Positions 1-64,000 of a stretch of DNA of 64,000 nt are shown here, piece after piece. Below the pieces are notes generated by a model. The model was not told the origin of the DNA. It was given only the letters and a program-made list of their open reading frames with translations, and made no database searches. The position numbers and the translations under genes were made by a program. Positions within the stretch are counted from its first letter, which is position 1, and each line of letters begins with the position of its first letter. Origin of the DNA: Candidatus Omnitrophota bacterium (GTDB taxonomy: Bacteria > Omnitrophota > Gorgyraeia > Zapsychrales > Zapsychraceae); NCBI GenBank assembly GCA_015233405.1, contig JADFXT010000007.1, forward strand, positions 64,390-128,389, read 5' to 3'.

Positions 1-1
1 C

Positions 2-265
2 CGCGGGTATTTTTTTCATGTGATCAAAGAATATCAAGGCAAGGGCGCGGCGCTGTTATCCATCTCGCTTGTTTTTGGCATGCTTCATATGGAACAATAT
101 TGGGGAGACTGGCTTGCCATTGTGATGATTTTTCTTTTAGGATTTATCCTGACGGCCTTGCGTTCCTGGACAAAAACAACCACGGCGAGCGCCGTGGCCC
201 ATTATGTGTATAATACAAGCGTTGTGCTTCTTCCGACACTTCTTTCTTTCCCGCGGAGTTTTTAG
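2..265 (+). CDS. CPBP-family intramembrane protease (CAAX-protease-like), C-terminal fragment; 5' end outside the window
   Basis: The frame is open from the window edge (..RGYFFH precedes the listed GTG). Hydrophobic helices carry 'FGMLH' and 'AHYVYN' motifs resembling CPBP motifs. Confidence 0.5.
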   Translation, partial: RGYFFHVIKEYQGKGAALLSISLVFGMLHMEQYWGDWLAIVMIFLLGFILTALRSWTKTTTASAVAHYVYNTSVVLLPTLLSFPRSF

Positions 266-341
266 CCCTTGACAGTGCTTTAAAAATATATAAAAATACC
301 ACTTCCTTATTTCCTAATAGTTTGTCTATAATATCTATATT

Positions 342-1853
342 ATGAAGAATATATATTTTTATCTCCTTCCGCACAATTCCTTTTTCCCTACTCTCAAGAA
401 AATATTTTTCGTGATTTGTTGCGTGGTGATGGCATTCTCGCCGAGAGTTTACGCGCAAGAGCAAAAAGAAAAGCCTATTATGGAAAGCTTGCAGGAATTA
501 GAAAAGAACGTTACAGTCCTGGAAGCAGAGGTCTTACAGAGAAAAAGGCTGATGCGCTCTGAAAAGATCATCGATGACCTTGATGTCTTAAACATGGACC
601 TGAAGGATGTCTTTAAACTTATTGAGACTAAGACCGGGGTGCATATTATTTGTGATGAGGCGTTTGAAGGCCGGGTCACTCTGTCATTAAAAGAGGTCAA
701 TGCCTTTGATGCCTTAAGGATCATCCTTGAGCCTAAGGGTCTCGCCTATGAACCGGCGTCCTCGCTGGCGGCCTATGTCATGAGCGACGAGAAATATCAG
801 GCAAAGAACGGCTTCTCTTTTAAAGATAAGCTTCAGGTCAGGGTCGTTCCGTTATTTTATGTCAATGCCGATAGCGTGAAAGAATCTTTAAATAAAGTGA
901 AGAGTCCGTCGACAAAAGCGGTCATTGACCCTAAGGCCAATGCCATCGTCCTCATCGATTCGCCGGAATTGTTGGGCTGGATGGAAGAATTCATTCATAA
1001 GATCGATGTTCCCGTCGAGACAAAGACATTCCCGCTTCAGCATAAAGACGCCAGCAGTATCGCCAGCGGCCTTCAGGATTCGTTGACGGAAAATGTGGGG
1101 CGGGTCGTACCCGGAGCGACCGCCAACAGCATCATCGTTACGGACACGCCGGAGAAATTGATTGGGGTCGAAGAGATGATCCGTCGGCTTGATACGGAAG
1201 ACCAGAAAATACAGGTTCAAATCCATGTCCTTCAGGTGCTCTTAAATGATGAACATCAAAACGGCGTGGATTGGGAAGCGATCCTTTCGAATTATCAAAA
1301 GATGCCGGCGAAAGATTCTGCGACGAAAGATGTGAAGATAGACACGCTGCGGTTAGGTGTTATTTCGAGCGAAGATTATCTGGTGCTTTTGGAGGCCTTA
1401 AATACGATAGGGATGACGAGAACGATTTTGGCGGCAGAGAAAGACATTCAGAAAGAAGAGGTGTTGCCGGTCGCTATCAGCCCGGAGGCGACGCTTAATT
1501 TGTCACGGGTCAAGAAAAGCACGGTCGTCAGTAGCCCGAACCAGTTTGAAATATTTTTTACTCCTCTTAATCAAGAAGCGGGAGAATTGACGCTGCGTAT
1601 ACAACCCAAGGCCCGGGCTTCAGAGCACAGCACCGAGGTCAAGGTCCGTGACGGCGCAACAATCGTCGTCGGAAGCATGTTTGCCGATGTCACCATTGAA
1701 TCGATAAAAAAATTTCCTTTCTTAGGAAGCATCCCTTTCTTAGGGGTCGCCTTTCAAAGCCAAAGAAAGGATATTCATAAATCGGAAGTGATTGTTTTTT
1801 TAACCGTGAAATTTCTCCCTGGCACAGAAAAGAGTTTTGCGAATGTTAAATAA
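342..1853 (+). CDS. Secretin-family outer-membrane channel (GspD/PilQ-like), unusually short
   Basis: N-terminal signal-like segment. Repeated secretin N-domain-like units ('VRVVPLFYVNADSVKESL', 'TKTFPLQHKDASSIASGL'). C-terminal 'FPFLGSIPFLGVAF...SEVIVFLTVKF' matches the secretin C-terminal signature. Confidence 0.6.
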   Translation: MKNIYFYLLPHNSFFPTLKKIFFVICCVVMAFSPRVYAQEQKEKPIMESLQELEKNVTVLEAEVLQRKRLMRSEKIIDDLDVLNMDLKDVFKLIETKTGVHIICDEAFEGRVTLSLKEVNAFDALRIILEPKGLAYEPASSLAAYVMSDEKYQAKNGFSFKDKLQVRVVPLFYVNADSVKESLNKVKSPSTKAVIDPKANAIVLIDSPELLGWMEEFIHKIDVPVETKTFPLQHKDASSIASGLQDSLTENVGRVVPGATANSIIVTDTPEKLIGVEEMIRRLDTEDQKIQVQIHVLQVLLNDEHQNGVDWEAILSNYQKMPAKDSATKDVKIDTLRLGVISSEDYLVLLEALNTIGMTRTILAAEKDIQKEEVLPVAISPEATLNLSRVKKSTVVSSPNQFEIFFTPLNQEAGELTLRIQPKARASEHSTEVKVRDGATIVVGSMFADVTIESIKKFPFLGSIPFLGVAFQSQRKDIHKSEVIVFLTVKFLPGTEKSFANVK

Positions 1854-2886
1854 AGAGCGCGTTTTAAAGTGGATAGGAGTGTTGGTCCTCATCATAGGTT
1901 TTTCTGGATGCGCGACGGTCAAGCCAAAGGTGATCGTCCAGAAGAAAGAAGGATTCCTCTTAAAGGATCTGTGCTCGCATTATGGAATTACCTGGGAATG
2001 GGACCATGTGGCGCAGACCATTGATCTAAAAAATAAAGAGAATGATATCCGTCTTCTTGTCGGCAGCAATGTGATGTTCGTCGGGGATCGCAAGGTTCTA
2101 TTAAGCGGACCCGTGCAGATGAAAAATAGCCAAGTCGTCATTCCGCGCGATTTTGTCCAGGATATCATCATTCACGTCGAAGTGCAGAGCAAAGAGGCTT
2201 TCGATTATACTTTAAAGAAGATACGAAAGGTCCTGATCGACGCCGGACATGGCGGCAATGACCCGGGCGCGATTGGCATCCAAGGCACCCAGGAGAAGAA
2301 AATTGTTTTAGGAATCGTCGCGGATTTGAAACGTTTGCTGGAAAAAGAAGGCCTGGAAGTTCAGTTGACCCGCGGTGAGGATAAGTTTTTGACGCTTCAA
2401 GAGCGCACGGAAAAAAGCGCTGGCATGGACGCGGATTTGTTTATCAGTATTCACGCGAATTCTTCTTTAAATCCGAAAGCCCACGGGGTTGAGGTTTATT
2501 CTTTAAAGAATTTGGAAGAGAAAGAAAAGCTGGAGAAACAGCGCAAGGCCAATGAAAAGCTGATGTTTAAACGGTTGTCCATGAAGCAGGCGGAATCCCC
2601 CGCGCAGGATATCCTTTCCGATATGCTTTATAGCTATAAGCAGGCGCAATCGGATTTGTTGGCTTTTGATATTGTCAAAGAGCTCGCGCAATATGTGAAT
2701 ATCCGTCGTAAAGGGATCAAATACGCCCATTTTTATGTGCTACGAAATACTTTGATCCCCGCGGTCCTCGTCGAGGTTGGATTTCTCTCCAATAAAAAAG
2801 AGGAATCGTCTTTAAATAAATCTGTGTATCAACAAAAAATTTCCCAAGGCATAGCGAAAGGAATTTTGGATTATGGAAAGAACTAA
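1837..2886 (+). CDS. N-acetylmuramoyl-L-alanine amidase lipoprotein (Amidase_3, AmiC-like)
   Basis: Lipobox 'GFSGC'. Motifs 'VLIDAGHGGNDPGAIG', 'ADLFISIHANS' and 'VLVEVGFLSN'. Overlaps the secretin stop by 17 nt. Confidence 0.85.
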   Translation: MRMLNKERVLKWIGVLVLIIGFSGCATVKPKVIVQKKEGFLLKDLCSHYGITWEWDHVAQTIDLKNKENDIRLLVGSNVMFVGDRKVLLSGPVQMKNSQVVIPRDFVQDIIIHVEVQSKEAFDYTLKKIRKVLIDAGHGGNDPGAIGIQGTQEKKIVLGIVADLKRLLEKEGLEVQLTRGEDKFLTLQERTEKSAGMDADLFISIHANSSLNPKAHGVEVYSLKNLEEKEKLEKQRKANEKLMFKRLSMKQAESPAQDILSDMLYSYKQAQSDLLAFDIVKELAQYVNIRRKGIKYAHFYVLRNTLIPAVLVEVGFLSNKKEESSLNKSVYQQKISQGIAKGILDYGKN

Positions 2887-3679
2887 ACAAAATGCTCCTA
2901 TTGGTGTTTTTGACTCCGGATTTGGAGGATTAACTGTCGTTAAAGAACTGATGCGGCAACTTCCGGGCGAGGACTTGGTTTATTTCGGCGACACGGCGCG
3001 TGTGCCGTACGGGACGAAATCCAAGGAATCGATCATTCGATTTTCCGTGGAGAATACAGAGGTTTTGCTCAAGCAAAACGTGAAAATGGTTGTGGTGGCG
3101 TGTAATTCTTCGGCGAGCTATGCGCTGGAGGTTTTAAAGAATAAATACGATATTCCGATCATCGGTGTCATTGACCCCGGGGCGAAAAAAGCAACACAGG
3201 TCTCGCGAAATAAACGGATCGGCGTTATTGCGACCTCTGCGACGGTCAACAGTTATTCCTATGACAAGGCGATTAAATATTTCGATTCGTCAGTAAAGAT
3301 CTTTAGCCAGGCGTGTCCGCTATTTGTTCCTTTAGTGGAAGAAGGTTGGGCGCATAAAAGAATCGCTGTAGATCTGGCGGAGGAATATTTAAAAGGCATG
3401 AAGAAATCCGGCGTCGATGCGCTTATTTTAGGTTGTACGCATTATCCGCTTTTAAAGAATGTCTTAAAAAAAGTGATGGGAAAGAAGGTTTATCTGGTCG
3501 ATTCAGCCAAAGAAGTCGCCGGAGAAGTGAAGAACGTTCTTTTAAAGGAAGGGTTAAGCGCCAAACAAGGCCAGGGAAAATACCGCTTCTTGATTAGTGA
3601 CCGGCCGCAACATTTTCAGATCATTGCGCGTAAGTTTTTAGGCAGGCCGATCCAGGTCGAACTCGTCAACGACCGTTGA
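2873..3679 (+). CDS. murI: Glutamate racemase
   Basis: 'IGVFDSGFGGLTV', 'VVACNSSAS' and 'LGCTHYPLL' catalytic Cys motifs. Confidence 0.9.
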   Translation: MERTKQNAPIGVFDSGFGGLTVVKELMRQLPGEDLVYFGDTARVPYGTKSKESIIRFSVENTEVLLKQNVKMVVVACNSSASYALEVLKNKYDIPIIGVIDPGAKKATQVSRNKRIGVIATSATVNSYSYDKAIKYFDSSVKIFSQACPLFVPLVEEGWAHKRIAVDLAEEYLKGMKKSGVDALILGCTHYPLLKNVLKKVMGKKVYLVDSAKEVAGEVKNVLLKEGLSAKQGQGKYRFLISDRPQHFQIIARKFLGRPIQVELVNDR

Positions 3680-3759
3680 GCTAATCCATTTAAGGCGAAA
3701 CTCTGGACCTGTTTTATCATGATGCTAAACAGGGCCACGGGTTAGAAAGGACAATCATT

Positions 3760-4122
3760 ATGTATGAACTCGTCATTAAAGATCATATCGCCGCCGCACA
3801 TTTTTTGCGTGAATACAAAGGCAAATGTGAATCGCTTCATGGTCATACGTATCATGTGGAAGTTGTGATTGCCGCCCAGATCTTGAATAATTTAGGGATG
3901 GTTGCGGATTTTACGGAACTAAAAAAGAAGTTAAATGAATTTCTTTCCGGATTGGATCACGTGTGTTTAAACGAGCTGGAGTTTTTTAAAGCCAACAATC
4001 CGACGACGGAGAATTTGGCCCGATATATTTATGATGAGTACGCAAAGATTATCTCGCCGCTAAAGGTCAGTCGGGTCAGGGTTTGGGAATCGGATTCTTC
4101 CAGTGTAATTTATTATAAATGA
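3760..4122 (+). CDS. queD: 6-carboxy-5,6,7,8-tetrahydropterin synthase
   Basis: 120 aa. 'AAHFL..Y.GKCESLHGHTYHVEV' matches the QueD/PTPS His/Cys motif. Sits in a que gene context. Confidence 0.85.
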   Translation: MYELVIKDHIAAAHFLREYKGKCESLHGHTYHVEVVIAAQILNNLGMVADFTELKKKLNEFLSGLDHVCLNELEFFKANNPTTENLARYIYDEYAKIISPLKVSRVRVWESDSSSVIYYK

Positions 4123-4143
4123 TAGTTGCCCCAAGTATGCCGC

Positions 4144-4229
4144 TGTCATTCCCGCGTAGGCGGGAATCCAGAAAGATTGCTTTATCGCTGAACCCTGGAT
4201 CCCCGCCTAAAAATTGCGGGGATGACAAA
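4144..4229. repeat. Palindromic dispersed repeat, locus 1 (two inverted half-elements)
   Basis: 'TGTCATTCCCGCGTAGGCGGGAATCCAG' (4144-4171) and inverted 'CTGGATCCCCGCCTAAAAATTGCGGGGATGACAAA' (4195-4229), between queD and queC. Confidence 0.85.
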
Positions 4230-4270
4230 CAAAACGGGGTTGGAATGATAAACATAATTACCCATAATCT

Positions 4271-4936
4271 ATGAAAAAAGCAATTTGTTTATTATCCGGC
4301 GGGCTCGATTCCGCCACAACGCTCTATTATGCGAAGCATCAAGGCTATCAGGTCTCTTGCTTGATCTTTGATTACGGCCAACGGCATAATAAAGAAATTT
4401 TGTGCGCGAAGAAAATTGCCCGGCATGCCGGGTGCGATTATAAAGTTGTTCGTATCGCGCTTTCCTGGCAGGGGTCATCATTATTAGATAAGACCATGGC
4501 CATTCCGCAGCATCAGAAAATAAATCCTCATGAAATCCCGACGACATATGTGCCGGCGCGTAATATTATTTTCTTGAGTTTTGCCGCGTCCTACGCGGAG
4601 GCCGTTGGCGCGCAAAATATTTTTATCGGAGCGAATGCCATTGATTATTCGGGATATCCGGATTGCCGCCCGGAATTTTTTAAGGCCTATCAAAAGACCC
4701 TTGAACGCGGGCTTAAGACCGGCGTGGGTGGGCAACCGATTAAGATTTCTACGCCTTTGATTCAAAAAACCAAGGCCCAGATCATTCGTTTGGGATTAAA
4801 ATTAAAGGTGCCGTATGATTTGACGTGGTCGTGCTATCAAGGCGAGAAAATACCTTGTGGAACTTGTGACAGTTGCCGGTTAAGGCAAAAGGGTTTTGAG
4901 GACGTCGGCGCTAAGGACCCGGCATTAAAAATATGA
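4271..4936 (+). CDS. queC: 7-cyano-7-deazaguanine synthase
   Basis: 'LLSGGLDSAT' PP-loop and a C-terminal 'CGTCDSCRLR' zinc motif. Confidence 0.9.
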   Translation: MKKAICLLSGGLDSATTLYYAKHQGYQVSCLIFDYGQRHNKEILCAKKIARHAGCDYKVVRIALSWQGSSLLDKTMAIPQHQKINPHEIPTTYVPARNIIFLSFAASYAEAVGAQNIFIGANAIDYSGYPDCRPEFFKAYQKTLERGLKTGVGGQPIKISTPLIQKTKAQIIRLGLKLKVPYDLTWSCYQGEKIPCGTCDSCRLRQKGFEDVGAKDPALKI

Positions 4937-5613
4937 ATACGGCCAAGATAACGGAAATTTTTACCTCCATTCAAGGCGAAGGCCCGTACGTCGGCGTTAA
5001 GCAGGTCTTTGTCCGCTTTGCCGGATGCCATATTGATTGCGCTTGGTGCGACACGCCGTTTAAGAATGATCCAGGTAAAGAATATAGTGCAGAACAATTG
5101 CAGCAAGAGATCGCGTCGTTAAATTGTGTGGGTTGCCATTCGCTCAGTTTAACGGGCGGGGAGCCGCTTTTACAAAAAGATTTTTTAAAGGAGATCCTCC
5201 CCGTCATCAAACGGATGAAGTTTAAAGTTTATCTGGAGACGAACGGCATTTTATACGAGGAGCTCACAAAACTGATCAGCGGCATTGATATTATTGCTAT
5301 GGATTTTAAGCTGCCTAGCTCGGCGAAGGCGGGCGTTTTCTGGAAAGAGCACGAGGAATTTTTAAAAATAGCCCATCGTAAAGAAGTCTTTGTTAAGGCG
5401 GTCATTTCGCGGGATACCGAGGAAGAGGACATCCGGAAAACCGTTAAAATTATGGCATCCGTCGACCCGTCGATTTTATTGGTCCTTCAGCCGAACGCTT
5501 TAGACGGGAAGGTGGTCGTCAGAAAATGCATCCAATATCAAAAGGCCTGTTTAAAGAAACTTTCAGATGTCAGAATCATCCCGCAGATGCATAAAGTTTT
5601 GGGGATAAGATGA
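4933..5613 (+). CDS. queE: 7-carboxy-7-deazaguanine synthase (radical SAM)
   Basis: 'IFTSIQGEG', 'GCHIDCAWCDT' radical-SAM cluster motif. 4-nt overlap with queC. Confidence 0.85.
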   Translation: MNTAKITEIFTSIQGEGPYVGVKQVFVRFAGCHIDCAWCDTPFKNDPGKEYSAEQLQQEIASLNCVGCHSLSLTGGEPLLQKDFLKEILPVIKRMKFKVYLETNGILYEELTKLISGIDIIAMDFKLPSSAKAGVFWKEHEEFLKIAHRKEVFVKAVISRDTEEEDIRKTVKIMASVDPSILLVLQPNALDGKVVVRKCIQYQKACLKKLSDVRIIPQMHKVLGIR

Positions 5614-5633
5614 TAAGATTTTTAATTTGAGTG

Positions 5634-5662
5634 CTGGATCCCCGCGGAGGCGGGAATCCACG
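5634..5662. repeat. Palindromic dispersed repeat, locus 2 (single hairpin)
   Basis: 'CTGGATCCCCGCGGAGGCGGGAATCCACG' between queE and queF. Confidence 0.8.
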
Positions 5663-5693
5663 AAAAATTAATTAAACAAAAGGAGTTGTTATT

Positions 5694-6104
5694 ATGTCGA
5701 CGAGAAAATCATCCTATGAGGACCTGCAAAGCCATATCCGCCGTTTGCAGCTTCCCGCGATTGAAGTCTGGACGAATCAGTATGCGGACAGAAAATACAT
5801 GGTTGCCTTAAATACCGACGAGTGTACCTGCATTTGCCCGAAGACCGGCCTGCCGGATTTCGTGACGCTTAATATCACCTACGGTCCGGACAAGACATGC
5901 GTCGAGTTAAAATCGTTTAAGATGTATCTTGTCTCTTACCGGAATATCGGCATCTTTCACGAACATCTGGTCAACCGCATCCTCGATGATATCGTCAAGG
6001 CTTGTAAGCCCCACTGGGTACGCGTTGAAGGCATTGTTGCCCCGCGCGGCGGGATTGAAACCACGGTGGTGGCGGAATATCAGCGAAAGAAAGGAACGCG
6101 ATGA
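5694..6104 (+). CDS. queF: NADPH-dependent 7-cyano-7-deazaguanine (preQ0) reductase, unimodular type
   Basis: 'CPKTGLPDF' and '[20 protein letters not shown]' QueF motifs. Confidence 0.85.
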
Positions 6105-6820
6105 TGACACGCACCGACGGACGAAAGACGAACGAACTGCGCAAAATAAAGGTCGTCAAAAATTATATCAAGCATCCCGCAGGTTCTTGCCTCATTGAGG
6201 CCGGCGAGACGCGGGTCATTTGCACGGCGACGGTCGAAGAAAGCGTGCCGCCATTTTTAAAAGGGACAGGCAAAGGCTGGGTCACGGCGGAATATGGCAT
6301 GCTGCCGGGCTCTTGCACGAACCGTATTAAACGTAACGACGTCTCCGGACGCGTCCAGGAGATCCAGCGGCTCGTGGGCCGGTCGCTTCGTGCCGTCGTG
6401 GACATGGCGAATATCGGCGAGCGCACTATTAAAATTGACTGTGATGTGATCCAAGCCGACGGCGGGACGAGGACAGCCTCGATTACCGGAGGCTTTATCG
6501 CACTTATCTTGGCTTTAGAAAAGATGAAAAAGGAAGGCCACATTAAGAAAATCCCGGTCAGCGATTATGTGACCGCGGTCAGTGTTGGTATTGTCGACGG
6601 CGAACTTTTATTGGATTTAAAATACGACGAAGATTCCAAGGCCCAGATGGATATGAACGTGGTCATGGTCGGTCAGGGAGAATTTGTCGAGGTGCAAGGC
6701 ACGGCGGAAGGAAAGCCTTTCTCGAAGAAACAGATGGACGGGCTTCTAAAACTTGCGGAAAAAGGAATTGGGGAATTATTAAAGATACAAAAACAAACAC
6801 TGAAAGGGATAGAAATATAG
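6101..6820 (+). CDS. rph: Ribonuclease PH
   Basis: '[11 protein letters not shown]', 'VTAEYGMLP' and '[18 protein letters not shown]'. Confidence 0.9.
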
Positions 6821-6862
6821 ATTTGTATTTTTTCGAAATTTAGGGTAACAAAACAACCTGTT

Positions 6863-6941
6863 TGTCATCCCCGAATGCATCTGTCGGGGATCTAGAAGGT
6901 TTGAAAACATGGATTCCCGACAGAAAATTTCGGGAATGACA
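6863..6941. repeat. Palindromic dispersed repeat, locus 3
   Basis: 'TGTCATCCCCGAATGCATCTGTCGGGGATCTAG' plus inverted 'GGATTCCCGACAGAAAATTTCGGGAATGACA'. Confidence 0.8.
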
Positions 6942-6993
6942 GCCAAGAGTCCAAATTTCTACGGAAATGACATAATGTGAGGAAATTACGGAT

Positions 6994-7584
6994 ATGAAAG
7001 AAATTGTTGTCGCGACAAAGAATGAAGGCAAGCTGAGGGAAATCAAAAATCTCCTCGAGGATCTGGGTTTTAAAGTCACGAGCTTAAAAGATTATCCGCA
7101 TGCCCCGGAAATCGTTGAAGATGGAAAAACTTTTGCGCAAAATGCTATAAAAAAGGCCGTCACGATCGCCTTTTATACGAAGAAGCTTGTGATGGGAGAA
7201 GATTCCGGTATTGAAATCAAGGCGCTTAATAATCGCCCCGGAATTTATTCCGCACGTTATTCCGGCGCAGATGCTACCGATGAAAAGAACAACAGGAAAT
7301 TGTTGCGGGAGCTTAAAGGTGTGCCGCTTACTCGTCGCCAGGCCCGTTACCGCTGTTTTATCGCCCTGGTTGACCCTAACGGATTTTTAAAAGTCGTTTG
7401 TGGAAGTTGCCCCGGGCTTATCGCCACGCGCCCGTCGGGGAAGAATGGATTTGGTTATGATCCCTTATTTATTATTCCGCGTTACAAAAAAACCTTCGGC
7501 GAGATTGACCCTGCCATTAAAGCCAAGATCAGCCATCGGGCCAAGGCTTTAGAAAAAGTTAAAAAAGTCCTTCAAGAATATTGA
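6994..7584 (+). CDS. rdgB: dITP/XTP pyrophosphatase (RdgB/HAM1 family)
   Basis: 'IVVATKNEGKLREI', 'EDSGIEI..LNNRPGIYSARY' and 'GFGYDPLF'. Confidence 0.85.
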   Translation: MKEIVVATKNEGKLREIKNLLEDLGFKVTSLKDYPHAPEIVEDGKTFAQNAIKKAVTIAFYTKKLVMGEDSGIEIKALNNRPGIYSARYSGADATDEKNNRKLLRELKGVPLTRRQARYRCFIALVDPNGFLKVVCGSCPGLIATRPSGKNGFGYDPLFIIPRYKKTFGEIDPAIKAKISHRAKALEKVKKVLQEY

Positions 7585-10500
7585 TCCCGCTTTTAATCAC
7601 ATCCTTAACCGCCCCGGTTGTGTTCTCGAGGATCTTAACCGGCAAGGGCTGCACTTTGTAGCTCATTTTATCCAGCGTGCCTGTCACTTTGACGACAAAG
7701 CTTTGTTCGATGAGGGTTCGCGTGTCAATGTTGACTAAGGGCGCTTCGACCGCCGGGACCTGGGCATAGCGTGGCGTAATATCAAAATTAACGTTCTTTG
7801 CAAAATCCACCCAACCTTTGGCCTTAAGGTCAATGGCATTGCTTTTAATGACGGCATTCTCCGTCGTGAATTTTGCATTGCTAATGACAAAGTCGGCGTG
7901 AGCGGCGTTAAAGATGGTGTTTCTCAGCTGAGGAATGATCTGCCCAAAATTCCCGTCGCTAATATCCATGCTGGCCGTGCCTTTGATCTTACGTTGTTCA
8001 AGGAGAGGCCCATTAGCGTCCAGATTAAACGCAAAAATCCCGGCGAGCGATGGGACCGGCGTTTTGATCTTTTTTTGCAGGACCGCCAGGTCTAATTTCT
8101 GAACCGCCGCAGATAGTTTCATGGGCAGATTATCTTCTGTTAAATCGACCGATGAGGTAATGTTAAGTGTCCCGTCGTAAATGGTCGATGCAATATTGAA
8201 ATTGCTGATATTCTGGTCTCTTTCTACCAAATTAATCGTGAAGTCGTGGAAGGTATGGCCCAAAAGAGAAACCTCGGGGGAGGTTCCTTTAAATGTCAGA
8301 TTCCAATTGCGCCAGTCTTTGGGTTTTCCCTGAAACAAAAAATCATTGAGCGTGATGGTCCCGAGCGGTTTGAATTCATAAATCTGTTTTCTAAACGGCT
8401 CGGGGAGGATGGCTCGTAAGTCCATCAGATTCACGGCGAGCGTTCCTCTGAGGTCAAGATCAGGTTCACTATTATCGAAAAGATGGACGTCTCCCATGAT
8501 ATCAAAAGTCGAATTTAAATAGCTCCCTTTGAGCTTACAGATCTGGAACGCTTTGTGTAAAATATTGATTTGGGTTGAAACGCGAAGGTCCGTTGATGCG
8601 ATTGTGGATATGACAACAGGGCGGGAGAAATTGGCTATTTGCCCGGTGAATGTGTAGTGTTTTCCTAGGAATTCACCTTGAAGGTTTTTCCAGATCAAAA
8701 GATTATTGGTGTATTCAAGCTGCCCGGAAACATTGGAAATTCTCGACGGAAGTTTGGGGGAGTTGATGGCCACATGATTGATCTGGGAAAGGACATGGGT
8801 TTCTGCGTGCCCAGATGTTTTGGCCAGGCCTTTAAAATGCGCTTTCACTGTCGCGATGCCTTGCACATCGCATCCGATTTTTTTGGTATATTCAGGAAAA
8901 ATCTTGCTGACTTCTTCAAGCGCGATTGCGCTGGTTTTAAGCGTCATATCCACAAATGGATCATTGAAATTTTCTACGGACCCAAAGGACTCGACGGAAA
9001 TATTATGCGTGTTAAACGTCAGCCGTTTGGTCTCGATATGGTTATTATCAAAAATGAAATCTCCGTTTATTGCGTTGATGGCCGCAATCTTAGGTAAACC
9101 GCTGGCGCTGGCATTGACCAAAGAGATGGTCCCGGAATATTGAGCCTTGCCCGACGCGTCAGATTGATAGACAAGGTTCAGTTGAGGGTTACCTTCAAAT
9201 TTTTGTTTTCCGGTGACCAATAAGGCATTATGGATGGCCGTGTTGGTCCGTAGGGTCATGGCGCCTAGCCCTAAAGCCAGAGTTGTGTTCGACGAGGAAA
9301 TGTCTCCTTGAAAAGTTGAATCCTTGTTGAGCGCTATGACCGTGTTCTTGAGTTCAAAGTCAGTTTGTAAATCGAGCTTATTGTTTTTAAAGGAAGCGTT
9401 GGTGTTGACGGTCGAAAGATTTCCTTTGAGCCCTTGGGTTTCATTGAGCTTTAATAAGGCATTGTCGATTCTCAAATTTCCGGATAATTGAACATCCTGG
9501 TTTTGCGCAAGGAGCGTAATGTTGTTTGCCGTGATGTTTCCTTGAAGTTTCTGACCAGCCGATGTGTCTATGAGCGCATGGGCAAGCGCTAGGTTGACTT
9601 GGAGCGAAATAGTTTTTGTGGCGTCGGATATTTTCAAGGATTGGATCTGGGCGGAAAGTTCTCCTGAGGCATTGGTGTTGGCGTTTAAAATAACAGAAAC
9701 AGGCTTTGCCAGAATATCCGCCCGGGCATTGAGATTTTTATTTTTTAAGACAAAGACGAGGTTAGAAATGCTGACGGGGCCGTTAATGATGATATCTTTG
9801 CGCAGCTGTATCCGCGAAGACGTTTGGGACTGGCTATTTTCTAAAGAGAAATTTCCTTTCACAAGAAGGTTATTTTTAGCGGAAATCAGCTCTTGAATAT
9901 CTAGCATAAGGTTGCCTTGCAGATTTGTCTCGTCGGAAATCGAGATATCAGCCGCATCGGCAAGAACTAAACCTTTGGCGTCAATTCTTCCGTGGTCGAT
10001 ATTTAAGAACAACGGGTCGGCTTTTATATTCCCTTTGAGTTTTTGATGGTCGCTGATTTGAAGATCGGTCTCGTTTGAAGATAAATTTCCCTGTAGCCTT
10101 AGGCGGTTTCTTTTAAGGGCAAGGTTAATTCCTGAAGAGGAAAGGATCCCGCTTTTAAAATTCATCGGAAGATGGATGTCTGCCAATGAGAGATATTCGA
10201 CCAAGGTAATGTTGTGAAACGCAGAGAGGGCCGTTAAGGATTTCTGTAAAAGATCATAAATGCCTTTGGACTCGAACGAGGCTTGCTGCGACGGGATATT
10301 GACTTTGAACGTATAACTGATCTTGTCCAAAATAGAAAGGACCGCTAAAAGGTCAATATTCTCGAATGATTCTTGCCAAACAGTTTCTTTGGTTTCATCT
10401 GTGAGCTGAATTTTTCCGTTTTGTATGGAAATTTTTCTGACCAGAACACTAAAAGGGCTTCGAGTTTTAGGCGACGATTTTTGATTGGATTTCTCGAGAA

Positions 10501-10876
10501 TGTCAGAGAAGTTCCATTCGCCCGGCGCTGTTTTTTTGATATAGAGCGTTGGGTTCACGATGGAGATAGAAGAAATGATGATTTGTTTATTTAAGAATAT
10601 TGCCGGAACAAGAATGGTTAACGAGACGTTGTCTGCTGAAACAAAAAGTTCTTTGGGCGAGTCTTTCTGGTAAATGCGGATGTTGTCCGCACCTAATCCT
10701 TTTGGGATTTGAAATTGCAGCTTTCCGATCTCGACCGGGCGGTCAATGGCTATAGAGATCTGCTTCTCGATGATTCCTTTGATTTTTCCGGCGAGAAAGA
10801 CTTTGTTGACATAAAAGAAAGCAGCAATGCTTAAGAGACAAAGGACTAAAAATAAGAGAATAATATTTCGTTTCAT
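7559..10876 (-). CDS. Giant AsmA/TamB-like envelope protein
   Basis: 1105 aa with a single N-terminal TM. The N-terminus resembles AsmA/DUF748 family starts. The rest is long, repetitive and beta-rich ('L.GN' periodicity). The 3' end overlaps rdgB convergently by 26 nt. Confidence 0.5.
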   Translation of the reverse strand: MKRNIILLFLVLCLLSIAAFFYVNKVFLAGKIKGIIEKQISIAIDRPVEIGKLQFQIPKGLGADNIRIYQKDSPKELFVSADNVSLTILVPAIFLNKQIIISSISIVNPTLYIKKTAPGEWNFSDILEKSNQKSSPKTRSPFSVLVRKISIQNGKIQLTDETKETVWQESFENIDLLAVLSILDKISYTFKVNIPSQQASFESKGIYDLLQKSLTALSAFHNITLVEYLSLADIHLPMNFKSGILSSSGINLALKRNRLRLQGNLSSNETDLQISDHQKLKGNIKADPLFLNIDHGRIDAKGLVLADAADISISDETNLQGNLMLDIQELISAKNNLLVKGNFSLENSQSQTSSRIQLRKDIIINGPVSISNLVFVLKNKNLNARADILAKPVSVILNANTNASGELSAQIQSLKISDATKTISLQVNLALAHALIDTSAGQKLQGNITANNITLLAQNQDVQLSGNLRIDNALLKLNETQGLKGNLSTVNTNASFKNNKLDLQTDFELKNTVIALNKDSTFQGDISSSNTTLALGLGAMTLRTNTAIHNALLVTGKQKFEGNPQLNLVYQSDASGKAQYSGTISLVNASASGLPKIAAINAINGDFIFDNNHIETKRLTFNTHNISVESFGSVENFNDPFVDMTLKTSAIALEEVSKIFPEYTKKIGCDVQGIATVKAHFKGLAKTSGHAETHVLSQINHVAINSPKLPSRISNVSGQLEYTNNLLIWKNLQGEFLGKHYTFTGQIANFSRPVVISTIASTDLRVSTQINILHKAFQICKLKGSYLNSTFDIMGDVHLFDNSEPDLDLRGTLAVNLMDLRAILPEPFRKQIYEFKPLGTITLNDFLFQGKPKDWRNWNLTFKGTSPEVSLLGHTFHDFTINLVERDQNISNFNIASTIYDGTLNITSSVDLTEDNLPMKLSAAVQKLDLAVLQKKIKTPVPSLAGIFAFNLDANGPLLEQRKIKGTASMDISDGNFGQIIPQLRNTIFNAAHADFVISNAKFTTENAVIKSNAIDLKAKGWVDFAKNVNFDITPRYAQVPAVEAPLVNIDTRTLIEQSFVVKVTGTLDKMSYKVQPLPVKILENTTGAVKDVIKSGINILEGLF

Positions 10877-10912
10877 GAGAAATCATTATGGTTGACGATG
10901 AAAAAAGCCTTT

Positions 10913-11170
10913 TAATCCCAAATTTTGCATTACAATCAATAACGCGACGATTAGGCGCGTATAAAAAGATGCAATGCAAAATTTGCCTTCGGCCTGGGAT
11001 TACCCAGCTCTCCTCAAAACAATGGAAGAAGCTGGTGTATGCCGATTCTTTTGAATATTCTTAAAGGAAATCGGCGAACCCCGCACGTCTCGGCGAGGCC
11101 GAGACATTGCGGCCCTTTGGGCGTATTTTGCTTTGGCCTGCCAGGCGGCAGGCTAATGCAAAATCCGGGT
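10913..11170. mobile_element. MITE-like structured element with ~20-nt imperfect terminal inverted repeats
   Basis: Left end is 'AATCCCAAATTTTGCATTAC'. Right end 'CTAATGCAAAATCCGGGTT' is its near reverse complement. There is an internal third 'ATGCAAAAT' copy. Several GC-rich hairpins sit inside (GTCTCGGC-gag-GCCGAGAC; GCCTGCC-aggc-GGCAGGC). Confidence 0.35.
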
Positions 11171-11294
11171 TAAAGTGGAACCATTATAACAGAAAAAGAA
11201 AAAAGCCATGGAAAAAAGAAAGATTCTTCGGCGATGGGAGATTTTAGAAAATAAAAAAGGGAAGATTTTAAAGCATATTTCCTCCAGTTTGTTC

Positions 11295-11323
11295 CTTGAC
11301 CCTCCAGAGGTCTCATGTTATAT
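11295..11323 (+). promoter_or_regulatory. Sigma70-type promoter for tRNA-Pro
   Basis: 'TTGACC' - 17 nt - 'TATATT', about 28 nt upstream of the tRNA 5' end. Confidence 0.5.
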
Positions 11324-11351
11324 TAGTCTACTTTTTAATCGAGATTTTAAT

Positions 11352-11428
11352 CGGGGAGTGGCGCAGCTGGCTAGCGCACGTGCTTTGGGAGCATGGGGTC
11401 GTGGGTTCGAATCCCTCCTCCCCGACCA
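11352..11428 (+). tRNA. tRNA-Pro (anticodon TGG), CCA encoded
   Basis: Manual cloverleaf: CGGGGAG/CTCCCCG acceptor, GCGC D-stem, anticodon loop TTTGGGA, T-loop TTCGAAT (one T:T mismatch in the T-stem). Confidence 0.9.
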
Positions 11429-11469
11429 AGTTAACAAAATGATGTTCCATATTTATTAAGAAAATAGCA

Positions 11470-11542
11470 TTCTGTTGACGGGATAAATCGGCCCCGCACT
11501 TGTTTTTCTAAAAAAAGTAATGGAAACAAGTACAGGTGCCGC
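11470..11542 (+). repeat. Partial 5' duplicate of the tRNA-Arg leader and acceptor strand, folded as a hairpin
   Basis: 'GGATAAATCGGCCCCGCA' (11481-11498) mirrors the true 'GGTAAATCGGCCCCGTA' (11565-11581). It is followed by ACTTGTTT..AAACAAGT and GGTGCC, which pair back to it. Confidence 0.5.
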
Positions 11543-11572
11543 TTCTTTCTGGAAAAGATTTAGTGGTAAATC

Positions 11573-11646
11573 GGCCCCGTAGCTCAGTTGGATAGAGCAA
11601 CAGCCTTCTAAGCTGTGGGTCGCCCGTTCGACTCGGGCCGGGGTCG
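11573..11646 (+). tRNA. tRNA-Arg (anticodon TCT), CCA not encoded
   Basis: Manual cloverleaf: GGCCCCG/CGGGGTC acceptor, GCTC/GAGC D-stem, ACAGC-CTTCTAA-GCTGT anticodon arm, GCCCG-TTCGACT-CGGGC T-arm. Confidence 0.9.
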
Positions 11647-11714
11647 TTTTTTCGTTTTCTCGCCCTGAGATGGGGTAGTGCTCAGGGTCGTTTTTTCGTT
11701 TTCTCGCCCTGAGA
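11641..11714 (+). terminator. Intrinsic terminator embedded in a perfect 30-nt direct repeat
   Basis: 'GGGTCGTTTTTTCGTTTTCTCGCCCTGAGA' occurs at 11641-11670 and 11685-11714. The CCCTGAG/CTCAGGG hairpin is followed by a T-run. The first copy includes the last 6 nt of tRNA-Arg. Confidence 0.6.
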
Positions 11715-11759
11715 AAGCGATTATTCTTTGGGTTTCTAACCATTGTCATTTAAAGAGTC

Positions 11760-12746
11760 ATGAAGCTATTTCAAAAAATTCTCCTTGGTATTTTTGTTTT
11801 TTTTCTCTTTCTTTTTCTTGCAGTCTCTGTTTATCTTCGCTTTCAAGGCCAGCAAGTCATTATCAAAACGCTTACCCAATCTTTAAAACAAGATGTCAAA
11901 ATTCGCAGCCTCGCCTATAGTTTTCCTTTTGGGCTTAAGGCTAGCGATGTGTCGGTGGGTGATTTTTTTAATTGTCAGACGATCAAAGCTCAAATAAATT
12001 TGCTGGCACCTTTTAACGGACAAATTCATCTCGCCTATGTTTTTATAGACCGGCCTTTTCTGCGGGTTGATAAACAACAAGTGTCTATTCGTTCAATGAA
12101 AAATTTCTCGACGCAAACGGCAACAGAAGCAAATCCGGTCCAGCGCATTGAAAAGCAAAAAGAACCTTCATCCGTACAAAATTTTTTTCCGGCTGTTTCT
12201 ATCAATTGGCTTTTTATCCGGCAGGGAACCGTGGAGTATAGGGATAAGGACGACTCGCGATCGACGCTGTGGCTTGATAAAGTGGATTTAAGGGTTAAAT
12301 CGTTTGAGCTACCTTTGGAGTCCAACAAGGTTCCCTATACGTTTTCCGCAATGTTTCTAAAGGAGAAATCATTTTTTTCGAATACCAAGATTGAGAGCGC
12401 GGGATGGATCGATGTCGTGAAGAAAGACATGGACAGCAAGGTCAAGGTGATCGATTCAACGGGAAAGATTGGGCTCAATGCGCATTTGGTTTCCAAAGAT
12501 GATCAGATGAATGTTCAAGGCGATGTGTCGGCGGGGAAATTTTTGTTAGGATTGCAAAATGCAGGACAGGGGCCGACATCTTCTTTAGGAGGGTTGGTTG
12601 CCGGGGCGTTATCTAATTTTGGCGTCGAGGTTTTAGCAAAATTTTCTTTTGCGACCCGGATGGATGATTTTGAGATCCGAAATATCAATTTAGAAGGAAC
12701 GATCAAAACGCAAGAATCCGGCGTCAAATCGCTCCAAAAGAAATGA
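11760..12746 (+). CDS. Membrane-anchored hypothetical protein, AsmA/DUF748-like N-terminus
   Basis: N-terminal TM, then 'VIIKTLTQSLKQDVKIRSLAYSFPFGLKASDV', similar in pattern to the N-terminus of the 1105-aa protein. No other recognisable motif. Confidence 0.3.
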   Translation: MKLFQKILLGIFVFFLFLFLAVSVYLRFQGQQVIIKTLTQSLKQDVKIRSLAYSFPFGLKASDVSVGDFFNCQTIKAQINLLAPFNGQIHLAYVFIDRPFLRVDKQQVSIRSMKNFSTQTATEANPVQRIEKQKEPSSVQNFFPAVSINWLFIRQGTVEYRDKDDSRSTLWLDKVDLRVKSFELPLESNKVPYTFSAMFLKEKSFFSNTKIESAGWIDVVKKDMDSKVKVIDSTGKIGLNAHLVSKDDQMNVQGDVSAGKFLLGLQNAGQGPTSSLGGLVAGALSNFGVEVLAKFSFATRMDDFEIRNINLEGTIKTQESGVKSLQKK

Positions 12747-12837
12747 TTGTCGAAATGCGGTTTTATGATAAAATACGTTCCACTTGAAATTTGGTAATTT
12801 GATTTTTGGGCGATTCTGATGCTTTGGTCTTGACGGT

Positions 12838-13095
12838 CTCTGGAAAACATTTTAGTGGTAACATGGTGGGTGTGCTTAGAAACAAAAGCAGCACTACCTA
12901 CCATTTCTTTCTAGGAAATATTAAGTGGTAACATGGTGGGTGCCCATGACTTCTCTGGGAAAGGCTTCAAAGGAAGTCAGGACAACCGCACCATTTTTTT
13001 CTGGAAAAGATTTAGTGGTAACATGGTGGGTGTCCTTAAGGGCAAAAGCAGGACTACCAACCAGGTCTTTCTGGAAAATATTTTAGTGGTAACAT
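12838..13095 (+). repeat. Array of three promoter-box plus tRNA-His-5'-strand units, each forming its own hairpin
   Basis: The identical 19-mer 'AGTGGTAACATGGTGGGTG' occurs at 12854, 12924, 13014 and 13085; the fourth copy runs into the real tRNA. Hairpins at 12865-12902, 12935-12992 and 13025-13062. Confidence 0.8.
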
Positions 13096-13170
13096 GGTGG
13101 GTGTAGCTCAGTTGGTTAGAGTACAAGAATGTGGCTCTTGTGGTCGCGGGTTCGAATCCCGTCACCCACC
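13096..13170 (+). tRNA. tRNA-His (anticodon GTG) with genomically encoded G-1
   Basis: G-1 opposite C73. GTGGGTG/CACCCAC acceptor, CAAGA-ATGTGGC-TCTTG anticodon arm, GCGGG-TTCGAAT-CCCGT T-arm. No CCA encoded. Confidence 0.9.
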
Positions 13171-13176
13171 CTTTAT

Positions 13177-13221
13177 AACCCTTTGTAAGGTTTAATAATC
13201 CTTGCAAGGGGTTTTGTTTTT
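13177..13221 (+). terminator. Hairpin plus T-run downstream of tRNA-His
   Basis: AACCCTTTGTAAGG - TTTAATAAT - CCTTGCAAGGGGTT, followed by TTTTGTTTTT. Confidence 0.6.
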
Positions 13222-13222
13222 A

Positions 13223-13250
13223 TTGACAAATTTTCGGTTCATGTTATATT
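13223..13250 (+). promoter_or_regulatory. Promoter of brnT/brnA module 1
   Basis: 'TTGACA' - 16 nt - 'TATATT'. The ATG lies only ~12 nt after the -10 (near-leaderless). Confidence 0.55.
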
Positions 13251-13262
13251 TACATTGTACAT

Positions 13263-13553
13263 ATGAATGAAATTCATTTTGAATGGGATAAGCTGAAGGC
13301 GGCGGCCAATAAAAGGAAGCATGGTGTTTCTTTTGAAGAGGCGCAGACTGTCTTTTATGATGACAATGCCGTTCAATTTGATGACCCGGACCATTCAAAG
13401 AGCGAGGATAGATTTATTATGGTGGGCATGAGTTATAAATTACGGGTGCTGGTGGTTTCTCATTGTGAGAGGCATGAAGATGTTATTAGGATTATTTCAG
13501 CCAGAAAAGCTATCCGTCATGAGACGAAATATTATACGGAGGGGAAAATATGA
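13263..13553 (+). CDS. brnT: BrnT-family (DUF497) type II toxin, copy 1
   Basis: 'FEWDKLKAAANKRKHGVSFEEAQTVF', 'HSKSEDRF' and 'IRIISARKA' are BrnT hallmarks. Confidence 0.8.
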   Translation: MNEIHFEWDKLKAAANKRKHGVSFEEAQTVFYDDNAVQFDDPDHSKSEDRFIMVGMSYKLRVLVVSHCERHEDVIRIISARKAIRHETKYYTEGKI

Positions 13554-13765
13554 GAGCAGAATATGATTTTTCTAAAATGAAGGGACGGCGTAATCCTTAT
13601 GCGTCACGCTTAAAAAAACCGGTGACCATTCGTTTGGGTTCGGATGTTGTGGCGTATTTTAAGAATATGGCTTCCGAGATGGATGTCCCGTATCAGAAAC
13701 TGATGAACATGTATCTAAGGGATTGCGTTTCGTCTCATCGTAAAGTCGAATGGGTTTCGCACTAA
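13550..13765 (+). CDS. brnA: BrnA-family antitoxin (RHH/CopG-like), copy 1
   Basis: 'YDFSKMKGRRNPYASRLKKPVTIRL..DVVAYFK..A.EMDVPYQKLMNMYLRD'. 4-nt ATGA overlap with brnT. Confidence 0.8.
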   Translation: MRAEYDFSKMKGRRNPYASRLKKPVTIRLGSDVVAYFKNMASEMDVPYQKLMNMYLRDCVSSHRKVEWVSH

Positions 13766-13779
13766 ACAGGGTTCTCACG

Positions 13780-13851
13780 TTTTTCTGGAGAAAATTCATA
13801 GGTAACGGGACCCCGCCAAAGGCGGTGGTAACCTTGCTCCACCCAACGACC
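13780..13851 (+). repeat. tRNA-type upstream box, then GC hairpin, then an 18-mer resembling the tRNA-His 3' strand
   Basis: 'TTTTTCTGGAGAAAATTCATAGGTAAC' is related to the box upstream of tRNA-Arg and tRNA-His. CCGCC-aaa-GGCGG hairpin. 'TTGCTCCACCCAACGACC' (13834-13851) is identical to 15481-15498. Confidence 0.6.
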
Positions 13852-13910
13852 TTTAATTAGGACGTGCTTTTAGGATAATGCAACCAGTAGAACCTCGTTT
13901 TTTTGCTTAT

Positions 13911-14714
13911 ATGAAAAAAATATTTTTGCTTTTCTTGGTTTTTATTTTTTTGTCCGAATGCTCTTATGCGGACATTGCACTGGTGCATTCTAGCTATAAG
14001 CATACAATGAGCATTACTTCAGGATCGCCTGTCACTAGTTACTTGACGACGATAGCTACCATAGACAGCGGGTCAAATCAGATGCTGGTCGTCGGGGTTT
14101 CGGCGGAAATCGCGAGGACAACTGGTACCATTACTTTCGGGACTGTTTCTTATAATGGAACTCTGATGACGCAGGTAACCACTGCATCTGTGGTCGCAAC
14201 GGGAAACGGAAGTGTTGACGGAGTGGCCCTTTACTATTTGCAAAATCCCGCTGTGGGGACAAATAATTATGTGGCCTCGACTGTTTCGGCCAGTACCGGT
14301 ATTGGAACAATTAATTCGCACAAGATCCTTGCCATAAGTTTGAGTGGGGTAAACCAAGCAGCCCCTGAAGCCAATAATTCAGCGACCAACAATAGCGCGT
14401 CTGCAAGCGTGAATTTGACCACTTTAACAAATAATGCGTGGGTCCTGGATATTGTATGCGAAGATTTATCCACCGCCACATGGACTGCCGGTGGGGGGCA
14501 GTCACCCGTGCTTGATATTGGGGGCAATCAGATGAGGGCGGCCATGTCGTATAAGCCTGTGGCTACAGCCGGAGCCACGACGATGTCTTGGGCTATATCG
14601 GGTTCTTATGGATGGGCCATTATTGCCGCTTCTTTTGCTCCTTTTGTTGCGGCGTCAAACGCATCGGTCTCCGGAGCCACATCAATGACGGGAATAACGT
14701 CGATAAGTTTTTAA
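13911..14714 (+). CDS. Hypothetical secreted protein, Thr/Ser/Ala/Gly-rich
   Basis: Signal peptide 'MKKIFLLFLVFIFLSECSYA'. No recognisable motif. The sequence looks more GC-rich than its flanks. An alternative upstream start at 13878 lacks a signal peptide. Confidence 0.5.
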   Translation: MKKIFLLFLVFIFLSECSYADIALVHSSYKHTMSITSGSPVTSYLTTIATIDSGSNQMLVVGVSAEIARTTGTITFGTVSYNGTLMTQVTTASVVATGNGSVDGVALYYLQNPAVGTNNYVASTVSASTGIGTINSHKILAISLSGVNQAAPEANNSATNNSASASVNLTTLTNNAWVLDIVCEDLSTATWTAGGGQSPVLDIGGNQMRAAMSYKPVATAGATTMSWAISGSYGWAIIAASFAPFVAASNASVSGATSMTGITSISF

Positions 14715-14744
14715 TGGAATGGTGTTTGATATTGTTAAACCGGT

Positions 14745-14790
14745 CTGCCTGCCGGACAGGCAGGTTCGAACCCTCTTCCTCCAGCGACCC
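14745..14790 (+). repeat. GC hairpin plus tRNA T-loop/3'-end-like sequence
   Basis: 'CTGCCTGCCGGACAGGCAG' hairpin, then 'GGTTCGAACCCTCTTCCTCCAGCGACCC'. The downstream sequence is homologous to that following tRNA-His. Confidence 0.5.
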
Positions 14791-14798
14791 TTGTTTAA

Positions 14799-14843
14799 TA
14801 GCCTTTTATAAGGTTTAACAATCTTATAAAAGGCTATCTTTTT
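14799..14843 (+). terminator. Hairpin plus T-run, homologous to the one after tRNA-His
   Basis: TAGCCTTTTATAAG - GTTTAACAAT - CTTATAAAAGGCTA, followed by TCTTTTT. The loop is conserved with 13191-13199 and the stem differs but still pairs. Confidence 0.6.
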
Positions 14844-14845
14844 GG

Positions 14846-14875
14846 TTGACAGATGTATATCTTGGTGATATACAT
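14846..14875 (+). promoter_or_regulatory. Promoter and palindromic operator of brnT/brnA module 2
   Basis: 'TTGACA' - 17 nt - 'TATACA'. A perfect inverted repeat ATGTATATC-ttggt-GATATACAT (14853-14875) overlaps the spacer and -10. Confidence 0.6.
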
Positions 14876-14882
14876 ATATCGT

Positions 14883-15197
14883 ATGGATATTCAGCAGATC
14901 CTCAATAGTTGCGAAGGCTTTCAATGGGACGGTGGTAATAGCCTCAAAAGTTGGCTTAAGCATCATGTTTCACAAGGAGAGGCAGAGCAGATATTCTTTA
15001 ATGACCCGCTTTTATTAGTCATGGATCCGAGGCATTCGCAGGATGAGGCGAGGTATTGGGCGTTAGGGTATACGGATGACGACAGACAGCTGTTCATTGT
15101 TTTTACGATACGTAAGAATTTGATTCGAGTTATTTCAGCTAGGAATATGAATAGGAAAGAAAAGGTGGATTATGAAAAATTTAAAACCAATTCCTAA
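14883..15197 (+). CDS. brnT: BrnT-family (DUF497) type II toxin, copy 2
   Basis: 'FQWDGGNSLKSWLKHHVSQGEAEQIF', 'HSQDEARY' and 'IRVISARNM'. The start was moved to the ATG at 14883 because the listed start at 14853 lies inside the promoter. Confidence 0.75.
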   Translation: MDIQQILNSCEGFQWDGGNSLKSWLKHHVSQGEAEQIFFNDPLLLVMDPRHSQDEARYWALGYTDDDRQLFIVFTIRKNLIRVISARNMNRKEKVDYEKFKTNS

Positions 15198-15447
15198 ATT
15201 TAAAAGTGAAAGTGATGAACGGAAATTCTGGACGACCCATGATTCGACAGAATATGTCGATTGGTCTAAGGCCAGGAAAGCCGTCTTCCCGAATTTGAAG
15301 CCGACCTGCAGGAGTATTTCATTAAGGATTCCTATGGCTATGTTGGATAAGCTTCGGGTTCTGGCCAATAAGCGGGATGTGCCGTACCAATCGCTATTAA
15401 AGACGTTTTTGGCTGACCGTTTGAAGAAGGAGTCGGTTTCTCATTAA
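15172..15447 (+). CDS. brnA: BrnA-family antitoxin, long form, copy 2
   Basis: 'IPKFKSESDERKFWTTHDSTEYVDW...FPNLKP...ISLRIP..MLDKLRVLANKRDVPYQSLLKTFL'. Confidence 0.75.
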   Translation: MKNLKPIPKFKSESDERKFWTTHDSTEYVDWSKARKAVFPNLKPTCRSISLRIPMAMLDKLRVLANKRDVPYQSLLKTFLADRLKKESVSH

Positions 15448-15452
15448 ACGGG

Positions 15453-15498
15453 CCTGCCTGCCGGACAGGCAGGTTCTAACTTGCTCCACCCAACGACC
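15453..15498 (+). repeat. GC hairpin plus a degenerate tRNA-His 3'-end-like sequence (right boundary of module 2)
   Basis: 'CCTGCCTGCCGGACAGGCAGG', then 'GGTTCTAAC' and 'TTGCTCCACCCAACGACC'. Compare the tRNA-His 3' end, 'GGTTCGAATCCCGTCACCCACC'. Confidence 0.55.
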
Positions 15499-15577
15499 CC
15501 ATTTTTTCCACAACTATTTTCCTTAATGTAAGATGGTGATCATGGCGTCGAAGATGGGGAAAGTATAATTGTTTGTT

Positions 15578-16081
15578 ATGCAAAAGAAATCCTTAAATAA
15601 TTTAGTAAGCTTAAAACAACTCTTTAAAAACGGAGTTGTTTTTTTATTTCTTGGATTGCTGGTTTCGACTGCTGCCGGCTGCGGAAGTTTAAAAGTTAAT
15701 ACACCGTCGCAGAAAACGACAGAAGTCCCACCAATCGAAGTCCATGAACTGGCAAGGTCGCTACTGAGTTGGGATGGCACATCTCTCCCTGCGTATCCCA
15801 CAGGACATCCGGAAATTACGATTTTACGTATTGTTATCCCGCCGGGTGCGGCTTTAGCGAAGCACAAGCATCCGGTCATTAATGCGGGCGTATTATTGAA
15901 AGGTGAGTTGACGGTCCAGACTGAAAACGGTAAGATACTTCATCTGAAGGCTGGGGACGCCCTTGTGGAAGTGGTGGACACCTGGCATTACGGGAAAAAT
16001 GAAGGCGCAGTTCCGGCCGAGATCATTGTCTTTTACGCCGGGACGGAAGGCGCGCCGATCACGGTTCATAAATCGGAATAA
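15578..16081 (+). CDS. Cupin-domain lipoprotein
   Basis: Lipobox 'TAAGC'. 'HKHPVINAGVLLKGELTV...LKAGDALVEVVDTWHYGKN' is a cupin_2 pattern. The ATG at 15578 is preferred over the TTG at 15569. Confidence 0.6.
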   Translation: MQKKSLNNLVSLKQLFKNGVVFLFLGLLVSTAAGCGSLKVNTPSQKTTEVPPIEVHELARSLLSWDGTSLPAYPTGHPEITILRIVIPPGAALAKHKHPVINAGVLLKGELTVQTENGKILHLKAGDALVEVVDTWHYGKNEGAVPAEIIVFYAGTEGAPITVHKSE

Positions 16082-16095
16082 TCAAAGGAGAGGTC

Positions 16096-17046
16096 ATGTT
16101 CAGAGAAAAAATCAAGGTGCTGGATTGTACAATTCGCGACGGCGGACTTATCAATAATCATCAATTTGATATCCGGTTCGTCCGGGAAGTCTATAAAGCG
16201 CTGTCCGAGGCTGGCGTGGATTATATGGAGATCGGCTATAAGAATTCCAAGAAGATGTTCTCCGCCCAGGAATATGGGTTGTGGAAATTTTGCGACGACG
16301 AAGATATTCACAAAGTCATTGATGGCATAGAGTCCAAGACAAAACTCTCCGTTATGATCGATGTGGATCGCGTGGCCCTAGAGGACATCAAGCCGCGTAA
16401 GCAAAGCCCTGTGAGCATGATCCGCACCGCTTGTTATGTCAAGGACGTGGACAAGGCGATCCACCTTGCCAATCATTGCGCGGAAAAAGGGTATGAGACG
16501 GCGGTCAATCTTATGGCCATCTCGCGGGCTTTGGACAATGAATTGACCGAGTGCCTGCATCAGTTGGAATCAGAGTGCAAATGCCAGGTTGTTTATATCG
16601 TCGACAGTAACGGTGCTCTTTATCAGGAAACAACGGAATTCCTCGTCAAGAAAGCCAAAGACATCGTCAAGTCCAAGGAGATCGGCATCCACGCGCATAA
16701 TAATCAGCAGCTGGCTTTCGGTAATTCCATTGAAGCCATCATCCACCACGCCAATTATGTCGACGCGACGGTCTACGGTCTTGGCCGTGCCGCGGGGAAC
16801 TGTCCGCTGGAATTGATGCTGGGATTCTTAAAAAATCCGAAATATGATATCCGGCCGATCCTTGACCTCATTTCCAAGGAATTCCTCTCGCTGCGGGAAA
16901 AGATGGAGTGGGGCTATATTATTCCTTACGCCATCGCCGGTATGCTCGACGAGCATCCGCGCGCTTCCATCGCGCTAAGGGAAAGCGATAAAAAGGACGA
17001 CTATCGGGAATTTTATGAAAGCCTCGTCGGAGAAGTCGAGGAGTAA
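16096..17046 (+). CDS. HMGL-like (pyruvate carboxyltransferase-domain) aldolase family protein
   Basis: 'VLDCTIRDGGLINNHQF', 'IGIHAHNNQQLAFGNSIEAI' and 'VDATVYGLGRAAGNCPLE' match the DRE-TIM metallolyase pattern. Confidence 0.65.
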   Translation: MFREKIKVLDCTIRDGGLINNHQFDIRFVREVYKALSEAGVDYMEIGYKNSKKMFSAQEYGLWKFCDDEDIHKVIDGIESKTKLSVMIDVDRVALEDIKPRKQSPVSMIRTACYVKDVDKAIHLANHCAEKGYETAVNLMAISRALDNELTECLHQLESECKCQVVYIVDSNGALYQETTEFLVKKAKDIVKSKEIGIHAHNNQQLAFGNSIEAIIHHANYVDATVYGLGRAAGNCPLELMLGFLKNPKYDIRPILDLISKEFLSLREKMEWGYIIPYAIAGMLDEHPRASIALRESDKKDDYREFYESLVGEVEE

Positions 17047-17057
17047 TAAAGTTTTTT

Positions 17058-17216
17058 TGTCATCCCCGAATGTTTAAGCCTGCCTGACGGTAGGCAGGTC
17101 GGGGAACCACAAAACAGAGTTGTCATTCCCGCGAAGGCGGGAATCCAGTAACGTTTTTAGATTCTGGATCCCCAATCATTTCTGGATATAAAATCGAGGA
17201 AGTTGAGGATGACAAG
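17058..17216. repeat. Palindromic dispersed repeat, locus 4 (composite)
   Basis: 'TGTCATCCCCGAA..GCCTGCCTGACGGTAGGCAGG..TCGGGGAACC', 'TGTCATTCCCGCGAAGGCGGGAATCCAG' (17121-17148), and a degenerate 'CTGGATCCCC...GAGGATGACAAG'. Confidence 0.8.
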
Positions 17217-17278
17217 CATATTAAAGATTTCGGAAATGACAGGTAAACATTCGTGTTGCCTGAATTGTGAGAGTATAA

Positions 17279-17926
17279 GTGGATATTAAGCAATTCCAAC
17301 AACTGCCGATCTTAGGCATCCTGCGCGGCATCGAAGAAAGCCATGTAGAGCCTTTGGTCGCCATAATTGAATCCGCCGGATTAAAAACCATTGAAATCAC
17401 CATGAATACCAAAGGCGCGCCGGCTTTGATCCGAAAAGCTGTTGCCATTTCTAAGGGCCGCTTGACTATTGGCGCTGGCACGGTGTTGGATATGGCAAGC
17501 CTACATGCGGCACTCGACGCTGGTGCGACTTTTATCGTCATGCCGGTCTTGGTTCCGGACGTCATGGCGTATTGCGTGAAACATAATATTCGTACATTTC
17601 CCGGCGCGTTTAGTCCGCAAGAAATCTTCACGGCCTGGCGCGCGGGTGCCACCATGGTCAAGGTCTTCCCGACGTCAGCCTTAAGCCCGGAATATTTTAG
17701 CGAGATCAAAGGGCCATTTGCCGACATAAAACTTTTGGCCTGCGGTGGCGTCACAGCCCAAAACATGAAATCTTATTTTGCCCACGGCGCAGATGCCGTC
17801 AGTTTCGGCGCCAGCGTGTTTAAGAAAGAATGGCTCGCTAAAAAAGATTTTTCCAGTATCGGTCTATCGATCAAGGAATTTCTCCAAGAATTCAGTCTAC
17901 TTAAAACGGGTTTTCCTAAAAAGTGA
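17279..17926 (+). CDS. eda: KDPG/KHG aldolase
   Basis: 'LPILGILRG', 'IEITMNT.GA', 'IGAGTVLD', 'GATFIVMP', 'FPGAFSPQEI' and 'GATMVKVFP'. GTG start. Confidence 0.8.
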   Translation: MDIKQFQQLPILGILRGIEESHVEPLVAIIESAGLKTIEITMNTKGAPALIRKAVAISKGRLTIGAGTVLDMASLHAALDAGATFIVMPVLVPDVMAYCVKHNIRTFPGAFSPQEIFTAWRAGATMVKVFPTSALSPEYFSEIKGPFADIKLLACGGVTAQNMKSYFAHGADAVSFGASVFKKEWLAKKDFSSIGLSIKEFLQEFSLLKTGFPKK

Positions 17927-17934
17927 GAATCTTC

Positions 17935-18849
17935 ATGAAGTTTCTATTGTTGATGGCCGTCTTTATTCTGTCGACGAGAATTGCCCGTGCCGAATTTAAA
18001 GTTATCGATCCTGCAGAATTTAACAAGATTGCTGACCCCGGTTCTTCGATCGAAACGATCGGGACCGGTTTCCTTTTTACCGAAGGCCCCGTCTGGATAA
18101 AAAGTGAGAATAGGCTTTTGTTTAGCGATATTGACCAGGAAAAAATATTTTCGTGGAGCAAAGAAAAAGGTGTCTCTGTTTATCGGGAAGAAAGTAACGG
18201 CGCTAACGGAAACTTTTTAGACAAGCAAGGCCGCCTTATCACCGCTGAACATCAATCGAGACAGTTAACATACGCAGATCCCGACGGCACCGTGAATGTG
18301 TTAGTCGGCACTTATGAAGGCAAAAGGTTTAATTCTCCCAATGACTTAACTGTTTCTTCGGACGGGAGCATTTGGTTTACAGACCCGGATTATGGGCTTC
18401 GAGGCCGAAAGAAAGAGTTATCAGGAAATTTTGTTTTTAAGCTGGATACGGCGGGAACTTTGGCCGTTGCCATAACAGAACTTTCAAAACCCAACGGTCT
18501 TTGTTTTTCACCGGATGAACAATATCTTTATGTCGCGGATTCCGACGGCAAGAATCACAATATTCATCGATACGCCATAAAGAACGGTTTGCTTTCTCCG
18601 GGAGAAGTGTTCTGCGTCATCGACAATAAAATCCCCGATGGTATCCGCTGTGACAACAAAGGCCGTCTTTATGTGGCCGCGGGTGACGGCATCCAGATAT
18701 TTTCCCCGGCAGGAAAATTGATAGGAAAAATTCTGACGGATTCGTGGCCGACCAATTTATGTTTTGGCGGGGAAGATGGACAAACCCTTTTTATCACCGC
18801 ACGGCAATCTGTTTATGCGATTCATTTAAAAGTTAAAGGAAACCAATAA
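17935..18849 (+). CDS. SMP-30/gluconolactonase/LRE-family protein, secreted
   Basis: Signal peptide, 'FTEGPVW', 'LLFSDI', 'NGNFLDKQGRLITAEH', 'NSPNDL' and 'IWFTDP'. An alternative GTG start at 17923 is possible. Confidence 0.75.
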   Translation: MKFLLLMAVFILSTRIARAEFKVIDPAEFNKIADPGSSIETIGTGFLFTEGPVWIKSENRLLFSDIDQEKIFSWSKEKGVSVYREESNGANGNFLDKQGRLITAEHQSRQLTYADPDGTVNVLVGTYEGKRFNSPNDLTVSSDGSIWFTDPDYGLRGRKKELSGNFVFKLDTAGTLAVAITELSKPNGLCFSPDEQYLYVADSDGKNHNIHRYAIKNGLLSPGEVFCVIDNKIPDGIRCDNKGRLYVAAGDGIQIFSPAGKLIGKILTDSWPTNLCFGGEDGQTLFITARQSVYAIHLKVKGNQ

Positions 18850-18888
18850 CTGTAATATTTTCCTTCTGTCGGTAAAAGATCCTCATCT

Positions 18889-19560
18889 ATGTTTGATCAC
18901 GCTCATATTTTTGTTATCAAAGAGAAAAAAGATATCAAAGCGGCTTTGATAAAGTTGACCGAGCTTCAAGGTTTTGAGCTGGTTACGTTGACGGCTGAGC
19001 AGAGTGTGTGGTTAAATAAAATCCATCATCCTCCGGACTCGTGGCTTTGGTTCAATCTTCCTGATACCCCTTGGAAAATGTATCGCGTCGGCGAGAAAGC
19101 GGACTTAGCCTACGTCGTTCCTTTACATCATGAGGCATTTATTGACAGCGATTTTCATGACGAGGCGGTTGCTTTATCGCGGGAATTAAATACGACTTTA
19201 TTTTACCTATGGGAAGAACATGCGACGGATGGTTTTGGAAAATATCAAAACGGCGTCAGAGAAAAAAACATCGCAGAGGATACTCATGGGCCGGGAACAG
19301 AAATTGATGGCAAAAAAGTAGCCTATTCTCCGGATCTTCTTAAAAAAACGTTAGAACAAGAAAAACTAACGGATATAGAGAAGCATTTTGAACAAGTCCA
19401 GGCAGGGATCTTATTTTTTCTTAAAAAAGGGCACTCGCAAGATTTGGACAGAATGATCAAGCACGCTGAGGAGCAGTGGCGGAAAAACACAATAAGTTTC
19501 TTTATAAAATTTGCAGTTTTCTTGGTGATTATTATTTTATTAATAAGAAGCTGTTCGTGA
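18889..19560 (+). CDS. Hypothetical protein with C-terminal membrane anchor
   Basis: ORF with no recognisable motif. The C-terminal 'FFIKFAVFLVIIILLI' looks like a TM segment. Confidence 0.4.
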   Translation: MFDHAHIFVIKEKKDIKAALIKLTELQGFELVTLTAEQSVWLNKIHHPPDSWLWFNLPDTPWKMYRVGEKADLAYVVPLHHEAFIDSDFHDEAVALSRELNTTLFYLWEEHATDGFGKYQNGVREKNIAEDTHGPGTEIDGKKVAYSPDLLKKTLEQEKLTDIEKHFEQVQAGILFFLKKGHSQDLDRMIKHAEEQWRKNTISFFIKFAVFLVIIILLIRSCS

Positions 19561-19692
19561 AGATAGTCTTTGAGATGGAAAATTCAGCCGTCCATTGTTT
19601 ATAAATTGAAATCCCACGTTTTAACCCCACCCGCCGGTCCTTGCCTTGTTTTTCTCTAATAATATTATATACTTCTACTACTAATAAAGCCT

Positions 19693-22600
19693 ATGTTAAC
19701 TCTAAAACGTGCTAAAAAATTTGGTTTATGCCAGCGATGGCTGTGCGGGATTATTGGTCTTACTTTTTTTATAACTACCATTTCCCCGACGCAGGCACTA
19801 GCCCAGACTGTGTTTCATTCACCAGCCTCAGGAGAACGTGTAACTTTTAGCCAGCCGTTTACCCCGCCATTAGTTCGAGGGCTTACGATCGATCCCAACA
19901 ATCCGCTTAAGTTTGATTTTATTATTGGCGTCGGAGATGAGGGCCTTTCCGAAGACGCATTTCAAAAGGAATCGATGAAACTGATTAAATATTTCCTTGC
20001 TGCGCTAACGGTCCCGGAAAATGATATGTGGGTCAACCTTTCGCCTTATGAGAAGGACAGAATTATCCCCGAGCATTTTGGAAAAACAAAAATGGGACAG
20101 GATTTATTAGCCCAGGATTATCTGCTTAAACAACTAACGGCAAGTTTTATGAACCCTCAAGAAAAATTAGGCGCAGAATTTTGGAGTCGCGTTCGCATCA
20201 AGGCCCAAGAATTGTTTGGAGCCACAGATATCCCGATGGATACGTTTAACAAGGTTTGGATTGTCCCGGATAAAGCCAGAGTTTATGTTAAAGGGCAAAC
20301 GATTTTTGTCGTCGAGAGTCATTTGAAGGTCATGCTGGAGGAGGAGTACCTCGCCATCAGCCATCAGCCTTCAGCGGTCAGCCAAAAGCTGAAAGTTGAA
20401 AGCCGACAGCTGAAAGCTATTCTCAAAGAAATCATCCTTCCCGCGATTGAACAAGAAGTCAATGAAGGCAAGAATTTTGCACTACTGCGCCAAATCCAGA
20501 ACTCGGCGATCTTGGCGGCTTGGTATAAGAAGAACTTAAAGCAGACATTGCTTGGCCAATCTTATGTGGACCAGAAAAAGACAAACGGGATCAATAGCGT
20601 CGATAAAGAAGCGGTCCGGAAAGTTTATCAGCAGTATCTCGATGCGTTTAAAAAAGGCGCCTGTAATTATATCAAAGAAGATTATGACCCCAAGACTCAA
20701 ACGGTCGTGCCTCGAAAATATTTCTCCGGCGGTATTGTTGAAAAAGTCATAGGGGTTCTCGACCAAGTCGTGATCGTAGAAGCCGAACAGCAGCTACGGC
20801 AAATTCATGAGCCGGTCAGAACAGTTGAAATCCGTTTGGGGTCTTTAGATCTTCCAACGACAAAAACTTCCGTACCCGATTGGAGAGGGTATGGCGCCAA
20901 CATGGGATTTGCAGAAGAGGAATTGTTTGTTCCTGAAGTATTTCAAGGCCCATCATCCGCAGTGGACCACGCCATGCTGGCCACACCTCAAGACCAAAAA
21001 TCTAAGGATATCGAATACTTGCCGTCGTATAAACTTTTGCAAATGCCTCAAGATGAACTATCGGTCAAAAAATTTGAATCCTACAGAAAACAACTGACGG
21101 GTTTATTGAAACAAAAATTCCCTCAAGATCCGTTATATGCCAATCCTTTGACGCGCGAGCAATTTGAAACCTTGGTCGTGAAAAGCTCTTTATTGGAAAA
21201 ATTAGGAGACAAAAATCCTTTAGTCGATAGCGATGTCGTTTTTTATGCTGGAAGTTTTGACCCTTTTACCAAAGGCCATTTGGAGGTCGTTAAACAGGCC
21301 GCCCAAATTTATAAGAAAGTTTATATCGGCATGGGGATTAATCCAGATAAGAAATATCTTTTATCGACGGAGAAACGCAAAGAGCTCATCGAAGAATCTT
21401 TACAAAATGCCGGATTGACGAACTTTGAAGTTGTTGTTTATGAAGGAATGACGGTCAGGGAAGCGGCGAAGGTCGGCGCTGGGACGCTCATTCGGGGAAT
21501 TAGGAATATGGATGATTTAAAAGATGAAATTGTCCTCTCATGGGCGAATCAGATCCTTAATCCTCAAATCCGCACCGCTCTTATCACCACGCATCAATTT
21601 GAAGAAGTCAGTTCGTCTAAGGTCAAGGCGGACCTCAAAAACGGGAAAAATATTGCGACGCTGGTGACGGAGCCGGTATTGTGGGAGCTTTTAAGGCCTA
21701 AGATCGATAGCATCAAAAAAGACACAAAAATTATAGGTCTCGTCGGAGGAATAGGCTCGGGGAAGTCAACGGTCCTTCAAGAGCTGCAAAAAAGAAGTAA
21801 AACCCAGACCATTGATCTGGATAAAGTTGGCCATGTTGTTTTAAAAATGGAAAATGTCAGAAAAGATTTGGTAGAAAAATTTGGCGAGCAGATCTTAACG
21901 GATGGAGAGGTCGACCGGGTCAAATTAAGGGCGGTGACTTTTCAAAGCCCGCTTAATAAAAAGATCTTAGAACAGATCACGATCCCGCAAATCCTCTGGC
22001 AGGCGTATCAAAGGATTTTAGAGATCAAAGAAATGAATCCTGATGTCGAAACGATCGTCATTGAAGGCATCGGAATTGTTGACGCCAGCATGGAGCGCAT
22101 TATGGATGAGATTTGGTTCGTCGATGCGCCGGCAGAAGTCAGGATAGACCGGTCCTTAAAAGATCCGACGAGAAAAGCGTTAAATAGAGCCATGATGCAG
22201 CGCATTATTGAGGCTCAAAGGCCGATGCTAGAGCGCGCGAAAGCCAAAGCCACCGTCATGATTGATAATTCCACAGATCAAAATGGTTTGGCCGTTCAAA
22301 TCGAAAAGGCCATAGCTGTCGCCGGCCTTCGTCCAGAGTGGAATAAAATTATGCAAAGACTAGGTGTTGAGCCCCGAAAAAGTACGGCGTTATTTCAACA
22401 AGTTATTGAAAAATATTTTGAAAAACACAGGCATTATCATACGGTCATGCATGTCGCCGATATTCTTAGAATATTAGACAGCGTCAGAAATTCTGTTTCC
22501 ATCAAGGACGTGGATTCTCTGGAGTTGGCGATATTCTTTCACGATGTGATTTATAACGCTAAACATGAACAAGATGAAGATGAAAGCACGGCGTTTGCCG

Positions 22601-23223
22601 AGCAGAAATTGGGAGAGCTTGGTATAGACCATAAGGTGATCGAACGCGTGAAATATTTGATCCAATTGACCAAGACCCATCAGGTGGACCCAACAGATTC
22701 GGATGCCATCCTTTTTACGGATTTAGACTTAACGATCCTTGGACAGAGCCCCGAGGCCTTTGACCAATATGACCAGGGCATTTTGGAAGAATATCCGGGC
22801 GTGCCTGTGGAATTATATCGAGAAGTTCGAAAGAAGGTTTTAAAAAGATTCGATGATAAACAAATTTTCCGTAACGATGTGATTAGGGTGAGATACGAAA
22901 CCCAGGCCCATGAAAATTTAAAGAGGGCTATTAAACGATTAGGCGACCCCGCCATGGTCGCACAAGATAAGAGCTCCTTAAACGCAATCCCTGTTCAGGC
23001 GAGAAACGGCGGTATTGATTTAAATTCCAATGAAGCGACTTTAGAAGAACAGGGTGGTAAAATAAAATTTTTGGTCCCTACGGGTTCTTTCTTAGACGAG
23101 AATTTGAAGGTCAATGGTTTCGTCCCGGTCATTATTCATATTACGCCTCCTACAAGTTTACCGTTACTTCTTCAGGCTGTTCAGACAAATTCCTCTTTAG
23201 AATCTTTCCTGTCTGTCCGCTGA
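19693..23223 (+). CDS. Multidomain fusion: signal/anchor, unknown conserved N-domain, CoaD (PPAT), CoaE (dephospho-CoA kinase), HD phosphohydrolase, and a 'GGIDLN' C-terminal module
   Basis: The N-domain is paralogous to the ORF at 60163 ('VNLSPYEKDRIIP..DLLAQDYLLKQLTAS'). 'FYAGSFDPFTKGHLEVV' (~nt 21232) matches PPAT. 'IIGLVGGIGSGKSTV' (~21727) matches CoaE. 'YHTVMHV...FFHDVIYN' (~22432) matches an HD domain. 'NGGIDLNSNE...VPVIIHITP' is the C-terminus. Confidence 0.7.
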   Translation: MLTLKRAKKFGLCQRWLCGIIGLTFFITTISPTQALAQTVFHSPASGERVTFSQPFTPPLVRGLTIDPNNPLKFDFIIGVGDEGLSEDAFQKESMKLIKYFLAALTVPENDMWVNLSPYEKDRIIPEHFGKTKMGQDLLAQDYLLKQLTASFMNPQEKLGAEFWSRVRIKAQELFGATDIPMDTFNKVWIVPDKARVYVKGQTIFVVESHLKVMLEEEYLAISHQPSAVSQKLKVESRQLKAILKEIILPAIEQEVNEGKNFALLRQIQNSAILAAWYKKNLKQTLLGQSYVDQKKTNGINSVDKEAVRKVYQQYLDAFKKGACNYIKEDYDPKTQTVVPRKYFSGGIVEKVIGVLDQVVIVEAEQQLRQIHEPVRTVEIRLGSLDLPTTKTSVPDWRGYGANMGFAEEELFVPEVFQGPSSAVDHAMLATPQDQKSKDIEYLPSYKLLQMPQDELSVKKFESYRKQLTGLLKQKFPQDPLYANPLTREQFETLVVKSSLLEKLGDKNPLVDSDVVFYAGSFDPFTKGHLEVVKQAAQIYKKVYIGMGINPDKKYLLSTEKRKELIEESLQNAGLTNFEVVVYEGMTVREAAKVGAGTLIRGIRNMDDLKDEIVLSWANQILNPQIRTALITTHQFEEVSSSKVKADLKNGKNIATLVTEPVLWELLRPKIDSIKKDTKIIGLVGGIGSGKSTVLQELQKRSKTQTIDLDKVGHVVLKMENVRKDLVEKFGEQILTDGEVDRVKLRAVTFQSPLNKKILEQITIPQILWQAYQRILEIKEMNPDVETIVIEGIGIVDASMERIMDEIWFVDAPAEVRIDRSLKDPTRKALNRAMMQRIIEAQRPMLERAKAKATVMIDNSTDQNGLAVQIEKAIAVAGLRPEWNKIMQRLGVEPRKSTALFQQVIEKYFEKHRHYHTVMHVADILRILDSVRNSVSIKDVDSLELAIFFHDVIYNAKHEQDEDESTAFAEQKLGELGIDHKVIERVKYLIQLTKTHQVDPTDSDAILFTDLDLTILGQSPEAFDQYDQGILEEYPGVPVELYREVRKKVLKRFDDKQIFRNDVIRVRYETQAHENLKRAIKRLGDPAMVAQDKSSLNAIPVQARNGGIDLNSNEATLEEQGGKIKFLVPTGSFLDENLKVNGFVPVIIHITPPTSLPLLLQAVQTNSSLESFLSVR

Positions 23224-23309
23224 ATTCCTGTGGTCAGAAAAATAAGTTTGCGATATAATACCACCCAATTATTGGGACGCTGTTATAACAAATCATTCTG
23301 GAGGACCAT

Positions 23310-23963
23310 ATGATAAAAAAATGCTTAGTTGTCGGCTTAGCGGGAATGATGTGTTTTTGCAATTCCTTTGAAACCAGGGCCCAGGAACTTAAGCGAATTA
23401 TTTTACCGGCTGCGCAGACCGACGGAGGGAAACCTTTAATGCAGGCGCTTAAAAGCCGGCAAAGTGAGCGCGCCTTTAGTCCTAAGGATTTGTCGTTACA
23501 GGTTCTATCCGACCTGCTTTGGGCGGCTAACGGGATAAACCGGCCGGAGTCAGGACATAAGACCGCGCCATCGGCGATGAATTTACAAGAAATCGATATT
23601 TATATCGCCAAGGCTGATGGCCTTTATCTGTTTGATGCCAAGACTAGCTTGTTGATTCCTGTCTTGGGCGAAGATATCAGGGCCTTGACCGGCAAGCAGG
23701 ATTTTGTCAAAGACGCTCCGGTCAATCTTATTTATGTGGCGGATTTTTCCAAGATGGGGAAATTATCGACGGAAGACAAGAATTTTTATGCGGCAGCCGA
23801 CACCGGATTTATTAGCGAAAATGTTTATCTTTTTTGTGCCTCTGCCGGATTGTCGACGGTAGTCCGCGGCTATGTTGATAAACCGGCTCTGGCGACGGCC
23901 ATGAAACTTCGGCCTGACCAGAAAATCATTCTTGCACAAACCGTAGGTTATCCTAAATTATAA
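23310..23963 (+). CDS. Nitroreductase-family protein with signal peptide
   Basis: 'RQSERAFSPKDLSLQVLSDLLWAANGINR', 'KTAPSAMNLQEIDIYI' and 'GLYLFD'. Confidence 0.65.
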   Translation: MIKKCLVVGLAGMMCFCNSFETRAQELKRIILPAAQTDGGKPLMQALKSRQSERAFSPKDLSLQVLSDLLWAANGINRPESGHKTAPSAMNLQEIDIYIAKADGLYLFDAKTSLLIPVLGEDIRALTGKQDFVKDAPVNLIYVADFSKMGKLSTEDKNFYAAADTGFISENVYLFCASAGLSTVVRGYVDKPALATAMKLRPDQKIILAQTVGYPKL

Positions 23964-23965
23964 AT

Positions 23966-24121
23966 CTGTCATCCCCGCAATTTTTAGGCGGGGATCCAGA
24001 AGTTTCAAAAATATGGATTCCCGACCTGTCTGCCGACAGGCAGGCAAGAGATTTCGGGAATGACAGCAAGGGCAAAGATTTCGGGAATGACAGTTGAGGG
24101 TGAAGATCCCAGGAATGACAA
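23966..24121. repeat. Palindromic dispersed repeat, locus 5 (composite, 4 half-elements)
   Basis: 'CTGTCATCCCCGCAATTTTTAGGCGGGGATCCAG', 'GGATTCCCGACCTGTCTGCCGACAGGCAGG..TTTCGGGAATGACAG', 'TTTCGGGAATGACAG' and 'CCCAGGAATGACA'. Confidence 0.8.
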
Positions 24122-24209
24122 AATGATGTTTAAAATAAATTTTTCCGTCAATAGTCAGCAGTATGTTTCGACGATCATATGTTCCCTTAATGGTTAATCG
24201 AGGTCAATA

Positions 24210-25742
24210 TTGAAGAAATATCGGCTGCCTTTTCAGCTTTCCTTAAATGGTCCGCAGGTGTTTTTTGCTCTAGCGTGCCTGTCGATTATCATCAAGATTT
24301 CAGGAAAAATATTTGAGGCTGCAAAAACGTGCCAGAAAGCTGCTTTTGTCAATCCCGACTTGGTTGCGTCTTTCCTCGTCGTTTTATTGGTGAATGTGGT
24401 TCTTCTGATCCTTGCACGGCATTGGTCCAAAATCCTTCGAATCCCGATGTCATTTCTATTTTTGATCTTGCCATTTGCGTTTTATTTTCTTTTATTAATC
24501 AACAGTCTCCTTTTTTGTTGGAACGATCATTTCTTTTTATGGGGCGTATTTTTTTGCTTGCTGGCGTGGACATGGATTTCAAGGAATGATTCAACCCCAC
24601 AAGTTCGTCGGCTTAAAGAGGAGAGCTGGGGATATTGGTTCATCGGCCTTTTTATCCTTCAGGGATTTCTGCTATTTTTTAGCCAGAATTTTCGGACGGA
24701 TAGGCTTGCTTTTGCTGATGAAAATACGTTTTGGTATGTTGCCGCCAAAGCAATGTTGGACAAAGGTTTTTTGTCCGCTCACCAGATGAGTTATCCGGGC
24801 GGCGGGCTTCATCCGTTGGGCGTTCCTTTCTTAAACGCATTTCCAGGCATATTGGTTAATTTCTCCTCGCCGGCGATTCCGTTTTTTATGCCCATTTTCA
24901 TCCTGATTGGTTTCGCATTGGTTTTATCGGAATTCGTCCGTCCGCAATTAAGATGGGGATTGATTTTTTTTCTGGCCGTTTGGTTCGCATCCTTGAATAA
25001 CCGCTCCTGGGTTGGAAATTTGTTCTATTCCATGGTCTACGGAGAATCGGTCAGCATGGTTTTGGTTTTGAGTTTGCTCAATTGGCTAGTCCTCAGTAAA
25101 TCCGAATTGACGTGTCGCTTCTGGGGATTGTCAGGATTCTTGATAGGACTTTTGGCGCTCACAAAATTTCCTCTTATCCTTTTCTCCGTCGTATTTTTCA
25201 TCGCGTTTGTCATAGGAAATTGGCCTAAAATACAAAATCTCAAAAAATTATTAGTCATGATCGCGTGTTTTCTCGTCCCGTTTTTGGTTCTCAAGATGTT
25301 TCAAATGAAATTTGGCGGAACGGTCGCTTCTCTAGGAGGAGAAGGGACGCTCCTTGAACATCTATTTTCGCCTAATGGGGATATGCTTAAGAGAGTTGTT
25401 TCTAACATTGCCGTGGATGCCGGGAATTTAGGATATTACTTTTTTGTCGCCGCGCTTTTTTCTTTATTTTTCTATCAACAATTGTCTTATGGTTGGCCAA
25501 TCGTTGTGTGGGTCTTGTTTTTGGTCATCTATTATGCCTATTTTTATAGTTATGGCTTTATTGGCGGCGGTGATGCCGCAAGCGGTTTAAGATATTTTCT
25601 CCCCGCCGTCGCTGGTTTTTTTCTTCTGGGGGCTAATGGGTTTAGTAAATGGATAAATTGGATTGACCGACGAAAAAGTCGCTGGCTTCAGCTAGTTTTA
25701 TATTCTATTAGTCTGAGTATTATTTTTTATAAATTTTTCTAA
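24210..25742 (+). CDS. Polytopic membrane protein, possibly a GT-C (ArnT/PMT-like) glycosyltransferase
   Basis: About 12 or more hydrophobic segments over 510 aa. TTG start. No catalytic motif was verified. Confidence 0.35.
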   Translation: MKKYRLPFQLSLNGPQVFFALACLSIIIKISGKIFEAAKTCQKAAFVNPDLVASFLVVLLVNVVLLILARHWSKILRIPMSFLFLILPFAFYFLLLINSLLFCWNDHFFLWGVFFCLLAWTWISRNDSTPQVRRLKEESWGYWFIGLFILQGFLLFFSQNFRTDRLAFADENTFWYVAAKAMLDKGFLSAHQMSYPGGGLHPLGVPFLNAFPGILVNFSSPAIPFFMPIFILIGFALVLSEFVRPQLRWGLIFFLAVWFASLNNRSWVGNLFYSMVYGESVSMVLVLSLLNWLVLSKSELTCRFWGLSGFLIGLLALTKFPLILFSVVFFIAFVIGNWPKIQNLKKLLVMIACFLVPFLVLKMFQMKFGGTVASLGGEGTLLEHLFSPNGDMLKRVVSNIAVDAGNLGYYFFVAALFSLFFYQQLSYGWPIVVWVLFLVIYYAYFYSYGFIGGGDAASGLRYFLPAVAGFFLLGANGFSKWINWIDRRKSRWLQLVLYSISLSIIFYKFF

Positions 25743-25804
25743 TTAAAAAAAACTTTTTTGGAAGGCATGAGAAATTCTTGCTTTCTAAAGTTTTTATATA
25801 TAAA

Positions 25805-28753
25805 ATGACCTCCATGGTCGAAGATAGTAAGTCCACCCCTCAAATAGCTTCGCCTACCCACCGATTCAGGTTCCTGTCCTGGATTCCCATTTCTATTTTT
25901 ATGAAAATGCTCGCTGAAGAGAAGCCACGCTATCGCTATGTTTTTGCGATTATTCTTCCTATTATCAGTACTATCGTGCGTTTGGTGTTTTTTTCGGATT
26001 TAGCGATGAAAGTTCCTTATGTCACAGCGTATCCTGCTATTGTGTTTTCTGCGCTTTATGGTGGTTTAAGAGCCGGATTGCTCTCGACGGCTATCTCGGC
26101 GTTTCTTGTAGATTACTTTTGGATTAGCCCTGCGATGAACTTTGAAATGCATGGTTATGCTGATTGGTTGGGAATGAGCATTTTTATTATAAATTCCGTT
26201 TTGATTTCATGGGTCATAGAAAAAATGCATGTGGCTTTGGAGCGCGCTATTTCCGCCGAGTCTGAGGTCAAACTTTTCGCGGAACGTAAGCAGATACATG
26301 ATGAGCTTCAGGCTTCACATGAACGGCTAGCGTTGGCCCAACGTGCCGCGAAGACCGGATTCTGGGATTGGAATATGTGGGCAGGGAAGCTCACATGGTC
26401 GGAAGAATTCTATAATTTATTTGGACTTCCATCGACAGCCTTGCCATCGTTTGAGACGTGGATGAGTATTATCCATCCCGAGGATGTTGAACTGGCCAAA
26501 GAAAGAATAGATCGCTCTATCAAGGAAAGACTCCCTCTAGATAATGAATATCGCATCATTCGTCCAGATAACGGTCAGGAATGTTGGATCGCCGCCCTTG
26601 GCGACACGTTTTATGACGAGGAAGGTAAGCCGTATCGTATGTGCGGAATATGTATTGATATTACCCAGCGCAAGTTTACAGAAAATGCGCTAAGGGAAAA
26701 CCAGGAGCGCCTTAATGCTGCTTTGGACGCTGGAGAATTCGGCACGTGGGGATTGGATATAAAAACAAAAAAGGCTTGGCGTTCACTGCGTCATGATCAA
26801 ATCTTCGGTTACAAAGAACTTTTGCCTGAGTGGACTTATGAAATGTTTTTGGGCCATGTTTTACCCGAGGATAAAGAAAGTGTGGATAAGAAATTTGGGA
26901 AGGCAATATCCAAAGGCACGGATTGGGATTTTGAATGCCGCATTAAGAGAACCGACGGGGTTATCCGATGGATATGGGCCCAAGGTAAGCCCATATTAAA
27001 TAATCTTCATGAGGTTGTTTCGATGTCGGGATTCGTAAAAGACATTACCGAGCGTAAGTATATAGAAGAGGCATTAAGGAAGAGCGAGGCGCGGTTCGCG
27101 GCATTTGCCGCTGCTAGTTTTGAAGGGATTGTTCAGAGTCAAGCCGGGCGGATCGTGGACTGCAATCCTCAATTTGCGCAAATGGCTGGTCGTACGGTGG
27201 AGGAATTAAAGAATATGTCTATCGCTGATTTGATTGCTCCGGAGGATCAGGAACGGGTGATGGCAAATATTCGTTCGAATAGTGAGTCAATGATTGAACA
27301 TGCCATGCTTCGTAAAGATGGTACGCGGATTATTGTTGAGGTTCGCGGCCAGCCGATGTTGTTAGACAATACGTTACGTCAGACAGTTGTACGGGACATC
27401 TCTGATCGTAAACATTCTGAAGATGAGCTTCATAAGCTTAATCGGACATTGCGGGCTCTTAGTGATTCTACTCAAGCAATGACACGTTCTGAAAACGAAC
27501 CGGATTATCTAAAGGATGTCTGCCGTATCGTCGTCAAAACTTGCGGACATGCCATGGTTTGGATAGGTTATAAAGAGGAAAATAAGGCAAAGACCGTAAA
27601 GCCCATGGCCCAGTTTGGATTTGATGAAGGATACCTTGGTTCATTGAATATCTCCTGGGCGGATGTGGAGCGCGGTCGTGGGCCTACGGGGACGGCTATT
27701 CGCACCGGGACAATAACAATGTGCCGTAATATGCTGACAGACCCTCAATTTGAACCGTGGCGCCAAGAAGCGACTAAACGTGGGTATGCATCTTCGATCG
27801 CATTGCCTTTGATAGTAGATAAAAAAGTTTTGGGAGCCCTAACAATATATTCAAGAGAACCAGATTCTTTTTCTGAAGATGAGATAGAATTATTGCAAGA
27901 GCTGGCGATCGACCTTTCTCACGGCATAACCTTGCTAAGGGCCCGCGCTCAGAATATTGAAGTCGAAAAAAGATTAAGAAGAGATAAAGAGGTCCTGGAG
28001 CATCTCGTCGAAGAAAGATCAAGCGAACTGATCAATGCCCATATGGAATTGGAACGGGCCAAGAGGCTTTCTGACATTGGGACCTTGGCCTCGACGGTAG
28101 CGCATGAACTGCGGAATCCCTTGGCGGCAATAGCCATGGCGGCGCATAACGTTAAAAGAAAAGCCAAGATGCCGGAAATTGAAAAACATTTGGATAATAT
28201 TAAAAAGAAAGTCGAAGAGAGCGATCAGATCATTAACAACCTCCTTTTTTATTCACGCCTTAAACCGCCGCATTGTGAGGATGTTTCTATCGTGGAGGTG
28301 CTTGAAGAATGCGTTGAACTCCTGGAGAAAAAGGCTCAGCCGAAAATATGCGTTGTTAGAGATTTGGAATCCGTTAACGGGATTTCGATAAAAGCCGATA
28401 TCGTTCAGCTGAGGGAAGTATTCAATAATATTTTAAATAATGCGCTGGACGCTGTTTCTTCTGAAAAAGGCGAAATTAAAATAATCGCTGAAGCCAAAGA
28501 TGAATTTATTAAAATTATTACAAAAGATAACGGTTCCGGTATAGATAAGAATATTATTGATAAAATATTTGATCCATTCTTTACAACAAAGGCTAGAGGT
28601 ACAGGCCTTGGGCTTGCCGTTTGCCGGCAGATCATCAATATGCATGGTGGAACCATAGACATTCAAAGCGAACCCGACAAAGGAACAAGCGTTGTGATCA
28701 CTTTGTTAAGCAAGCAAGCAAGCAAGAATAAGCAGCCACTTCATGAATCCTGA
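25805..28753 (+). CDS. Sensor histidine kinase (DUF4118-like TM block, multiple PAS, GAF, HisKA, HATPase_c)
   Basis: '[18 protein letters not shown]' is KdpD-type. Repeated 'W.W......W....' PAS units. '[11 protein letters not shown]' is the H-box. 'DNGSGI' and '[10 protein letters not shown]' are the G-boxes. The start is uncertain (25778, 25805 or 25901). Confidence 0.8.
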
Positions 28754-28819
28754 TAGTTGATATTTTTTTGGAACAATAGAGGTGATAAAAAATGACCATT
28801 AAGCCAATGAGAAAGTCTT

Positions 28820-30910
28820 ATGACGTTTGAAAGCAAGAAGATCCATAAAATAACGTTTTTTAAAATAGCCATCAGCATCGGCATATTTGTCTGGATGATC
28901 TATTTTGTTTCTTGGCTTACGGTCATGGGCGGATTCACAAAGCTGGAAAAAAGGTTTGTTGAGAGAAATATTGCAAGGAGCCGAGAAGTCGTCGAGGACA
29001 GGATAAACAATATCGCTCTTAAACTGGTGGATTGGTCGATCTGGGACGACACATACGCTTTCATTGAAGATAGAAATGAGGCGTATATCAAGTCGAATTT
29101 AACGACCAACGCGCTTGATACCGGAAAGATCGATATGATGGCCTTTCTTAATTCACACGGTGAACTTGTTTATTTTATGGGCCGTGATGCCGGGAAAGAA
29201 CAAAGATTTTTTCTGGAAGAATTAGAGTCGTATCTCGCTCCAGGAAGTGCGGTTCTTAAGCATCCGGATGAAAAAAGTTCTGTGTCCGGAATCATTATTT
29301 TTTCCCGTGGGCCTATGATGATAGTCTCAAAGCCTATTGTCACAAGCGAAGGCAAAGGCCCTGTCCGTGGGACAATAATTTTCGCGGCGTATCTGAATGC
29401 CGCTGAGTTAAAACATTTTGGGGAAATCATTAAAGTGGACCTGGATGTTCAGCGGTTTGATGCGATTTCTTTGCCGCCTGATTTTACCGCCGCGCGGGAG
29501 GCATTTGGAAAAGGGCAAGAAACGTTTATTAAAAAATTGGATACGAGTTTTATCGCCGGATATAGTGTCTTAAAAGATATTAACGGAAAGCCGGCCTTGA
29601 TATTAAAAGTAACGATACCGCGGGAGATAACACAGTTTGGCCGACAGACACTTGGTTATTTCTTTATCGCACTTATTTTGGTAGGGTTTATTTTTGGATT
29701 CATGGTTTACGTTCCATTAAGTAGAGAAATCCGTGTCAGAGAGCAAGTGGAGCAAGAGATTGCCAAAATTAATGAGGCTTTTCTTCAGTTAGCTAAGCAT
29801 AGCCGTACGGTTGTTTGGGAAGTCGATGCTAAGGGGCTTTACACATATGTCAGCGACATGTCCGAGGCTGTTTGGGGCTATTCTCCACAGGAATTGATGG
29901 GCCGGATGCATTTTTACGACCTGCACCCTCAAGAAGGCCGCGAAGAATTTAAACAAGCTGCGTTCGCGGTGTTTAAAGAAAAGGGGTCGTTTAAGGATTT
30001 GGTGAATGCCATAGAGACAAAAGATGGCCGGCAAGTATGGGTCTCGACAAACGGCATACCTCTTTTGAATGCTGATGGATCTTTGAAAGGTTACCGCGGC
30101 AATGACACCGACATTACCGCCCGCAAGCAGGCGGAAGATTCCTTGAATAATATGCGTGTTCAAATGGTGCGGGCAGATAAACTCTCGACGCTCGGCGAGA
30201 TGGCCAGTGGTATGGCGCATGAAATGAATCAGCCTTTGGCGGGCATTTCCCTTGTGGCGGATTCTTTCCGGATCTTTATGCGGAAAAAAATCCTGACTGA
30301 TGAAAAAGTGGAAGCGGGGCTTAAGGATATCAGCGACAATATCCAGCGGATGACGAACATCATTAACCATGTCCGTGTTTATGCCCGTCAGGAAACGGTC
30401 GAATTTGGCGAAGTCGATATCCCACAGACCATTGATTCCGCCTTGATCTTGATGGGAGCGCAGTTGAGGGTGCGTGGTATTGAGCTGACCAAAATTATCG
30501 AGTCGAACTTGCCGTGGGTTATGGGTAATGCGCATCAGCTGGAACAGGTTTGGATCAATTTTATTTCGAACGCGCGCGATGCCATGGATGAAAAACAGAA
30601 ACAGATCGACGAGGGGAAGCTGAAGATGCCCGGGTATCAGAAATCTTTGTCTATCGCGGTATTGTTTCAAAAAGATGACGGACGAATACTGATTACTTTT
30701 ACCGATAATGGTATTGGTGTCAGTCCAGATGTGCTCAAGAAAGCTTTTGAACCATTTTTTACGACCAAGGAAGTTGGCAGAGGAACGGGCTTAGGGTTGT
30801 CAATCAGCCATGGGATCATTCAAAGCCACAAAGGAACACTTAACATGGAAGGTTGGGAAGGACAAGGCGTGACTTTGAAAGTTTATTTGCCTGTGCTCAG
30901 GGCTGCTTAG
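28820..30910 (+). CDS. Sensor histidine kinase with CHASE4-like periplasmic domain and PAS
   Basis: 'LVDWSIWDDTYAFIEDRN' is CHASE4-like. 'GMAHEMNQPLAGI' is the H-box. 'DNGIGV' and 'GTGLGLSISHGI' are present. Confidence 0.8.
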   Translation: MTFESKKIHKITFFKIAISIGIFVWMIYFVSWLTVMGGFTKLEKRFVERNIARSREVVEDRINNIALKLVDWSIWDDTYAFIEDRNEAYIKSNLTTNALDTGKIDMMAFLNSHGELVYFMGRDAGKEQRFFLEELESYLAPGSAVLKHPDEKSSVSGIIIFSRGPMMIVSKPIVTSEGKGPVRGTIIFAAYLNAAELKHFGEIIKVDLDVQRFDAISLPPDFTAAREAFGKGQETFIKKLDTSFIAGYSVLKDINGKPALILKVTIPREITQFGRQTLGYFFIALILVGFIFGFMVYVPLSREIRVREQVEQEIAKINEAFLQLAKHSRTVVWEVDAKGLYTYVSDMSEAVWGYSPQELMGRMHFYDLHPQEGREEFKQAAFAVFKEKGSFKDLVNAIETKDGRQVWVSTNGIPLLNADGSLKGYRGNDTDITARKQAEDSLNNMRVQMVRADKLSTLGEMASGMAHEMNQPLAGISLVADSFRIFMRKKILTDEKVEAGLKDISDNIQRMTNIINHVRVYARQETVEFGEVDIPQTIDSALILMGAQLRVRGIELTKIIESNLPWVMGNAHQLEQVWINFISNARDAMDEKQKQIDEGKLKMPGYQKSLSIAVLFQKDDGRILITFTDNGIGVSPDVLKKAFEPFFTTKEVGRGTGLGLSISHGIIQSHKGTLNMEGWEGQGVTLKVYLPVLRAA

Positions 30911-31063
30911 GGCAACACGGGTTTTAAAGAAGTTTGGCCATCTCAGTCGGCGCGGCGTATGATTATTATTAAAACTTTTTCGGATATGCTCAATCCGTCC
31001 GGAGCACACTATAGCGCCAAGAATCAGAAGAAGCCGGGTTTTTTGCTTAAGAAAGGGTCATCA

Positions 31064-31588
31064 ATGAAGTTGTTAACCATGATTATTTTTGGAGCATGTT
31101 TCATTTTTTTGTCCATTCATGTTTATGCGGACGATGGAGTGCTTATGTCGGGGGCTTCATCTCAATCCAACGATGAAGGCGTTGATAGTGCCTCATCCCG
31201 CAGCATTCTCGTTTCTGACGATGCGCCCGTTAACGGAACTAAGAAAACTTCCCCAAATGAGCTTCATCCATTGACACCTGAACCTGAGAAGGTTCAAGAA
31301 GAAAGCGAAACAATTAAGGCCGATAAAAAAGCTCTTCTCGACGCTGAAGCGGTTCATGATGCTATTCGGTTTAAAGAACTCAAACAAAAATTAGAAGAGG
31401 ATGTGACCAAAGAGCAGGTAATGAAGCATGTGATTGAGTTTACGAAGCAAGGAATGGATAAAGATTTGATCATAACGAAAATCAAGAGTATTAAAGACAA
31501 ATATTCTTTAACTTTGCAAGATGTCGAATTCTTAAAACAACAGAAGGTCAGTTTTGAGGTCATAGCCGCAATGCCGGCCACAAAATAA
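31064..31588 (+). CDS. Hypothetical secreted protein
   Basis: An internal ATG gives the signal peptide 'MKLLTMIIFGACFIFLSIHVYA'. No motif was recognised. Confidence 0.4.
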   Translation: MKLLTMIIFGACFIFLSIHVYADDGVLMSGASSQSNDEGVDSASSRSILVSDDAPVNGTKKTSPNELHPLTPEPEKVQEESETIKADKKALLDAEAVHDAIRFKELKQKLEEDVTKEQVMKHVIEFTKQGMDKDLIITKIKSIKDKYSLTLQDVEFLKQQKVSFEVIAAMPATK

Positions 31589-31674
31589 AATTGTTTTCTT
31601 TTTCAAAGTGTCTTCTTTACGTCAGTAAATCCATTAAAAAGTCTTTCCGCCCTTCGTAGAATAATTTAGCAGAG

Positions 31675-31700
31675 GTAGAAAAAAATCAGAAAAAAACGGA
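31675..31700 (+). promoter_or_regulatory. A-rich upstream box, copy 1
   Basis: 'GTAGAAAAAAATCAGAAAAAAACGGA'. A -10-like TATTAT lies 57 nt downstream of the box start. Confidence 0.5.
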
Positions 31701-31766
31701 TTTTATCCCATGATGTTTTTTTATTAAGGATTATTATAAATATAAGGCAAGAGGAGATGGATTCTT

Positions 31767-33872
31767 ATGCGAAATTTTTTTAATATCCAATATGATTATA
31801 TTTATTTTTTTTATGGGTTGGCTTTCTTCTTTCTAGCCATCATCTGTTTTGGGATCAGAAAAGATCGACGGCATGGATTGCCTTGGTTTTTGTTGGGGAT
31901 GTTTGGATTGATCCACGGTATTAATGAGTGGCTGGAGATTTTTCCGGTTATTTTTGGTAGTAGCGATGCTTTTTCCATTGGGCATTTAATAATTTTGGGC
32001 TTGTCGTATTTGTTCCTGTTTGAGTTTGCCAGGTCAGGATTTTCACGCGGCGGGAAGACAATCATAGGGGTGTGGATCTATCCCATAATCTTGGTCTTAG
32101 TTCTTTTAGGAGGTAGATATGGGTTTAGCGAGTTTAATATCGCAAGCAGATATTTTATTGGATTTCCGGCGGGGATTTTTGCCTCTTTGGTCATCTTTCG
32201 TGGGGCTCAATTGGAACCAGCGGGCCGCAAATCACTTTTGACCTTAAGCATTGCGATGGCCTTATATTCTATTCTAGCTGGCTTAATTGTTCCTAAGGCT
32301 GATTTTATTTGGGCTAAATGGCTCAATGCGGATTCTTTTTATCAAGTGGTTGGCATGCCGGTGCAATTGGTCCGGGGAGTTCTGGCGATGATCTGTGCCA
32401 TGGCGTTATGGTTTTTTCCGCCGGCGCTTCCTAACGTAAAATTGTTGCCGAAAAGATATACGATTCCTTTTAAGCCATCAAAATGGATGATCTTGTTGAC
32501 TTTGACCATCTTGGTCGGGATGGGATGGGCGTTTACGAATTATTTTGATTATTACGCCGGGGTTCAACTGATCAAAAATATTCAAATTAATACAAACTCT
32601 CCCATTAATCAATTGATGACGAAATTGACCAGGCTTGAAAGAATTGCCATTGTTATCAGCAAGGCTTCTTCGGTCAAAACAACTCTCACGACTCGCACAG
32701 ATGAAGATTTAGAGAAGGCTGCGGCCATCATTGAGCATTATCAGCGGGAATTGGAGAATTCGGGTTGTTTGTTGTTGGACAATCAAGGGTTGGTGGTCAT
32801 TTCCGTTGGAGATGTTTTTCTGGAGAATAAAAAGAATCAGTCCTTTGCTTCCGCTGTTTATTTTAAACAAGCCATGTCCGGAAAGACCGGATATCATTTT
32901 GCCTTGGGGCCGACATATAATGAGAGGATTTATTCTGTCAGTTTTCCCGTCAAAGACCACGATGGAAAAATCCTGGGGGTTGTGGTCTTAAAAGAAAAAC
33001 TTTCAGCGGCGCGCATCATCAAATACAGGTTCGTAGGGATTATTATCACGATGTTTGTCTGTTTATTGACCATGGTATTCTTTGTTGTCTTAAAGAATAG
33101 AGAAAACCAGATCCTGTTTATGAAAGAAGTGAACGAGCAACTCAACTCCGTAGACAGGATGAAGAACGATTTTTTGGCTGTCGTTTCGCATGAATTAAAG
33201 ACCCCGCTAACGTCGATCAACAATGCTGCAACGATTCTCTTAAGGGGCTGGCCGGATAAACGCGTTACCCAGGAAAGAGAAAAAGAGCTCCTCGAGATTA
33301 TTTTAAATAACACGCACCGGCAGACGCGCATGGTCAAAGACCTTTTGGATGTGTCAAAGATAGAGGCAGGGGCGATGTCTATGGAAATAAAACTGACCGA
33401 TCTCATTGTGCTCATCCGGGAGACGGTTAATACTTTTCAGCCTCTCGCTGAAAAAAAAGATATCAAGTTGCTTTTATCTGTGGAGAAAGAATCGCTGTTG
33501 ATTTCCATTGATCCCGACCACACACACCGCATCTTAGCTAACCTCATCCACAATGCAATTAAATTTACCCCCGATCACGGCGAGGTCATGGTGAAGGTGA
33601 AAGAAATCCGTCGAAACGTTAAGATCAGCGTGTCGGATACGGGAATCGGCATCATCGAAGAAGATATTAAAAATATCTTTAACAAGTTTTACAGGTCTTC
33701 CGATGCCCGCGTTCGGCAGGAAGGCGGTAGCGGTCTGGGGCTGTTGATTACTAAGGGGTTGGTTGAGGCTCAAGGCGGCAAGATCTGGATAGAATCTAAA
33801 TTAAATAAAGGCAGTTCGTTCAACTTCACGCTCCCTCTGGGGCCGGAAGACAAAGGGGATTCTCATGCATAA
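31767..33872 (+). CDS. Sensor histidine kinase (multi-TM N-terminal block, Cache-like domain, HisKA, HATPase_c)
   Basis: 'FLAVVSHELKTPLTSI' is the H-box. 'LIHNAIKFTP', 'DTGIGI' and 'GSGLGLLITKGL' are present. Confidence 0.8.
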   Translation: MRNFFNIQYDYIYFFYGLAFFFLAIICFGIRKDRRHGLPWFLLGMFGLIHGINEWLEIFPVIFGSSDAFSIGHLIILGLSYLFLFEFARSGFSRGGKTIIGVWIYPIILVLVLLGGRYGFSEFNIASRYFIGFPAGIFASLVIFRGAQLEPAGRKSLLTLSIAMALYSILAGLIVPKADFIWAKWLNADSFYQVVGMPVQLVRGVLAMICAMALWFFPPALPNVKLLPKRYTIPFKPSKWMILLTLTILVGMGWAFTNYFDYYAGVQLIKNIQINTNSPINQLMTKLTRLERIAIVISKASSVKTTLTTRTDEDLEKAAAIIEHYQRELENSGCLLLDNQGLVVISVGDVFLENKKNQSFASAVYFKQAMSGKTGYHFALGPTYNERIYSVSFPVKDHDGKILGVVVLKEKLSAARIIKYRFVGIIITMFVCLLTMVFFVVLKNRENQILFMKEVNEQLNSVDRMKNDFLAVVSHELKTPLTSINNAATILLRGWPDKRVTQEREKELLEIILNNTHRQTRMVKDLLDVSKIEAGAMSMEIKLTDLIVLIRETVNTFQPLAEKKDIKLLLSVEKESLLISIDPDHTHRILANLIHNAIKFTPDHGEVMVKVKEIRRNVKISVSDTGIGIIEEDIKNIFNKFYRSSDARVRQEGGSGLGLLITKGLVEAQGGKIWIESKLNKGSSFNFTLPLGPEDKGDSHA

Positions 33873-34248
33873 ATTAATATTGATCATCGAAGATGAAGTG
33901 GATATTGCGAAAACCATCCGATATTCCCTCGAAGGCGAAGGGTATGACGTTGTCATCGCCGGCAGAGGCGAAGAAGGATTAGAAAAGGCGAAGCAGCACA
34001 AACCGGATTTGGTTATCTTGGATTTACGGCTTCCAAGATTGCAGGGAGAAGAGGTTTGTAAAGAGATCCGTAAGGATGAACAAATCGCCAAAACGCCGAT
34101 CATTATGTTGACGTCGAAAGATGCCGAAGCAGATAGGATCATTGGAAAGGTCGTCGGAGCCAATGTTTATATGACGAAACCATTTGATCTGGATAAATTA
34201 AGCGCGAAGATCAAAGAGCTTGTGGGTCCGAGCGAGGGTCTTTCTTAG
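33865..34248 (+). CDS. Single-domain response regulator (CheY-like receiver)
   Basis: 'LIIEDEVDI', 'DLVILDLRLP', 'IIMLTSK' and 'YMTKPF'. 8-nt overlap with the upstream kinase. Confidence 0.85.
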   Translation: MHKLILIIEDEVDIAKTIRYSLEGEGYDVVIAGRGEEGLEKAKQHKPDLVILDLRLPRLQGEEVCKEIRKDEQIAKTPIIMLTSKDAEADRIIGKVVGANVYMTKPFDLDKLSAKIKELVGPSEGLS

Positions 34249-35444
34249 ATCAAGCTTTTGTAAAGATCTAAAGTTTTCTGGGCGATCTTTTTCCAGGTAA
34301 ATTGGGTCAGGACGTGTTTACGGCCGGCTTTCCCGAGACGGGTTCTCAAGGGTTCGTCGGTCATGATTTGGTTAATTCTATTCGCGAGGGTTTTGGAAAA
34401 AGTTTCTGGGCTTTTAGGTTCAAAAAGAGACGTATTTTTAAGCGGGACAGGGACCAGAAATCCCGTAAGGCCATCCTGCACGACTTCTTTGATCCCGCCG
34501 ACAGCTGAGGCCACGACCGGTGTTTCACAGGCCATTGCCTCAAGATTGATGATCCCAAACGGTTCATAGACCGACGGACAGCAAAAGACCGAAGCTTGAG
34601 AATACAAAGCTACTTTTTCTTCTTCGTCGAGCATGTCCTTGATCCATAAAAGATGCGGATGAGTTTTTTGAGCTTCTTTCATCTGAAGTTCCATTTCCTT
34701 GGCGATCTCTTTGGTGTCCGGGGCACAGGCGCAGAGCACGATTTGAAAATTTTTATTCATAAAAGGAATGGCGTTGACCAAATGCAAGATGCCTTTTTGA
34801 CGGGTGATCCTGCCGATAAATAAGACAAAGGGTTTTTGTGGGTCTATGCCGAATTTTTGAAGTACGCGCGGGTCTTTTGTGGGTTTATAAACATCTGGGT
34901 CGACGCCGTTAGGGATGACGTGGATTTTTGATTCCGGAATCTTAAAGAATTTAAGGATATCTTTCTTGGTGTCACTAGAGACGGCGATCACGGCATCAGC
35001 CATTTCAATGGCGGTTTTCTCGACCCAGCAGCTAAAGTCATATCCTTTCCCCAGCTGTTCCCGTTTCCAGGGGCGCAACGGTTCGAGCGAGTGGACGGTC
35101 AAGACCAGAGGAATTCCGTAATTGATCTTGGCTAAAATTCCACCCCAGTGGGTATACCAGGTATGGACGTGGACGATATCCGCGTCGATTTGATCGGTAT
35201 TAAAATGAATACAGCGTTCGAGCGCATCAAAGACCCTGTGCTGGCATTCGGGAAGAGAATAATGGCGTGTCGGATTTTGATATCCTTGGATTGTAAGGCT
35301 GTCTTTTTTGATAGATTGGTCGCCAAAACAGCGCACCTCGACCTGGCAGAGGCGGGAAAGTTCCCGGCTCATGTTCTCGACGTGGACACCTGCGCCGCCG
35401 TAGATATAAGGAGGATATTCGTTGGTCAGTAATAGAAGTTTCAT
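34245..35444 (-). CDS. GT4 glycosyltransferase of the actinobacterial GlgA/GlgM (alpha-maltose-1-phosphate synthase) type
   Basis: 'MKLLLLTNEYPPYIYGGAGVHVENMSREL' N-terminus and a C-terminal 'EPFGIINLEAMA' E-x7-E region. Divergent from glgE. Confidence 0.65.
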   Translation of the reverse strand: MKLLLLTNEYPPYIYGGAGVHVENMSRELSRLCQVEVRCFGDQSIKKDSLTIQGYQNPTRHYSLPECQHRVFDALERCIHFNTDQIDADIVHVHTWYTHWGGILAKINYGIPLVLTVHSLEPLRPWKREQLGKGYDFSCWVEKTAIEMADAVIAVSSDTKKDILKFFKIPESKIHVIPNGVDPDVYKPTKDPRVLQKFGIDPQKPFVLFIGRITRQKGILHLVNAIPFMNKNFQIVLCACAPDTKEIAKEMELQMKEAQKTHPHLLWIKDMLDEEEKVALYSQASVFCCPSVYEPFGIINLEAMACETPVVASAVGGIKEVVQDGLTGFLVPVPLKNTSLFEPKSPETFSKTLANRINQIMTDEPLRTRLGKAGRKHVLTQFTWKKIAQKTLDLYKSLI

Positions 35445-35586
35445 GGATTTTCCAAATTTGCAAAGCCATTATAAAGGAAAAAAAACAAAAAAGAAAGACG
35501 GAAAAATTTTTTTAATGGATTTGTCATCCCCAAACGGGTATGTTATCATGGAATCCAATTGAAAGTTTAATAAGAAGGGAAAAGAT

Positions 35587-37590
35587 ATGCGCACTGTGAA
35601 AAGTCCAACCTGTAATCGCATCATGATCGAAAAAGTCACTCCGCAAATAGACGGCGGAGTTTTTCCTATTAAACGTGTGGTCACAGACCAAGTTGTGGTC
35701 CGTGCCTGTGTTTTTGCCGACGGGCATGATGAAGTGTGCGCAACGCTTCTTTATCGACGTCAAGATGCGCCCGAATGGCATGAAGTCAAAATGAAATTTT
35801 TAGGTAATGACCAGTGGATTGGCGCTTTCTTTATCGAGGAAGAAAAAAATTATTTGTATTCGGTCCGGGGATATGTCCATGAGTTTTTGTCCTGGCGTCA
35901 TGATCTAGAAAAAAGGATTGCCGCCAAGCAAGATGTTTTTGTCGCTCTACAAATCGGAGCCCGATTAATTAAAGAAGCTGCGGCGCGGGCGAAGGGCACA
36001 GAGGGCACAAAGCTTAAGGCGTGGGGCAAACAATTAGAGTCTGCGGATGCCGGGTCGCTTCAGGCCGCGCTTACGGTTGTCATGAGCCAGGAGCTTTTGG
36101 ATTTGATGGAGGCCAACTTCAATAAGAAAAAAAGTGTCACCTTTGAACGGGAATTGCTCGTCGCTGTTGAACCTAAATTGGCCCAGTTTAGCAGCTGGTA
36201 TGAATTGTTCCCGCGTTCGTGGAGCGTTGTTCCGGGCAAACACGGCACCTTTAAAGAGTGTGTGCGATTATTGCCGGAGATTGCCCGCATGGGATTTGAT
36301 GTTATCTATTTGCCGCCAATTCATCCGATCGGTTCGGCTCATCGTAAGGGAAAAAATAATTCCACCCGCTGTGAGCCTAATGATCCCGGTTCTCCGTGGG
36401 CGATTGGTTCTTCGGAAGGCGGGCATAAGGCCGTTCATCCGCAATTGGGAATGCTTGACGATTTTAGAAATTTTCTTAATAAGGCCAAAGAACATAATTT
36501 GGCGATAGCGCTCGATATTGCATTTCAGTGTTCACCGGACCATCCGTATGTTAAAGACCATCCCAGCTGGTTTAAGTGGCGTCCCGACGGAACTATTCAG
36601 TATGCGGAGAATCCTCCGAAGAAATATGAAGATGTCCTGCCGCTTAATTTTGAGACGGAAGATACGGAAGATCTTTGGGAAGAATTAAAAAGCATTTTTC
36701 TTTTTTGGGCCCAGCAAGGCGTGCGGTTTTTCCGTGTGGATAATCCGCACACTAAGCCATTTTGTTTCTGGGATTGGCTGATCAAGGAAGTGAAGGCAGA
36801 ATATCCGGATGCAGTGTTTCTCTCTGAGGCATTTACTCGGCCGAATATCATGTACCGTCTGGCCAAAGGCGGGTTTACGCAGTCTTATACTTATTTTACC
36901 TGGCGCAGCACTAAGAAAGATTTTACCGAATATCTGACGGAATTAAGCCAAAGTGAAGTGGCGGAATATTTTCGTCCGAATTTCTGGCCTAACACGCCGG
37001 ATATTTTGCCTGAACATCTTCAAACCGGCGGACGGCCAGCGTTTATGATGCGGGCGATTCTGGCTGCGACACTCTCATCGAACTTTGGGATCTACGGCCC
37101 GGCATATGAACTGTGCGTTTCAGAAGCGGTTGCCCCGGGCAAAGAGGAATATCTTAATTCCGAAAAATATGAAATTAAAAAATGGGATTGGAACCAGGAG
37201 GGAAATCTTAAAGAACTTTTTGTTAAGCTTAATAAGATCCGCAAAGAAAATCCCTGTCTGCAGGTGACCCGTAATATCCGTTTTTGTGCGATTGATAACG
37301 ACGAGCTTTTGGCTTTCTATAAAGCCACCGGCGACTATTCGAATATCCTTTTGGTCGTGGTCAATCTGGACCCGCGCCGTGTTCAATCCGGATGGGTGAA
37401 GGTTCCGCTCGAGAAGTTCGGCCTCAAAGAAGACCAGTCGTACGTCGTCCAGGATTTATTAAGCGGCCATAAATATACTTGGCAGGGCGAGAAAAATTAC
37501 GTTGAACTTGATCCCGAGATATTGCCGGCGCATATTTTCCGCATTAAACGCGTGCTTCCTTGTGAAAAGAATTTTGATTATTTTATGTAA
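35587..37590 (+). CDS. glgE: Alpha-1,4-glucan:maltose-1-phosphate maltosyltransferase
   Basis: 'IEKVTPQIDGGVFPIKRVVTDQVVVRACVFADGHDEV' is the GlgE N-domain. 'FRVDNPHTKP', 'FLSEAFT' and 'PNTPDIL' are GH13 motifs. Confidence 0.85.
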   Translation: MRTVKSPTCNRIMIEKVTPQIDGGVFPIKRVVTDQVVVRACVFADGHDEVCATLLYRRQDAPEWHEVKMKFLGNDQWIGAFFIEEEKNYLYSVRGYVHEFLSWRHDLEKRIAAKQDVFVALQIGARLIKEAAARAKGTEGTKLKAWGKQLESADAGSLQAALTVVMSQELLDLMEANFNKKKSVTFERELLVAVEPKLAQFSSWYELFPRSWSVVPGKHGTFKECVRLLPEIARMGFDVIYLPPIHPIGSAHRKGKNNSTRCEPNDPGSPWAIGSSEGGHKAVHPQLGMLDDFRNFLNKAKEHNLAIALDIAFQCSPDHPYVKDHPSWFKWRPDGTIQYAENPPKKYEDVLPLNFETEDTEDLWEELKSIFLFWAQQGVRFFRVDNPHTKPFCFWDWLIKEVKAEYPDAVFLSEAFTRPNIMYRLAKGGFTQSYTYFTWRSTKKDFTEYLTELSQSEVAEYFRPNFWPNTPDILPEHLQTGGRPAFMMRAILAATLSSNFGIYGPAYELCVSEAVAPGKEEYLNSEKYEIKKWDWNQEGNLKELFVKLNKIRKENPCLQVTRNIRFCAIDNDELLAFYKATGDYSNILLVVVNLDPRRVQSGWVKVPLEKFGLKEDQSYVVQDLLSGHKYTWQGEKNYVELDPEILPAHIFRIKRVLPCEKNFDYFM

Positions 37591-37662
37591 AACAGAATCT
37601 GCAGAGGCTGTTTTCTCGTCGAGAATCAAAGCGATCCTTTCTTAAATACGCTAAAATCTATA

Positions 37663-37688
37663 GTAGAAAAAAGTCAGAGAAAAGTGTC
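37663..37688 (+). promoter_or_regulatory. A-rich upstream box, copy 2
   Basis: 'GTAGAAAAAAGTCAGAGAAAAGTGTC'. TATAAT at 37720, 57 nt from the box start. Confidence 0.5.
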
Positions 37689-37731
37689 ATCAGGCCATTG
37701 CTTATTTTAAAGGAGTTGTTATAATTTTTTT

Positions 37732-38019
37732 AGAAGTAGAAGAGGACATCAAGATTTCTTAATTAGGATTTGTGGGGATCTAGGCTAATGAAGGAATCAG
37801 ATGCGGGGCAAGCAAAAGATTCTTAAGCCCGTGCTTATTAGAGAGCAATATCTGGTTTGATTAGCCTAGAGCCCAAAAATATGGAATTTCCTGTGGGATT
37901 TCCCCTTGCAGAGGAATCTGAATCTCACGGGAAGCAGAAACCGTCTTCTTATCGTATTTCAAGAAGGCGGAGAAAGTCAAAAAGGCTACGATTGGCAACA
38001 CCAATCATAGCCTTTTTTT
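37732..38019 (+). ncRNA. Candidate structured non-coding RNA of unknown class (~290 nt)
   Basis: Preceded by TTGCTT/TATAAT. No ORF of 60 codons or more. Long-range helix TCTAGGCTAAT (37779-)/ATTAGCCTAGA (37863-). 5' AGAAGAGGAC can pair with 3' GTCTTCTTAT. Ends in the terminator GGCTACGATTGG-caaca-CCAATCATAGCC plus T7 (37984-38019). Confidence 0.45.
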
Positions 38020-38020
38020 A

Positions 38021-38046
38021 GTAGAAAAAAATCAAAGAAAAAGGGA
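38021..38046 (+). promoter_or_regulatory. A-rich upstream box, copy 3
   Basis: 'GTAGAAAAAAATCAAAGAAAAAGGGA'. TATAAT at 38078, 57 nt from the box start. Confidence 0.5.
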
Positions 38047-38148
38047 ATTGGGTCAATAAGAAACGGCAGGCATTGGATATAATAATATTAAAAGGTATTA
38101 GATGGTTATAAGACATATTGAAAAGAGTTTTGCAGGAATTTTCTATTT

Positions 38149-38337
38149 ATGATAAACCAGAACGTTTTGATCACCAAAGAAGTCGCGGAATTTTTAAGAG
38201 TCAGCGAAGAATATGTCCGAGAACTCATTCGGGATAAAAAGATCCGTGCCTATAAGGAAGGGCGGCGCGGTGGATACAGGGTTCTTAAAGAAGATGTGGA
38301 TAAATATATTGAGGAAAAACTACACAGTGTTGGATAA
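38149..38337 (+). CDS. Excisionase-family helix-turn-helix DNA-binding protein
   Basis: 62 aa. 'LITKEVAEFLRVSEEYVRELIRDKKIRAYK.GRR..YRVLKEDVDKYI' fits the MerR/Xis-type wHTH pattern. Confidence 0.65.
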   Translation: MINQNVLITKEVAEFLRVSEEYVRELIRDKKIRAYKEGRRGGYRVLKEDVDKYIEEKLHSVG

Positions 38338-38435
38338 GAAAATAGCGCTAAAAGATAAAATGGAGCCAAACAAAATTTTTTATACATATAAAATATTGTT
38401 GATATAATTAACTAAACTAGATTAACTTATTAAAT

Positions 38436-39062
38436 ATGAATCCCGAAAAGAAAACAAAGATAGCCGAGATGTTAGCCCTAGTGGTCAGCTGTGCCGCGAT
38501 GCTGGTCATTATTGGCTGGATATTTAATATTCCGTTCTTAAAAAGTCTTTCCCCCTCCTGGGTCACGATGAAATTCGTTGCAGCGGTTGCTTTCCTTTTA
38601 AGCGGTGTAAGTTTATATTTTATTGTCAGGGCCAAACAGGGCCTCTTTGACCAGGCGCAGGTCATTCTTTTCATTGTTGCGTTAATCCTTGTCCTTTATA
38701 TGGGGCTTTTTTTATTCTCCATCTTGTTTAAGATAGAAACCAACATTGAAGATTTGCTTATTCACGACGCGAATCCAGTAAAGACCGCCGCTCCGGGACA
38801 GCCTTCGTTGTTTACCATTATCAATTTTCTTTTGATAGCGCTGGCGGATATTTTCACGATCCTCAATCCCGAGCGTTTAGCGTCCAAGCTTAGGGTTATC
38901 GGTTTTTTGGTGGGGGCAATCGGAGCCATCGCGGTAATGGGTTATATCCTTAATGTTCCTATTCTTTATTATTATATGCCAGGTTTTAACACCGCCATGG
39001 CGTGCCATACGGCCATTTTATTTGTCTTGTTAGGAGTGGGGCTTTTATGTCTATCCGATTAA
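38436..39062 (+). CDS. Polytopic membrane protein (6-7 TM), possible sensory module for the downstream kinase
   Basis: Hydrophobic throughout. Its end overlaps the start of the kinase gene. Confidence 0.4.
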   Translation: MNPEKKTKIAEMLALVVSCAAMLVIIGWIFNIPFLKSLSPSWVTMKFVAAVAFLLSGVSLYFIVRAKQGLFDQAQVILFIVALILVLYMGLFLFSILFKIETNIEDLLIHDANPVKTAAPGQPSLFTIINFLLIALADIFTILNPERLASKLRVIGFLVGAIGAIAVMGYILNVPILYYYMPGFNTAMACHTAILFVLLGVGLLCLSD

Positions 39063-40918
39063 AATTGACCATCACATTCTTGGCGCTTACTTTGATCCCG
39101 CTCTTATTTGTCAGCGTCATCGCTTTTAATAATTATAAAAACTACCTCGAGGCTGACCATATTGCGGATTTAAGAAATATCCTGATGTTTAAGTCGGATA
39201 AGATCGAAACCTATTTCTCCGGATTAAAGTCTGATATAGAAATCGCCCAAAGTTTTTTTAACATTAAACAAAACCTTCCGATACTTTCTCAATATGCTAA
39301 CGATCCCCACAACACGAAGTTTTTGGAAGCCAAGAAAATGCTCGACGGACAGTTGCAAAACACGCAATCCGTTCTAGGGTTATATGACATCATGTTGGTC
39401 AACGTAGATGGAAAAATTGTCTATGCCAGCAATCCCAAGCATTATCCGAAACATTTCTTGAATTCCCTTCCAGATTTAAAGAACGAGACATTTGAAAGAG
39501 GAAAGAAAGGCGTTTACTTTTCTGATATTTTCTTAGATCCTATCGAAAGCGGCAGGCCGACCATGCTGGTGACGGCTCCGGTTCTTGATTTTCATGGAGA
39601 GCTCGTCGGAGTTGTTGCGTTTTCAGTGGATATGGGGTCCGTCTATCGCTTGATGCAGGATAGGACTTGGTTGGGCAAGACAGGAGAAACCCTGATAGGA
39701 AAAAAAGTCGGGGACCGGGTGATTTATTTAAATCCTTTACGGTATGACACTGAAGCGGTTCTGACAAAACATGTCCATATTGGAGATGTCCTCGGCGGGC
39801 CTATTCAAAAAGCGGTACAAGGGGAAAACGGCGCCGGAGAGCTTATCGATTATCGCGGGAAGAAAGTTGTCGCGGCCTGGCAGTTTATTCCGATGCTGAA
39901 TTGGGGTATTGTGGCGAAGATGGATATTGAGGAAGCCTTTGCCGATATTATAAAATTAGGAAAATTGATCAGCATTATTTTAATTATTGTTTCGGTGTTG
40001 TGCAGCATTGTGGCTTTTGCTATTGCGAAATCTATTTCTGACCCCATCAAAAAATTGTCCAAGGGGGCTGAGGCAATCGGCAGCGGGAATCTGGATTATA
40101 AGGTTGGTATCAGTTCAAAAGATGAACTCGGTCAGCTGTCGAGGACGTTTGACAATATGGCCAGTGATTTAAAAAATATTACCGCTTCACGTGATGAGCT
40201 TAATAAAGAGATCGCTGAACGTAAAGCCGCAGAGGAAGAACTTAAGCGATCGAATGAGAATTTGGAACAATTCGCCTATGTCGCCTCGCACGACCTTCAG
40301 GAGCCGCTAAGGGTCATGGCCAGCTATTCGGAACTTTTGGAAAGGCGTTATAAAAGTAAATTGGACAAGGATGCGGATGAGTTTATAGGCTATATTGTGG
40401 ACGGGGCTAAACGCATGCAGAAGCTCATCAATGACCTTTTGGCATATTCCCGCATCGGACGTGTCAACAAGCCCGTCGAGGATGTCGATTGTAATTCTAT
40501 CTTAGATCGCGTGATCAATAGCCTGCAGCCGGTCATAGAACAAAATCAAGCGGTTATTTCTCATGATAAATTGCCGGTGCTTAAAGGAACTGAGAGCCAC
40601 TATGTCCAATTATTTCAGAATCTTATTGGAAACGCGATAAAATTCCATGGGCCTGAAGCTCCTCGTATTCATATCCGCGCGGTACGACATGGTAAGGAGT
40701 GGCTGTTTTCCGTCAAGGATAACGGCATTGGCATAGACCTGCAATATAAAGACAGGATTTTTCTGATTTTCCAGCGCCTGCACGGTAGAAATGAATATCC
40801 CGGGACAGGCATTGGGCTTTCCATCTGTAAAAAGATTGTAGAAACAGAAGGCGGACGGATTTGGGTAGAGTCCACGCTAGGAAAAGGTTCTATTTTTTAT
40901 TTCACAATCCCTGCTTAA
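39047..40918 (+). CDS. Sensor histidine kinase (Cache-like domain, HAMP, phytochrome-type HisKA, HATPase_c)
   Basis: N-terminal TM 'LTITFLALTLIPLLFV'. 'LSKGAEAIGSGNLDYKV...DELGQLSRTFDNMA' is the HAMP. 'FAYVASHDLQEPLR' is the H-box. 'DNGIGI' and 'GTGIGLSICKKI' are present. The ATG at 39047 is preferred over 39002. Confidence 0.8.
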   Translation: MSIRLKLTITFLALTLIPLLFVSVIAFNNYKNYLEADHIADLRNILMFKSDKIETYFSGLKSDIEIAQSFFNIKQNLPILSQYANDPHNTKFLEAKKMLDGQLQNTQSVLGLYDIMLVNVDGKIVYASNPKHYPKHFLNSLPDLKNETFERGKKGVYFSDIFLDPIESGRPTMLVTAPVLDFHGELVGVVAFSVDMGSVYRLMQDRTWLGKTGETLIGKKVGDRVIYLNPLRYDTEAVLTKHVHIGDVLGGPIQKAVQGENGAGELIDYRGKKVVAAWQFIPMLNWGIVAKMDIEEAFADIIKLGKLISIILIIVSVLCSIVAFAIAKSISDPIKKLSKGAEAIGSGNLDYKVGISSKDELGQLSRTFDNMASDLKNITASRDELNKEIAERKAAEEELKRSNENLEQFAYVASHDLQEPLRVMASYSELLERRYKSKLDKDADEFIGYIVDGAKRMQKLINDLLAYSRIGRVNKPVEDVDCNSILDRVINSLQPVIEQNQAVISHDKLPVLKGTESHYVQLFQNLIGNAIKFHGPEAPRIHIRAVRHGKEWLFSVKDNGIGIDLQYKDRIFLIFQRLHGRNEYPGTGIGLSICKKIVETEGGRIWVESTLGKGSIFYFTIPA

Positions 40919-40927
40919 AGTTTATTG

Positions 40928-40996
40928 TTGTCATCCCCGGCGATCCCTCATTAGCGGGATGGTAAGCGAAGGGCGAACCAAAGCGGGAATGACAGG
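40928..40996. repeat. Palindromic dispersed repeat, locus 6 (degenerate)
   Basis: 'TTGTCATCCCCGGCGATCCC...AGCGGGATGG...AGCGGGAATGACAGG'. Confidence 0.6.
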
Positions 40997-41015
40997 AATG
41001 AGAAAGGAGCAATGA

Positions 41016-41474
41016 ATGACCAATAGTAACGGAAATTGTTTTCAATCGATTGAGATCTTGCTGGTGGAGGACAATCCGGCGGATGTGCGCTTAACCATAG
41101 AGGCCCTTAAAGAGGAGAAGGTCTTTAGCAGCCTGAATGTGGTCAGCGATGGAGTGGAAGCCATGGAATATCTTCGGCAAGAAGGAAAATATTCAAAAGT
41201 ATCAAGGCCGGATTTGATATTGCTCGACCTTAACCTTCCGAAAAAAGATGGTCGGGAAGTCTTAAAAGAAATTAAAGCAGATGAAATATTAAAGACAATT
41301 CCCGTTGTGGTTTTGACGGTATCGAAATCTGAGGAAGATATTTTAAAGACATATAATTTGCATGCAAATTGTTACATTAGTAAGCCCGTCGATTTAAAAC
41401 AGTTTATGAAAGTGGTGAAGTCTATTCGGGAGTTCTGGCTGACCATTGTTAAACTACCACCGAAAGGGAATTAA
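41016..41474 (+). CDS. Response regulator receiver (Rcp1-like, single domain)
   Basis: '[14 protein letters not shown]', '[20 protein letters not shown]', 'IPVVVLTVS' and 'CYISKP'. Confidence 0.85.
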
Positions 41475-41486
41475 GGAGAGTTTTGT

Positions 41487-43061
41487 ATGGAAAAAAATGA
41501 CCTGAATGTCCTTCTTTTGGAAGATAACCCTTGGGATGCGAGGCTTGTGTTTGAAATGTTCAAGGATTGCGACAAATTATCTTCGAGAATGGTGCATGTG
41601 AGCCGTCTAGACGAGGCCTTGAAGATCCAGAAGGAAGAGAAGTTTGATGTTATTCTTATGGACCTTGGGCTTCCAGACAGTCATGAGTTCGAGGGGCTTG
41701 ATGCTATTATCGCCCAGAACCCGAGTATTCCGGTGATCGTTTTAACCGGAAATGATAATGAAAATGTCGGTATTCAGGCTTTGCAAAAACGGGCTGCGGA
41801 TTATCTAGTCAAGGGGAAATTTGATTCCAATCTTTTGGTCCGGACCATCCGATATGCTATTGAACGTAAGAGGGTTGAAGAAAATTTGGCTAACGAGCGG
41901 CATAATCTTCAAATGATTTTTGACGTCGTCAATGTCGGAATGCTTTTGATCGACGAGCATGGAACGGTCGAACGGGTCAATAATGTGATTAGTCGGTGGG
42001 TGGGTAAAGAAGAAATGGCTATGTGCGGGACCCAGCCGGGTAATGTCTTAGGATGTATTCATGCTATTCATAATCCCAAGGGCTGCGGGCATTCTGCTCA
42101 TTGCCAGATATGCCCTATTCGGAAGGCCTTTGAGGATGTCTTACGTTACCAAAAGCCGGTCCATGATGTTGAAGTTGATACCTGCCTTGTGCGGGAAGGA
42201 AAAGAAGTTCATTTATGGATTGATGTCAGTGCGGACCCGCTTATTATCGACGGGAAGAAACATGTTATTCTGGCCATTAACAACATCACGGAGCGGAAAA
42301 AAGCAGAAGAAATCTTAAAACGTGACAAGGAAATTTTTGAAGGGCTTGTCAGCGAGCGAAGCAAAGAATTAATGGAAGCCCACATTCAATTAGCTCAAAA
42401 GAAGCGCCTTTCCGACATAGGAACGTTAGCCGCAACGATTGCTCATGAGCTGCGCAATCCTTTAGCCGCGATTGGATTGGCCACGTATAATATTAAAAGA
42501 AAAGCGGTCGATGCGCCGATAGAAAAGCATATCAAGAATATCGAGAAGAAGGTGGCGGAGAGTGAGCAGATTATTAATAATTTATTGTTTTATTCCCGGA
42601 TTAAACCGCCGCATATAGAGACTGCTAATCTTTATCATATTATTGAAGAGTGCGTCGACGTTATAGAGAAACAATCCGAAAAGAAAGTCCTTTTTCGTCG
42701 AAAATATGATTCCATAAAAGATGTTGTGATGAGCATTGATCCGCTTCAAATGAAGGAAGTCTTTCAAAATATTTTAAATAACGCCTATGATGCCGTTTCT
42801 GACGGAAAAGGAACAATAGAAATCAGCGCGGAAGAAGAATCGGGGTTCATAAAACTTTACTTTAAAGATAATGGGACAGGAATCGACAAGGAGCACTTTG
42901 AAAAAGTTTTTGACCCTTTCTTTACGACCAAAGCCAAGGGGACTGGCCTGGGCCTTTCTGTTTGTCAGCAGATCGTCAATCTTCACGGCGGAGCAATCCA
43001 CATTGAAAGCGAGCTGGGCCAAGGGACTACGTTTATGATCGCTTTGCCGAAAATAGGCTAA
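41487..43061 (+). CDS. Hybrid receiver, Cys/His-rich PAS-like domain, histidine kinase
   Basis: '[10 protein letters not shown]', '[11 protein letters not shown]', and the cluster '[31 protein letters not shown]'. '[11 protein letters not shown]' is the H-box. The C-terminal half is closely paralogous to that of the kinase at 25805. Confidence 0.8.
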
Positions 43062-43117
43062 AGAAAAATACCAAAAGCCCTTTGGAAAGCTTCTTCGCTT
43101 TTTTCCTTGAGGATTTT

Positions 43118-45382
43118 ATGGCACACAAAGACCCGATTTGCGGCATGACGGTGGATGGACATTCGGCGAATAAAGCCGACCGTGACGGGCAGACGTATTA
43201 TTTTTGCTCTGTGTATTGTAAAAATAAATTTCTTTCTACGCCCATCAAATCAACTGCAGTGATTTCTTCTTACATTTGTCCCATGCACCCCTCAATTGAA
43301 AGTAGCCACCCCGGTGATTGTCCGAAATGCGGGATGAGTTTAGAGGCGAAGACTTTTTCTGATTCTGATCACGAGTTTCAAGAACAAAAGGCCTGGGCCA
43401 TCAAGTTTTGGGCTGGGCTTATTTTAACGATCCCCATTGTTCTTCTGGCTCTGAAAGACATGAACCCTTCTTTAAGGGCAGATTCGTTTTTCCCGTCGAG
43501 ATTAACCCCTTGGGTAGAACTTATTTTAAGTACGGCGGTTGTTTGGGGAGTTGGAAAAATATTTTTTGTGAAAGCCTGGCAGTCTATTGTTAACAGAAGT
43601 TTAAATATGTTCACGCTCATTGCCTTAGGGGTCGGCGCATCATATGGCTATAGTGCGAGTGCGGTTTTATTTCCTTTCATTTTTCCGGACAGTGTACAGA
43701 CGGCCGGGAAAATACATCTTTATTTTGAGGCTGCTTCCGTAATTATTGTGCTGGTGATTTTAGGCCAGTGGCTAGAAGCGAAAGCGCGCGGCCGGACACA
43801 ACGTGCTGTTAAAGCTCTCTTGGGGTTAGCGGCCAAAAATGCACATCGGATTTCCAGTGGCGTCGAGGAAGAGGTGGCGATTGAGATGATTCAAAAGGGA
43901 GATCTCTTGCGTGTGCGTCCGGGCGAAAAAATTCCGGTGGATGGGGTCGTAATGGAAGGAGAGAGCTCTGTTGATGAGTCCATGATTTCCGGCGAGCCAA
44001 TGCCGATTGTTAAAATTGTGGGCGAGCGGGTCATTGGTTCGACCATGAATCAAGCCGGGACTTTTGTGATGAGAGCAGAAAAAGTCGGCGCAGAAACGTT
44101 ATTGGCCCAGATCGTGCGCATGGTGTCTGACGCTCAAAGGAGCCGCGCACCGGTTCAAAACCTCGTCGGTATTATAGCGGGATATTTTGTACCGGCGGTT
44201 GTTTTTATTTCCCTAATGACGTTTATTTTTTGGTTTAAGTTTGGGCCGCAGCCTCAGTTAGCGTATGCCGTCGTCAATGCGATCTCGGTTTTGATCATCG
44301 CTTGCCCGTGTGCCTTGGGGCTCGCAACGCCGATGTCGATTATGTTGGGCGTGGGTCGCGGCGCTCAAGACGGGATTCTTATTAGAAGCGCAGAAGCCAT
44401 AGAAAAAGCAGAAAAGGTGACACATGTTTTGATCGATAAGACCGGAACCTTGACTGAGGGCAAGCCTAAAGTGACGGTCGCTATCACGTCGACGGGATTT
44501 ACAGAGTCATCCTTGATAAGTCTTGCGGCTTCCTTGGAACAAAATAGCGAACACCCTTTGGCACGTGCAGTGGTGGAGTATGGAAAACAAAAAAATACCA
44601 AGCTTGAAGTGGTGTCAAATTTTAAGTCCATCTCGGGTGCTGGGGTTCAGGGGACCGTTAGCGGACACGAGGTTTTTATCGGTAAACAGAATTTGATCGA
44701 AGCATCACGGGTTTCCATTCCCGACGATCTAAAGAAAAAAGCGATGTCATTGGAGGACGAAGCCGTCACGGTGATTTGGGTTGTTCTGGAGAGACAAGTC
44801 GTCGGTCTTTTGGGAATTTCGGATTCCATCAAACAGACGACGCCTGATGCTATCCGTGCCCTTCATGCGCGGGGGCTTAAAATTGTTATGCTCACCGGAG
44901 ATAATCGTCAAACCGCCGACGCTGTTGCCCGACCATTGGGCATTGATGAAGTTTACGCGCAATTGAGCCCGGAACATAAACAAGAGATCGTAAGGAAATT
45001 TAAAAGTGGCGGAGCTGTTGTCCTTTTAGCCGGCGACGGGATCAATGATGCTCCGGCGTTGGCTTTAGCCGACGTGGGTGTGGCCATGGGAACCGGTACG
45101 GACGTGGCCATTGAAAGCGCGGGCATTGTACTGGTCAAAGGGGATTTAAACGGCATTGTTAAGGCGCTCCATTTAAGCCGGGCTGTTATGCAGAACATCC
45201 GCCAGAATCTTTTTTTCGCGTTTGTTTATAATGTTTTAGGAATTTCCGTCGCTGCAGGCGTTCTTTATCCATTCTTCGGATTATTGTTAAGCCCTATTAT
45301 TGCCGGCGCGGCCATGAGCTTTAGTTCTGTCTCTGTCATTGGAAACGCCTTACGTTTAAGCTGGGTACGGATTTCAAATTAG
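43118..45382 (+). CDS. copA: Copper/heavy-metal translocating P1B-type ATPase with N-terminal TRASH/YHS and Cys4 metal-binding modules
   Basis: 'DPICGMTVD...YYFCSVYC', 'CPMHP...PGDCPKCGM', '[10 protein letters not shown]', 'DKTGTLT' and '[10 protein letters not shown]'. The ATG at 43118 is preferred over the TTG at 43082. Confidence 0.85.
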
Positions 45383-45390
45383 GGAGTACT

Positions 45391-46518
45391 GTGATGAATA
45401 AAATTTTAATTATTGGAGGCGGTTTTGGCGGCGTGGCCGCGGCCAAAAAGCTTTGCCACTCGGGACTTTTCATCGACGGGATCCTTATTGATAAAAAATT
45501 GAGTTCTGATTTTTTACCAACCTTGCCGGATTGTCTGGGACGAGGCATCCCGCCAGAGTGTCTGTCGTATCCTTTAAATGATTTCTGCCAGAGAAACGGC
45601 TTTCAATTCGTTAATGACGAGGTGACGGCGGTTGATCTTGAAAAGAAAGAAGTCATGACCAAAAACAGCGTTTTAAATTATGATTATCTTGTTATCGCCA
45701 GTGGCAGCGAAACGAATTTTTACGGGAATGACAATATTAGATCCAACGCCCTTAAGCTCGACGATTGCGTGGATGCCGAGAAAATGATTGGTATACTCAA
45801 TCAGCGCGATGTTGATCATTTTATTATTGGCGGCGGTGGATATACTGGCATAGAAGTCGCGACGAATTTAAGGATGTTTTTAGATAAGAAACATAGAAGC
45901 GGCAAGATTATCATCGTCGAGCGCGCCGCGTCTATTTTAGGTGCTCTCCCTGCTTGGATGAAAGATTATACGGCGGAAAATTTAAAAAGATTGGACGTGG
46001 AAGTTTTTATTAATAATTCAATTGGTAACATAGACGGTCGGAAAGTCACATTAGCCGACGGAAAAGTTTTTGACTCCGCGCTTGTCATTTGGGCTGCAGG
46101 TGTTAAGACTGCCGGATTTATCAATGATCTGAAGGTAGAAAAAAATCCGCAAGGCAGAATCAAGGTCGACGACTTTCTGCGGTTAAACGACCGATGTTTT
46201 GCCGTTGGGGATGCGGGCTATTTTGTTTACAAAGACGTTTCTTTAAGAATGGCGGTCCAGTTTGCCATCGTCCAGGGACAGTGCGCGGCAGACAATATCA
46301 TAAGAACAATTAAAGGGCAAAAGTTAAGGCCATATCAGCCAAGAGATCTGGGCTTTATTATCCCGATGGCTAATAATAAATCCTGCGGCACGATATTCGG
46401 GTTTGATCTTAAAGGGATTTTGCCGACGTTGTTTCATTTTTTTATGTGTCTTTACCGATCTCAGACCTGGAAAAACAGGTTTTGTCTTGCAAAGGCTTTT
46501 ATCAAGCCGGGAAAATAG
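45391..46518 (+). CDS. FAD-dependent pyridine-nucleotide-disulfide oxidoreductase (type II NADH dehydrogenase/SQR-like)
   Basis: 'ILIIGGGFGGVAAAKKL', a second Rossmann 'FIIGGGGYTGIEVA', and 'FAVGDA'. Confidence 0.7.
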   Translation: MMNKILIIGGGFGGVAAAKKLCHSGLFIDGILIDKKLSSDFLPTLPDCLGRGIPPECLSYPLNDFCQRNGFQFVNDEVTAVDLEKKEVMTKNSVLNYDYLVIASGSETNFYGNDNIRSNALKLDDCVDAEKMIGILNQRDVDHFIIGGGGYTGIEVATNLRMFLDKKHRSGKIIIVERAASILGALPAWMKDYTAENLKRLDVEVFINNSIGNIDGRKVTLADGKVFDSALVIWAAGVKTAGFINDLKVEKNPQGRIKVDDFLRLNDRCFAVGDAGYFVYKDVSLRMAVQFAIVQGQCAADNIIRTIKGQKLRPYQPRDLGFIIPMANNKSCGTIFGFDLKGILPTLFHFFMCLYRSQTWKNRFCLAKAFIKPGK

Positions 46519-46532
46519 CCCCATATTTTAAA

Positions 46533-46558
46533 GTAGAAAAAAGATAGAAAAAAGTGGA
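46533..46558 (+). promoter_or_regulatory. A-rich upstream box, copy 4
   Basis: 'GTAGAAAAAAGATAGAAAAAAGTGGA'. TATAAT at 46591, 58 nt from the box start. Confidence 0.5.
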
Positions 46559-46617
46559 ATGGCTTCCTATTTATTAGTTTACTTATTATTTATAATAAGT
46601 TAAAGGATGTGATTTCT

Positions 46618-47967
46618 ATGGATGAGGTCAGAATCAATCTGGAAGAAAATCTCTTAGACCGATTAAAGGGTAAGATTACGCTTACCCAATCGGTTAAAAC
46701 CAAAGAGAAGATTATTTTAAATGCTTTTCTAGAATTTTGTAATGTGCTAGAGAACCAAAAATGTGAGGAGAGGGAAAAATATCTTAAAGATGAGAATAGC
46801 AAAACAGCTTTTGCGACGGGATTTCAAAGTTATGGAATCATCGACTCTTTATTGGATGACCCGAATGTGGAAGATATTATCATTAACGGTGCCGAGCCGA
46901 TCTATGTTCATCATTCGCTGGAAGGATTAAAAGAGACGGGTAAACAGTTTGCGAACGCGCGTGAATTAGACCTTTTAATCAAGAAGATATTAACCTTTGC
47001 CGGCAAGGAGAATTTAAAAAAGATCAACAATATCGATTTGCCCGGGATGCGCGGCCGGGTGAATATTATTTATTCTCCTTTAGGCCCGGAGTTGACGATC
47101 ACTAAAATGAAGTCGAGGCCGTTGAGCATTATTGATCTGATTGAGAAAGGCACTTTAAATACGGAGATCGCAGCGCATTTGTGGCTTTATATCGAAGGAA
47201 TGGGTGTGAAGCTCGCGAACATTCTGATTTCCGGCGGGCCGGGAAGCGGAAAGACCACGCTCTTAAATGCCTTGCTCAGTTTTGTTCCCAATGCGCAGCA
47301 TATTGTTGTGATTGAAGATTCTCTGGAGCTTGTGACCAATTGGATCGGCAATGTTTCCCGACTTGAAAGCGACGAGGATTTGTCTTTGGCCGACTTGGTC
47401 AAAAATAGTCTCCGGATGAGGCCGGACCGCATTATCGTCGGAGAAGTACGAGGCAGTGAAGCGGAAGACATGATCACGGCCATGAACATCGGCAAATATT
47501 GTATGGCGACCATTCATGCCAGTACGGTACGGGAAACGATCTTTCGCCTACAAAGTAATCCGATGAACATCCCGGAGACACTCATCAACCTCGTCGATGT
47601 TTTTATCGTGATGCGTAAGATGGTCGTTGGACATCAGATTTTCCGTGTGGTGGACGAAATTGCGGAATCTGCGGGTTTGGAACAAAAGGTTGTCTTGATT
47701 TCACCTTTATGGAAATACGATTCCGCAGCACAGGTCATTAATCATCTTAGCCCGACGACGGTTTACAGGGACCGGTTGAGCCGTGCCAGCGGACTAAACG
47801 GCAAGAACATTTTTGATGAAATCAATCAACGAAAAGATTTTTTAGAAATGTTAAGACAAGCAGATGTTCATTTGATCCAAGACGTTTCGCATTATTGCGA
47901 ATCCTATATTCAAGACCCGGAAATCGCTTTGCGCCAAGTAAGCACGCTTAAGGAAAAGTCCTCATGA
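46618..47967 (+). CDS. Type II/IV secretion-family ATPase (CpaF/TadA/FlaI-like)
   Basis: 'VEDIIINGAEPIYV', Walker A 'ISGGPGSGKTTLLNALL', 'VIEDSLEL' and 'LRMRPDRIIVGEVRGSEA'. An alternative GTG start at 46609 is possible. Confidence 0.8.
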   Translation: MDEVRINLEENLLDRLKGKITLTQSVKTKEKIILNAFLEFCNVLENQKCEEREKYLKDENSKTAFATGFQSYGIIDSLLDDPNVEDIIINGAEPIYVHHSLEGLKETGKQFANARELDLLIKKILTFAGKENLKKINNIDLPGMRGRVNIIYSPLGPELTITKMKSRPLSIIDLIEKGTLNTEIAAHLWLYIEGMGVKLANILISGGPGSGKTTLLNALLSFVPNAQHIVVIEDSLELVTNWIGNVSRLESDEDLSLADLVKNSLRMRPDRIIVGEVRGSEAEDMITAMNIGKYCMATIHASTVRETIFRLQSNPMNIPETLINLVDVFIVMRKMVVGHQIFRVVDEIAESAGLEQKVVLISPLWKYDSAAQVINHLSPTTVYRDRLSRASGLNGKNIFDEINQRKDFLEMLRQADVHLIQDVSHYCESYIQDPEIALRQVSTLKEKSS

Positions 47968-48845
47968 AATCCTATCCTGTCTTTGAAGATCTTCGATTCG
48001 AAGACCTTGCCATTTTTAATAAAGAATTTTTGGATAACCCGCCGAGCATTTCTGAATATACCTTTACCAATCTTTACGCCTGGAGAGAACCTTATAAATT
48101 GAAAGCTTGCCTTTTGGGACGTTTCATTATTTTGCGTTCTGAAGCAGGGCCGCAGATGCGGTTTTTTGATCCCATTGGCACAGGAGATAAAAAAAGTGTA
48201 ATGGAAGAGATTTTTCAAAAGGATAACGGAATTTTTGTCCGTCTTCCGGAGGAGACAATCGCTTTATTTTCCAACGATCCACGTTTTCAAGTCGGGCTTG
48301 ATCGGGATAATTCTGATTATTTGTATAAGGCCGAAGAGCTCATTACGCTTCAGGGGGCAAAATACGACGGGAAAAGGAACAGAATTAAAAAATTTCGGTC
48401 AACTTGTGGTTATGAATATATCCCCATGACAGCGATGAATGCCCAAGAATGCATGGCGTATGAAGACCAGTGGTGCATCCTTAAAAATTGTGATGGCGTT
48501 GAAGGGTTGAGCCATGAACGGCAAGCCATACGTGAAATGACCAAGCATTTTTTGGACTTTGAGCTCGTCGGAGGAGCCATCAAAATAGAAGGGATGATCC
48601 GCGCGGTTGCCTTGGCCCAAAGATTGAATCCTGAGACGCTCGTCATGCATGTGTTAAAAGCGGATGCGACTTTAAGCGGATTATATCAGACCATGTTGCA
48701 TGAATTCTTATCGCGAGAAGCCGGGAATTATCTTTATGTTAATTTTGAACAGGACCTTGGCGAAGCAGGACTGCGAAAATCCAAACAATCGTATCACCCT
48801 CTTAAGATGATTCAAAAATATACCCTTATCCCCACACTCGTTTAA
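47964..48845 (+). CDS. DUF2156-family protein (MprF C-terminal, aminoacyl-tRNA-transferase-like GNAT fold)
   Basis: 'EYTFTNLYAWRE', 'DRDNSDYLYKAEELITLQGAKYDGKRNRIKKF', 'VMHVLKAD...GLYQ' and 'YVNFEQDLGEAGLRKSKQSYHP'. 4-nt ATGA overlap with the ATPase. Confidence 0.65.
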   Translation: MKSYPVFEDLRFEDLAIFNKEFLDNPPSISEYTFTNLYAWREPYKLKACLLGRFIILRSEAGPQMRFFDPIGTGDKKSVMEEIFQKDNGIFVRLPEETIALFSNDPRFQVGLDRDNSDYLYKAEELITLQGAKYDGKRNRIKKFRSTCGYEYIPMTAMNAQECMAYEDQWCILKNCDGVEGLSHERQAIREMTKHFLDFELVGGAIKIEGMIRAVALAQRLNPETLVMHVLKADATLSGLYQTMLHEFLSREAGNYLYVNFEQDLGEAGLRKSKQSYHPLKMIQKYTLIPTLV

Positions 48846-48871
48846 AATCCTCTCATTTTTAATTTTGTTAA

Positions 48872-48897
48872 GTAGATAAAGGTCAATAAAAAGCGGA
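48872..48897 (+). promoter_or_regulatory. A-rich upstream box, copy 5 (degenerate)
   Basis: 'GTAGATAAAGGTCAATAAAAAGCGGA'. A -10-like TATGCT at 48929, 57 nt from the box start. Confidence 0.4.
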
Positions 48898-48991
48898 ATC
48901 CGCTCATTCACAGACTTTTTAGAAAGAGTATGCTAAGTATTAAAGACTTTATAAGAATATAAGATTTTATTATTAGAGAAAAGAGGAAAAA

Positions 48992-49408
48992 ATGGCTAAT
49001 AAGAAGGTGATGATCGTCGATGACGACAAAGAATTTTTAGAAGAGCTTGATGAGGCTTTGCGGCTAAGCGATTTTGACAGCATTGTGATTAATAATCCTA
49101 ATTTAGCTTTGAAGAAAGCTGTGTTGGAAAAGCCAGATGCCATTTTACTTGATTTAAGAATGCCCGGGAAAAGTGGGTTTTTGCTTGCGGATGAGATAAA
49201 GAATTCTTCTCAATTGACTGGCACTCCGATTATTGCGATGAGCGGGTATTTTAAAAAAGATGCGAGTGATTTTTTTAGTGTTTATGGGATCGTTGATTAT
49301 ATTTCTAAACCGTTTGACCCATTGGAAGTTGTGAGCAAGATAGAAAAAGTCTTGGAAAAAACAATGGGCGCCAAAACAAAAAAGTTGTTGGATGAACATA
49401 AAAAGTAG
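48992..49408 (+). CDS. Single-domain response regulator (CheY-like)
   Basis: 'VMIVDDDKEFLEEL', 'PDAILLDLRMPGKSG', 'IIAMSG' and 'YISKPF'. Confidence 0.8.
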   Translation: MANKKVMIVDDDKEFLEELDEALRLSDFDSIVINNPNLALKKAVLEKPDAILLDLRMPGKSGFLLADEIKNSSQLTGTPIIAMSGYFKKDASDFFSVYGIVDYISKPFDPLEVVSKIEKVLEKTMGAKTKKLLDEHKK

Positions 49409-49434
49409 CGGGTAATTTTAACGAGGAGGATCAT

Positions 49435-49599
49435 ATGATAAAGCTTAAGAATGGACAAAAATTGGCCTGTGAGCCTTGCGGAAGAGAAGTTATTATTGAT
49501 GCTTGTGGCGCTTCAGAGAGCGTCTTATGGTGTTGCAATCAACCAATGATACAGAAAGAAAAAAAGAAGACCGCAAAGAAGGCGCCAAAAAAGAAATAA
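49435..49599 (+). CDS. Desulforedoxin-like small Cys4 protein with a Lys-rich tail (below the ORF-track size cutoff)
   Basis: 54 codons, RBS GAGGAGGA 6 nt upstream. 'LACEPCGREVII....VLWCCNQPM' fits the C-x2-C...C-C desulforedoxin/Dfx N-domain pattern. Confidence 0.55.
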   Translation: MIKLKNGQKLACEPCGREVIIDACGASESVLWCCNQPMIQKEKKKTAKKAPKKK

Positions 49600-49677
49600 T
49601 CCTAAGTTTTGTGGGGCCGGTAAAGGATGCCCTAAGCAAAATGAAGGATAAAGTATTAGACGAGCGGAGGTGTCGAG

Positions 49678-49863
49678 ATGAAGGTTTTAGTCGATAAAGA
49701 CGCGTGTATTGGTTGCGGTTTTTGCACGCAAGTCTGTCCTCAGGTATTTAAAATGGAAGATGATAAAGCAATTGTCTATGTCAGCATTATTCCTCACGAA
49801 GCTGAGGACTGTTGTAAAGAAGCCGTAGAAGATTGCCCAGTCAAGGCGATAATGGTGGAATAA
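49678..49863 (+). CDS. Small ferredoxin (single [4Fe-4S]/[3Fe-4S] type)
   Basis: 'VDKDACIGCGFCTQVCPQVF....EAVEDCPVKAI'. Confidence 0.8.
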   Translation: MKVLVDKDACIGCGFCTQVCPQVFKMEDDKAIVYVSIIPHEAEDCCKEAVEDCPVKAIMVE

Positions 49864-49906
49864 TTATTTATAGTAAATCGTGGGAAAATAAATCAGGAGG
49901 CATTTT

Positions 49907-50290
49907 ATGGGAATGAGATTAATAGGATTATTCGCTATCGTGCCAATTTCCGTTCTTTTAACGATCAGCTTTTTCGTATTATTTGCGGTACGTAAGGTTG
50001 AAATTCATGGCCTTAAGGCCTTCGGATATGTTGTCAGCGCCCTTTTGTGGATGGCGGCATTACTTCTTTTTTCCGGAGGGATTTATATGCTTTCGACCGG
50101 TCATCATCCGATGTCTGGCATGATGAAAGAAATGATGGGCAGCTCCAAATGTGAGATGAGGAAACATGAGATGATGGAGCGTGAAATGGCGGAGCATGAG
50201 ATGGCCGAGCATAAAATGATGGAGCCCAAGATGCCGGAATCCATGAAAGGCCCATGCCCTATGATGATGAAAAAAGAAGAAAAGAAGTAA
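49907..50290 (+). CDS. Two-TM membrane protein with a Met/His/Glu-rich repetitive tail (possible Cu(I)-binding)
   Basis: 'HHPMSGMMKEMMGSSKCEMRKHEMMEREMAEHEMAEHKMMEPKMPESMKGPCPMMMKK'. Function is an inference from composition only. Confidence 0.45.
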   Translation: MGMRLIGLFAIVPISVLLTISFFVLFAVRKVEIHGLKAFGYVVSALLWMAALLLFSGGIYMLSTGHHPMSGMMKEMMGSSKCEMRKHEMMEREMAEHEMAEHKMMEPKMPESMKGPCPMMMKKEEKK

Positions 50291-50347
50291 CTGAAAATAT
50301 GCCAAGAAAGACAACGTGAATTTCCAAATGAATGGAAAGGGTCTATC

Positions 50348-51199
50348 ATGCTTCGAAAAATAACTTTTAAGGGCAATCCCCTTACGCTCGTTGGAAGGAA
50401 AATAAAAATTGGAGATCCTGCTCCGGATTTTAAAGTAGTATTGCAAGACCTAACGGTCTTGGGGATTTCTGCTTTTTCTTCAAAAATTAAAGTCCTTACA
50501 AGCTTTCCCTCGCTGGATACTCCTGTTTGCGATCTTCAAGTTAAGGAATTTAACCGTAAAGCTTTGAATGCCTCTAAGGATGTCATGGTGGTTGGCATCA
50601 GCAAGGACTTGCCGTTTGCCCAAAAAAGATTTTGTTTGGCACATGATATAAACAATATTGTGATTGTTTCAGATTATAGAACGTCATCTTTTGGAATTAA
50701 CTATGGACTTCTGATCAAAGAATTAAATCTTCTGGCGCGTAGCATTCTCATTGTGGACCAGGACAACATTGTGCGTTATATCCAGGTGGTGGAAGAATTG
50801 ACCAATGCGCCTGATTATGAAGATGCTATAAAAAACTTAGAGCTTGTGAGGAAGAATCCCAAGCTTGCCGATAACAAAAATGTCCTTTCTCGATGCCGGC
50901 CCTGCGAAGGAAGGGCCGCTGCGCTTTCTAAACAAAATGCTGAAGGCCTTCTTGGGAAAATAGACGGTTGGCAGTTGGTGGAGGACAAAAAGATCGTCAA
51001 AGAGTTTATTTTTAAAGATTTTATAGAAGCTAAATATTTCTTAGACCTTGTTTCTGTTGTGGCGGAAGAACAGGCGCATCATCCGACCTTGACGCTGATT
51101 TACAATAAATTAAAAGTCACTCTAACGACACATGCCGTGGGCGGTTTAAGCGAGAATGATTTTATCATGGCAAGAATGATTGACGAACTTTGCGCATAG
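50348..51199 (+). CDS. tpx: Fusion of thiol peroxidase (Tpx) and pterin-4a-carbinolamine dehydratase (PCD/DCoH)
   Basis: The N-half has 'PAPDFKVV', 'LTSFPSLDTPVCDLQVKEFN' and 'FCLAH'. The C-half has 'GWQLVEDKKIVKEFIFKDFIEAKYFLDLVSVVAEEQAHHPTLTLIYNKLKVTLTTH'. Confidence 0.75.
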   Translation: MLRKITFKGNPLTLVGRKIKIGDPAPDFKVVLQDLTVLGISAFSSKIKVLTSFPSLDTPVCDLQVKEFNRKALNASKDVMVVGISKDLPFAQKRFCLAHDINNIVIVSDYRTSSFGINYGLLIKELNLLARSILIVDQDNIVRYIQVVEELTNAPDYEDAIKNLELVRKNPKLADNKNVLSRCRPCEGRAAALSKQNAEGLLGKIDGWQLVEDKKIVKEFIFKDFIEAKYFLDLVSVVAEEQAHHPTLTLIYNKLKVTLTTHAVGGLSENDFIMARMIDELCA

Positions 51200-51231
51200 A
51201 AGAACAGAACGGGGAAAAAGAAAGATTTAGG

Positions 51232-52200
51232 ATGAAAAGCGAGGAAGCGATGAATGCGCTTAAGCCCAAAGTTTCTATTATCGGAGCGGGCAGCGTCGGA
51301 AGCACATTTGCCTATACGCTCATGATGAGTGGTTTAGCCAGAGAAATTGTTCTGATCGACAAAGACGAGTTGCGTGCCCAAGGCGAGTGTATGGATTTAA
51401 ATCACGGATTAAGTTTTGCACGTCCCGCGAAAATTTATGCTGCGGGATTTGAAGGGTGCGCGGAATCCGACATCGTTGTTGTTACAGCTGGCGCGAAACA
51501 AATCCCGGGGCAAACCCGAATCGATTTGTGTCAGAAAAATGTCGAGATATTTAAAGGCATCATTCCTTCCATTGTGCGGTATGCCCCCGAATCCATTCTT
51601 TTAGTTGTCTCTAATCCCGTCGATATATTGACCTATGTGACCATGAAAATTTCCGGATTCCCTAGCTCAAAGGTCATAGGGTCCGGAACGGTTCTCGACA
51701 GTTCTCGATTTAAATATTTAATCAGCGAGCATTGTAAAACGGACCCGAGAAATATTCATGCGTATATTATTGGAGAGCATGGTGACAGTGAACTTCCCGT
51801 CTGGAGTAATGCGAATATTGGCGGCATGCTTCTGGAAAAATATTGCCTGATTTGTAATCACCTTTGCGATAATAAAGTCGCATGGGACAATATTTTTGAG
51901 GAGGTCAAGACGGCGGCGTATAAAATCATTGAAGCCAAAGGCGGAACGTATTATGCTATTGCGTTGGCTTTGGGGCGCATTGTCGAAGCGATCTTGCGGG
52001 ATGAAAATTCCATTTTACCTGTTTCAACGCTCATTAATGGTTATTATGGCGTTAACGATGTTTGTTTGAGCATCCCCTCAAAGGTTAACCGAAGTGGCGT
52101 CGAGAATTTTTTAGCGCTCGAATTGTCCGATGTCGAGCAGAAGCAGTTTAAGCATTCAGCGGATACGCTTCAAGAGATCATCAAACATATTCAGTTCTAA
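51232..52200 (+). CDS. ldh: L-lactate dehydrogenase
   Basis: 'KVSIIGAGSVGSTFAY', 'ITAGAKQ'-like 'VVTAGAKQIPGQTR', 'SNPVDIL' and 'GEHGDSELPVWS'. The ATG at 51232 is preferred over the TTG at 51190. Confidence 0.85.
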   Translation: MKSEEAMNALKPKVSIIGAGSVGSTFAYTLMMSGLAREIVLIDKDELRAQGECMDLNHGLSFARPAKIYAAGFEGCAESDIVVVTAGAKQIPGQTRIDLCQKNVEIFKGIIPSIVRYAPESILLVVSNPVDILTYVTMKISGFPSSKVIGSGTVLDSSRFKYLISEHCKTDPRNIHAYIIGEHGDSELPVWSNANIGGMLLEKYCLICNHLCDNKVAWDNIFEEVKTAAYKIIEAKGGTYYAIALALGRIVEAILRDENSILPVSTLINGYYGVNDVCLSIPSKVNRSGVENFLALELSDVEQKQFKHSADTLQEIIKHIQF

Positions 52201-52210
52201 AAGGAAAGGT

Positions 52211-52960
52211 ATGCTGAATTTCAAATCGGTTAAAACGCAGTTCATTCTGTATTTAGCCTGTTTTGCCGTTTTTTTGTCGATAAAGGACAAGGATTCGGCA
52301 TTTCTTTTAATGACAATGGTTGCTCTTGTTCTAAGCGTGGCCATAGAATCATTGATCGTTTATTGGAAAACAAAAACTCTTGAGATAACCGAAAGCTCTA
52401 TGATCACGGGGCTCATTATTGGTTTTGTGCTTTCAAGCGGCGAGCCGTGGTGGAAGTTTGTGGCCGCCTCGGCCTTAGCCATCGGTTCCAAGCAGTTTAT
52501 CCGTTTTAAGAAAAAGCATCTTTTTAATCCCGCGGCTTTCGGATTATTCTTGACGCTCATTCTACTTGCAGCGTCGAGCCAATGGAAGGGCACATATGTT
52601 TGGTATATTACAGTCCCGGCCGGGATTTATTTTGCTTATAAATTCAAGAAGCTGGAAGTCCTTCTTGGCTATGGAATCGTAGCCATCGTATTATTTGGAA
52701 CGCAGGCTTTATTACAAAAGGTCTTGTTCTGGAATATTTTTGGCTATTTCAGCTATTTTTATATTTTTGTCATGGCGATTGAACCGAAAACCACACCGAT
52801 TAAGCCAGTCGGAAAATATGTGTTTGGCTCCGGCGTGGCGATGCTAATTTTTATCCTTACACAAATAGGCGTGAGCTTTGACGTCGAACTCTTGAGCTTG
52901 TTGGCGATGAACACGGCCGTGCCGTTTTTAAATAACGTTTCATTAAAAAAGGAGAAGTAG
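52211..52960 (+). CDS. Polytopic membrane protein, weakly RnfD/NqrB-like
   Basis: 8 or more hydrophobic segments. 'KKHLFNPAAFGLFL' is reminiscent of the RnfD/NqrB family. The ATG at 52211 has an AAGGAAAGG RBS. Confidence 0.3.
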   Translation: MLNFKSVKTQFILYLACFAVFLSIKDKDSAFLLMTMVALVLSVAIESLIVYWKTKTLEITESSMITGLIIGFVLSSGEPWWKFVAASALAIGSKQFIRFKKKHLFNPAAFGLFLTLILLAASSQWKGTYVWYITVPAGIYFAYKFKKLEVLLGYGIVAIVLFGTQALLQKVLFWNIFGYFSYFYIFVMAIEPKTTPIKPVGKYVFGSGVAMLIFILTQIGVSFDVELLSLLAMNTAVPFLNNVSLKKEK

Positions 52961-52961
52961 C

Positions 52962-53318
52962 ATGAAGAAAATGTTTATGGTTTTTGCCCTTTTAATTTTC
53001 ATGGCCGCGGCATCAACCGCTTATGCGCATCCGCCGTCAGACATTAAGATCACATTTAATCCGTCGACAAAAATACTTACAGCCGCCATCATTCATAATA
53101 CAAGCAATCCTTCTAAACATTATATTAACAAGGTCGACGTTGGGTTAAACGGCAAAGATATTATTACGCAGATGATTTCTAAGGAAGATAATAATGCAAG
53201 CCAGACGGTCAGCTATCTTATCCCGGATGCGAAGGCCGGGGATATCCTCTCCGTAGAGGGACATTGCAGCATTAGCGGCGCCTTAAAGAAGGAAATCAGT
53301 GTCGCTATGGGACAATGA
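52962..53318 (+). CDS. Small secreted protein of unknown function
   Basis: Signal peptide ending 'AYA'. 'IIHNTSNPSKHYINKVDV' and 'GHCSISG'. A resemblance to the superoxide-reductase-fold 'H..HYI' region was noted but is unverified. Confidence 0.4.
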   Translation: MKKMFMVFALLIFMAAASTAYAHPPSDIKITFNPSTKILTAAIIHNTSNPSKHYINKVDVGLNGKDIITQMISKEDNNASQTVSYLIPDAKAGDILSVEGHCSISGALKKEISVAMGQ

Positions 53319-53440
53319 TTTTAGAAAAGAGGTAGAAAATATGGACGGTTTATTGCGGGATGAAACCATGATGATTTCAAACGGAATTTTAGATGATTTG
53401 ACGGTTATTGACAGAATCAGCTGGAATGAATAGGTAAATA

Positions 53441-54835
53441 ATGGCCATCATCCGTAGAATTCTTTTTTTTATTTTCTTAGCAACATATCTTATCGCCTGC
53501 CCGCTTCTTATTTTATACTCGTTCGGTTATATTTTTATCCCCATCAAGCAAGGACTAACACAAACCGGGTTAATTTATCTTTCCTCGACTCCCAAGGGAG
53601 CTGATGTTTATCTTGAAAAAAGCCACTATCGGCAAAAAACTCCAACCACGATAAATGGACTGATCCCCGGAAATTATAAAATTACACTTAAACAAAAAGG
53701 CTATCAGCCTTGGGTTCAAACGGTTCTCGTGGATGTCGGGAAGGCCGCGGCCTTTAAAAATATTTTACTTGTTCCCAAAATGTGGCCGGTCGAGAATATC
53801 ATTTCGAAGGATTTTGTAAAATTAGTACCGCTACGCCAAGCAAATGGTTTTATTGTCGCCACGTCCGCTCATCTCGGCAGCTATGCTGTTTATGATTTTA
53901 AAAAGAAAGACCTTACGCCGTTAGTTCCGTCGGATTCTTCTTTTTTCACTTTGCCTGTTGATTCTATTTTCAGTGAAGAGAACAGTTCGATTTTTATTAT
54001 TTATGGAGGGTCTTTGTGGGGCCATAAATATGTGTATGTGAATTTTGCCAAAACCCCGCAGGAAATCTTGGACATCTCTAAACTCATTGATGAGAAGTCC
54101 GCCGATTTGTTTTGGAGCGACTCTAATCGTTCCAAGATTCTGGCTTTTCATGGCGATTATCTGGATCTTCTGGATACGGAAGAGATGTCCGTTTCTCCTC
54201 GGTATGTAGAAAACGTCAAAGGATACGGTGCAACCGCGAAATGGGTATACACGATGGATATGGAAAATAATGTTTTAAGACACCTGTATCATCCGGTTGA
54301 AAAGCAACCGTTTTTGGACAACGCGCAATTTGACGAGGATCTTCTGGGGGAATCGAGGCCGTATAAGATTAAAGTTTTAGATGGAGATAATATTTTGCTT
54401 TTAGGCCCTAAAGGGCAGTTAGTTGTAAATCTCCCACCGTATAACTTGGCGAAAGACGGAGTTGTCGGTCTTGAATTCTACAAAAAAATTTTTACGCTGT
54501 TATATTGGACTAAACAATCCATCAACCTTGTGGATTTCTCTGAGCAGCCGGAGAATCAATCTCCCGTCAAGAAAGGTGTCCACCAGAGCATTGTTTACGA
54601 GAATGGGAAAAATATCACGGATTGTTTTTTTGTGGATGAAGGAATGCATATTATTTTTAAAGATAACGACCGGTTATATTTGCTTGAAATAGAGCCCGCG
54701 GGCCCGCCGCATGTCGAGTTCCTTGCAGAAGTCAAAAAAGATAGTTCATTTTTTTATGCCCAGGAAACAGGAGCTGTTTATTATTTAGATTCTCAGACGA
54801 GGCATTTAAATTCTATTCAGGTGGTCCCCAAGTAA
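53441..54835 (+). CDS. PEGA-domain membrane-anchored protein
   Basis: N-terminal TM. 'SSTPKGADVYLEKSHYRQKTPTTINGLIPGNYKITLKQKGYQPW' is a PEGA domain. Confidence 0.65.
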   Translation: MAIIRRILFFIFLATYLIACPLLILYSFGYIFIPIKQGLTQTGLIYLSSTPKGADVYLEKSHYRQKTPTTINGLIPGNYKITLKQKGYQPWVQTVLVDVGKAAAFKNILLVPKMWPVENIISKDFVKLVPLRQANGFIVATSAHLGSYAVYDFKKKDLTPLVPSDSSFFTLPVDSIFSEENSSIFIIYGGSLWGHKYVYVNFAKTPQEILDISKLIDEKSADLFWSDSNRSKILAFHGDYLDLLDTEEMSVSPRYVENVKGYGATAKWVYTMDMENNVLRHLYHPVEKQPFLDNAQFDEDLLGESRPYKIKVLDGDNILLLGPKGQLVVNLPPYNLAKDGVVGLEFYKKIFTLLYWTKQSINLVDFSEQPENQSPVKKGVHQSIVYENGKNITDCFFVDEGMHIIFKDNDRLYLLEIEPAGPPHVEFLAEVKKDSSFFYAQETGAVYYLDSQTRHLNSIQVVPK

Positions 54836-54845
54836 AGAATATTTT

Positions 54846-56489
54846 ATGAATTATAACTATTCGCGCCACAACATTCAGGGAAAAGACAAAGCGCTAGAGC
54901 GCGCGTTAGAGATCCTGCCCGGATTTTTAAGCTGGATTATTATTATCGGGATGCTGGTGCTTTCCATCGTCGAGCCTTTGGTCGCAGCGGTTGTGATGAT
55001 CGCGTTTATTTTATATTGGGTCTTGCGGCTTTTGTATATGAATATTTTTCTTGTTCTCTCTTATCTGAGGCTGGACATTGAAAAAGAGGCGAATTGGATT
55101 GGGCGTATTGCAGGTGTTGACCGGGTGCAATCTTATAATCAGGAATTATGCCAATTGCCTTGTCCTAAAGATTTTAAGGCAAAATGGTCTTTGCGCCTGC
55201 ATTGTAAAGAACTTTCAGATTTGATAAAAAGCGGGTCTTTGCCTCCTAAATCCGACGACATTTATCATTTGGTGATTATTCCGGTTATCAAAGAGACCAG
55301 AGATATCATTGAGCCGGGGATTGAGGGTATTAAGTCCGGCAAATATCCTTCCTCTAAAGTTCTTGTCGTGATCGCTCTGGAGGACCGGGCGTCAACGGAA
55401 GTCCAAAATGATGTTCTGGCAATTAAGGATTTGTACGCAAAAAAATTCTTTGATTTTTTGGTGGTCCGCCATCCCAGCAATATTCCCGGCGAGGCCAGAG
55501 TGAAAGGCGCGAATGCATCTTACGCGGCCAGATCTGCGAAAGAATATTTTGATCAAAGAAAAATCCTTTATGAGAACGTAATTGTTTCGTGTTTTGATGC
55601 CGATACCGTGCCGAATCCAGATTATTTTAGTTGTCTGACGTATCATTTCATGATCACACCGAATAGAGTCCAAAGAAGCTATCAGCCTATCCCTGTTTAT
55701 CACAATAATATCTGGAATGTGCCGAGTTTTGCCAGGATCATTGATATCGGAACTTCTTTTTTTGAGCTGGTGGAGGCGACCAATCCTAAGAAAATGGTCA
55801 CATTTTCCAGTCACAGCATGAGTTTTAAGGCCTTGGTCGACGTCGATTTCTGGCCCGTCGACATGATTTCGGATGATTCGGCAATTTTTTGGAAAGCGTT
55901 TATCCGTTATGACGGGGATTATCAGACGGTGCCTATTTATACAACGGTTTCGATGGATATCGTGGCCGGAAGAAATAGGGGGGAGACTTTTGTCAATATT
56001 TACAAGCAGAAGCGCCGTTGGGCGTGGGGTGTGGAAAACTTTCCTATTGTCTTACGGGCATTCTTAAAATCCAGCGGGATCTCTTTTTATCAAAGACTGA
56101 CCTATGGGTTTAAGTTGTTGGAAGCCTTTGTGTCTTGGGCGACATGGTCATTGCTTTTGTCTTTGGTTAGCTGGCTGCCCGGTTTTTTTGCCAGCAGAGA
56201 ATTTGCGACGAGCACGGTGTATTATATTGCGCCGCGTATTCAAGCAACGATTTTTAGCCTGGCGTCTTTTGGGCTTATCATTTGTGTGTCGTTAAGCATT
56301 ATGATGCTTCCACCTATCACGGGGGAACATAATATTTTAAAAAAGATCCGGCATGTTTTTGAATGGTTGCTCATCCCGGTCATTGTTTTGGTCTTAAGCG
56401 CCATTCCGGCGTTGGATGCCCAGACAAGGCTGATGTTTGGAAGATACATGGATTTTTGGGTCACGGATAAATATCGAAAGAAAGGCTAA
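54846..56489 (+). CDS. Membrane-integrated family-2 glycosyltransferase (processive, cellulose/chitin-synthase-like)
   Basis: 'VSCFDADTVP' is the DxD region. 'SDDSAIFWKA' and 'QKRRWAWG' (the Q-x-x-R-W motif) are present. TM helices flank the domain. Confidence 0.7.
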   Translation: MNYNYSRHNIQGKDKALERALEILPGFLSWIIIIGMLVLSIVEPLVAAVVMIAFILYWVLRLLYMNIFLVLSYLRLDIEKEANWIGRIAGVDRVQSYNQELCQLPCPKDFKAKWSLRLHCKELSDLIKSGSLPPKSDDIYHLVIIPVIKETRDIIEPGIEGIKSGKYPSSKVLVVIALEDRASTEVQNDVLAIKDLYAKKFFDFLVVRHPSNIPGEARVKGANASYAARSAKEYFDQRKILYENVIVSCFDADTVPNPDYFSCLTYHFMITPNRVQRSYQPIPVYHNNIWNVPSFARIIDIGTSFFELVEATNPKKMVTFSSHSMSFKALVDVDFWPVDMISDDSAIFWKAFIRYDGDYQTVPIYTTVSMDIVAGRNRGETFVNIYKQKRRWAWGVENFPIVLRAFLKSSGISFYQRLTYGFKLLEAFVSWATWSLLLSLVSWLPGFFASREFATSTVYYIAPRIQATIFSLASFGLIICVSLSIMMLPPITGEHNILKKIRHVFEWLLIPVIVLVLSAIPALDAQTRLMFGRYMDFWVTDKYRKKG

Positions 56490-56596
56490 TTAATCACATG
56501 TCTGGCGAGCTTATGCATCTTCCGAAAAAATCCGGCTTGCTGTCTGTGAAATTCATGGTAACATCAGAAAAATCGTTGATTAGGAGATAGAAGAAT

Positions 56597-57985
56597 ATGT
56601 CAGAGCGTCTAGAAAAAGATTCTTTAGGAGAGAAGACCATCCCGTCGGATGCTTATTGGGGAATTCACACAAAGCGCGCGCTGGAAAATTTTTCCATTAG
56701 CTGTCTTAAAGTGAATCCATCTTTGATTAAAGCCATGGCCACGGTCAAGAAAACCTGCGCCTTGACCAATCAAGAGTTGGGATGCTTGCCTTTAGAAAAA
56801 TCCAAAGCTATCATGATGGCTTGCGATGAAATCATCGACGGAAAATTATCGGATCAATTTCCTTTGGATGCGCTTCAAGGCGGCGCCGGCACGTCGACGA
56901 ACATGAACGTCAACGAAGTCATCGCCAATCGAGCGATAGAAATTTTAGGAGGACAAAAGGGGAATTATGGTCTTGTGCATCCCATCGAGGATGTCAATTT
57001 AAACCAGTCAACCAATGACGTTTATCCGACGGCGCTTAAAGTGGCGTGCATTTCTATGCTACGCGTTTTAGCCGCAGAAATCGCGCGTCTTCAAGGCGCT
57101 TTCCAGAAGAAGGAAAAAGAATTTGCCGAGATTGTTAAAATAGGCCGGACCGAACTTCAAGAGGCTGTGCCCATGACCTTAGGCCAGGAATTTTCCGCCT
57201 TCGCCGAAGCCATTGGCCGTGACCGGTGGCGTACCTTTAAATGCGAGGAGCGTTTGCGCGTGGTCAATCTCGGCGGCACAGCCATCGGGACGGGAATCAG
57301 CGCACCTAAAAGTTATATTTTTGGAGTAATAGAAAAATTGCGCGAGATCACGGGCATGGGATTGATGCGCGGGGAAAATCTCGTCGATGCAACAGCCAAT
57401 GCCGATAGCTTTGTGGAAATTTCTGGCATTCTAAAAGCGCATGCGGTCAACCTAATAAAAATCTCAAATGATTTAAGGTTGCTCAATCTTTTAGGTGAAA
57501 TCAAATTGCCGGCGGTGCAGGTCGGTTCGTCGATTATGGCAGGAAAAATTAATCCCGTTATCCTGGAATCCGTGATACAGAGCGGTTATAAAGTCATCGC
57601 AAATGACGCGCTGGTCACCGAAGCTGCGGCGAAAGGGTCTTTGCAGATCAATGAATTTTTACCGCTATTGGCGCACGCCATCCTTGAATCCTTGGATATC
57701 TTGACGGCCATTAATGGCATTTTTGCCAATCACGTCGATGGAATTAAGGCTGATGAACAAAAGTGCCTGGATTATTTAAATAAAAGCCCACAGATCATCA
57801 CGGCATTTCTACCGTATATCGGTTACGATAAAGCCGCTGACCTTTTAAAAGAATTTCAATCGTCGGGAAAAGATAACTTAAGAGCCTTCTTAAATGAGAA
57901 ACTTGGAGTTGAGGCGGTCGACAAAGTCCTTTCCATCGAAAGGCTCATCTCTTTGGGATATAAAGATCGTAAATCAATTTCGTAG
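56597..57985 (+). CDS. aspA: Aspartate ammonia-lyase (class II fumarase/aspartase family)
   Basis: 'GAGTSTNMNVNEVIANRA', 'NQSTNDVYPTA' and 'GSSIMAGKINP' signature. Confidence 0.75.
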   Translation: MSERLEKDSLGEKTIPSDAYWGIHTKRALENFSISCLKVNPSLIKAMATVKKTCALTNQELGCLPLEKSKAIMMACDEIIDGKLSDQFPLDALQGGAGTSTNMNVNEVIANRAIEILGGQKGNYGLVHPIEDVNLNQSTNDVYPTALKVACISMLRVLAAEIARLQGAFQKKEKEFAEIVKIGRTELQEAVPMTLGQEFSAFAEAIGRDRWRTFKCEERLRVVNLGGTAIGTGISAPKSYIFGVIEKLREITGMGLMRGENLVDATANADSFVEISGILKAHAVNLIKISNDLRLLNLLGEIKLPAVQVGSSIMAGKINPVILESVIQSGYKVIANDALVTEAAAKGSLQINEFLPLLAHAILESLDILTAINGIFANHVDGIKADEQKCLDYLNKSPQIITAFLPYIGYDKAADLLKEFQSSGKDNLRAFLNEKLGVEAVDKVLSIERLISLGYKDRKSIS

Positions 57986-57991
57986 CTTCAT

Positions 57992-58100
57992 CTGTCATCC
58001 CCGCGGAAGCGGGGATCCAGGATCCGTGGAGTAAGCTCTACGGAGAGCTAAATTTTTAAAAATATTTACTGGATTCCCGCCTGCGCGGGAATGACAAAAG
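57992..58100. repeat. Palindromic dispersed repeat, locus 7
   Basis: 'CTGTCATCCCCGCGGAAGCGGGGATCCAG' (57992-58020) and inverted 'CTGGATTCCCGCCTGCGCGGGAATGACAAAAG' (58069-58100). Confidence 0.85.
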
Positions 58101-58133
58101 TAAGATGAAAATAAGGAAGAAATTTAAGTTTTT

Positions 58134-59372
58134 ATGGAAAAGACACCTAAAGCATTACGACTACATATCGCATTATTTGGCCGAACCAACGTCGGGAAAT
58201 CCAGCTTTCTCAATATGGTCGTAGGTCAGGATGTAGCTATTACATCGCCAGTTCCTGGGACCACGACCGATGTCGTCGAGAAAACCATGGAGCTTTTGCC
58301 GCTTGGGCCGGTGGTCTTTTTAGATACTGCCGGGCTCGACGATAAATCAGTCTTGGCGGAATTACGGCTTCAAAAAACGAGGAAGGTGTTTGAGCGCTCG
58401 GATGTGATCTTGCTTTTACTTGAAGCCGGCATTTGGAGTGAATATGAGGACAATGTTTTAGCACAAGCTCACCAAAGAAATATTCCTGTCATTGCTGTCG
58501 TAAATAAATCCGATATCCTTCCGCCGTCGGAGAATTTTTTGGCGGATGTTAAAGAAAAAACGCCGCGATTGTTTATTTGCTCTAGTCTTGATTTAACTAA
58601 GCGTCATGATCAGGTCAACACCTTAAAACGTCTATTGCTTGAAGCGGCGCCGGATGAATTCTTGTATCCATCGCCTTTGATCGGAGACCTTCTTCCCGCT
58701 GGAGGGTTAGCTGTTTTAATCGTGCCGATAGATTTGGAAGCGCCAAAAGGCCGGCTGATCTTGCCGCAGGTCCAAACTATCCGTGATGCTTTGGACAATG
58801 ATGCGGCCACGTTGGTCGTCAAGGAAAGGGAGTACGCGGCCTATTTAGGAAAATTAAAGACTCCTCCGGATATTGTAGTTTGCGACTCACAGGTTGTTTT
58901 AAAAATGGTTGCGGATACACCGAAAGAGATCAAGTGCACGACGTTTTCCATTTTATTCTCGCGGTTTAAAGGAGACTTGGTCGAATCGGTTAAAGGTGCT
59001 TTGGTGATTGATCGATTGCAGTCCGGTGATAAGGTTTTGATCGCGGAGGCCTGCAGCCATCATGACCTCGAGGACGATATTGCCCGCGTGAAGATCCCCC
59101 GTTGGCTGCGGCAATATACCGGCGTCAATCTGACTATTGACATCTGCCAGGGCAAAGATTATCCTGACAATTTAAAAGAATATAAGTTAATCATCCATTG
59201 CGGCGCATGCATGTTCAATCGTCGGGAAATGATGTTCAGGATCGAGCACGCTAAAGAGCAAGGTGTCCCTATTACAAACTATGGGGTCTGTATCTCGTTC
59301 CTTCAAGGAGTTTTGGAAAGGGTGCTTACGCCTTTTCCGCTAGCTTTGCAAACATTGAAAAAAGGAGATTAG
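58134..59372 (+). CDS. hydF: [FeFe]-hydrogenase maturation GTPase
   Basis: 'IALFGRTNVGKSSFLN', 'DTAGLDD' and 'NKSD' are the GTPase motifs. C-terminal 'EACSHH...HCGACM' is the CxH...HCxxC FeS motif. Confidence 0.8.
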   Translation: MEKTPKALRLHIALFGRTNVGKSSFLNMVVGQDVAITSPVPGTTTDVVEKTMELLPLGPVVFLDTAGLDDKSVLAELRLQKTRKVFERSDVILLLLEAGIWSEYEDNVLAQAHQRNIPVIAVVNKSDILPPSENFLADVKEKTPRLFICSSLDLTKRHDQVNTLKRLLLEAAPDEFLYPSPLIGDLLPAGGLAVLIVPIDLEAPKGRLILPQVQTIRDALDNDAATLVVKEREYAAYLGKLKTPPDIVVCDSQVVLKMVADTPKEIKCTTFSILFSRFKGDLVESVKGALVIDRLQSGDKVLIAEACSHHDLEDDIARVKIPRWLRQYTGVNLTIDICQGKDYPDNLKEYKLIIHCGACMFNRREMMFRIEHAKEQGVPITNYGVCISFLQGVLERVLTPFPLALQTLKKGD

Positions 59373-59376
59373 AAAT

Positions 59377-59907
59377 ATGGAGGCAATGAAGGCAATTTTA
59401 GAAAGACGTAGTGTCCGAAAATATACCGGTGAAGCGGTCAGCCGCGATAAACTTTTAATGCTCGCGAAAGCAGGCATGGCCGCGCCAACATCCCGGGACA
59501 CACGCCATTTTCATTTTATTATTATTGATAATAGTGTTTTGATTAATAAACTTGCCGAAGGCCTGCCTTACGCGAAGATGCTTTTTACCGCGAAACATGC
59601 GATCATAGTTGCCAGTGATTTATCTATTGCTCACGGCGGCGCTGAAACGGATTACTGGCTCCAGGATTGCTGTGCAGCTGCGGAAAATATCCTGCTTGCC
59701 GCTCACGCTTTAGGCCTTGGTGCCTGCTGGACCGCGGCCCATCCGCGAGCGGAGAGAGTCGCCTTCATCAAAGAAGCCCTTGCGTTACCAAAAAATATCA
59801 GTCCCTTGTGTGTGATCGCCGTCGGTGTCCCGGCTGGCGAAGAAAAGCCCAGAGACAAATTTGATGCGTCCCATGTTTCATGGAATCAATGGAGCCTTCA
59901 GAGTTAA
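59377..59907 (+). CDS. Nitroreductase-family protein
   Basis: 'ILERRSVRKYTGEAV', 'AAPTSRDTRHFHFIII' and 'LGLGACW'. Confidence 0.7.
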   Translation: MEAMKAILERRSVRKYTGEAVSRDKLLMLAKAGMAAPTSRDTRHFHFIIIDNSVLINKLAEGLPYAKMLFTAKHAIIVASDLSIAHGGAETDYWLQDCCAAAENILLAAHALGLGACWTAAHPRAERVAFIKEALALPKNISPLCVIAVGVPAGEEKPRDKFDASHVSWNQWSLQS

Positions 59908-59977
59908 GGAAGCGCTTTCCTCTCTTTGTCTCAAATTGTGGTTTTTTTGCTTATAATATTTTATACTTAATAAGGAA

Positions 59978-60075
59978 GCATGAAGGTCGAATCGAAACGG
60001 CAAACTACTCGTAAGGGTAGGGCGCAAAGTTAGAGGGTCCTAAAGGAATAGGATAGCCTGACTACCGAAGTCGCG
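59978..60075 (+). promoter_or_regulatory. c-di-GMP-I (GEMM-I) riboswitch aptamer
   Basis: 'GGCAAAC-TACTC-GTAA-GGGTA-GGGCGCAAAG....AGCCTGACTACCGAAG' matches the GEMM-I conserved core: GGCAAA, a GNRA-capped P1b, (G/A)CGCAAAG, and AGCC..ACCGAA. Confidence 0.8.
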
Positions 60076-60093
60076 GAAGCATGGGAAATCAAT

Positions 60094-60130
60094 AGCCTAT
60101 TCCTAAAGTTTTTTAGGGATGGGCTTTTTT
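60094..60130 (+). terminator. Riboswitch expression-platform terminator
   Basis: AGCCTATTCCTA..TAGGGATGGGCT hairpin, followed by TTTTTT. Its 5' arm is also complementary to aptamer sequence 'TAGGAATAGGAT'-like 60046-60057. Confidence 0.6.
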
Positions 60131-60162
60131 ATTGGGAGAAAAGGACAACAGGGGGAATAGTG

Positions 60163-63100
60163 ATGAGTTTCTTTGGTTATAAGAGACAAAAAAGCTATTT
60201 GTTTAAAGCCGTTGTTTCTTTATTAATTCTTACCTTTAATATCAGTCTACTTACCCCGTTTAAAGCTTACGCTCAGGAATCTCTTAATCTTCCAACTCCC
60301 GGGGCCATGGTTTTGCCAAGCTCCGTCTTTACGCCCATTTTGCTTAAAGGGGTCAGAATCAATCCCGACAATCCATTTGGTTTTAAATTTATTGTTGATG
60401 CCGGCGATTCCAACCTGCAGGGTGAAGGGTTAAAAGAAGCGTCGACTAAGCTCATTAAATATTTTTTGGCGTCTTTGACCATTCCGGAAAAAGATCTTTG
60501 GGTCAACCTTTCTCCTTACGAAAAAGACCGTATTATCCCCAAGGAATTTGGTATCACGGAAATGGGCAAAGACCTCTTGGCCCAGGATTACCTCTTAAAG
60601 CAGCTGACTGCATCTTTGATGTATCCGGAAAAAGATTTAGGGAAAAAATTCTGGGATGAGGTTTATCAAAAAGCCCGAGAAGCTTATGGCACGACGGACA
60701 TTCCAGTTGACTCGTTTAATAAGGTCTGGATCGTTCCTGATAAAGCGGTTGTTTATCAGGAAGGGAATTCCGCTTTTGTGGCCGAGAGCCACTTAAAGGT
60801 GATGCTTGAAGAAGATTACGAAGCTCTCAAATCGAGCGCGGAGTCCCGAGCATCTGCGAGGGATCTGGCGGCTTCACATAATGTAGGGGCGGGGTTTCCC
60901 CGCCCTGATGATAAAGGGCGCGGTAACCGCGCCCCTACGGCGATCATTAAAGAAATCATTCTTCCCTCCATTGAGAAAGAAGTCAACGAAGGCAAGAATT
61001 TCGTTCCTTTACGACAGATTTTTTATTCGCTGATCTTGGCCTCCTGGTATAAGCAAGCCCTCAAAGAAAGTTTATTTGGGAAAATCTATGTTGATAAAAA
61101 GAAAATCAGCGGAGTTGACGTCGAGAATAAAGAGGTTAAACAACAAATTTATAATCAATACCTCGCGGCTTTTAAAAAGGGAGTTTATAACTACATCCGG
61201 CAGGATTATGATCCGGCGTCCCAAGCCCTTGTTGCTCATAAGTATTTCTCCGGCGGGGTCAGCGCTCTAGGATTAGTTGCGCCCATTGACGGCAAGCCGC
61301 CTATCTTAAAAATTTTTAAACGTGACCGTGCGATGGCAGCTGAAGTGAAGAAAGATTTGTCTCCTTCTGTTAGTAATCCGTTAGATAGAACTTATGAAGT
61401 CGCCGTCAATTTAGAAGGCACTAATGCTGAAACTCCTAATGTTAGTAAGAAAGCGGCTTTACCGTCATCCGGCACTCAATCTTTAATAGGATTTTTCCCC
61501 GGCATAGGGAGCGGTAGCGCCTATAGAAATTTGGGGAGTGCTTTATATGATACAGGGATCCCGGAGGTGCAAAATATTTATAGAGAAGCCGCGCAAGTTT
61601 TAGGATATATGAAAGACGGCAAGCCGGATCCCACTAAATTATTTTTTGCTGATGAAAATTTGCCAGCCGATCCGGAGAAAAAACTTGGATTTATCAGTAT
61701 CGCATTTCTTGTCCATAACCTCGCTTTGCATGAGTATTTTAAGAAACGCTCTGACTTGGCAGGCCTCCCAGTTGAATTTAAGGCGTATACAGGAGAAAGT
61801 TTTGGAATTTTGACCGCGGCCATCGCCAGCAAAGCAGTTTCTCTTTCCGACGGAATTAAGATCGCGTCTTTTTTTATCAAATGCCTTGCAGATGCCAGCA
61901 GGGAATCCGTTGCTGAGAATCATCATGTGATTGGCATCGTTGGAGAGGATTTGGAGGCCGTGATCCCGATTCTTGAGGCACAGTTTAAAGATAAATTTGA
62001 AGTCCATAAAATGTATTCAAACCAGCAAGTGAACGTTTATGTCGCCGTAAGCGCGATCAATGAATTTAAGGCTTTGATGGAAACTGACGAGATGAGACGT
62101 CGATTTCCTGATTTGCGATTTAAAGATCTTAAACCTCCCACTAAAAACATTGCCCATTCGAAGAAAATGTCCTTGGCTCGAGAAAGATTCTTAAAATTTA
62201 TCGATGAGAATAATATTGTCTTTAACACACCGCCAGTTCCAGTCATTTCCAATAACCACTCCAACATGTTAACGACGGCAGATGCGGTCAAGAAGGGTAT
62301 TTTGGCGATGATCGATGAGCCGATGGATTCCCAAGAAACAGTCCGGCTTGCTCAAAGTATGAATGTGGACCTTATTGTGGAGCTGGGCTTAGGCGGTAAG
62401 ACAAGGCCGTTAATCGAAAATAATTATCAGGGCGATACGCCTTTCATGGAATTTACCGGAGAGAGTGATATCAAAACAGACAATATTTCTTCCCTTCAAT
62501 TGATCCAAACGCTTGGTACAGAATTAGGACAATTCAAGAAAGCCGGTTCCTCGGCACAGATAGGAGAACAGCAATATAATTTATTAAGAACTATTTTTGA
62601 AAAGGCCGCCCAGAATCCTTTCTTACAGAAACTGCTTCTTTCTTTTATTCGCAAGATAATTAAGGAAGATATGCGCCAAGAAAAGAAGGAAGATGCGCCG
62701 GCATTTTACAAGTTGCTTGAGATTCTCCAAAACAGCTATTTATGCCATTTTGTTTTAAATATTGAAAGCTTAGCTCCTGATGCGCTAGCGATATCTGCCC
62801 TCTTTAAGAAAAGACTTTTATCTCAAGAAGATAAAGTTGATATTGATCTGCTTCTTTTAGAAAGAAGTGGTCGTGAAGTGCAGCTATCTTTTATGGATTA
62901 TAAATATCCCGAGACCGTCACATTTGCTTTTCAAACCTTAACTCTATCACTGCCAGAATTAGCTAACAAAGCGAAGCAACTCATCCGACTTCAGCCTAAA
63001 GCAAAGGAAATTTACGAGGAGATCCGCAAAGGTTTAGGATTGAATAACCTTGACTTTTTTACTAATTCGCAGCAAGTGATGACCCTAGGTCTTGAACCTT

Positions 63101-64000
63101 ATACTATTGGTATGATGGTTTATCAATATGTGATGTTTAAGCTCACGAACCTTTATCGTCCTGCGATCTTAGGACAGAATTTTTATTTTGTTTCCGGAGC
63201 CGATGAGCTCGGGCTCATGACCGCTATGGCCGCCAGTGGCGCGATGTCTATCGTAGACAGCATTAAGTTGTATCAATCTTTGCTTCGACAGCATTTTAAT
63301 AGAGATTATACGTCGTTAAGAAATGTCGCTGAACAAATCCATGTCGCGGGTAATGATATCAAAATGATAGACCCCCGGTCCGGAGCTGTTCTTAAAACAA
63401 GACGGGATTTTATTAATATGATCATCGAAGTCTGTTATGAATTAAGAGGAGCACAGCGAAAAGAGGTTGATTTAAAATTTTCAAGCTGGGTCATGTCTTT
63501 TGATCCGGCAAAGATCAATCAGGTCAAATGGAAGAAAATGAATGAAGAGTCTGGTGTCCGTATGATCCATATCTCCGGGCTTGATGACCTTTGGAAAAGA
63601 AATCATAATCCGGATCTGGATGTTTTAGAGGACATTTCTACATTAAGGCTTACGGATCAAAACAGAAAGGTTTTTAAATTCGCAGAAGGCCGAGGGACCA
63701 CAACCGCGAATGTTTATGCCTATATTAATCCCGGCGAGACTGTCGTGGGATTCGGCAAAGGCGGCAGCGAATCTTTGACGGTGTTTCTGCTCAAGAAAGG
63801 CGAGAAAACAATTACGGTCAGAAAGATCTTGAGTGAGCGGCTGATCACGGCGCAATGGGACCGAGAGGGAACAGGGGTCATGATCCCGCCGTTTAAGAAA
63901 GCCAAACAACAGGCTTATTATTTGCTGGGCCTTCCGGAAGAAGTCAAAGATCTTTTCCCAAGAGTTTATGATATTGAAGAACGGGACATCCCGACTCCTG
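60163..64000 (+). CDS. Giant multidomain protein (3' end outside the window): signal/anchor, paralog of the 19693 N-domain, FabD-like acyltransferase domain, degenerate second acyltransferase-like domain, start of a kinase-like domain
   Basis: The frame is open from the ATG at 60163 (RBS GGGGGA) to the window end, so it is absent from the ORF track. 'VNLSPYEKDRIIPKEFG..DLLAQDYLLKQLTAS'. 'FFPGIGSGSAY' and 'YTGESFGILTAAIAS' (GxSxG). 'VSGADELGLMTAMAASG'. 'VVGFGKGGSESLTVF...VRK'. Confidence 0.7.
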   Translation, partial: MSFFGYKRQKSYLFKAVVSLLILTFNISLLTPFKAYAQESLNLPTPGAMVLPSSVFTPILLKGVRINPDNPFGFKFIVDAGDSNLQGEGLKEASTKLIKYFLASLTIPEKDLWVNLSPYEKDRIIPKEFGITEMGKDLLAQDYLLKQLTASLMYPEKDLGKKFWDEVYQKAREAYGTTDIPVDSFNKVWIVPDKAVVYQEGNSAFVAESHLKVMLEEDYEALKSSAESRASARDLAASHNVGAGFPRPDDKGRGNRAPTAIIKEIILPSIEKEVNEGKNFVPLRQIFYSLILASWYKQALKESLFGKIYVDKKKISGVDVENKEVKQQIYNQYLAAFKKGVYNYIRQDYDPASQALVAHKYFSGGVSALGLVAPIDGKPPILKIFKRDRAMAAEVKKDLSPSVSNPLDRTYEVAVNLEGTNAETPNVSKKAALPSSGTQSLIGFFPGIGSGSAYRNLGSALYDTGIPEVQNIYREAAQVLGYMKDGKPDPTKLFFADENLPADPEKKLGFISIAFLVHNLALHEYFKKRSDLAGLPVEFKAYTGESFGILTAAIASKAVSLSDGIKIASFFIKCLADASRESVAENHHVIGIVGEDLEAVIPILEAQFKDKFEVHKMYSNQQVNVYVAVSAINEFKALMETDEMRRRFPDLRFKDLKPPTKNIAHSKKMSLARERFLKFIDENNIVFNTPPVPVISNNHSNMLTTADAVKKGILAMIDEPMDSQETVRLAQSMNVDLIVELGLGGKTRPLIENNYQGDTPFMEFTGESDIKTDNISSLQLIQTLGTELGQFKKAGSSAQIGEQQYNLLRTIFEKAAQNPFLQKLLLSFIRKIIKEDMRQEKKEDAPAFYKLLEILQNSYLCHFVLNIESLAPDALAISALFKKRLLSQEDKVDIDLLLLERSGREVQLSFMDYKYPETVTFAFQTLTLSLPELANKAKQLIRLQPKAKEIYEEIRKGLGLNNLDFFTNSQQVMTLGLEPYTIGMMVYQYVMFKLTNLYRPAILGQNFYFVSGADELGLMTAMAASGAMSIVDSIKLYQSLLRQHFNRDYTSLRNVAEQIHVAGNDIKMIDPRSGAVLKTRRDFINMIIEVCYELRGAQRKEVDLKFSSWVMSFDPAKINQVKWKKMNEESGVRMIHISGLDDLWKRNHNPDLDVLEDISTLRLTDQNRKVFKFAEGRGTTTANVYAYINPGETVVGFGKGGSESLTVFLLKKGEKTITVRKILSERLITAQWDREGTGVMIPPFKKAKQQAYYLLGLPEEVKDLFPRVYDIEERDIPTP
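60883..60938. repeat. GC-rich double-hairpin palindromic element inserted in-frame in the giant ORF
   Basis: 'GTAGGGGCGGGGTTTCCCCGCCCT-gatgataa-AGGGCGCGGTAACCGCGCCCCTAC'. The termini GTAGGGGCG/CGCCCCTAC are inverted repeats. It encodes 'VGAGFPRPDDKGRGNRAPT', which is absent from the paralog. Confidence 0.6.

Follow-up and report, generated by a model that had tools for sequence, protein, structure and literature searches.

Repeated hairpin modules made of tRNA leader and acceptor-strand sequence precede tRNA genes in an Omnitrophota lineage

Introduction

We wondered why a bacterial tRNA gene would be preceded by several short copies of its own 5' end. The question is raised by a 64,000-nt stretch of DNA from a Candidatus Omnitrophota bacterium (GCA_015233405.1 JADFXT010000007.1:64390-128389), which is referred to here, at its full length, as the window. 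Omnitrophota is a phylum known almost entirely from metagenomes. A preliminary description of the window had drawn attention to a 19-mer that occurs four times within a longer upstream box. The three copies that do not lead into tRNA-His were proposed as possible expressed mimics of its acceptor stem, acting as decoys or regulators of the histidyl-tRNA synthetase (HisRS) or of RNase P; a new small-RNA family driven by a tRNA promoter and fossils of serial recombination were named as alternatives. We analyzed the locus and its relatives computationally and asked which of these ideas can be upheld.

Results

Four identical 19-mers and a single tRNA-His gene

The 19-mer AGTGGTAACATGGTGGGTG was found four times with 0 mismatches, at 12854, 12924, 13014 and 13085 (gaps of 70, 90 and 71 nt), as the preliminary description had it. 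The number of matches expected by chance is 0.01, and none of 100 shuffles contained four or more copies. ARAGORN called a single tRNA-His (13097-13170) and Rfam agreed, so the earlier claim that copy 4 alone continues into a real tRNA-His with an encoded G-1 is borne out. Units 1-3 received no ARAGORN call and no Rfam RF00005 match even at E values up to 10. Tandem Repeats Finder missed the array because the copies differ by indels.

The notion that a longer box accompanies every copy needs qualification. Boxes are indeed present at all four copies (Table 1), but the exact sequence TTCTGGAAAAnATTTAGTGGTAA occurs only before unit 3 (12999) and before tRNA-Arg (11547). The box of unit 2 carries 3 mismatches to it, and the boxes of units 1 and 4 have a 1-nt insertion (ATTTTAGTGG), that of unit 1 beginning with TCTCTGG. 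A small HMM of the box recovered all five copies in the window at E values of at most 1e-5. The box, 23-26 nt in length, ends 3 nt before the mature 5' end in tRNA-His (counted from G-1) and tRNA-Arg, as originally claimed (CAT followed by G-1 and ATC followed by G1, respectively), and also in the tRNA-Phe gene described below. All three genes have a pyrimidine at -1 and a G as the first mature nucleotide.

Comparison of units 1 and 3 revealed changes at 0 of 23 block positions vs 11 of 49 positions elsewhere (Fisher p = 0.013). The invariant 19-mer block stops at the limit of homology with the real tRNA-His gene, and both selection and gene conversion fit its invariance.

Units 1-3 fold as hairpins

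Units 1 and 2 fold into hairpins of -18.8 kcal/mol (z -4.5) and -27.2 kcal/mol (z -3.2), while the fold of unit 3 is marginal (-15.3 kcal/mol, z only -1.3). The anatomy put forward earlier proved accurate, as G-1 and the acceptor 5' strand are paired with a complementary strand in every unit and unit 2 is followed by a T7, counting 12994. Likewise, units 1 and 3 are homologous (85% identity over 72 nt) and differ by the reported swap of G12874:C12892 for C13034:G13052, which represents one compensated pair. Unit 2 is of the same type as units 1 and 3 with an interior insertion of ~20 nt.

Other identities for the array were considered and rejected. The units start with ATG and open reading frames run from 12863 to 12931 and from 12933 to 13106; by eye, these have neither a Shine-Dalgarno sequence nor a run of His codons and were regarded as spurious leader peptides. 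A CRISPR array was dismissed since the intervals are homologous to each other (units 1 and 3) and what recurs is the 5' flank of the tRNA gene itself; the neighbouring genes that were checked yielded no cas domains. A search of 10800-13700 for cis-regulatory RNAs of Rfam 15 (T-box, riboswitch, leader) at E values up to 10 gave, besides the three tRNA genes, only matches below a third of the gathering score.

Table 1. Features of the tRNA-Arg and tRNA-His region of the window, and terminator scores of units and control genes.
Feature	Position	Strand	Description and basis	Terminator score
tRNA-Arg upstream unit	11489..11541	+	C-1 (leader) and G1-G7 paired with CAGGTGCCG; inner stem ACTTGTTT/AAACAAGT; tail CTTCTTTCT	-53
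Box before tRNA-Arg	11545..11572	+	TTTCTGGAAAAGATTTAGTGGTAA, then ATC; box HMM	
tRNA-Arg(TCT)	11573..11646	+	no encoded CCA; T-run directly after discriminator	
tRNA-Arg 3' end and T-run, duplicated	11641..11714	+	direct repeat; two perfect 30-nt copies (11641-11670, 11685-11714), 44 nt apart	
tRNA-Arg 3' end (control)				+12.5
Sigma-70-like promoter	12747..12774	+	TTGTCG-16-TAAAAT with TG; promoter scan; right after the stop of a DUF748 gene, ~60 nt upstream of the first box	
Box copy 1	12837..12864	+	TCTCTGGAAAACATTTTAGTGGTAACAT; sequence, box HMM	
Unit 1 hairpin	12863..12904	+	leader -3 to -1, G-1 and tRNA positions 1-11 paired with 12888-12904; 13-nt loop	-8.8 (borderline)
Unit 1 T-rich tail	12905..12912	+	TTCTTTCT; continues into box copy 2; sequence	
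Box copy 2	12907..12933	+	CTTTCTAGGAAATATTAAGTGGTAACA; most diverged copy; box HMM	
Unit 2 hairpin	12933..12994	+	62 nt; outer stem is leader and acceptor 5' strand	+14.1
Unit 2 T-run	12995..13002	+	T7 including 12994; sequence	
Box copy 3	12998..13023	+	exact box; box HMM	
Unit 3 hairpin	13024..13063	+	homologue of unit 1; G3-A mismatch, poor tail GGTCTTTCT	-53
Box copy 4	13067..13095	+	nearest tRNA-His; ends in CAT immediately 5' of G-1; box HMM	
tRNA-His(GTG)	13096..13170	+	G-1 is 13096, C73 is 13170 (G-1:C73 pair); no encoded CCA	
tRNA-His intrinsic terminator (control)	13179..13221	+	canonical; hairpin 13179-13211, then TTTTGTTTTT	+20.7
tRNA-Phe 3' end (control), L022/L097				+12.1
Phe units 1 and 2, L022/L097				-29
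Phe unit 3, L022/L097				+6.1
Arg unit, L106				-20

The same design precedes tRNA-Arg and tRNA-Phe

The tRNA-Arg gene of the window is preceded by one unit, in which a copy of the leader and of G1-G7 (AATCGGCCCCG, 11487-11497) is closed by its complementary strand and followed by the T-rich tail and the box. The sequence before tRNA-Arg at 11546-11569 is identical to the region of box copy 3 at 24 of 24 nt.

Relatives were sought by two routes. A DNA-pattern scan of species-representative genomes yielded 69 loci, nearly all of which were chance matches; the only relevant one, L022, belongs to another Omnitrophota MAG and carries an identical box before tRNA-Phe. Three near-identical units lie upstream of this gene with a period of 58-59 nt, and each comprises a box-like start, TATGCC (leader and start of tRNA-Phe), an inner stem-loop, the complement and a T-run. 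The corresponding scan of metagenomes returned this locus again on an independent JGI metagenome contig (L097), with an identical Phe array, and no other relevant locus. The T-run and box before tRNA-Phe in L022 and L097 match positions 12996-13021 of the window at 26 of 26 nt.

The other route led to syntenic loci via homologues of RNase PH, which were informative in just two cases, L106/L107 (Arg) and L111 (Pro, Arg, His). L106/L107 represents the closest relative (RNase PH 79% identical, coding DNA ~70% identical at the nucleotide level) and has an orthologous Arg unit with a diverged box, TTTCTGGGAAATATTAAGATGTAATC. Contigs L106 and L107 both end within tRNA-Arg. L111 is Candidatus Zapsychrus exili, where the order Pro-Arg-DUF748-His is kept and where no upstream units were found at tRNA-Arg or tRNA-His. 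For a neighbouring 328-aa protein there is no homologue on record, and a search with the 1105-aa DUF748 protein gave matches of only 25% identity.

In this comparison of four arrays from three genomes, the design recurs in three tRNA species and at least three genomes, and every unit contains the leader and the 5' acceptor strand of its own tRNA. Since it is also found at tRNA-Arg and tRNA-Phe of related Omnitrophota, the module appears to be a lineage-wide leader element of tRNA genes and not a histidine-specific one. tRNA-Pro is of another kind: no box and no units were found in any of the 7 distinct loci carrying it, and a clear sigma-70 promoter (TTGACC-17-TATATT/TATACT) precedes it in both the window and L106. 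CCA is encoded by tRNA-Pro in 6 of the 7 loci, the window included, and by none of the box-type genes (Arg, His, Phe). In the Arg and Phe genes a T-run directly follows the discriminator, whereas tRNA-His has a separate hairpin terminator.

The units make poor minihelix mimics

The recurrence at tRNA-Arg (window, L106/L107) and tRNA-Phe (L022/L097) bears on the proposal of HisRS decoys, which had been built on G-1:C73 as an identity element: the same architecture is present at these genes, in each case made from the leader and 5' strand of the gene's own tRNA. For ArgRS and PheRS, acceptor minihelices are not the main identity element. The geometry of the units points the same way. Their helices, ~9-22 bp in length, extend 1-4 bp into the leader in all units. 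G-1 pairs with a C in all three His units, but the helix goes 1-3 bp further into the leader, which makes the pair internal and keeps G-1 from the helix end unless the hairpin is processed. The helix measures ~11 bp in His units 1 and 3 and ~22 bp in unit 2, and position 3 forms a G-U pair in unit 1 and has no partner in unit 3. A true minihelix would combine an acceptor and T stack of ~12 bp, a T-loop and a free 3' CCA; none of the units has a T-loop-like loop or an encoded CCA. Because of leader pairing, variable helix length and the missing T-loop-like loop, the units are unlikely to be faithful minihelix substrates, and the predicted folds argue against mimicry of substrates of HisRS, RNase P or the CCA-adding enzyme. 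The idea of a His-specific decoy is not supported and should not be carried forward as it was stated.

Hairpin and T-tail are universal among units, terminator strength is not

Every unit consists of a hairpin and a T-rich tail on the tRNA strand. We assessed them with a d'Aubenton-Carafa-type score, in which positive values predict a terminator, using the terminator of tRNA-His and the 3' ends of tRNA-Arg and tRNA-Phe as controls (Table 1). Only 2 of 8 units scored positive, namely Phe unit 3 and unit 2, the latter as the sole His unit. Both Arg units and His unit 3 clearly failed, and a strict consensus terminator scanner called no unit. The combination of hairpin and T-tail is universal among the units; terminator strength is not.

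Conservation of the Arg unit

The Arg units of the window and L106 allowed conservation to be judged against flanking DNA. The spacer between tRNA-Pro and tRNA-Arg is 35% identical and the 5' strand and loop of the unit are 52% identical, whereas the 3' half of the unit with T-run and box reaches 76%, a value that at least equals the ~70% of coding DNA. In L106, a drift from GGCCCCG to GGCUUAU has taken the 5' strand of the unit away from the tRNA sequence, and the opposite strand has changed along with it. A double change from C5:G to U5:A leaves the stem paired, and C6, which is unpaired in the window fold, is replaced by a U5-G pair. As the 3' strand followed the drift of the 5' strand, these data suggest that pairing has been maintained rather than tRNA identity, which again speaks against decoys of a synthetase.

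Box and promoters

One of the alternatives in the preliminary description invoked a tRNA promoter. We could not recognize a sigma-70 promoter, with -35 and -10 hexamers 16-18 nt apart and a -10 with A at position 2 and T at position 6, in the box: TAGTGG at -12 to -7 has a G at position 6 and no T at -7, and a promoter scan called no box. A -35-like element (TTGACG, 12830-12835) is present only at unit 1, 17 nt upstream of TAGTGG, and none was found at units 2-4 or at the Arg and Phe boxes. Extended -10, sigma-54 and sigma-32 promoters were rejected as well, for inspection by eye gave no consistent -35/-10 arrangement that would place the start at the mature end or upstream of it. A further candidate, a box that marks the end of a phage or a mobile element, was rejected too: viral contigs were scanned twice and gave only chance matches, none of them beside a tRNA-like 5' end. 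Searching 307 kb of Omnitrophota loci with the box HMM returned the training copies and one weak match (13782-13806, E 0.6).

Sigma-70-like promoters sit upstream of the arrays, in 3 of 4 cases, which together with the failure to recognize a promoter in the box counts further against the decoy proposal. The one in the window (Table 1) is a candidate start of a long tRNA-His leader. The Phe array of L022 is preceded by TTGACA-17-TAGAAT (11 of 12 matches) and the Arg array of L106 by TTGATA-17-TATTTT, while the scan called no promoter for the Arg unit of the window. In Ca. Zapsychrus, TTGTTA-16-TAGAAT precedes tRNA-His and is followed by a leader of ~38 nt that ends in the box-like GAAAAGATAAGCAGTACGAT, directly before GG. 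The position of this box-like sequence within a leader favours the view that the box may be a transcribed leader element. Such a view leaves the 3-nt register and the 26-nt identity across species and tRNAs unexplained, and in the light of these two facts the box may still have a promoter-like or a processing role.

Duplication of tRNA ends

Direct repeats of at least 18 nt within 200 nt form five families in the 64 kb, and 3 of these 5 lie at the flanks of tRNA-Arg and tRNA-His. The duplicated 3' end of tRNA-Arg (Table 1) represents such local duplication on the 3' side, and in Ca. Zapsychrus a segment of tRNA-Arg 3' end and trailer appears again ~98 nt downstream. Given these repeat families and duplicated tRNA-Arg 3' ends, these genomes habitually acquire small duplications at the ends of tRNA genes. 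An origin of the units as internally deleted tRNA copies was examined by comparing their interiors with the tRNA-His body; the similarity did not stand out (p = 0.05, 0.87 and 0.98 with 1000 shuffles), and this candidate was set aside, although a descent from internally deleted gene copies is plausible.

Discussion

Our analysis tentatively favours a reading in which the modules were born by local duplication and persisted because they act in cis, as leader hairpins or as partial terminators, with a sigma-70-like promoter upstream of them. It is the best supported of the explanations that we considered. In each module a T-rich run and the box are followed by 3-4 leader nucleotides and by the first 8-11 nt of the tRNA that lies downstream, and a complementary strand closes this sequence into a hairpin before the next T-rich run; modules of this kind mark one class of tRNA genes (Arg, His, Phe) in this Omnitrophota lineage. 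They may have originated by local tandem duplication of the gene's 5' flank, and their copy number may have changed as the direct repeats of 30-56 nt slipped or underwent unequal exchange, while gene conversion with the real gene, or selection, would have kept the 19-mer identical. The array would be transcribed within a long 5' leader from the upstream sigma-70-type promoter. The terminator-grade hairpins, His unit 2 and Phe unit 3, might then attenuate or insulate transcription entering the tRNA, and the other modules might provide structural or processing punctuation. Several points stand against this model, which is drawn from four arrays in three genomes. Only 2 of 8 units pass the classical terminator score and the strict scanner calls none. 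Efficient termination at the hairpins would stop the upstream promoters from supplying the tRNA. Neither the identity of the tRNA-proximal box across genes and species nor its fixed 3-nt register is accounted for, no units occur at tRNA-Arg and tRNA-His of Ca. Zapsychrus, and gene conversion would suffice to explain the invariant 19-mer, with no function involved.

Gene conversion also belongs to the main rival, which we consider somewhat unlikely, namely that the units are neutral by-products. The flanks of tRNA genes in this lineage would be prone to small tandem duplications, the units would be decaying partial copies whose 5' block stays identical through gene conversion with the functioning gene, and hairpin and T-run would be functionless inheritances from the tRNA's own acceptor stem and terminator. 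The concentration of local direct repeats at both the 5' and 3' flanks of tRNA genes, the variation in copy number from 1 to 3, the near-identical recent copies in L022, and the absence of units in Ca. Zapsychrus are all in line with neutrality. So are the degraded state of unit 3 with its low z, its G-A mismatch and its poor tail, the end of the 19-mer where tRNA homology ends, as conversion tracts would give, and the 3' strands of the units, which retain a discriminator base and a T-run like real genes. However, the Arg unit has persisted to the ~70% coding identity that separates the window from L106, with its 3' half and box far better conserved than the spacer; pair-preserving changes are observed; and the interiors lack significant similarity to the tRNA body, so that internal deletion cannot be demonstrated as their simple origin. 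Integration or excision scars at a tRNA gene (att remnants), or an assembly artefact, are very unlikely by comparison. Partial tRNA duplications are common at integration sites, L074 offers a classic att-like case in which the promoter and 5' half of tRNA-Leu are duplicated 393 nt upstream, and two BrnT/BrnA toxin-antitoxin pairs lie just 3' of tRNA-His. Yet an att-site origin is hard to maintain because Pfam revealed no integrase, either in the downstream ORFs (13263-19560) or in the two upstream DUF748 genes (7559-10876 and 11760-12746), and because the 3' end of tRNA-His has no second copy in the 64 kb. Moreover, the His copies are spaced 70-90 nt apart with nothing inserted, each closed into a hairpin. 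A collapse of repeats during assembly is disfavoured by the mutual divergence of the units and by the recovery of identical arrays in independent assemblies, for Phe in two of them and for the Arg unit in both L106 and L107.

Extending the proposal of the preliminary description beyond tRNA-His, the box could be a lineage-specific tRNA promoter with its start at the mature 5' end, and the units self-terminating minigenes for trans-acting hairpin RNAs of 40-60 nt, for example decoys or regulators of RNase P, the CCA-adding enzyme or a synthetase. We regard this as improbable, and less likely than neutrality. Its attraction lies in the fixed 3-nt distance of the box from the mature 5' end in tRNA-Arg, tRNA-His and tRNA-Phe, in the perfect conservation of T-run and box (26 of 26 nt) across two MAGs and different tRNAs, and in the placement of TAGTGG (TAAGAT in L106), which as a -10 element at -12 to -7 would put the start on the mature end. 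In unit 1, TTGACG is found at exactly 17 nt from TAGTGG, and a T-rich tail ends every unit. On the other hand, TAGTGG lacks the near-invariant T at -7, units 2-4 and the Arg and Phe boxes have no -35 element, and the promoter scan called none of the boxes. The upstream Phe units differ in the -10-like part (GATATTT), the first L106 unit is entirely without it, and the box-like sequence of Ca. Zapsychrus sits inside a leader. RNase P processing is presumably in use, because tRNA-Pro has a canonical promoter and a leader of ~27 nt, and the hairpins would serve poorly as minihelix mimics. A still more doubtful elaboration would combine a dedicated cassette, made up of the registered box as a non-canonical promoter at the mature 5' end or G-1, a CCA-less tRNA and a T-run, with tRNA-specific hairpin minigenes that regulate or titrate RNase P, the CCA-adding enzyme or synthetases.

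The design is without precedent in Rfam or in the literature that we searched, where we found no paper on such modules nor on tRNA processing in Omnitrophota. Its nearest counterparts are intrinsic terminators and attenuators, att-site duplications and the tyrT repeats. Like intrinsic terminators and attenuators, the units are hairpins backed by a U-rich tract on the transcribed strand, and they lie between a promoter-like site and a gene; the scores of His unit 2 and Phe unit 3 are comparable to those of terminators native to this genome. In contrast to these, the stem is made of the leader and 5' acceptor strand of the downstream tRNA, the units are arranged in tandem with a conserved box, 6 of 8 fail the classical score and no sensing mechanism is apparent. 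Partial tRNA duplications at att sites, of which L074 is a textbook-looking example, also place a direct repeat of a terminal part of a tRNA gene beside the intact gene. These usually repeat the 3' part, however, whereas the units repeat the 5' end, come without inserted element or integrase at a spacing of 70-90 nt, and have their own complementary strand in each copy. The distal repeats of E. coli tyrT, reportedly described by Egan and Landy in 1978 and by Rossi and colleagues in 1981, are said to be 178-bp units present about three times, each with the 3'-terminal ~19 nt of tRNA-Tyr; they reportedly arose by unequal exchange and take part in termination of the operon. They resemble the present arrays as tandem repeats that flank a tRNA gene and each hold a short terminal piece of it, but they lie downstream and carry the 3' end, they do not form hairpins from two acceptor strands, and they are not common to several tRNA species.

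Two further systems bear on the more speculative readings. HisRS reportedly accepts minihelix and microhelix substrates with G-1:C73, in work ascribed to Francklyn and Schimmel in 1990, and model substrates of RNase P are said to go back to McClain and colleagues in 1987. The units share G-1:C in all three His copies and, in units 1 and 3, ~11 bp after G-1, close to the 12 bp of an acceptor and T stack. They differ in that leader nucleotides are paired, T-loop and CCA are missing, helix length varies and the design extends to Arg and Phe. In Nanoarchaeum equitans, tRNAs are said to be transcribed without leaders from promoters at a fixed distance, as reported by Randau and colleagues in 2008. 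Here, too, an upstream motif is in register with the mature 5' end and is shifted by 1 nt for tRNA-His so as to include G-1; unlike in N. equitans, the organism is a bacterium, its tRNA-Pro has an ordinary promoter and a leader, and the box matches no known promoter. Recognition of tRNA-His in N. equitans is treated elsewhere (PMC10100707).

If the units are neutral, they would reveal tRNA flanks as sites of duplication that is unusually active and localised, a process that would matter for MAG assembly, as the breaks of L106 and L107 inside tRNA-Arg illustrate, and for pseudo-tRNA signals. If they are functional, as we tentatively favour, they would represent an undescribed organisation of tRNA genes in which the tRNA lends its acceptor-stem sequence, in repeated copies, to its own leader, alongside a conserved, tRNA-specific box in fixed register with the mature 5' end. 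Such an organisation would bear on the control or insulation of tRNA output in Omnitrophota, and on whether some bacterial tRNAs arise leaderless.

Two classes of tRNA genes and an assembly break at tRNA-Arg

The tRNA genes compared fell into two classes, tRNA-Pro on one side and tRNA-Arg, tRNA-His and tRNA-Phe, the last from another Omnitrophota MAG (L022), on the other. tRNA-Pro encodes its CCA, has a leader of ~27 nt and lies behind a canonical sigma-70 promoter, whereas the Arg, His and Phe genes lack an encoded CCA and are preceded by the box, the conserved sequence that ends 3 nt before the mature 5' end. A T-run lies directly 3' of the discriminator in tRNA-Arg and tRNA-Phe. For the closest relative, contigs from two Logan assemblies end at the same base inside tRNA-Arg (L106 15075 and L107 7350), and this shared end suggests a repeat-induced assembly break at the locus.

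Coordinates of tRNA genes, reading frames and other features
Feature	Position	Strand	Remark
tRNA genes compared	window 11352-11428, 11573-11646, 13096-13170; L022 652-724
Unit 1 ORF	window 12863-12931	+	22 codons; ends at the TAA in the following box
Unit 2 ORF	window 12933-13106	+	57 aa; extends into tRNA
Two BrnT/BrnA pairs	window 13263-13765 and 14853-15447	+	directly downstream of tRNA-His
Box-like sequence	window 13782-13806	+	E 0.6
CoaD/CoaE ORF	window 19693-23223	+	1176 aa
c-di-GMP-I riboswitch aptamer	window 59989-60069	+	60.9 bits
Tandem repeat	L111 11483-11707

Surroundings of tRNA-His and other features

Each of the hairpin repeats upstream of tRNA-His starts with an ATG (inside CATGG). 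The reading frames of units 1 and 2 were judged spurious because inspection by eye revealed neither a Shine-Dalgarno sequence nor a run of His codons. Downstream of tRNA-His lie two pairs of a BrnT toxin and a CopG-type BrnA antitoxin, separated by a 278-aa ORF without family match. The scanned ORFs yielded no integrase, and no repeat of the tRNA-His 3' end was found. A weak match to the box, TTTCTGGAGAAAATTCATAGGTAAC, lies 3' of the first BrnA gene. Next come a CCGCC/GGCGG hairpin and CTCCACCCAAC, which bears a faint likeness to the 3' strands of the His units; the box match could be a decayed module or a chance resemblance.

Elsewhere in the window, the c-di-GMP-I aptamer scored over the Rfam gathering score of 35, and the 1176-aa ORF joins a CoaD domain (pantetheine-phosphate adenylyltransferase) to a CoaE domain (dephospho-CoA kinase) in its C-terminal half; its N-terminal ~500 aa gave no match. 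Ca. Zapsychrus exili (L111) has a perfect, intergenic 99-nt tandem repeat (2.3 copies) 3' of an RdgB/Ham1 gene.

Partial duplications of tRNA genes

The 3' end of the window tRNA-Arg, together with its T-run, is perfectly duplicated over 30 nt (11641-11670 and 11685-11714, plus strand, 44 nt apart), and the duplicate makes up a second terminator-like hairpin with CGCCCTGAG. In L111, where tRNA-Arg and tRNA-His have no upstream units, a ~60-nt segment comprising the tRNA-Arg 3' end and trailer recurs ~98 nt downstream (~16470-16630). A distant Omnitrophota relative repeats its tRNA-Pro 3' end (CTCCCCGAT) ~130 nt downstream, beside G+C-rich hairpins (L102 9520-9650, minus strand). On an unrelated metagenome contig (L074), a second copy of the tRNA-Leu(TAA) promoter and 5' half lies 393 nt upstream of the complete gene (3228-3275 and 3619-3705), an arrangement that resembles a classic partial duplication of the att type.

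Follow-up and report, generated by a model that had tools for sequence, protein, structure and literature searches.

The ~2.3-kb array 3' of a tRNA-His gene in this Omnitrophota genome consists of three cassettes, namely a first brnT/brnA operon (brnTA1), a gene for a secreted protein, and a second operon (brnTA2), each with a copy of a direct repeat (DR) at its end. We read it as a composite islet in which successive site-specific (Campbell-type) recombination events at the T-loop-like core GGTTCKAAY would have stacked the cassettes, a reading to which we give a probability of about one half; the islet is probably decayed. The cassettes measure 0.7-0.9 kb, all three staying below 1 kb, and four att-like sites follow one another in series: the T-loop of tRNA-His, DR1, DR2, and DR3. 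An earlier note on the window (the whole 64-kb stretch of DNA analyzed) had described two mini-islands. The sequence features on which it relied (tRNA-His, the brnTA pairs, the hairpins, the repeat, and the T-loop-like site) were all recovered in place (Table 1), but the locus fits better as three cassettes with four att-like sites, and the repeat system exceeds the two module ends described there.

Table 1. Features of the tRNA-His islet (window coordinates).
Feature	Position	Strand	Description
Upstream context of the array	12837..13096	+	Three tandem units U1-U3 and the true tRNA-His leader
tRNA-His(GTG)	13097..13171	+	ARAGORN; Rfam tRNA 65.4 bits; left anchor of the array
Terminator hairpin 1 (predicted)	13177..13222	+	14-bp stem, loop TTTAATAAT, then T-run; -20.4 kcal/mol, z -5.4
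brnT1 promoter (predicted)	13223..13250	+	TTGACA, 16-nt spacer, TGtTATATT; promoter scan, 11/12 match
brnT1	13263..13553	+	Toxin, 96 aa; PF04365 1e-28, 99.9 bits
brnA1	13550..13765	+	RHH antitoxin, 71 aa; PF12441 2.4e-8 (35 bits), PF14384 4e-8 (34 bits)
DR1	13760..13851	+	Box, ~50-nt insert, GGTAAC, 19-mer
Middle cassette gene	13911..14714	+	267 aa with signal peptide; 278 aa if start at 13878
DR2	14735..14790	+	TTAAAC box, GC hairpin, T-loop-like site, tail
Terminator hairpin 2 (predicted)	14798..14845	+	18-bp stem, loop TTTAACAA, then T-run; -21.2 kcal/mol, z -6.6
brnT2 promoter (predicted)	14846..14880	+	TTGACA, 17-nt spacer, TGaTATACA; from sequence
brnT2	14883..15197	+	Toxin, 104 aa; PF04365 3e-23, 82.4 bits
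brnA2	15172..15447	+	CopG/RHH antitoxin, 91 aa; PF12441 1.4e-32, 112.7 bits
DR3	15444..15499	+	TTAAAC box, GC hairpin, GGTTCTAAC, 19-mer; right end of the array

Both operons are type II BrnT/BrnA systems, each with a BrnT-domain toxin and an overlapping downstream gene for an RHH antitoxin (overlaps of 4 nt for brnT1/brnA1 and 26 nt for brnT2/brnA2). The assignment of two such modules is backed by Pfam matches for all four proteins, both toxins exceeding the PF04365 gathering cutoff of 34.5 bits, while the NCBIfam equivalog NF047399 stayed below its cutoff for both antitoxins (BrnA2 1.6e-13). The toxins had been called highly diverged, and indeed share 35% amino acid identity between modules, the antitoxins 30%; despite this low protein identity, the two brnA genes have their last ~15 nt in common (GGTTTCNCAYTAAAC). 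A BrnT1 relative at another locus (L048) is 59% identical. At this and four further BrnTA homologue loci (L037-L039, L118), promoter and palindrome are present but these flanks and the tRNA are absent, so the conserved flanks are a property of this locus rather than of the toxin-antitoxin (TA) family. The protein encoded by the middle cassette matches no Pfam, NCBIfam, or PADLOC family, and falls in a large uncharacterized domain family (1205 representative homologues at E<=1e-3, the best 56% identical).

The homology claimed for the left flanks, which comprise a hairpin with covarying stems, a T-run, TTGACA, a -10 element, and a near-leaderless brnT, is strongly borne out. The 64 nt 3' of tRNA-His align to the 64 nt 3' of position 14790 with a score of 36, which none of 5000 shuffles reached, and across 14 stem pairs the two hairpins differ by three compensatory, three one-sided, and no disruptive changes, the pattern of a predicted intrinsic terminator kept upstream of each operon through compensatory changes. 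In both modules the hairpin gives way to a T-run, TTGACA, and an extended -10. Each brnTA operon is thus predicted to start (near-)leaderless from a sigma-70-type promoter of its own that overlaps a palindrome, with an intrinsic terminator lying upstream. The brnT1 mRNA would be near-leaderless, since its ATG lies 12 nt past the -10 element, and that of brnT2 leaderless, since the distance is 8 nt. Across the brnT2 promoter lies an inverted repeat of 14 nt (14848-14861/14867-14880), likely the BrnA2 operator, and the homologue locus L039 has a similar TTGACA plus GTATAC palindrome.

The direct repeats lie 0, 20, and 0 nt past the stop codons of brnA1, the middle gene, and brnA2, respectively, the TTAAAC box of DR3 overlapping the brnA2 stop codon. 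DR1 opens with the box CACTAAACAGG(G)TTCT (13760-13775); within its insert, a copy of a tRNA-upstream motif occupies 13780-13806 and a GC hairpin 13810-13829, and the insert is followed by GGTAAC and the 19-mer CTTGCTCCACCCAACGACC (13833-13851). The same motif precedes tRNA genes in this genome. In DR2, the GC hairpin CTGCCTGCCGGACAGGCAGG (14745-14764) runs into the T-loop-like GGTTCGAACCC (14763-14773), placed 28 nt before the homologous terminator, and into the tail CTCTTCCTCCAGCGACCC; in DR3, the GC hairpin spans 15453-15473 and the 19-mer 15480-15498. The identical 18-mer TTGCTCCACCCAACGACC reported earlier is exact at 13834 and 15481, although the repeat is in fact one nucleotide longer, a 19-mer from 13833 and from 15480, for which 0.03 chance matches are expected in the window at <=3 mismatches. 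A GC hairpin precedes both 19-mers, as had been noted for both modules. In addition, module 2 is flanked by a direct repeat of 56 nt, whose copies at 14735-14790 and 15444-15499 are 82% identical overall and 92% over the first 37 nt; therefore, the middle gene is also closed by a repeat copy. Outside the islet, the 64-kb window holds no further full DR copy (core plus tail).

The tRNA likeness of these sites was then quantified. tRNA-His, whose G-1 is encoded at 13096 and whose CCA is not encoded, carries the T-loop core GGTTCGAATCC at 13149-13159 (motif scan). The motif GGTTCRAWYCC has four occurrences in the 64 kb, where 0.38 would be expected; two of them belong to real tRNAs. The T-loop-like sequence pointed out at the start of module 2 is the one in DR2, which matches the tRNA-His T-loop at 10/11 positions and continues with CAGCGACC versus CACCCACC (6/8) and then the homologous terminator; DR2 is a credible candidate for a partial copy of the tRNA 3' end. 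The proposal that the 18-mer copies the tRNA-His 3' acceptor strand failed the statistical alignment test named beforehand: the best local alignment to the tRNA 3' end is only CACCCA (6/6), a score attained by 25-27% of shuffles matched for composition and by 9% of 28-mers from the genome. By this comparison DR3, the outermost repeat with the 18-mer, appears no more tRNA-like than chance, leaving DR2 as the only demonstrably tRNA-like repeat, and the copy of the tRNA-upstream motif in DR1 also counts against the earlier interpretation.

The make-up of the junctions supports recombination. All four are mosaic about the core GGTTCKAAY, with arms paired differently: the right arm (tail, terminator, and -35) is common to tRNA-His and DR2; DR2 and DR3 have in common the left arm, made up of the TTAAAC box and the GC hairpin (34/37 nt left of and through the core, E 3e-10); and DR1 and DR3 are identical right of the core (19/19). 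This arrangement fits the prediction of reciprocal recombination at the T-loop core, and it supplies explicit, testable crossover points. Along the two modules, identity falls from 63-73% in the left flank to 20-55% within the genes and reaches 100% over the final 19 nt. A simple old duplication of the modules is ruled out because conservation is far higher in the flanks (63-100% identical) than in the genes (30-35% at the amino acid level). The earlier proposal of repeated site-specific integration at tRNA-His is partly supported: the mosaic junctions, the candidate partial tRNA copy in DR2, and the contrast between flanks and genes speak for it, and the tRNA likeness of the 18-mer does not.

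The mosaic arms also bear on a reading in which the DRs function as RNA and are not scars of recombination. As tRNA-like 3' ‘punctuation’ or as terminator modules, they would define where each of the three transcripts has its 3' end, for instance through RNase P/RNase Z processing or hairpin-dependent termination. Their placement just past the stop codons and the stable hairpins of DR2 and DR3 (-16.3 and -19.7 kcal/mol) are what such elements would show, as is the location, between two terminators, of a copy in a Paceibacterota genome (described below). Nevertheless, we consider this very improbable: DR fold z-scores are unremarkable (-1.0 to -2.0), the DRs form no T-arm plus acceptor helix and have no match in an Rfam search, the Paceibacterota copy lacks a hairpin, and the mosaic arms are left unexplained.

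Under serial integration, the elements would be small and related, with a recombinase not, or no longer, encoded beside them. Three steps can be envisaged. (i) Beside its attachment site, an incoming element would bear brnTA together with a terminator and a tRNA-3'-like tail, so that each integration would rebuild the tRNA and shift earlier junctions downstream. (ii) The terminator would shield the autoregulated TA promoter from read-through out of the tRNA or the upstream cassette. (iii) BrnA (RHH) would repress the promoter and neutralize the BrnT RNase, so deletions removing the TA genes would be counter-selected and the TA pairs would remain in an array that is probably now immobile. Several observations weigh against this reading. 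The perfect 19/19 identity of DR1 and DR3 misfits independent decay of displaced tRNA ends, and three islands all reduced to <1 kb would need extreme, tidy decay. No integrase or other recombinase turned up in 13172-15500, in 10 kb on either side, or among 27 window ORFs run against Pfam, in line with the earlier statement that the locus has no integrase. The chance-level likeness of the 18-mer to the tRNA, the dispersed GC hairpin, and the frequency of duplications at tRNA loci in this genome also count against it. As for the surroundings, tRNA genes and DUF748/YhdP-type genes lie upstream of the array, and DR3 is followed by unrelated sequence and then a cupin-gene promoter. The upstream gene matched only itself among 5.8 billion proteins, and aldolase relatives at 81-86% identity are not syntenic, having other upstream genes. 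No empty site came to light, none of these relatives being close enough to show one.

Local rearrangement without a dedicated mobile element is a possible, if rather unlikely, origin; tRNA loci in this genome would then be liable to partial or short tandem duplication. Duplication of the tRNA-His 3' end and terminator would have produced DR2 and hairpin 2; the tails of the DRs and the GC hairpins would be terminator- or REP-type repeats homogenized by gene conversion; and the two unrelated brnTA operons and the middle gene would have been gained via ordinary illegitimate or homologous recombination. Upstream of tRNA-His, units U1-U3 each contain the tRNA-upstream motif (also copied within DR1), an exact copy of the 19-mer AGTGGTAACATGGTGGGTG, and a hairpin whose closing stem is acceptor-like, and therefore resemble a tRNA-His minihelix. 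The 5' end of tRNA-Arg has an exact 13-nt partial duplication 83 nt upstream with no cargo between, and its 3' end plus trailer is duplicated (30/30) 44 nt downstream, again without cargo. Together with the three minihelix units, these duplications indicate that local duplication at tRNA loci is common in this genome. The GC hairpin, a candidate REP/MITE-like repeat, has four copies in the window (14745, 15454, 17078, and 24025); it thus appears to be dispersed, as a member of a genome-wide hairpin family, rather than an arm specific to the island. TGTCATYCCCG is another dispersed repeat here. The missing recombinase and the chance-level 18-mer point the same way. However, local rearrangement leaves unexplained why the same DR closes each of three cassettes, why the similarity between arms changes over precisely at that T-loop-like core, why the brnA genes share their last ~15 nt, and why a DR occurs in a Paceibacterota genome.

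That genome (L014) carries a ~41-nt DR sequence without TA genes: a 30-nt stretch matches DR3 at 28/30 positions and is preceded by the DR1 box (11/11), which implies that the repeat moved between lineages. The sequences 3' of DR1, DR3, and this copy are not homologous to those following tRNA-His and DR2. In the search for the 18-mer beyond the locus, suggested in the earlier note, exact scans of genomes and metagenomes found it nowhere else but in one Paceibacterota lineage, the remaining matches being at chance expectation and in coding sequence.

The cross-phylum match raises an unlikely but more far-reaching alternative, namely that the DR-bounded units may be undescribed, active, non-autonomous mini-cassettes, each made of one gene or TA pair plus a 40-90-nt DR end and small by nature. 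They would be serially inserted or excised at the tRNA-His T-loop or DR sites in trans, by a recombinase whose gene lies elsewhere in the genome, their ends shared between Omnitrophota and Paceibacterota via horizontal transfer. The array would then be a tRNA-anchored equivalent of integron cassette arrays or of the dif modules of Acinetobacter. Consistent with this are three units of similar size each closed by a DR, DR arms much better conserved than the cargo, and a near-identical DR standing alone in another phylum, like an unoccupied or relic site. Against it are the confinement of the 18-mer to one other lineage, the lack of any other DR copy in the window, the lack of a visible candidate recombinase, and the absence of a pdif-like 11-6-11 site or a convincing attC R''/R' pair. 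If cassettes were mobilized in trans, the tRNA T-loop would be a further anchor of cassette arrays besides attI/attC and dif, and the cross-phylum repeat would mark gene flow between ultra-small groundwater lineages.

Known systems offer partial parallels. Like tycheposons of Prochlorococcus, which use a tyrosine recombinase, the array has an intact tRNA at one end and partial tRNA-like repeats between cargo; in tycheposons newer insertions push older ones outward, and successive integrations separated only by partial tRNA, as well as degenerate, integrase-less remnants, are documented (10.1101/2020.12.28.424599). Unlike them, no block here has an integrase, blocks measure only 0.7-0.9 kb, and the outer repeats match each other instead of the tRNA. 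CIMEs and ICE-IME accretion arrays are likewise att-bounded, lack their own recombination genes, arise by tandem site-specific accretion, and could be mobilized by the integrase of a related element (PMC5704250), but here no helper element is known, sizes are far smaller, and the att sites are putative. If serial integration is correct, the locus is a compact example of how tRNA genes gather layers of foreign DNA in the little-studied Omnitrophota, and of how addiction modules outlive the elements that delivered them.

Chromosomal integron TA cassettes are also short units with a structured end repeat, their own promoter, and repeats better conserved than cargo; they differ in that the window has no IntI, attI, or Pc and that the Paceibacterota copy lacks a hairpin. 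Compared with the attC core sites R'' (RYYYAAC) and R' (GTTRRRY), which pair in the folded strand, the DR left boxes ACTAAAC, GTTAAAC, and ATTAAAC (RYTAAAC) match R'' at 6/7, and a complementary R' (GTTTAAT) occurs only after DR2, being absent from DR3 and the Paceibacterota copy. The flanking pdif sites of a Xer-dependent dif module were not recognized either: the best match, TATTGTTAAAC (14730-14740), agrees at only 8/11 positions with TTATGTTAAAT, the E. coli XerD arm, from which the dif site of Omnitrophota may differ, and no XerC arm or ATAA-N6-TTAT core is adjacent. A pdif site is defined as 28 bp in which 6 nt separate the XerC arm from the XerD arm, each 11 nt long (PMC6160057). The recombinase-less, 822-bp abkAB dif module of Acinetobacter, encoding BrnA/BrnT-family proteins (PF14384 and PF04365) between pdif XerC/XerD sites, is a precedent for mini-cassettes (PMC6160057), also being a discrete ~0.8-kb TA cassette with short recombination sites at both ends, arrayed beside other single-gene modules. 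Those modules lie on plasmids with 28-bp 11-6-11 sites, usually in inverse orientation, whereas the sites here are chromosomal direct repeats with a tRNA T-loop-like core. As a separate minor observation, the loop of terminator hairpin 2 (GGTTTAACAAT) is the reverse complement of positions 14731-14741.

The roughly 2.3 kb that follow tRNA-His, referred to here as the islet, are surrounded by housekeeping genes: queuosine biosynthesis genes, RNase PH, Ham1, YhdP/DUF748-type proteins, tRNA-Pro, tRNA-Arg and tRNA-His in the first part, and, after these tRNAs, the cupin gene, an HMGL-like aldolase, KDPG aldolase and SGL lactonase. The gene order is tRNA-His, brnTA1, DR1, a secreted-protein gene, DR2, brnTA2, DR3 and the cupin gene, because the repeat (DR1-DR3) has three members, each closing one cassette of less than 1 kb. 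The earlier note had described two brnTA modules; both are present, but they belong to a set of three cassettes that includes the secreted-protein gene.

Coordinates of the islet, its repeats and the sequences compared with it (positions in the window unless a contig is named)
Feature	Position	Remarks
tRNA-His(GTG)	13097-13171	
BrnT/BrnA operons	13263-13765 and 14883-15447	toxin gene first in both; Pfam
Middle cassette gene	13911-14714	secreted protein
DR1	13760-13851	box CACTAAACAGG(G)TTCT, insert of ~50 nt, GGTAAC, 19-mer
DR2	14735-14790	56-nt direct repeat with DR3
DR3	15444-15499	56-nt direct repeat with DR2
19-mer	13833-13851 and 15480-15498	in DR1 and DR3
Loops of hairpins 1 and 2	13189-13199 and 14812-14822	
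11-mer ATTGTTAAACC	14731-14741	just left of the DR2 hairpin
Relatives of the GC hairpin	17078-17099 and 24025-24044	intergenic
TGTCATYCCCG family clusters	4144-4227, 6863-6972, 17058-17241, 23967-24120, 40929-40994, 57993-58096	
tRNA-upstream motif TCTTTCTGGAAAAnATTT(T)AGTGGTAA	11544-11569 and 13066-13093; 13780-13806	first two at the same distance to tRNA-Arg and tRNA-His; third in DR1
U1-U3	12837-13096	tandem, upstream of tRNA-His; tRNA-upstream motif, exact 19-nt sequence and hairpin each
tRNA-Arg 5' copy	11484-11496 / 11567-11579	leader and first 8 nt, 13/13, 83 nt upstream
tRNA-Arg 3' copy	11641-11670 / 11685-11714	last 6 nt and 24-nt trailer, 30/30, 44 nt downstream
DUF748-match protein	11760-12746	328 aa
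Paceibacterota copy	L014 507-542 (DATKZC010000021.1)	~36-41 nt, non-coding; also L027, L033
Fused BrnT-CopG ORFs	L037 441-1136; L038 1647-2276; L039 3270-3893; L118 2501-3100	metagenome contigs

All four BrnT/BrnA proteins pass the Pfam gathering scores, with identities between the modules of 35% for the toxins and 30% for the antitoxins. The flank directly 3' of tRNA-His is homologous to that after 14790, at a score reached by 0/5000 shuffles. Each flank contains a strong hairpin (fold z -5.4 and -6.6); the loops are near-identical (TTTAATAAT and TTTAACAA), and the stems, compared in structural register, differ by three compensatory double and three one-sided changes, with none disruptive. 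A T-run, TTGACA and an extended -10 follow each hairpin. The ATG lies only 12 or 8 nt past the -10, and both mRNAs are therefore leaderless or nearly so. The two operons, their homologous left boundaries, the covarying hairpin, the promoter arrangement and the highly diverged toxins are thus as the earlier note had described them.

The identical 18-mer said to end both modules is an exact repeat, but its true length is 19 nt. DR2 and DR3 are 82% identical overall (34/37 in the left part). Both combine a TTAAAC box and a GC hairpin with GGTTCKAAC and a C-rich tail whose last bases are CGACC(C). Among the four sites, tRNA-His and DR1-DR3, the pairing differs to the left and right of the core GGTTCKAAY. 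In the left arms, the TTAAAC box and hairpin are common to DR2 and DR3, and DR1 has CACTAAACAGG; in the right arms, the tail, terminator and -35 are common to tRNA-His and DR2, and the 19-mer to DR1 and DR3, with no similarity past it. The sequence downstream of DR1 shows no significant similarity to the terminators. Reciprocal site-specific recombination produces just such a switch of arms at a defined core. That the DRs act as RNA punctuation is very improbable.

When the modules are aligned, their left flanks are 63-73% identical, their genes 20-55% and their ends 100%; the final ~15 nt of each brnA (GGTTTCNCAYTAAAC) form part of the conserved flank despite the low identity of the proteins. 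The flanks are far better conserved than the genes, and the islet is therefore not a simple ancient duplication. The 11-mer ATTGTTAAACC, read as its reverse complement, matches the hairpin 2 loop exactly and that of hairpin 1 with one mismatch, and the TTAAAC box therefore flanks the core on both sides in inverted orientation. These inverted boxes may bind a protein or may be due to chance.

Judged by sequence, DR2 is probably tRNA-derived: its GGTTCGAACCC matches the T-loop at 10/11 positions, this T-loop-like motif lies 28 nt upstream of the homologue of the tRNA-His terminator, and the last 8 nt of the tail (CAGCGACC) match CACCCACC at the aligned position in 6/8. The motif GGTTCRAWYCC occurs four times in the window versus 0.38 expected, and two of the four are true tRNAs. 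The proposal of partial tRNA 3' copies therefore probably stands for DR2 but not for the 18-mer, whose claimed resemblance to the tRNA-His 3' end is at chance level: the best local alignment is CACCCA, a score also attained by 25-27% of shuffles and by 9% of genomic 28-mers. Nor does the 19/19 identity between DR1 and DR3 fit two displaced tRNA ends decaying independently; it indicates either constraint or a recent shared origin. A tRNA-like fold of the DRs was rejected at fold z-scores of only -1 to -2, and Rfam families in the window at E<=10 comprise the three tRNAs and nothing else.

The likeliest explanation of the islet, to which we give a probability of about one half, is serial Campbell-type integration. 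The proposed elements would have been small and related to one another and would have inserted at a T-loop-like core; beside its attachment site, each would have carried a brnTA pair, a terminator and a tail resembling a tRNA 3' end. The recombinase would have been lost or be encoded elsewhere. The TA pairs are proposed to persist because their loss is counter-selected, and the conserved terminators would shield autoregulated leaderless TA promoters from read-through. The pattern comes closest to tycheposons, in which one integration after another at a tRNA gene leaves partial tRNAs and remnants behind (10.1101/2020.12.28.424599), and to CIME-type accretion (PMC5704250). Among BrnTA cassettes without a recombinase, the closest known is abkAB, an 822-bp dif module on Acinetobacter plasmids (PMC6160057). 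We class the locus with a known kind, composite islets that have decayed at tRNA genes, and give a minority chance to a new cassette system. A dif/Xer reading was rejected, as the DR sites are not pdif sites; nor are they convincing integron attC sites.

The island reading is tempered by the small cassettes, the lack of a recombinase (none in or near the islet, none among 27 ORFs scanned, in agreement with the earlier note), the dispersed GC hairpin, the tRNA-motif copy in DR1 and local tRNA duplications. Hairpins related to the GC hairpin of DR2/DR3 lie at two further intergenic sites, in the midst of a dispersed TGTCATYCCCG repeat. This intergenic family (TGTCATYCCCG / CGGGRATGACA, in inverted pairs; 19 matches in the window at <=1 mismatch) looks MITE- or REP-like, and the GCCTGCCTG...CAGGCAGG hairpin of DR2/DR3 also occurs within two of its clusters. 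The motif TTTCTGGAAAAnATTTAGTGGTAA is found upstream of both tRNA-Arg and tRNA-His and is perhaps a tRNA promoter or leader element specific to this lineage; the copy within the DR1 insert, downstream of brnA1, is diverged.

U1-U3, three tandem units, share the exact 19-nt sequence AGTGGTAACATGGTGGGTG (four copies counting the real gene), which includes G-1 and the acceptor 5' strand. The closing stem of their hairpins (-17.2, -25.6 and -14.6 kcal/mol; z -3.8, -3.7 and -2.0) imitates the tRNA-His acceptor stem with G-1 and C73, U1 matches U3 at 85% identity, their stem differences preserving the pairing, and the units look like tRNA-His minihelices, with no Rfam match. The partial copies at tRNA-Arg are exact, with no cargo in between. 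In this genome, tRNA loci are thus subject to local partial duplication. The chief rival, in which duplication, conversion and replacement act locally without a dedicated element, is set against the arm switching and the flank conservation, and we consider it possible at roughly half the weight of serial integration. The protein encoded in the interval from tRNA-Arg to the tRNA-His repeats has a weak DUF748 match and no homologue except itself among 5.8 billion clustered proteins.

The search for the 18-mer in genomes and metagenomes gave chance-level counts: 16 exact matches in 185,579 species genomes (GTDB), 15 in JGI metagenomes and 4 in IMG/VR. As a widespread element it was rejected, all matches being single and in coding or unrelated contexts, except in one Paceibacterota lineage (L014, L027, L033). 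This lineage carries CACTAAACAGGTTCTGAATTGCTCCACCCAACGACCC, in which the DR1 box (11/11) is joined to a 28/30 match to DR3. The copy is solitary, lies between two terminators and adjoins an IS transposase fragment; it is without the hairpin, has no TA genes or tRNA within 8 kb, and its locus has nothing else in common with the window. The homology with the DRs across phyla is real, and is the best hint that the repeat travels. Active mini-cassettes without their own recombinase, mobilised in trans, are a further rival, and an unlikely one. Viral sequences contained no match to the tRNA-His 3' end or to hairpin plus core as attP candidates, and none of 69 viral matches to the terminator-loop motif lay in a hairpin or T-loop context. 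In the comparison for an empty site, exact look-ups of window proteins gave no match, and the contigs of aldolase relatives (L021, L040-L047) have different upstream genes and no tRNA.

The middle gene encodes a signal-peptide protein with a ~200-aa uncharacterised domain that has no Pfam or NCBIfam model. Even so the domain is widespread: at E<=1e-3 it was matched in 1205 representative proteins, and it also lies inside proteins of 500-2700 aa. In many metagenomic relatives of module 2, a single ORF (199-231 aa) combines BrnT and CopG-type antitoxin domains in one frame, which suggests genuine toxin-antitoxin fusion proteins. A search with the four TA proteins concatenated as query gave mostly fused BrnT-BrnA ORF calls of ~200 aa rather than close relatives of module 1. 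BrnTA homologues elsewhere (L037-L039, L048, L118) adjoin no tRNA and retain the TTGACA promoter and palindrome; neither they nor L119-L122 share the flanks of the islet. The L118 BrnTA has its own local 15-nt repeats on either side.

Follow-up and report, generated by a model that had tools for sequence, protein, structure and literature searches.

Omnitrophota are abundant bacteria that are almost entirely uncultured, and to our knowledge nothing is known about their transcriptional regulation. The DNA analyzed here, a stretch of 64 kb that we refer to as the window, bears directly on this subject. An earlier reading made from the sequence alone had proposed that an A-rich box, repeated five times upstream of -10-like hexamers, is the signature of a regulon. 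Is this box a regulatory site and, if so, what kind of site is it, which genes does it control and which protein recognizes it?

The origin of the window is consistent with this setting. Its HTH_17 protein, its CheY-like protein and another receiver are identical to MBF0522566.1, MBF0522575.1 and MBF0522569.1, which NCBI assigns to a Candidatus Omnitrophica/Omnitrophota MAG. Since a secretin and YhdP/DUF748-type envelope proteins are encoded in the window, the host is a diderm.

A consensus search allowing up to three mismatches on both strands of the 64-kb window recovered exactly the five positions that had been claimed and no others (Table 1). Only 0.02 matches are expected from 100 dinucleotide shuffles, which bears out the earlier judgment that five copies are unlikely by chance. 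A 28-nt PWM made from the five sites separates them just as clearly: the boxes score 36-39 bits, compared with 12.3 bits for the next-best match on either strand of the 64 kb and a shuffle maximum of 16.4. All five boxes are on the plus strand, intergenic and pointing at the next gene. The -10-like hexamers that had been placed 57-58 nt after the box start are all present in gapless register, at +57, +57, +57, +58 and +57 for boxes 1 to 5 in order. The -35 regions had all been called poor. This holds for three of the five, but those of boxes 2 and 5 are reasonable. At the boxes themselves Rfam 15 returned no gathering-level match.

Table 1. Features of the 64-kb window and elements of the promoter module. 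Window positions count from its first letter; offsets count from the start of the box.
Feature	Position	Strand	Details
tRNA gene	11352-11425		
tRNA gene	11573-11646		
tRNA gene	13097-13170		
BrnT-family type II toxin gene	14853-15197		PF04365; amid metabolic genes
Box 1	31675-31702	+	GTAGAAAAAAATCAGAAAAAAACGGATT; poor -35 region; -10-like TATTAT 31732-31737
dCache-HisKA-HATPase kinase	31767-33872	+	Box 1 target
REC protein	33865-34248	+	Follows the box 1 kinase
Box 2	37663-37690	+	GTAGAAAAAAGTCAGAGAAAAGTGTCAT; -35-like TTGCTT 37698-37703; -10 TATAAT 37720-37725; predicted TSS ~37732
Candidate ncRNA	37733-38019	+	~285 nt; driven by box 2, terminated, structured
Intrinsic terminator	37983-38019	+	GGCTACGATTGG-caaca-CCAATCATAGCC, then T7
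Box 3	38021-38048	+	GTAGAAAAAAATCAAAGAAAAAGGGAAT; -10 TATAAT 38078-38083
Box 3 targets	38149-43061	+	HTH_17, 208-aa protein, dCache-HAMP kinase, REC protein, REC-HisKA hybrid kinase
HTH_17 (excisionase-family) DNA-binding protein	38149-38337	+	62 aa; MBF0522566.1; regulon member
Box 4	46533-46560	+	GTAGAAAAAAGATAGAAAAAAGTGGAAT; -10 TATAAT 46591-46596
T2SSE-family ATPase	46609-47967	+	Box 4 target
LPG_synthase_C/DUF2156 protein	47964-48845	+	Box 4 target
Box 5	48872-48899	+	GTAGATAAAGGTCAATAAAAAGCGGAAT; -35 TTCACA 48907-48912; -10 TATGCT 48929-48934
Stand-alone CheY-like receiver	48992-49408	+	MBF0522575.1; behind box 5
c-di-GMP-I riboswitch	59989-60069	+	RF01051; 60.9 bits against a gathering score of 35; just past a nitroreductase gene
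GAAT	offset +24 to +27		Box end; conserved outside the search pattern
aggc.ATttaca	offset +29 to +40		Linker and -35 (TTtACA at +35); conserved outside the search pattern
TAtAAT-like hexamer	offset +57/58		-10; 34 of 52 sites among the matches listed; conserved outside the search pattern
Consensus unit GTAGAAAAAA	offset 0		
Consensus unit GTCAatAAAAA	offset 10		
Consensus unit GnGGAAtcag	offset 21		
Consensus unit gCcATttaCa	offset 31		

The transcription units that the sequence-only reading had listed behind the boxes match ours in all five cases. They include sensor kinases, receivers, a secretion-type ATPase and a candidate non-coding RNA. Behind box 5, the CheY-like gene is followed by genes for a 127-aa protein, a peroxiredoxin-PCD fusion, an LDH/MDH-like protein and an RnfD-like protein. 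Further along the window, the ORF list holds no complete plus-strand ORF of at least 110 aa between the c-di-GMP-I riboswitch and the window end; the riboswitch may precede a long gene that runs beyond the window. Its presence fits the c-di-GMP enzymes (HD-GYP, GGDEF) found in the box regulon at other loci.

To look beyond the window, one representative genome per species was scanned with a degenerate pattern covering all five sites, giving at least 116 loci. At least 19 of these are labelled Omnitrophota, far above the share of this phylum among species. Among the matches listed, most of those from outside Omnitrophota are plainly random A-rich DNA, and the full architecture is found in a few MAG contigs labelled Planctomycetes, Auribacterota, Schekmanbacteria, Deltaproteobacteria and Spirochaetota. 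With a stricter pattern, 25 loci were recovered from metagenome contigs, and every one of them has this architecture. Once duplicates were removed, the two scans together left at least 52 unique sites on unrelated contigs.

The 52 sites among the matches listed have a common layout: GTAGAAAAAAGTCA(A/G)(A/T)AAAAAGnGGAAT, then aGGCnATTtACA as the -35, N17 and TAtAAT. Conservation extends to three elements that the search pattern did not specify, namely the end of the box, the linker running into the -35, and the -10 (Table 1). The best -35 match (TTtACA-like) is at offset 35 in 30 of the 52 unique sites among the matches listed. Information content falls to about 0 bits in the 25 nt upstream of the box and in the spacer between -35 and -10 (same 52 sites, among the matches listed). 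As judged from this conservation, the selected unit is a promoter module of about 70 bp that comprises the box, the linker, the -35, the 17-bp spacer and the -10, the box occupying about -70 to -43 in promoters of the sigma-70 type. The upstream element at about -45 to -70 that had been proposed for such promoters is borne out by these offsets. The box keeps both distance and helical phase relative to the sigma-70-type -35 and -10 in most of the 52 sites among the matches listed.

These data bear on the simplest alternative, that the box is either an accidental A-tract or what is left of a repeat or mobile element, without any regulatory role. The box is A-rich, and random A-rich DNA does make up most of the degenerate-pattern matches outside Omnitrophota among those listed. 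Against this, five boxes are observed in the window where shuffles predict almost none, and a -10-like hexamer at +56 to +59 follows 18 of 20 Omnitrophota sites and 24 of 26 metagenome sites but only 18 of 94 other pattern matches (among the matches listed), so that the scan beyond the window speaks against the random A-tract reading. Because the sequence between the elements, like that upstream of the box, is free to vary, the module is not a copied repeat or mobile element. In the loci examined the box is always intergenic, co-oriented with the next gene and of fixed geometry. Shuffles, PWM, conservation and -10 geometry together leave the chance or remnant reading effectively refuted, and we assign it almost no probability.

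Nothing relevant came out of full-text searches of the literature, whether for the motif sequence or for promoters and regulators of Omnitrophota, and NCBIfam holds no equivalog for the regulon proteins. On the sequence evidence, the 28-bp site is a previously undescribed cis-regulatory signature that marks a regulon throughout the phylum in uncultured Omnitrophota.

Could the box itself be a promoter for an alternative sigma factor? The consensus of Bacillus sigma-H is RNAGGAWWW-N11-12-RNNGAAT, and by eye the box offers a match, GTAGAAAAA-N12-GnGGAAT, in which GTAGAAAAA would be the -35 and GnGGAAT the -10, the TATAAT being incidental or part of a second promoter. The spacing fits, three of the window's five sites have GGAAT exactly, and other members of the family commonly have it too. 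However, the key GG of the sigma-H AGGA reads GA in the box (AGAA), and the stretch that would serve as spacer, with its GTCA and A-tract, is conserved to the same degree as the supposed -35 and -10, a pattern not typical of sigma promoters. Moreover a canonical -35/N17/-10 follows at a fixed distance in most of the 52 sites among the matches listed, and sigma-H is a factor of Firmicutes while the host belongs to Omnitrophota. We consider a sigma-H-like promoter very improbable. A divergent promoter on the reverse strand, suggested by TTGACT in the reverse complement, was rejected for want of a conserved -10 upstream of the box. The resemblance to an IHF site (WATCAANNNNTTR) did not fit on inspection.

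What do the promoters control? The first downstream ORF of each site gives 46 proteins among the matches listed. A receiver domain is present in 19 of these 46 (12 stand-alone CheY-like, four OmpR-type and three REC-AraC, among the matches listed), in agreement with the regulon signature proposed from the window. Other first genes encode HD-GYP and GGDEF-HD-GYP proteins, sensor kinases, a HAMP-array sensor, a di-haem cytochrome c peroxidase, a flavodoxin-like reductase, a dienelactone hydrolase, MscS and BON proteins. None of the 46 first genes among the matches listed has a ribosomal or translation-related domain.

An assumption-free clustering of 776 ORFs from 51 box-bearing loci (among the matches listed) leads to a similar picture. 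Stand-alone CheY-like receivers, including that of the window, are the commonest family directly behind the box and occur at 19 of the 51 loci, REC-AraC response regulators at 10 and superoxide reductases (desulfoferrodoxin/neelaredoxin) at 6, all among the matches listed. For example, two loci (L144 and L145) have the order box, CheY-like gene, desulfoferrodoxin gene and then ferritin/rubrerythrin or Fer4/POR genes. As far as gene content can tell, the boxes tie together signalling and oxidative-stress defence genes in Omnitrophota. The box is more than 90 % identical before CheY-like orthologues that share only 35-52 % protein identity, which is strong evidence of purifying selection on the DNA site itself.

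Two loci add a separate observation. A small Met-rich secreted protein (about 130-140 aa) is encoded behind the box in L014 (about 4100-4520), from an Omnitrophota MAG, and in L025 (minus strand, box at 4565), from an Auribacterota-labelled MAG. The core common to both is ...ATNDGGVVV..GNK..KYDK.L.L.KE..., and the protein, whose gene in L014 lies 5' of that for a CusR-like regulator, may be a metal-binding periplasmic protein.

The gene content also allows us to weigh a factor-independent reading, in which the box is UP-like: its phased A-tracts would give strong promoters by bending the DNA, by binding the alpha C-terminal domains of RNA polymerase, or by both. The classical UP element, as at rrnB P1, is A/T-rich and lies at -40 to -60, with the consensus NNAAAWWTWTTTTNNNAAANNN and no requirement for specific G/C blocks. 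The box resembles it in having two A-tracts one helical turn apart at a fixed distance upstream of a sigma-70-type -35, and its position partly overlaps the classical UP region. It nevertheless extends from about -70 to -43, and its most invariant positions include blocks that are not A/T (GTAG, GTCA, GnGGAA) and have no counterpart in the UP consensus. A diverged box in L142, GTGGAAAAAAGTCgtcatgtgGGAGAAT, which is followed by ATTCACA-N17-TATTAT and a YflT stress gene, keeps the GTAG, GTCA and GGAA blocks and loses the second A-tract. The targets are signalling and stress genes and not the rRNA, tRNA or ribosomal-protein genes of housekeeping promoters: translation-related first genes are absent from the 46 among the matches listed, and the PWM scan and Rfam annotation of the window place no box at its three tRNA genes. 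The bias toward receiver genes argues for a specific regulator over a generic UP element, and we find the factor-independent reading distinctly unlikely. Upstream of the first tRNA gene, A-rich stretches at 11195 and 11237 reach a sub-threshold PWM score of about 9 bits, within the shuffle range; they lack the GTAG and GTCA blocks and are generic upstream A-rich DNA, not boxes.

One of the five window promoters appears to make an RNA that is not translated. No credible ORF is present from the predicted TSS behind box 2 up to box 3, and the transcript would end in an intrinsic terminator whose near-perfect hairpin lies directly before box 3. The predicted RNA folds with an MFE of -97.7 kcal/mol compared with -71.9 kcal/mol for shuffles (z = -5.2). 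The absence of an ORF, the terminator and the folding all support the candidate non-coding RNA that had been proposed at this place. Rfam 15 gave only a sub-threshold match over this RNA (E = 0.76), and BLAST against all fetched loci found no homologue. Elsewhere, the 500 nt or so that follow the boxes at L121 1171 / L124 3293, in L125 (minus strand, 1455) and at L002 6282 contain no ORF of at least 45 aa, and the products of these boxes may be further ncRNAs or very small proteins.

Identifying the regulon leads to the question of its regulator. REC-AraC is the sole DNA-binding family that recurs near boxes across diverse loci (776 ORFs, 51 loci, among the matches listed). Ten loci, L002, L003, L007, L071, L103, L122, L131, L139, L144 and L145, encode an orthologue (50-60 % identity) no more than a few kb from a box, and in L090 the C-terminal end of a REC-AraC protein is encoded near a box. 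The arrangements vary: the box is directly upstream of the REC-AraC gene in L003, L071 and L139, precedes an operon containing it in L144 and L145, and begins 11-27 nt after the end of the gene in L090 and L122. The family is large and its members are closely similar, with more than 120 clusters at 62-77 % identity, and all of the sources that are named are Omnitrophica. In the reverse direction, starting from REC-AraC homologues on four long contigs, three strong boxes were found on each of two of the four. Of the other REC-AraC contigs, L142 carries the diverged box described above and L143 has no detectable box within 16.7 kb. In L143, the region 5' of the REC-AraC gene, at 7160-8000, contains a duplicated segment of about 330 nt, with a tRNA-like sequence ending the second copy; an integration or rearrangement may have left this scar in place of the original promoter. 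The 64-kb window has no REC-AraC gene despite its five boxes. Judged by association, REC-AraC is probably the best candidate for the binder. Any member of the regulon would also be found next to boxes, and co-localization is thus no proof of REC-AraC binding.

If the box is a transcription-factor site, its binder could still be another protein: HTH_17 (excisionase/BldC-like) bound head-to-tail on the phased repeats, the CusR-like OmpR-family regulator, or a regulator encoded away from the boxes. The gene directly behind a box encodes an HTH_17 protein in the window and at two other loci, L132 (68 % identity) and L146 (73 %); in L018 an HTH_17-HD-GYP fusion takes this place. The window operon has HTH_17 in the place held by REC-AraC in the syntenic operons of L144 and L071. 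The L144 operon (8001-14228) reads REC-AraC, dCache-HAMP kinase, REC and hybrid kinase, the window operon has the same trio behind HTH_17 and the 208-aa protein, and L071 (1091-2485) has a homologue of the 208-aa protein behind REC-AraC. This synteny suggests that the lead regulator was swapped within a conserved phosphorelay operon.

For HTH_17, the evidence turns when the search starts from the protein. Three of the four homologues fetched in this way have no box and lie in recombinase or mobile-element contexts. Whether boxed or not, all six HTH_17 promoters (window 38089-38100, L132, L146, L147, L148 and L149) carry GTATTA(G/A)AT just after the -10, which is probably the protein's own autoregulatory operator. 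The box is in only three of these six promoters, whereas the site of a BldC-like regulator should be common to the family. A PDB sequence search with HTH_17 gave nothing useful. The box-less contexts and the separate motif weaken HTH_17 as binder, and the 62-aa HTH protein, which the sequence-only reading had put forward for this role, is probably a target instead.

The second of these candidates, the OmpR-type regulator, is encoded directly behind a box in L052, L136, L137, L141 and L014, and a 10-11-bp repeat period would suit tandem binding by winged-helix proteins. It is confined to near-identical loci of essentially one lineage, and its score (271 bits, cutoff 279) points to a heavy-metal regulator of the CusR/CopR type, which recognizes palindromic copper boxes. 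We set it aside as binder on both grounds, the CusR-like character and the single lineage. Taken together, a binder other than REC-AraC strikes us as rather unlikely, although it is the alternative to which we give most weight.

The reading that we prefer, and hold to be probable, is that the module is the composite operator of a transcription activator, fused in fixed phase to a sigma-70-type promoter and most likely bound by the phylum-wide REC-AraC (YesN-type) protein. The box would form the upstream part of this operator, followed by an aGGCnA linker, the -35 TTtACA, the 17-bp spacer and the -10 TAtAAT. It can be read as helically phased units GTAGAA (0), GTCArw (10) and GnGGAA (21) with A-tracts between them, and a possible fourth unit GGCaAT (30) would abut the -35. 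Compared with itself column by column, the consensus shows similarity peaks at shifts of 10, 11 and 21 bp; the 21-bp repeat and the fourth half-site are weak signals, the fourth unit being weakly conserved. A multimeric regulator lying on one face of the DNA could contact RNA polymerase through sigma region 4 and/or the alpha-CTD, and this contact would switch on promoters that in the window are mostly weak in their -35. Each AraC-type domain reads two adjacent major grooves, and a dimer therefore needs four half-sites; the two double-HTH domains of a REC-AraC dimer induced by phosphorylation would fit them. The regulon would then constitute a signalling and stress network of Omnitrophota, with a CheY-like receiver, sensor kinases, c-di-GMP enzymes, superoxide reductase, peroxiredoxin/peroxidase, small regulators and at least one ncRNA.

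Three features lead us to infer that the site serves to activate and not to repress: it lies upstream of the -35, its phasing is strict, and three of the window's five promoters have a poor -35. The other two window -35 regions are fair and the family consensus TTtACA is moderately good, so the promoters need not strictly depend on an activator. The earlier proposal of an upstream element, placed where class I activators or UP elements act, is supported with refinements. A generic UP element is disfavoured. Since conservation is unbroken from the box through the linker (+29 to +34) into the -35, the site probably extends that far, and it may be of a class-II-like kind that overlaps the -35 instead of strictly class I.

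A broader reading is that the module represents a promoter class at the level of the phylum, serving the general and oxidative stress response of Omnitrophota and neighbouring candidate phyla. Here a near-invariant upstream element on housekeeping-type promoters would take the place of an alternative sigma factor. Its reader would be a regulator with a receiver domain or a factor associated with RNA polymerase, standing last in a phosphorelay of several kinases to which the ubiquitous CheY-like protein also belongs. The same 28 bp do occur in MAGs labelled Planctomycetes, Auribacterota, Schekmanbacteria and Deltaproteobacteria. We regard this broader reading as unlikely and retain the composite operator of an activator as the working model.

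The 28-bp signature is more conserved than the proteins it would control, which allows a regulon spanning the phylum to be reconstructed from metagenomes directly. Its members serve two-component and c-di-GMP signalling and the defence against superoxide and peroxide, and they include at least one candidate small RNA. The analysis also provides concrete candidates, the REC-AraC regulator and a CheY-like partner, and a working definition of the Omnitrophota housekeeping promoter, TTtACA-N17-TAtAAT.

How does the box compare with known systems? Among stress regulons (sigma-B, EcfG and the PerR/OxyR type), the likeness is that stress-defence genes are united with signalling proteins under one cis signature; the stress genes in question are those for superoxide reductase, peroxiredoxin, cytochrome c peroxidase, ferritin/rubrerythrin, YflT, BON and MscS. 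Unlike those systems, the box is neither the -35/-10 of an alternative sigma factor nor a repressor operator over the core promoter, but an upstream element on a housekeeping-type promoter. With UP elements of the rrnB P1 type it shares A-richness, a place upstream of the -35 and dependence on position; it differs in reaching -70, in its invariant G/C-containing blocks and in serving signalling and stress genes instead of translation genes.

Another comparison is with the tandem repeats of OmpR/PhoB regulators (the pho box, and CpxR GTAAA-N5-GTAAA). They have hexamer-like units with a 10-11-bp period and A/T-rich spacers and lie upstream of or adjoining the -35, and the box likewise targets two-component genes, with likely autoregulation. 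In contrast to their two units the box has three to four, and the only OmpR-type protein encoded beside boxes is the CusR-like one of a single lineage.

Regulators of the AraC/XylS type recognize repeats in tandem, of which the proximal one overlaps the -35. Their sites (AraC I1-I2 at araBAD, XylS at Pm, and the marboxes of MarA/SoxS/Rob) are, like the box, asymmetric and direct-repeat-like, with blocks about one turn apart and A/T-rich DNA between them. The box is similarly co-oriented with the promoter in fixed phase and reaches or overlaps the -35, and an AraC-family protein is encoded beside many of the boxes. AraC/XylS sites have tandem repeats of about 17-21 bp, each with two blocks one turn apart; the box has the self-similarity shifts given above and the units GTAGAA/GTCArw/GnGGAA/GGCaAT, of which the fourth is weakly conserved. 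The differences are that the box sequence is unrelated to the marbox or to XylS and AraC boxes, and that the candidate REC-AraC has a receiver domain instead of a ligand-binding domain. The box matches none of the described motif families tested. In its mode of action it would resemble the class I/II activator sites used by AraC/XylS- or OmpR/PhoB-type regulators.
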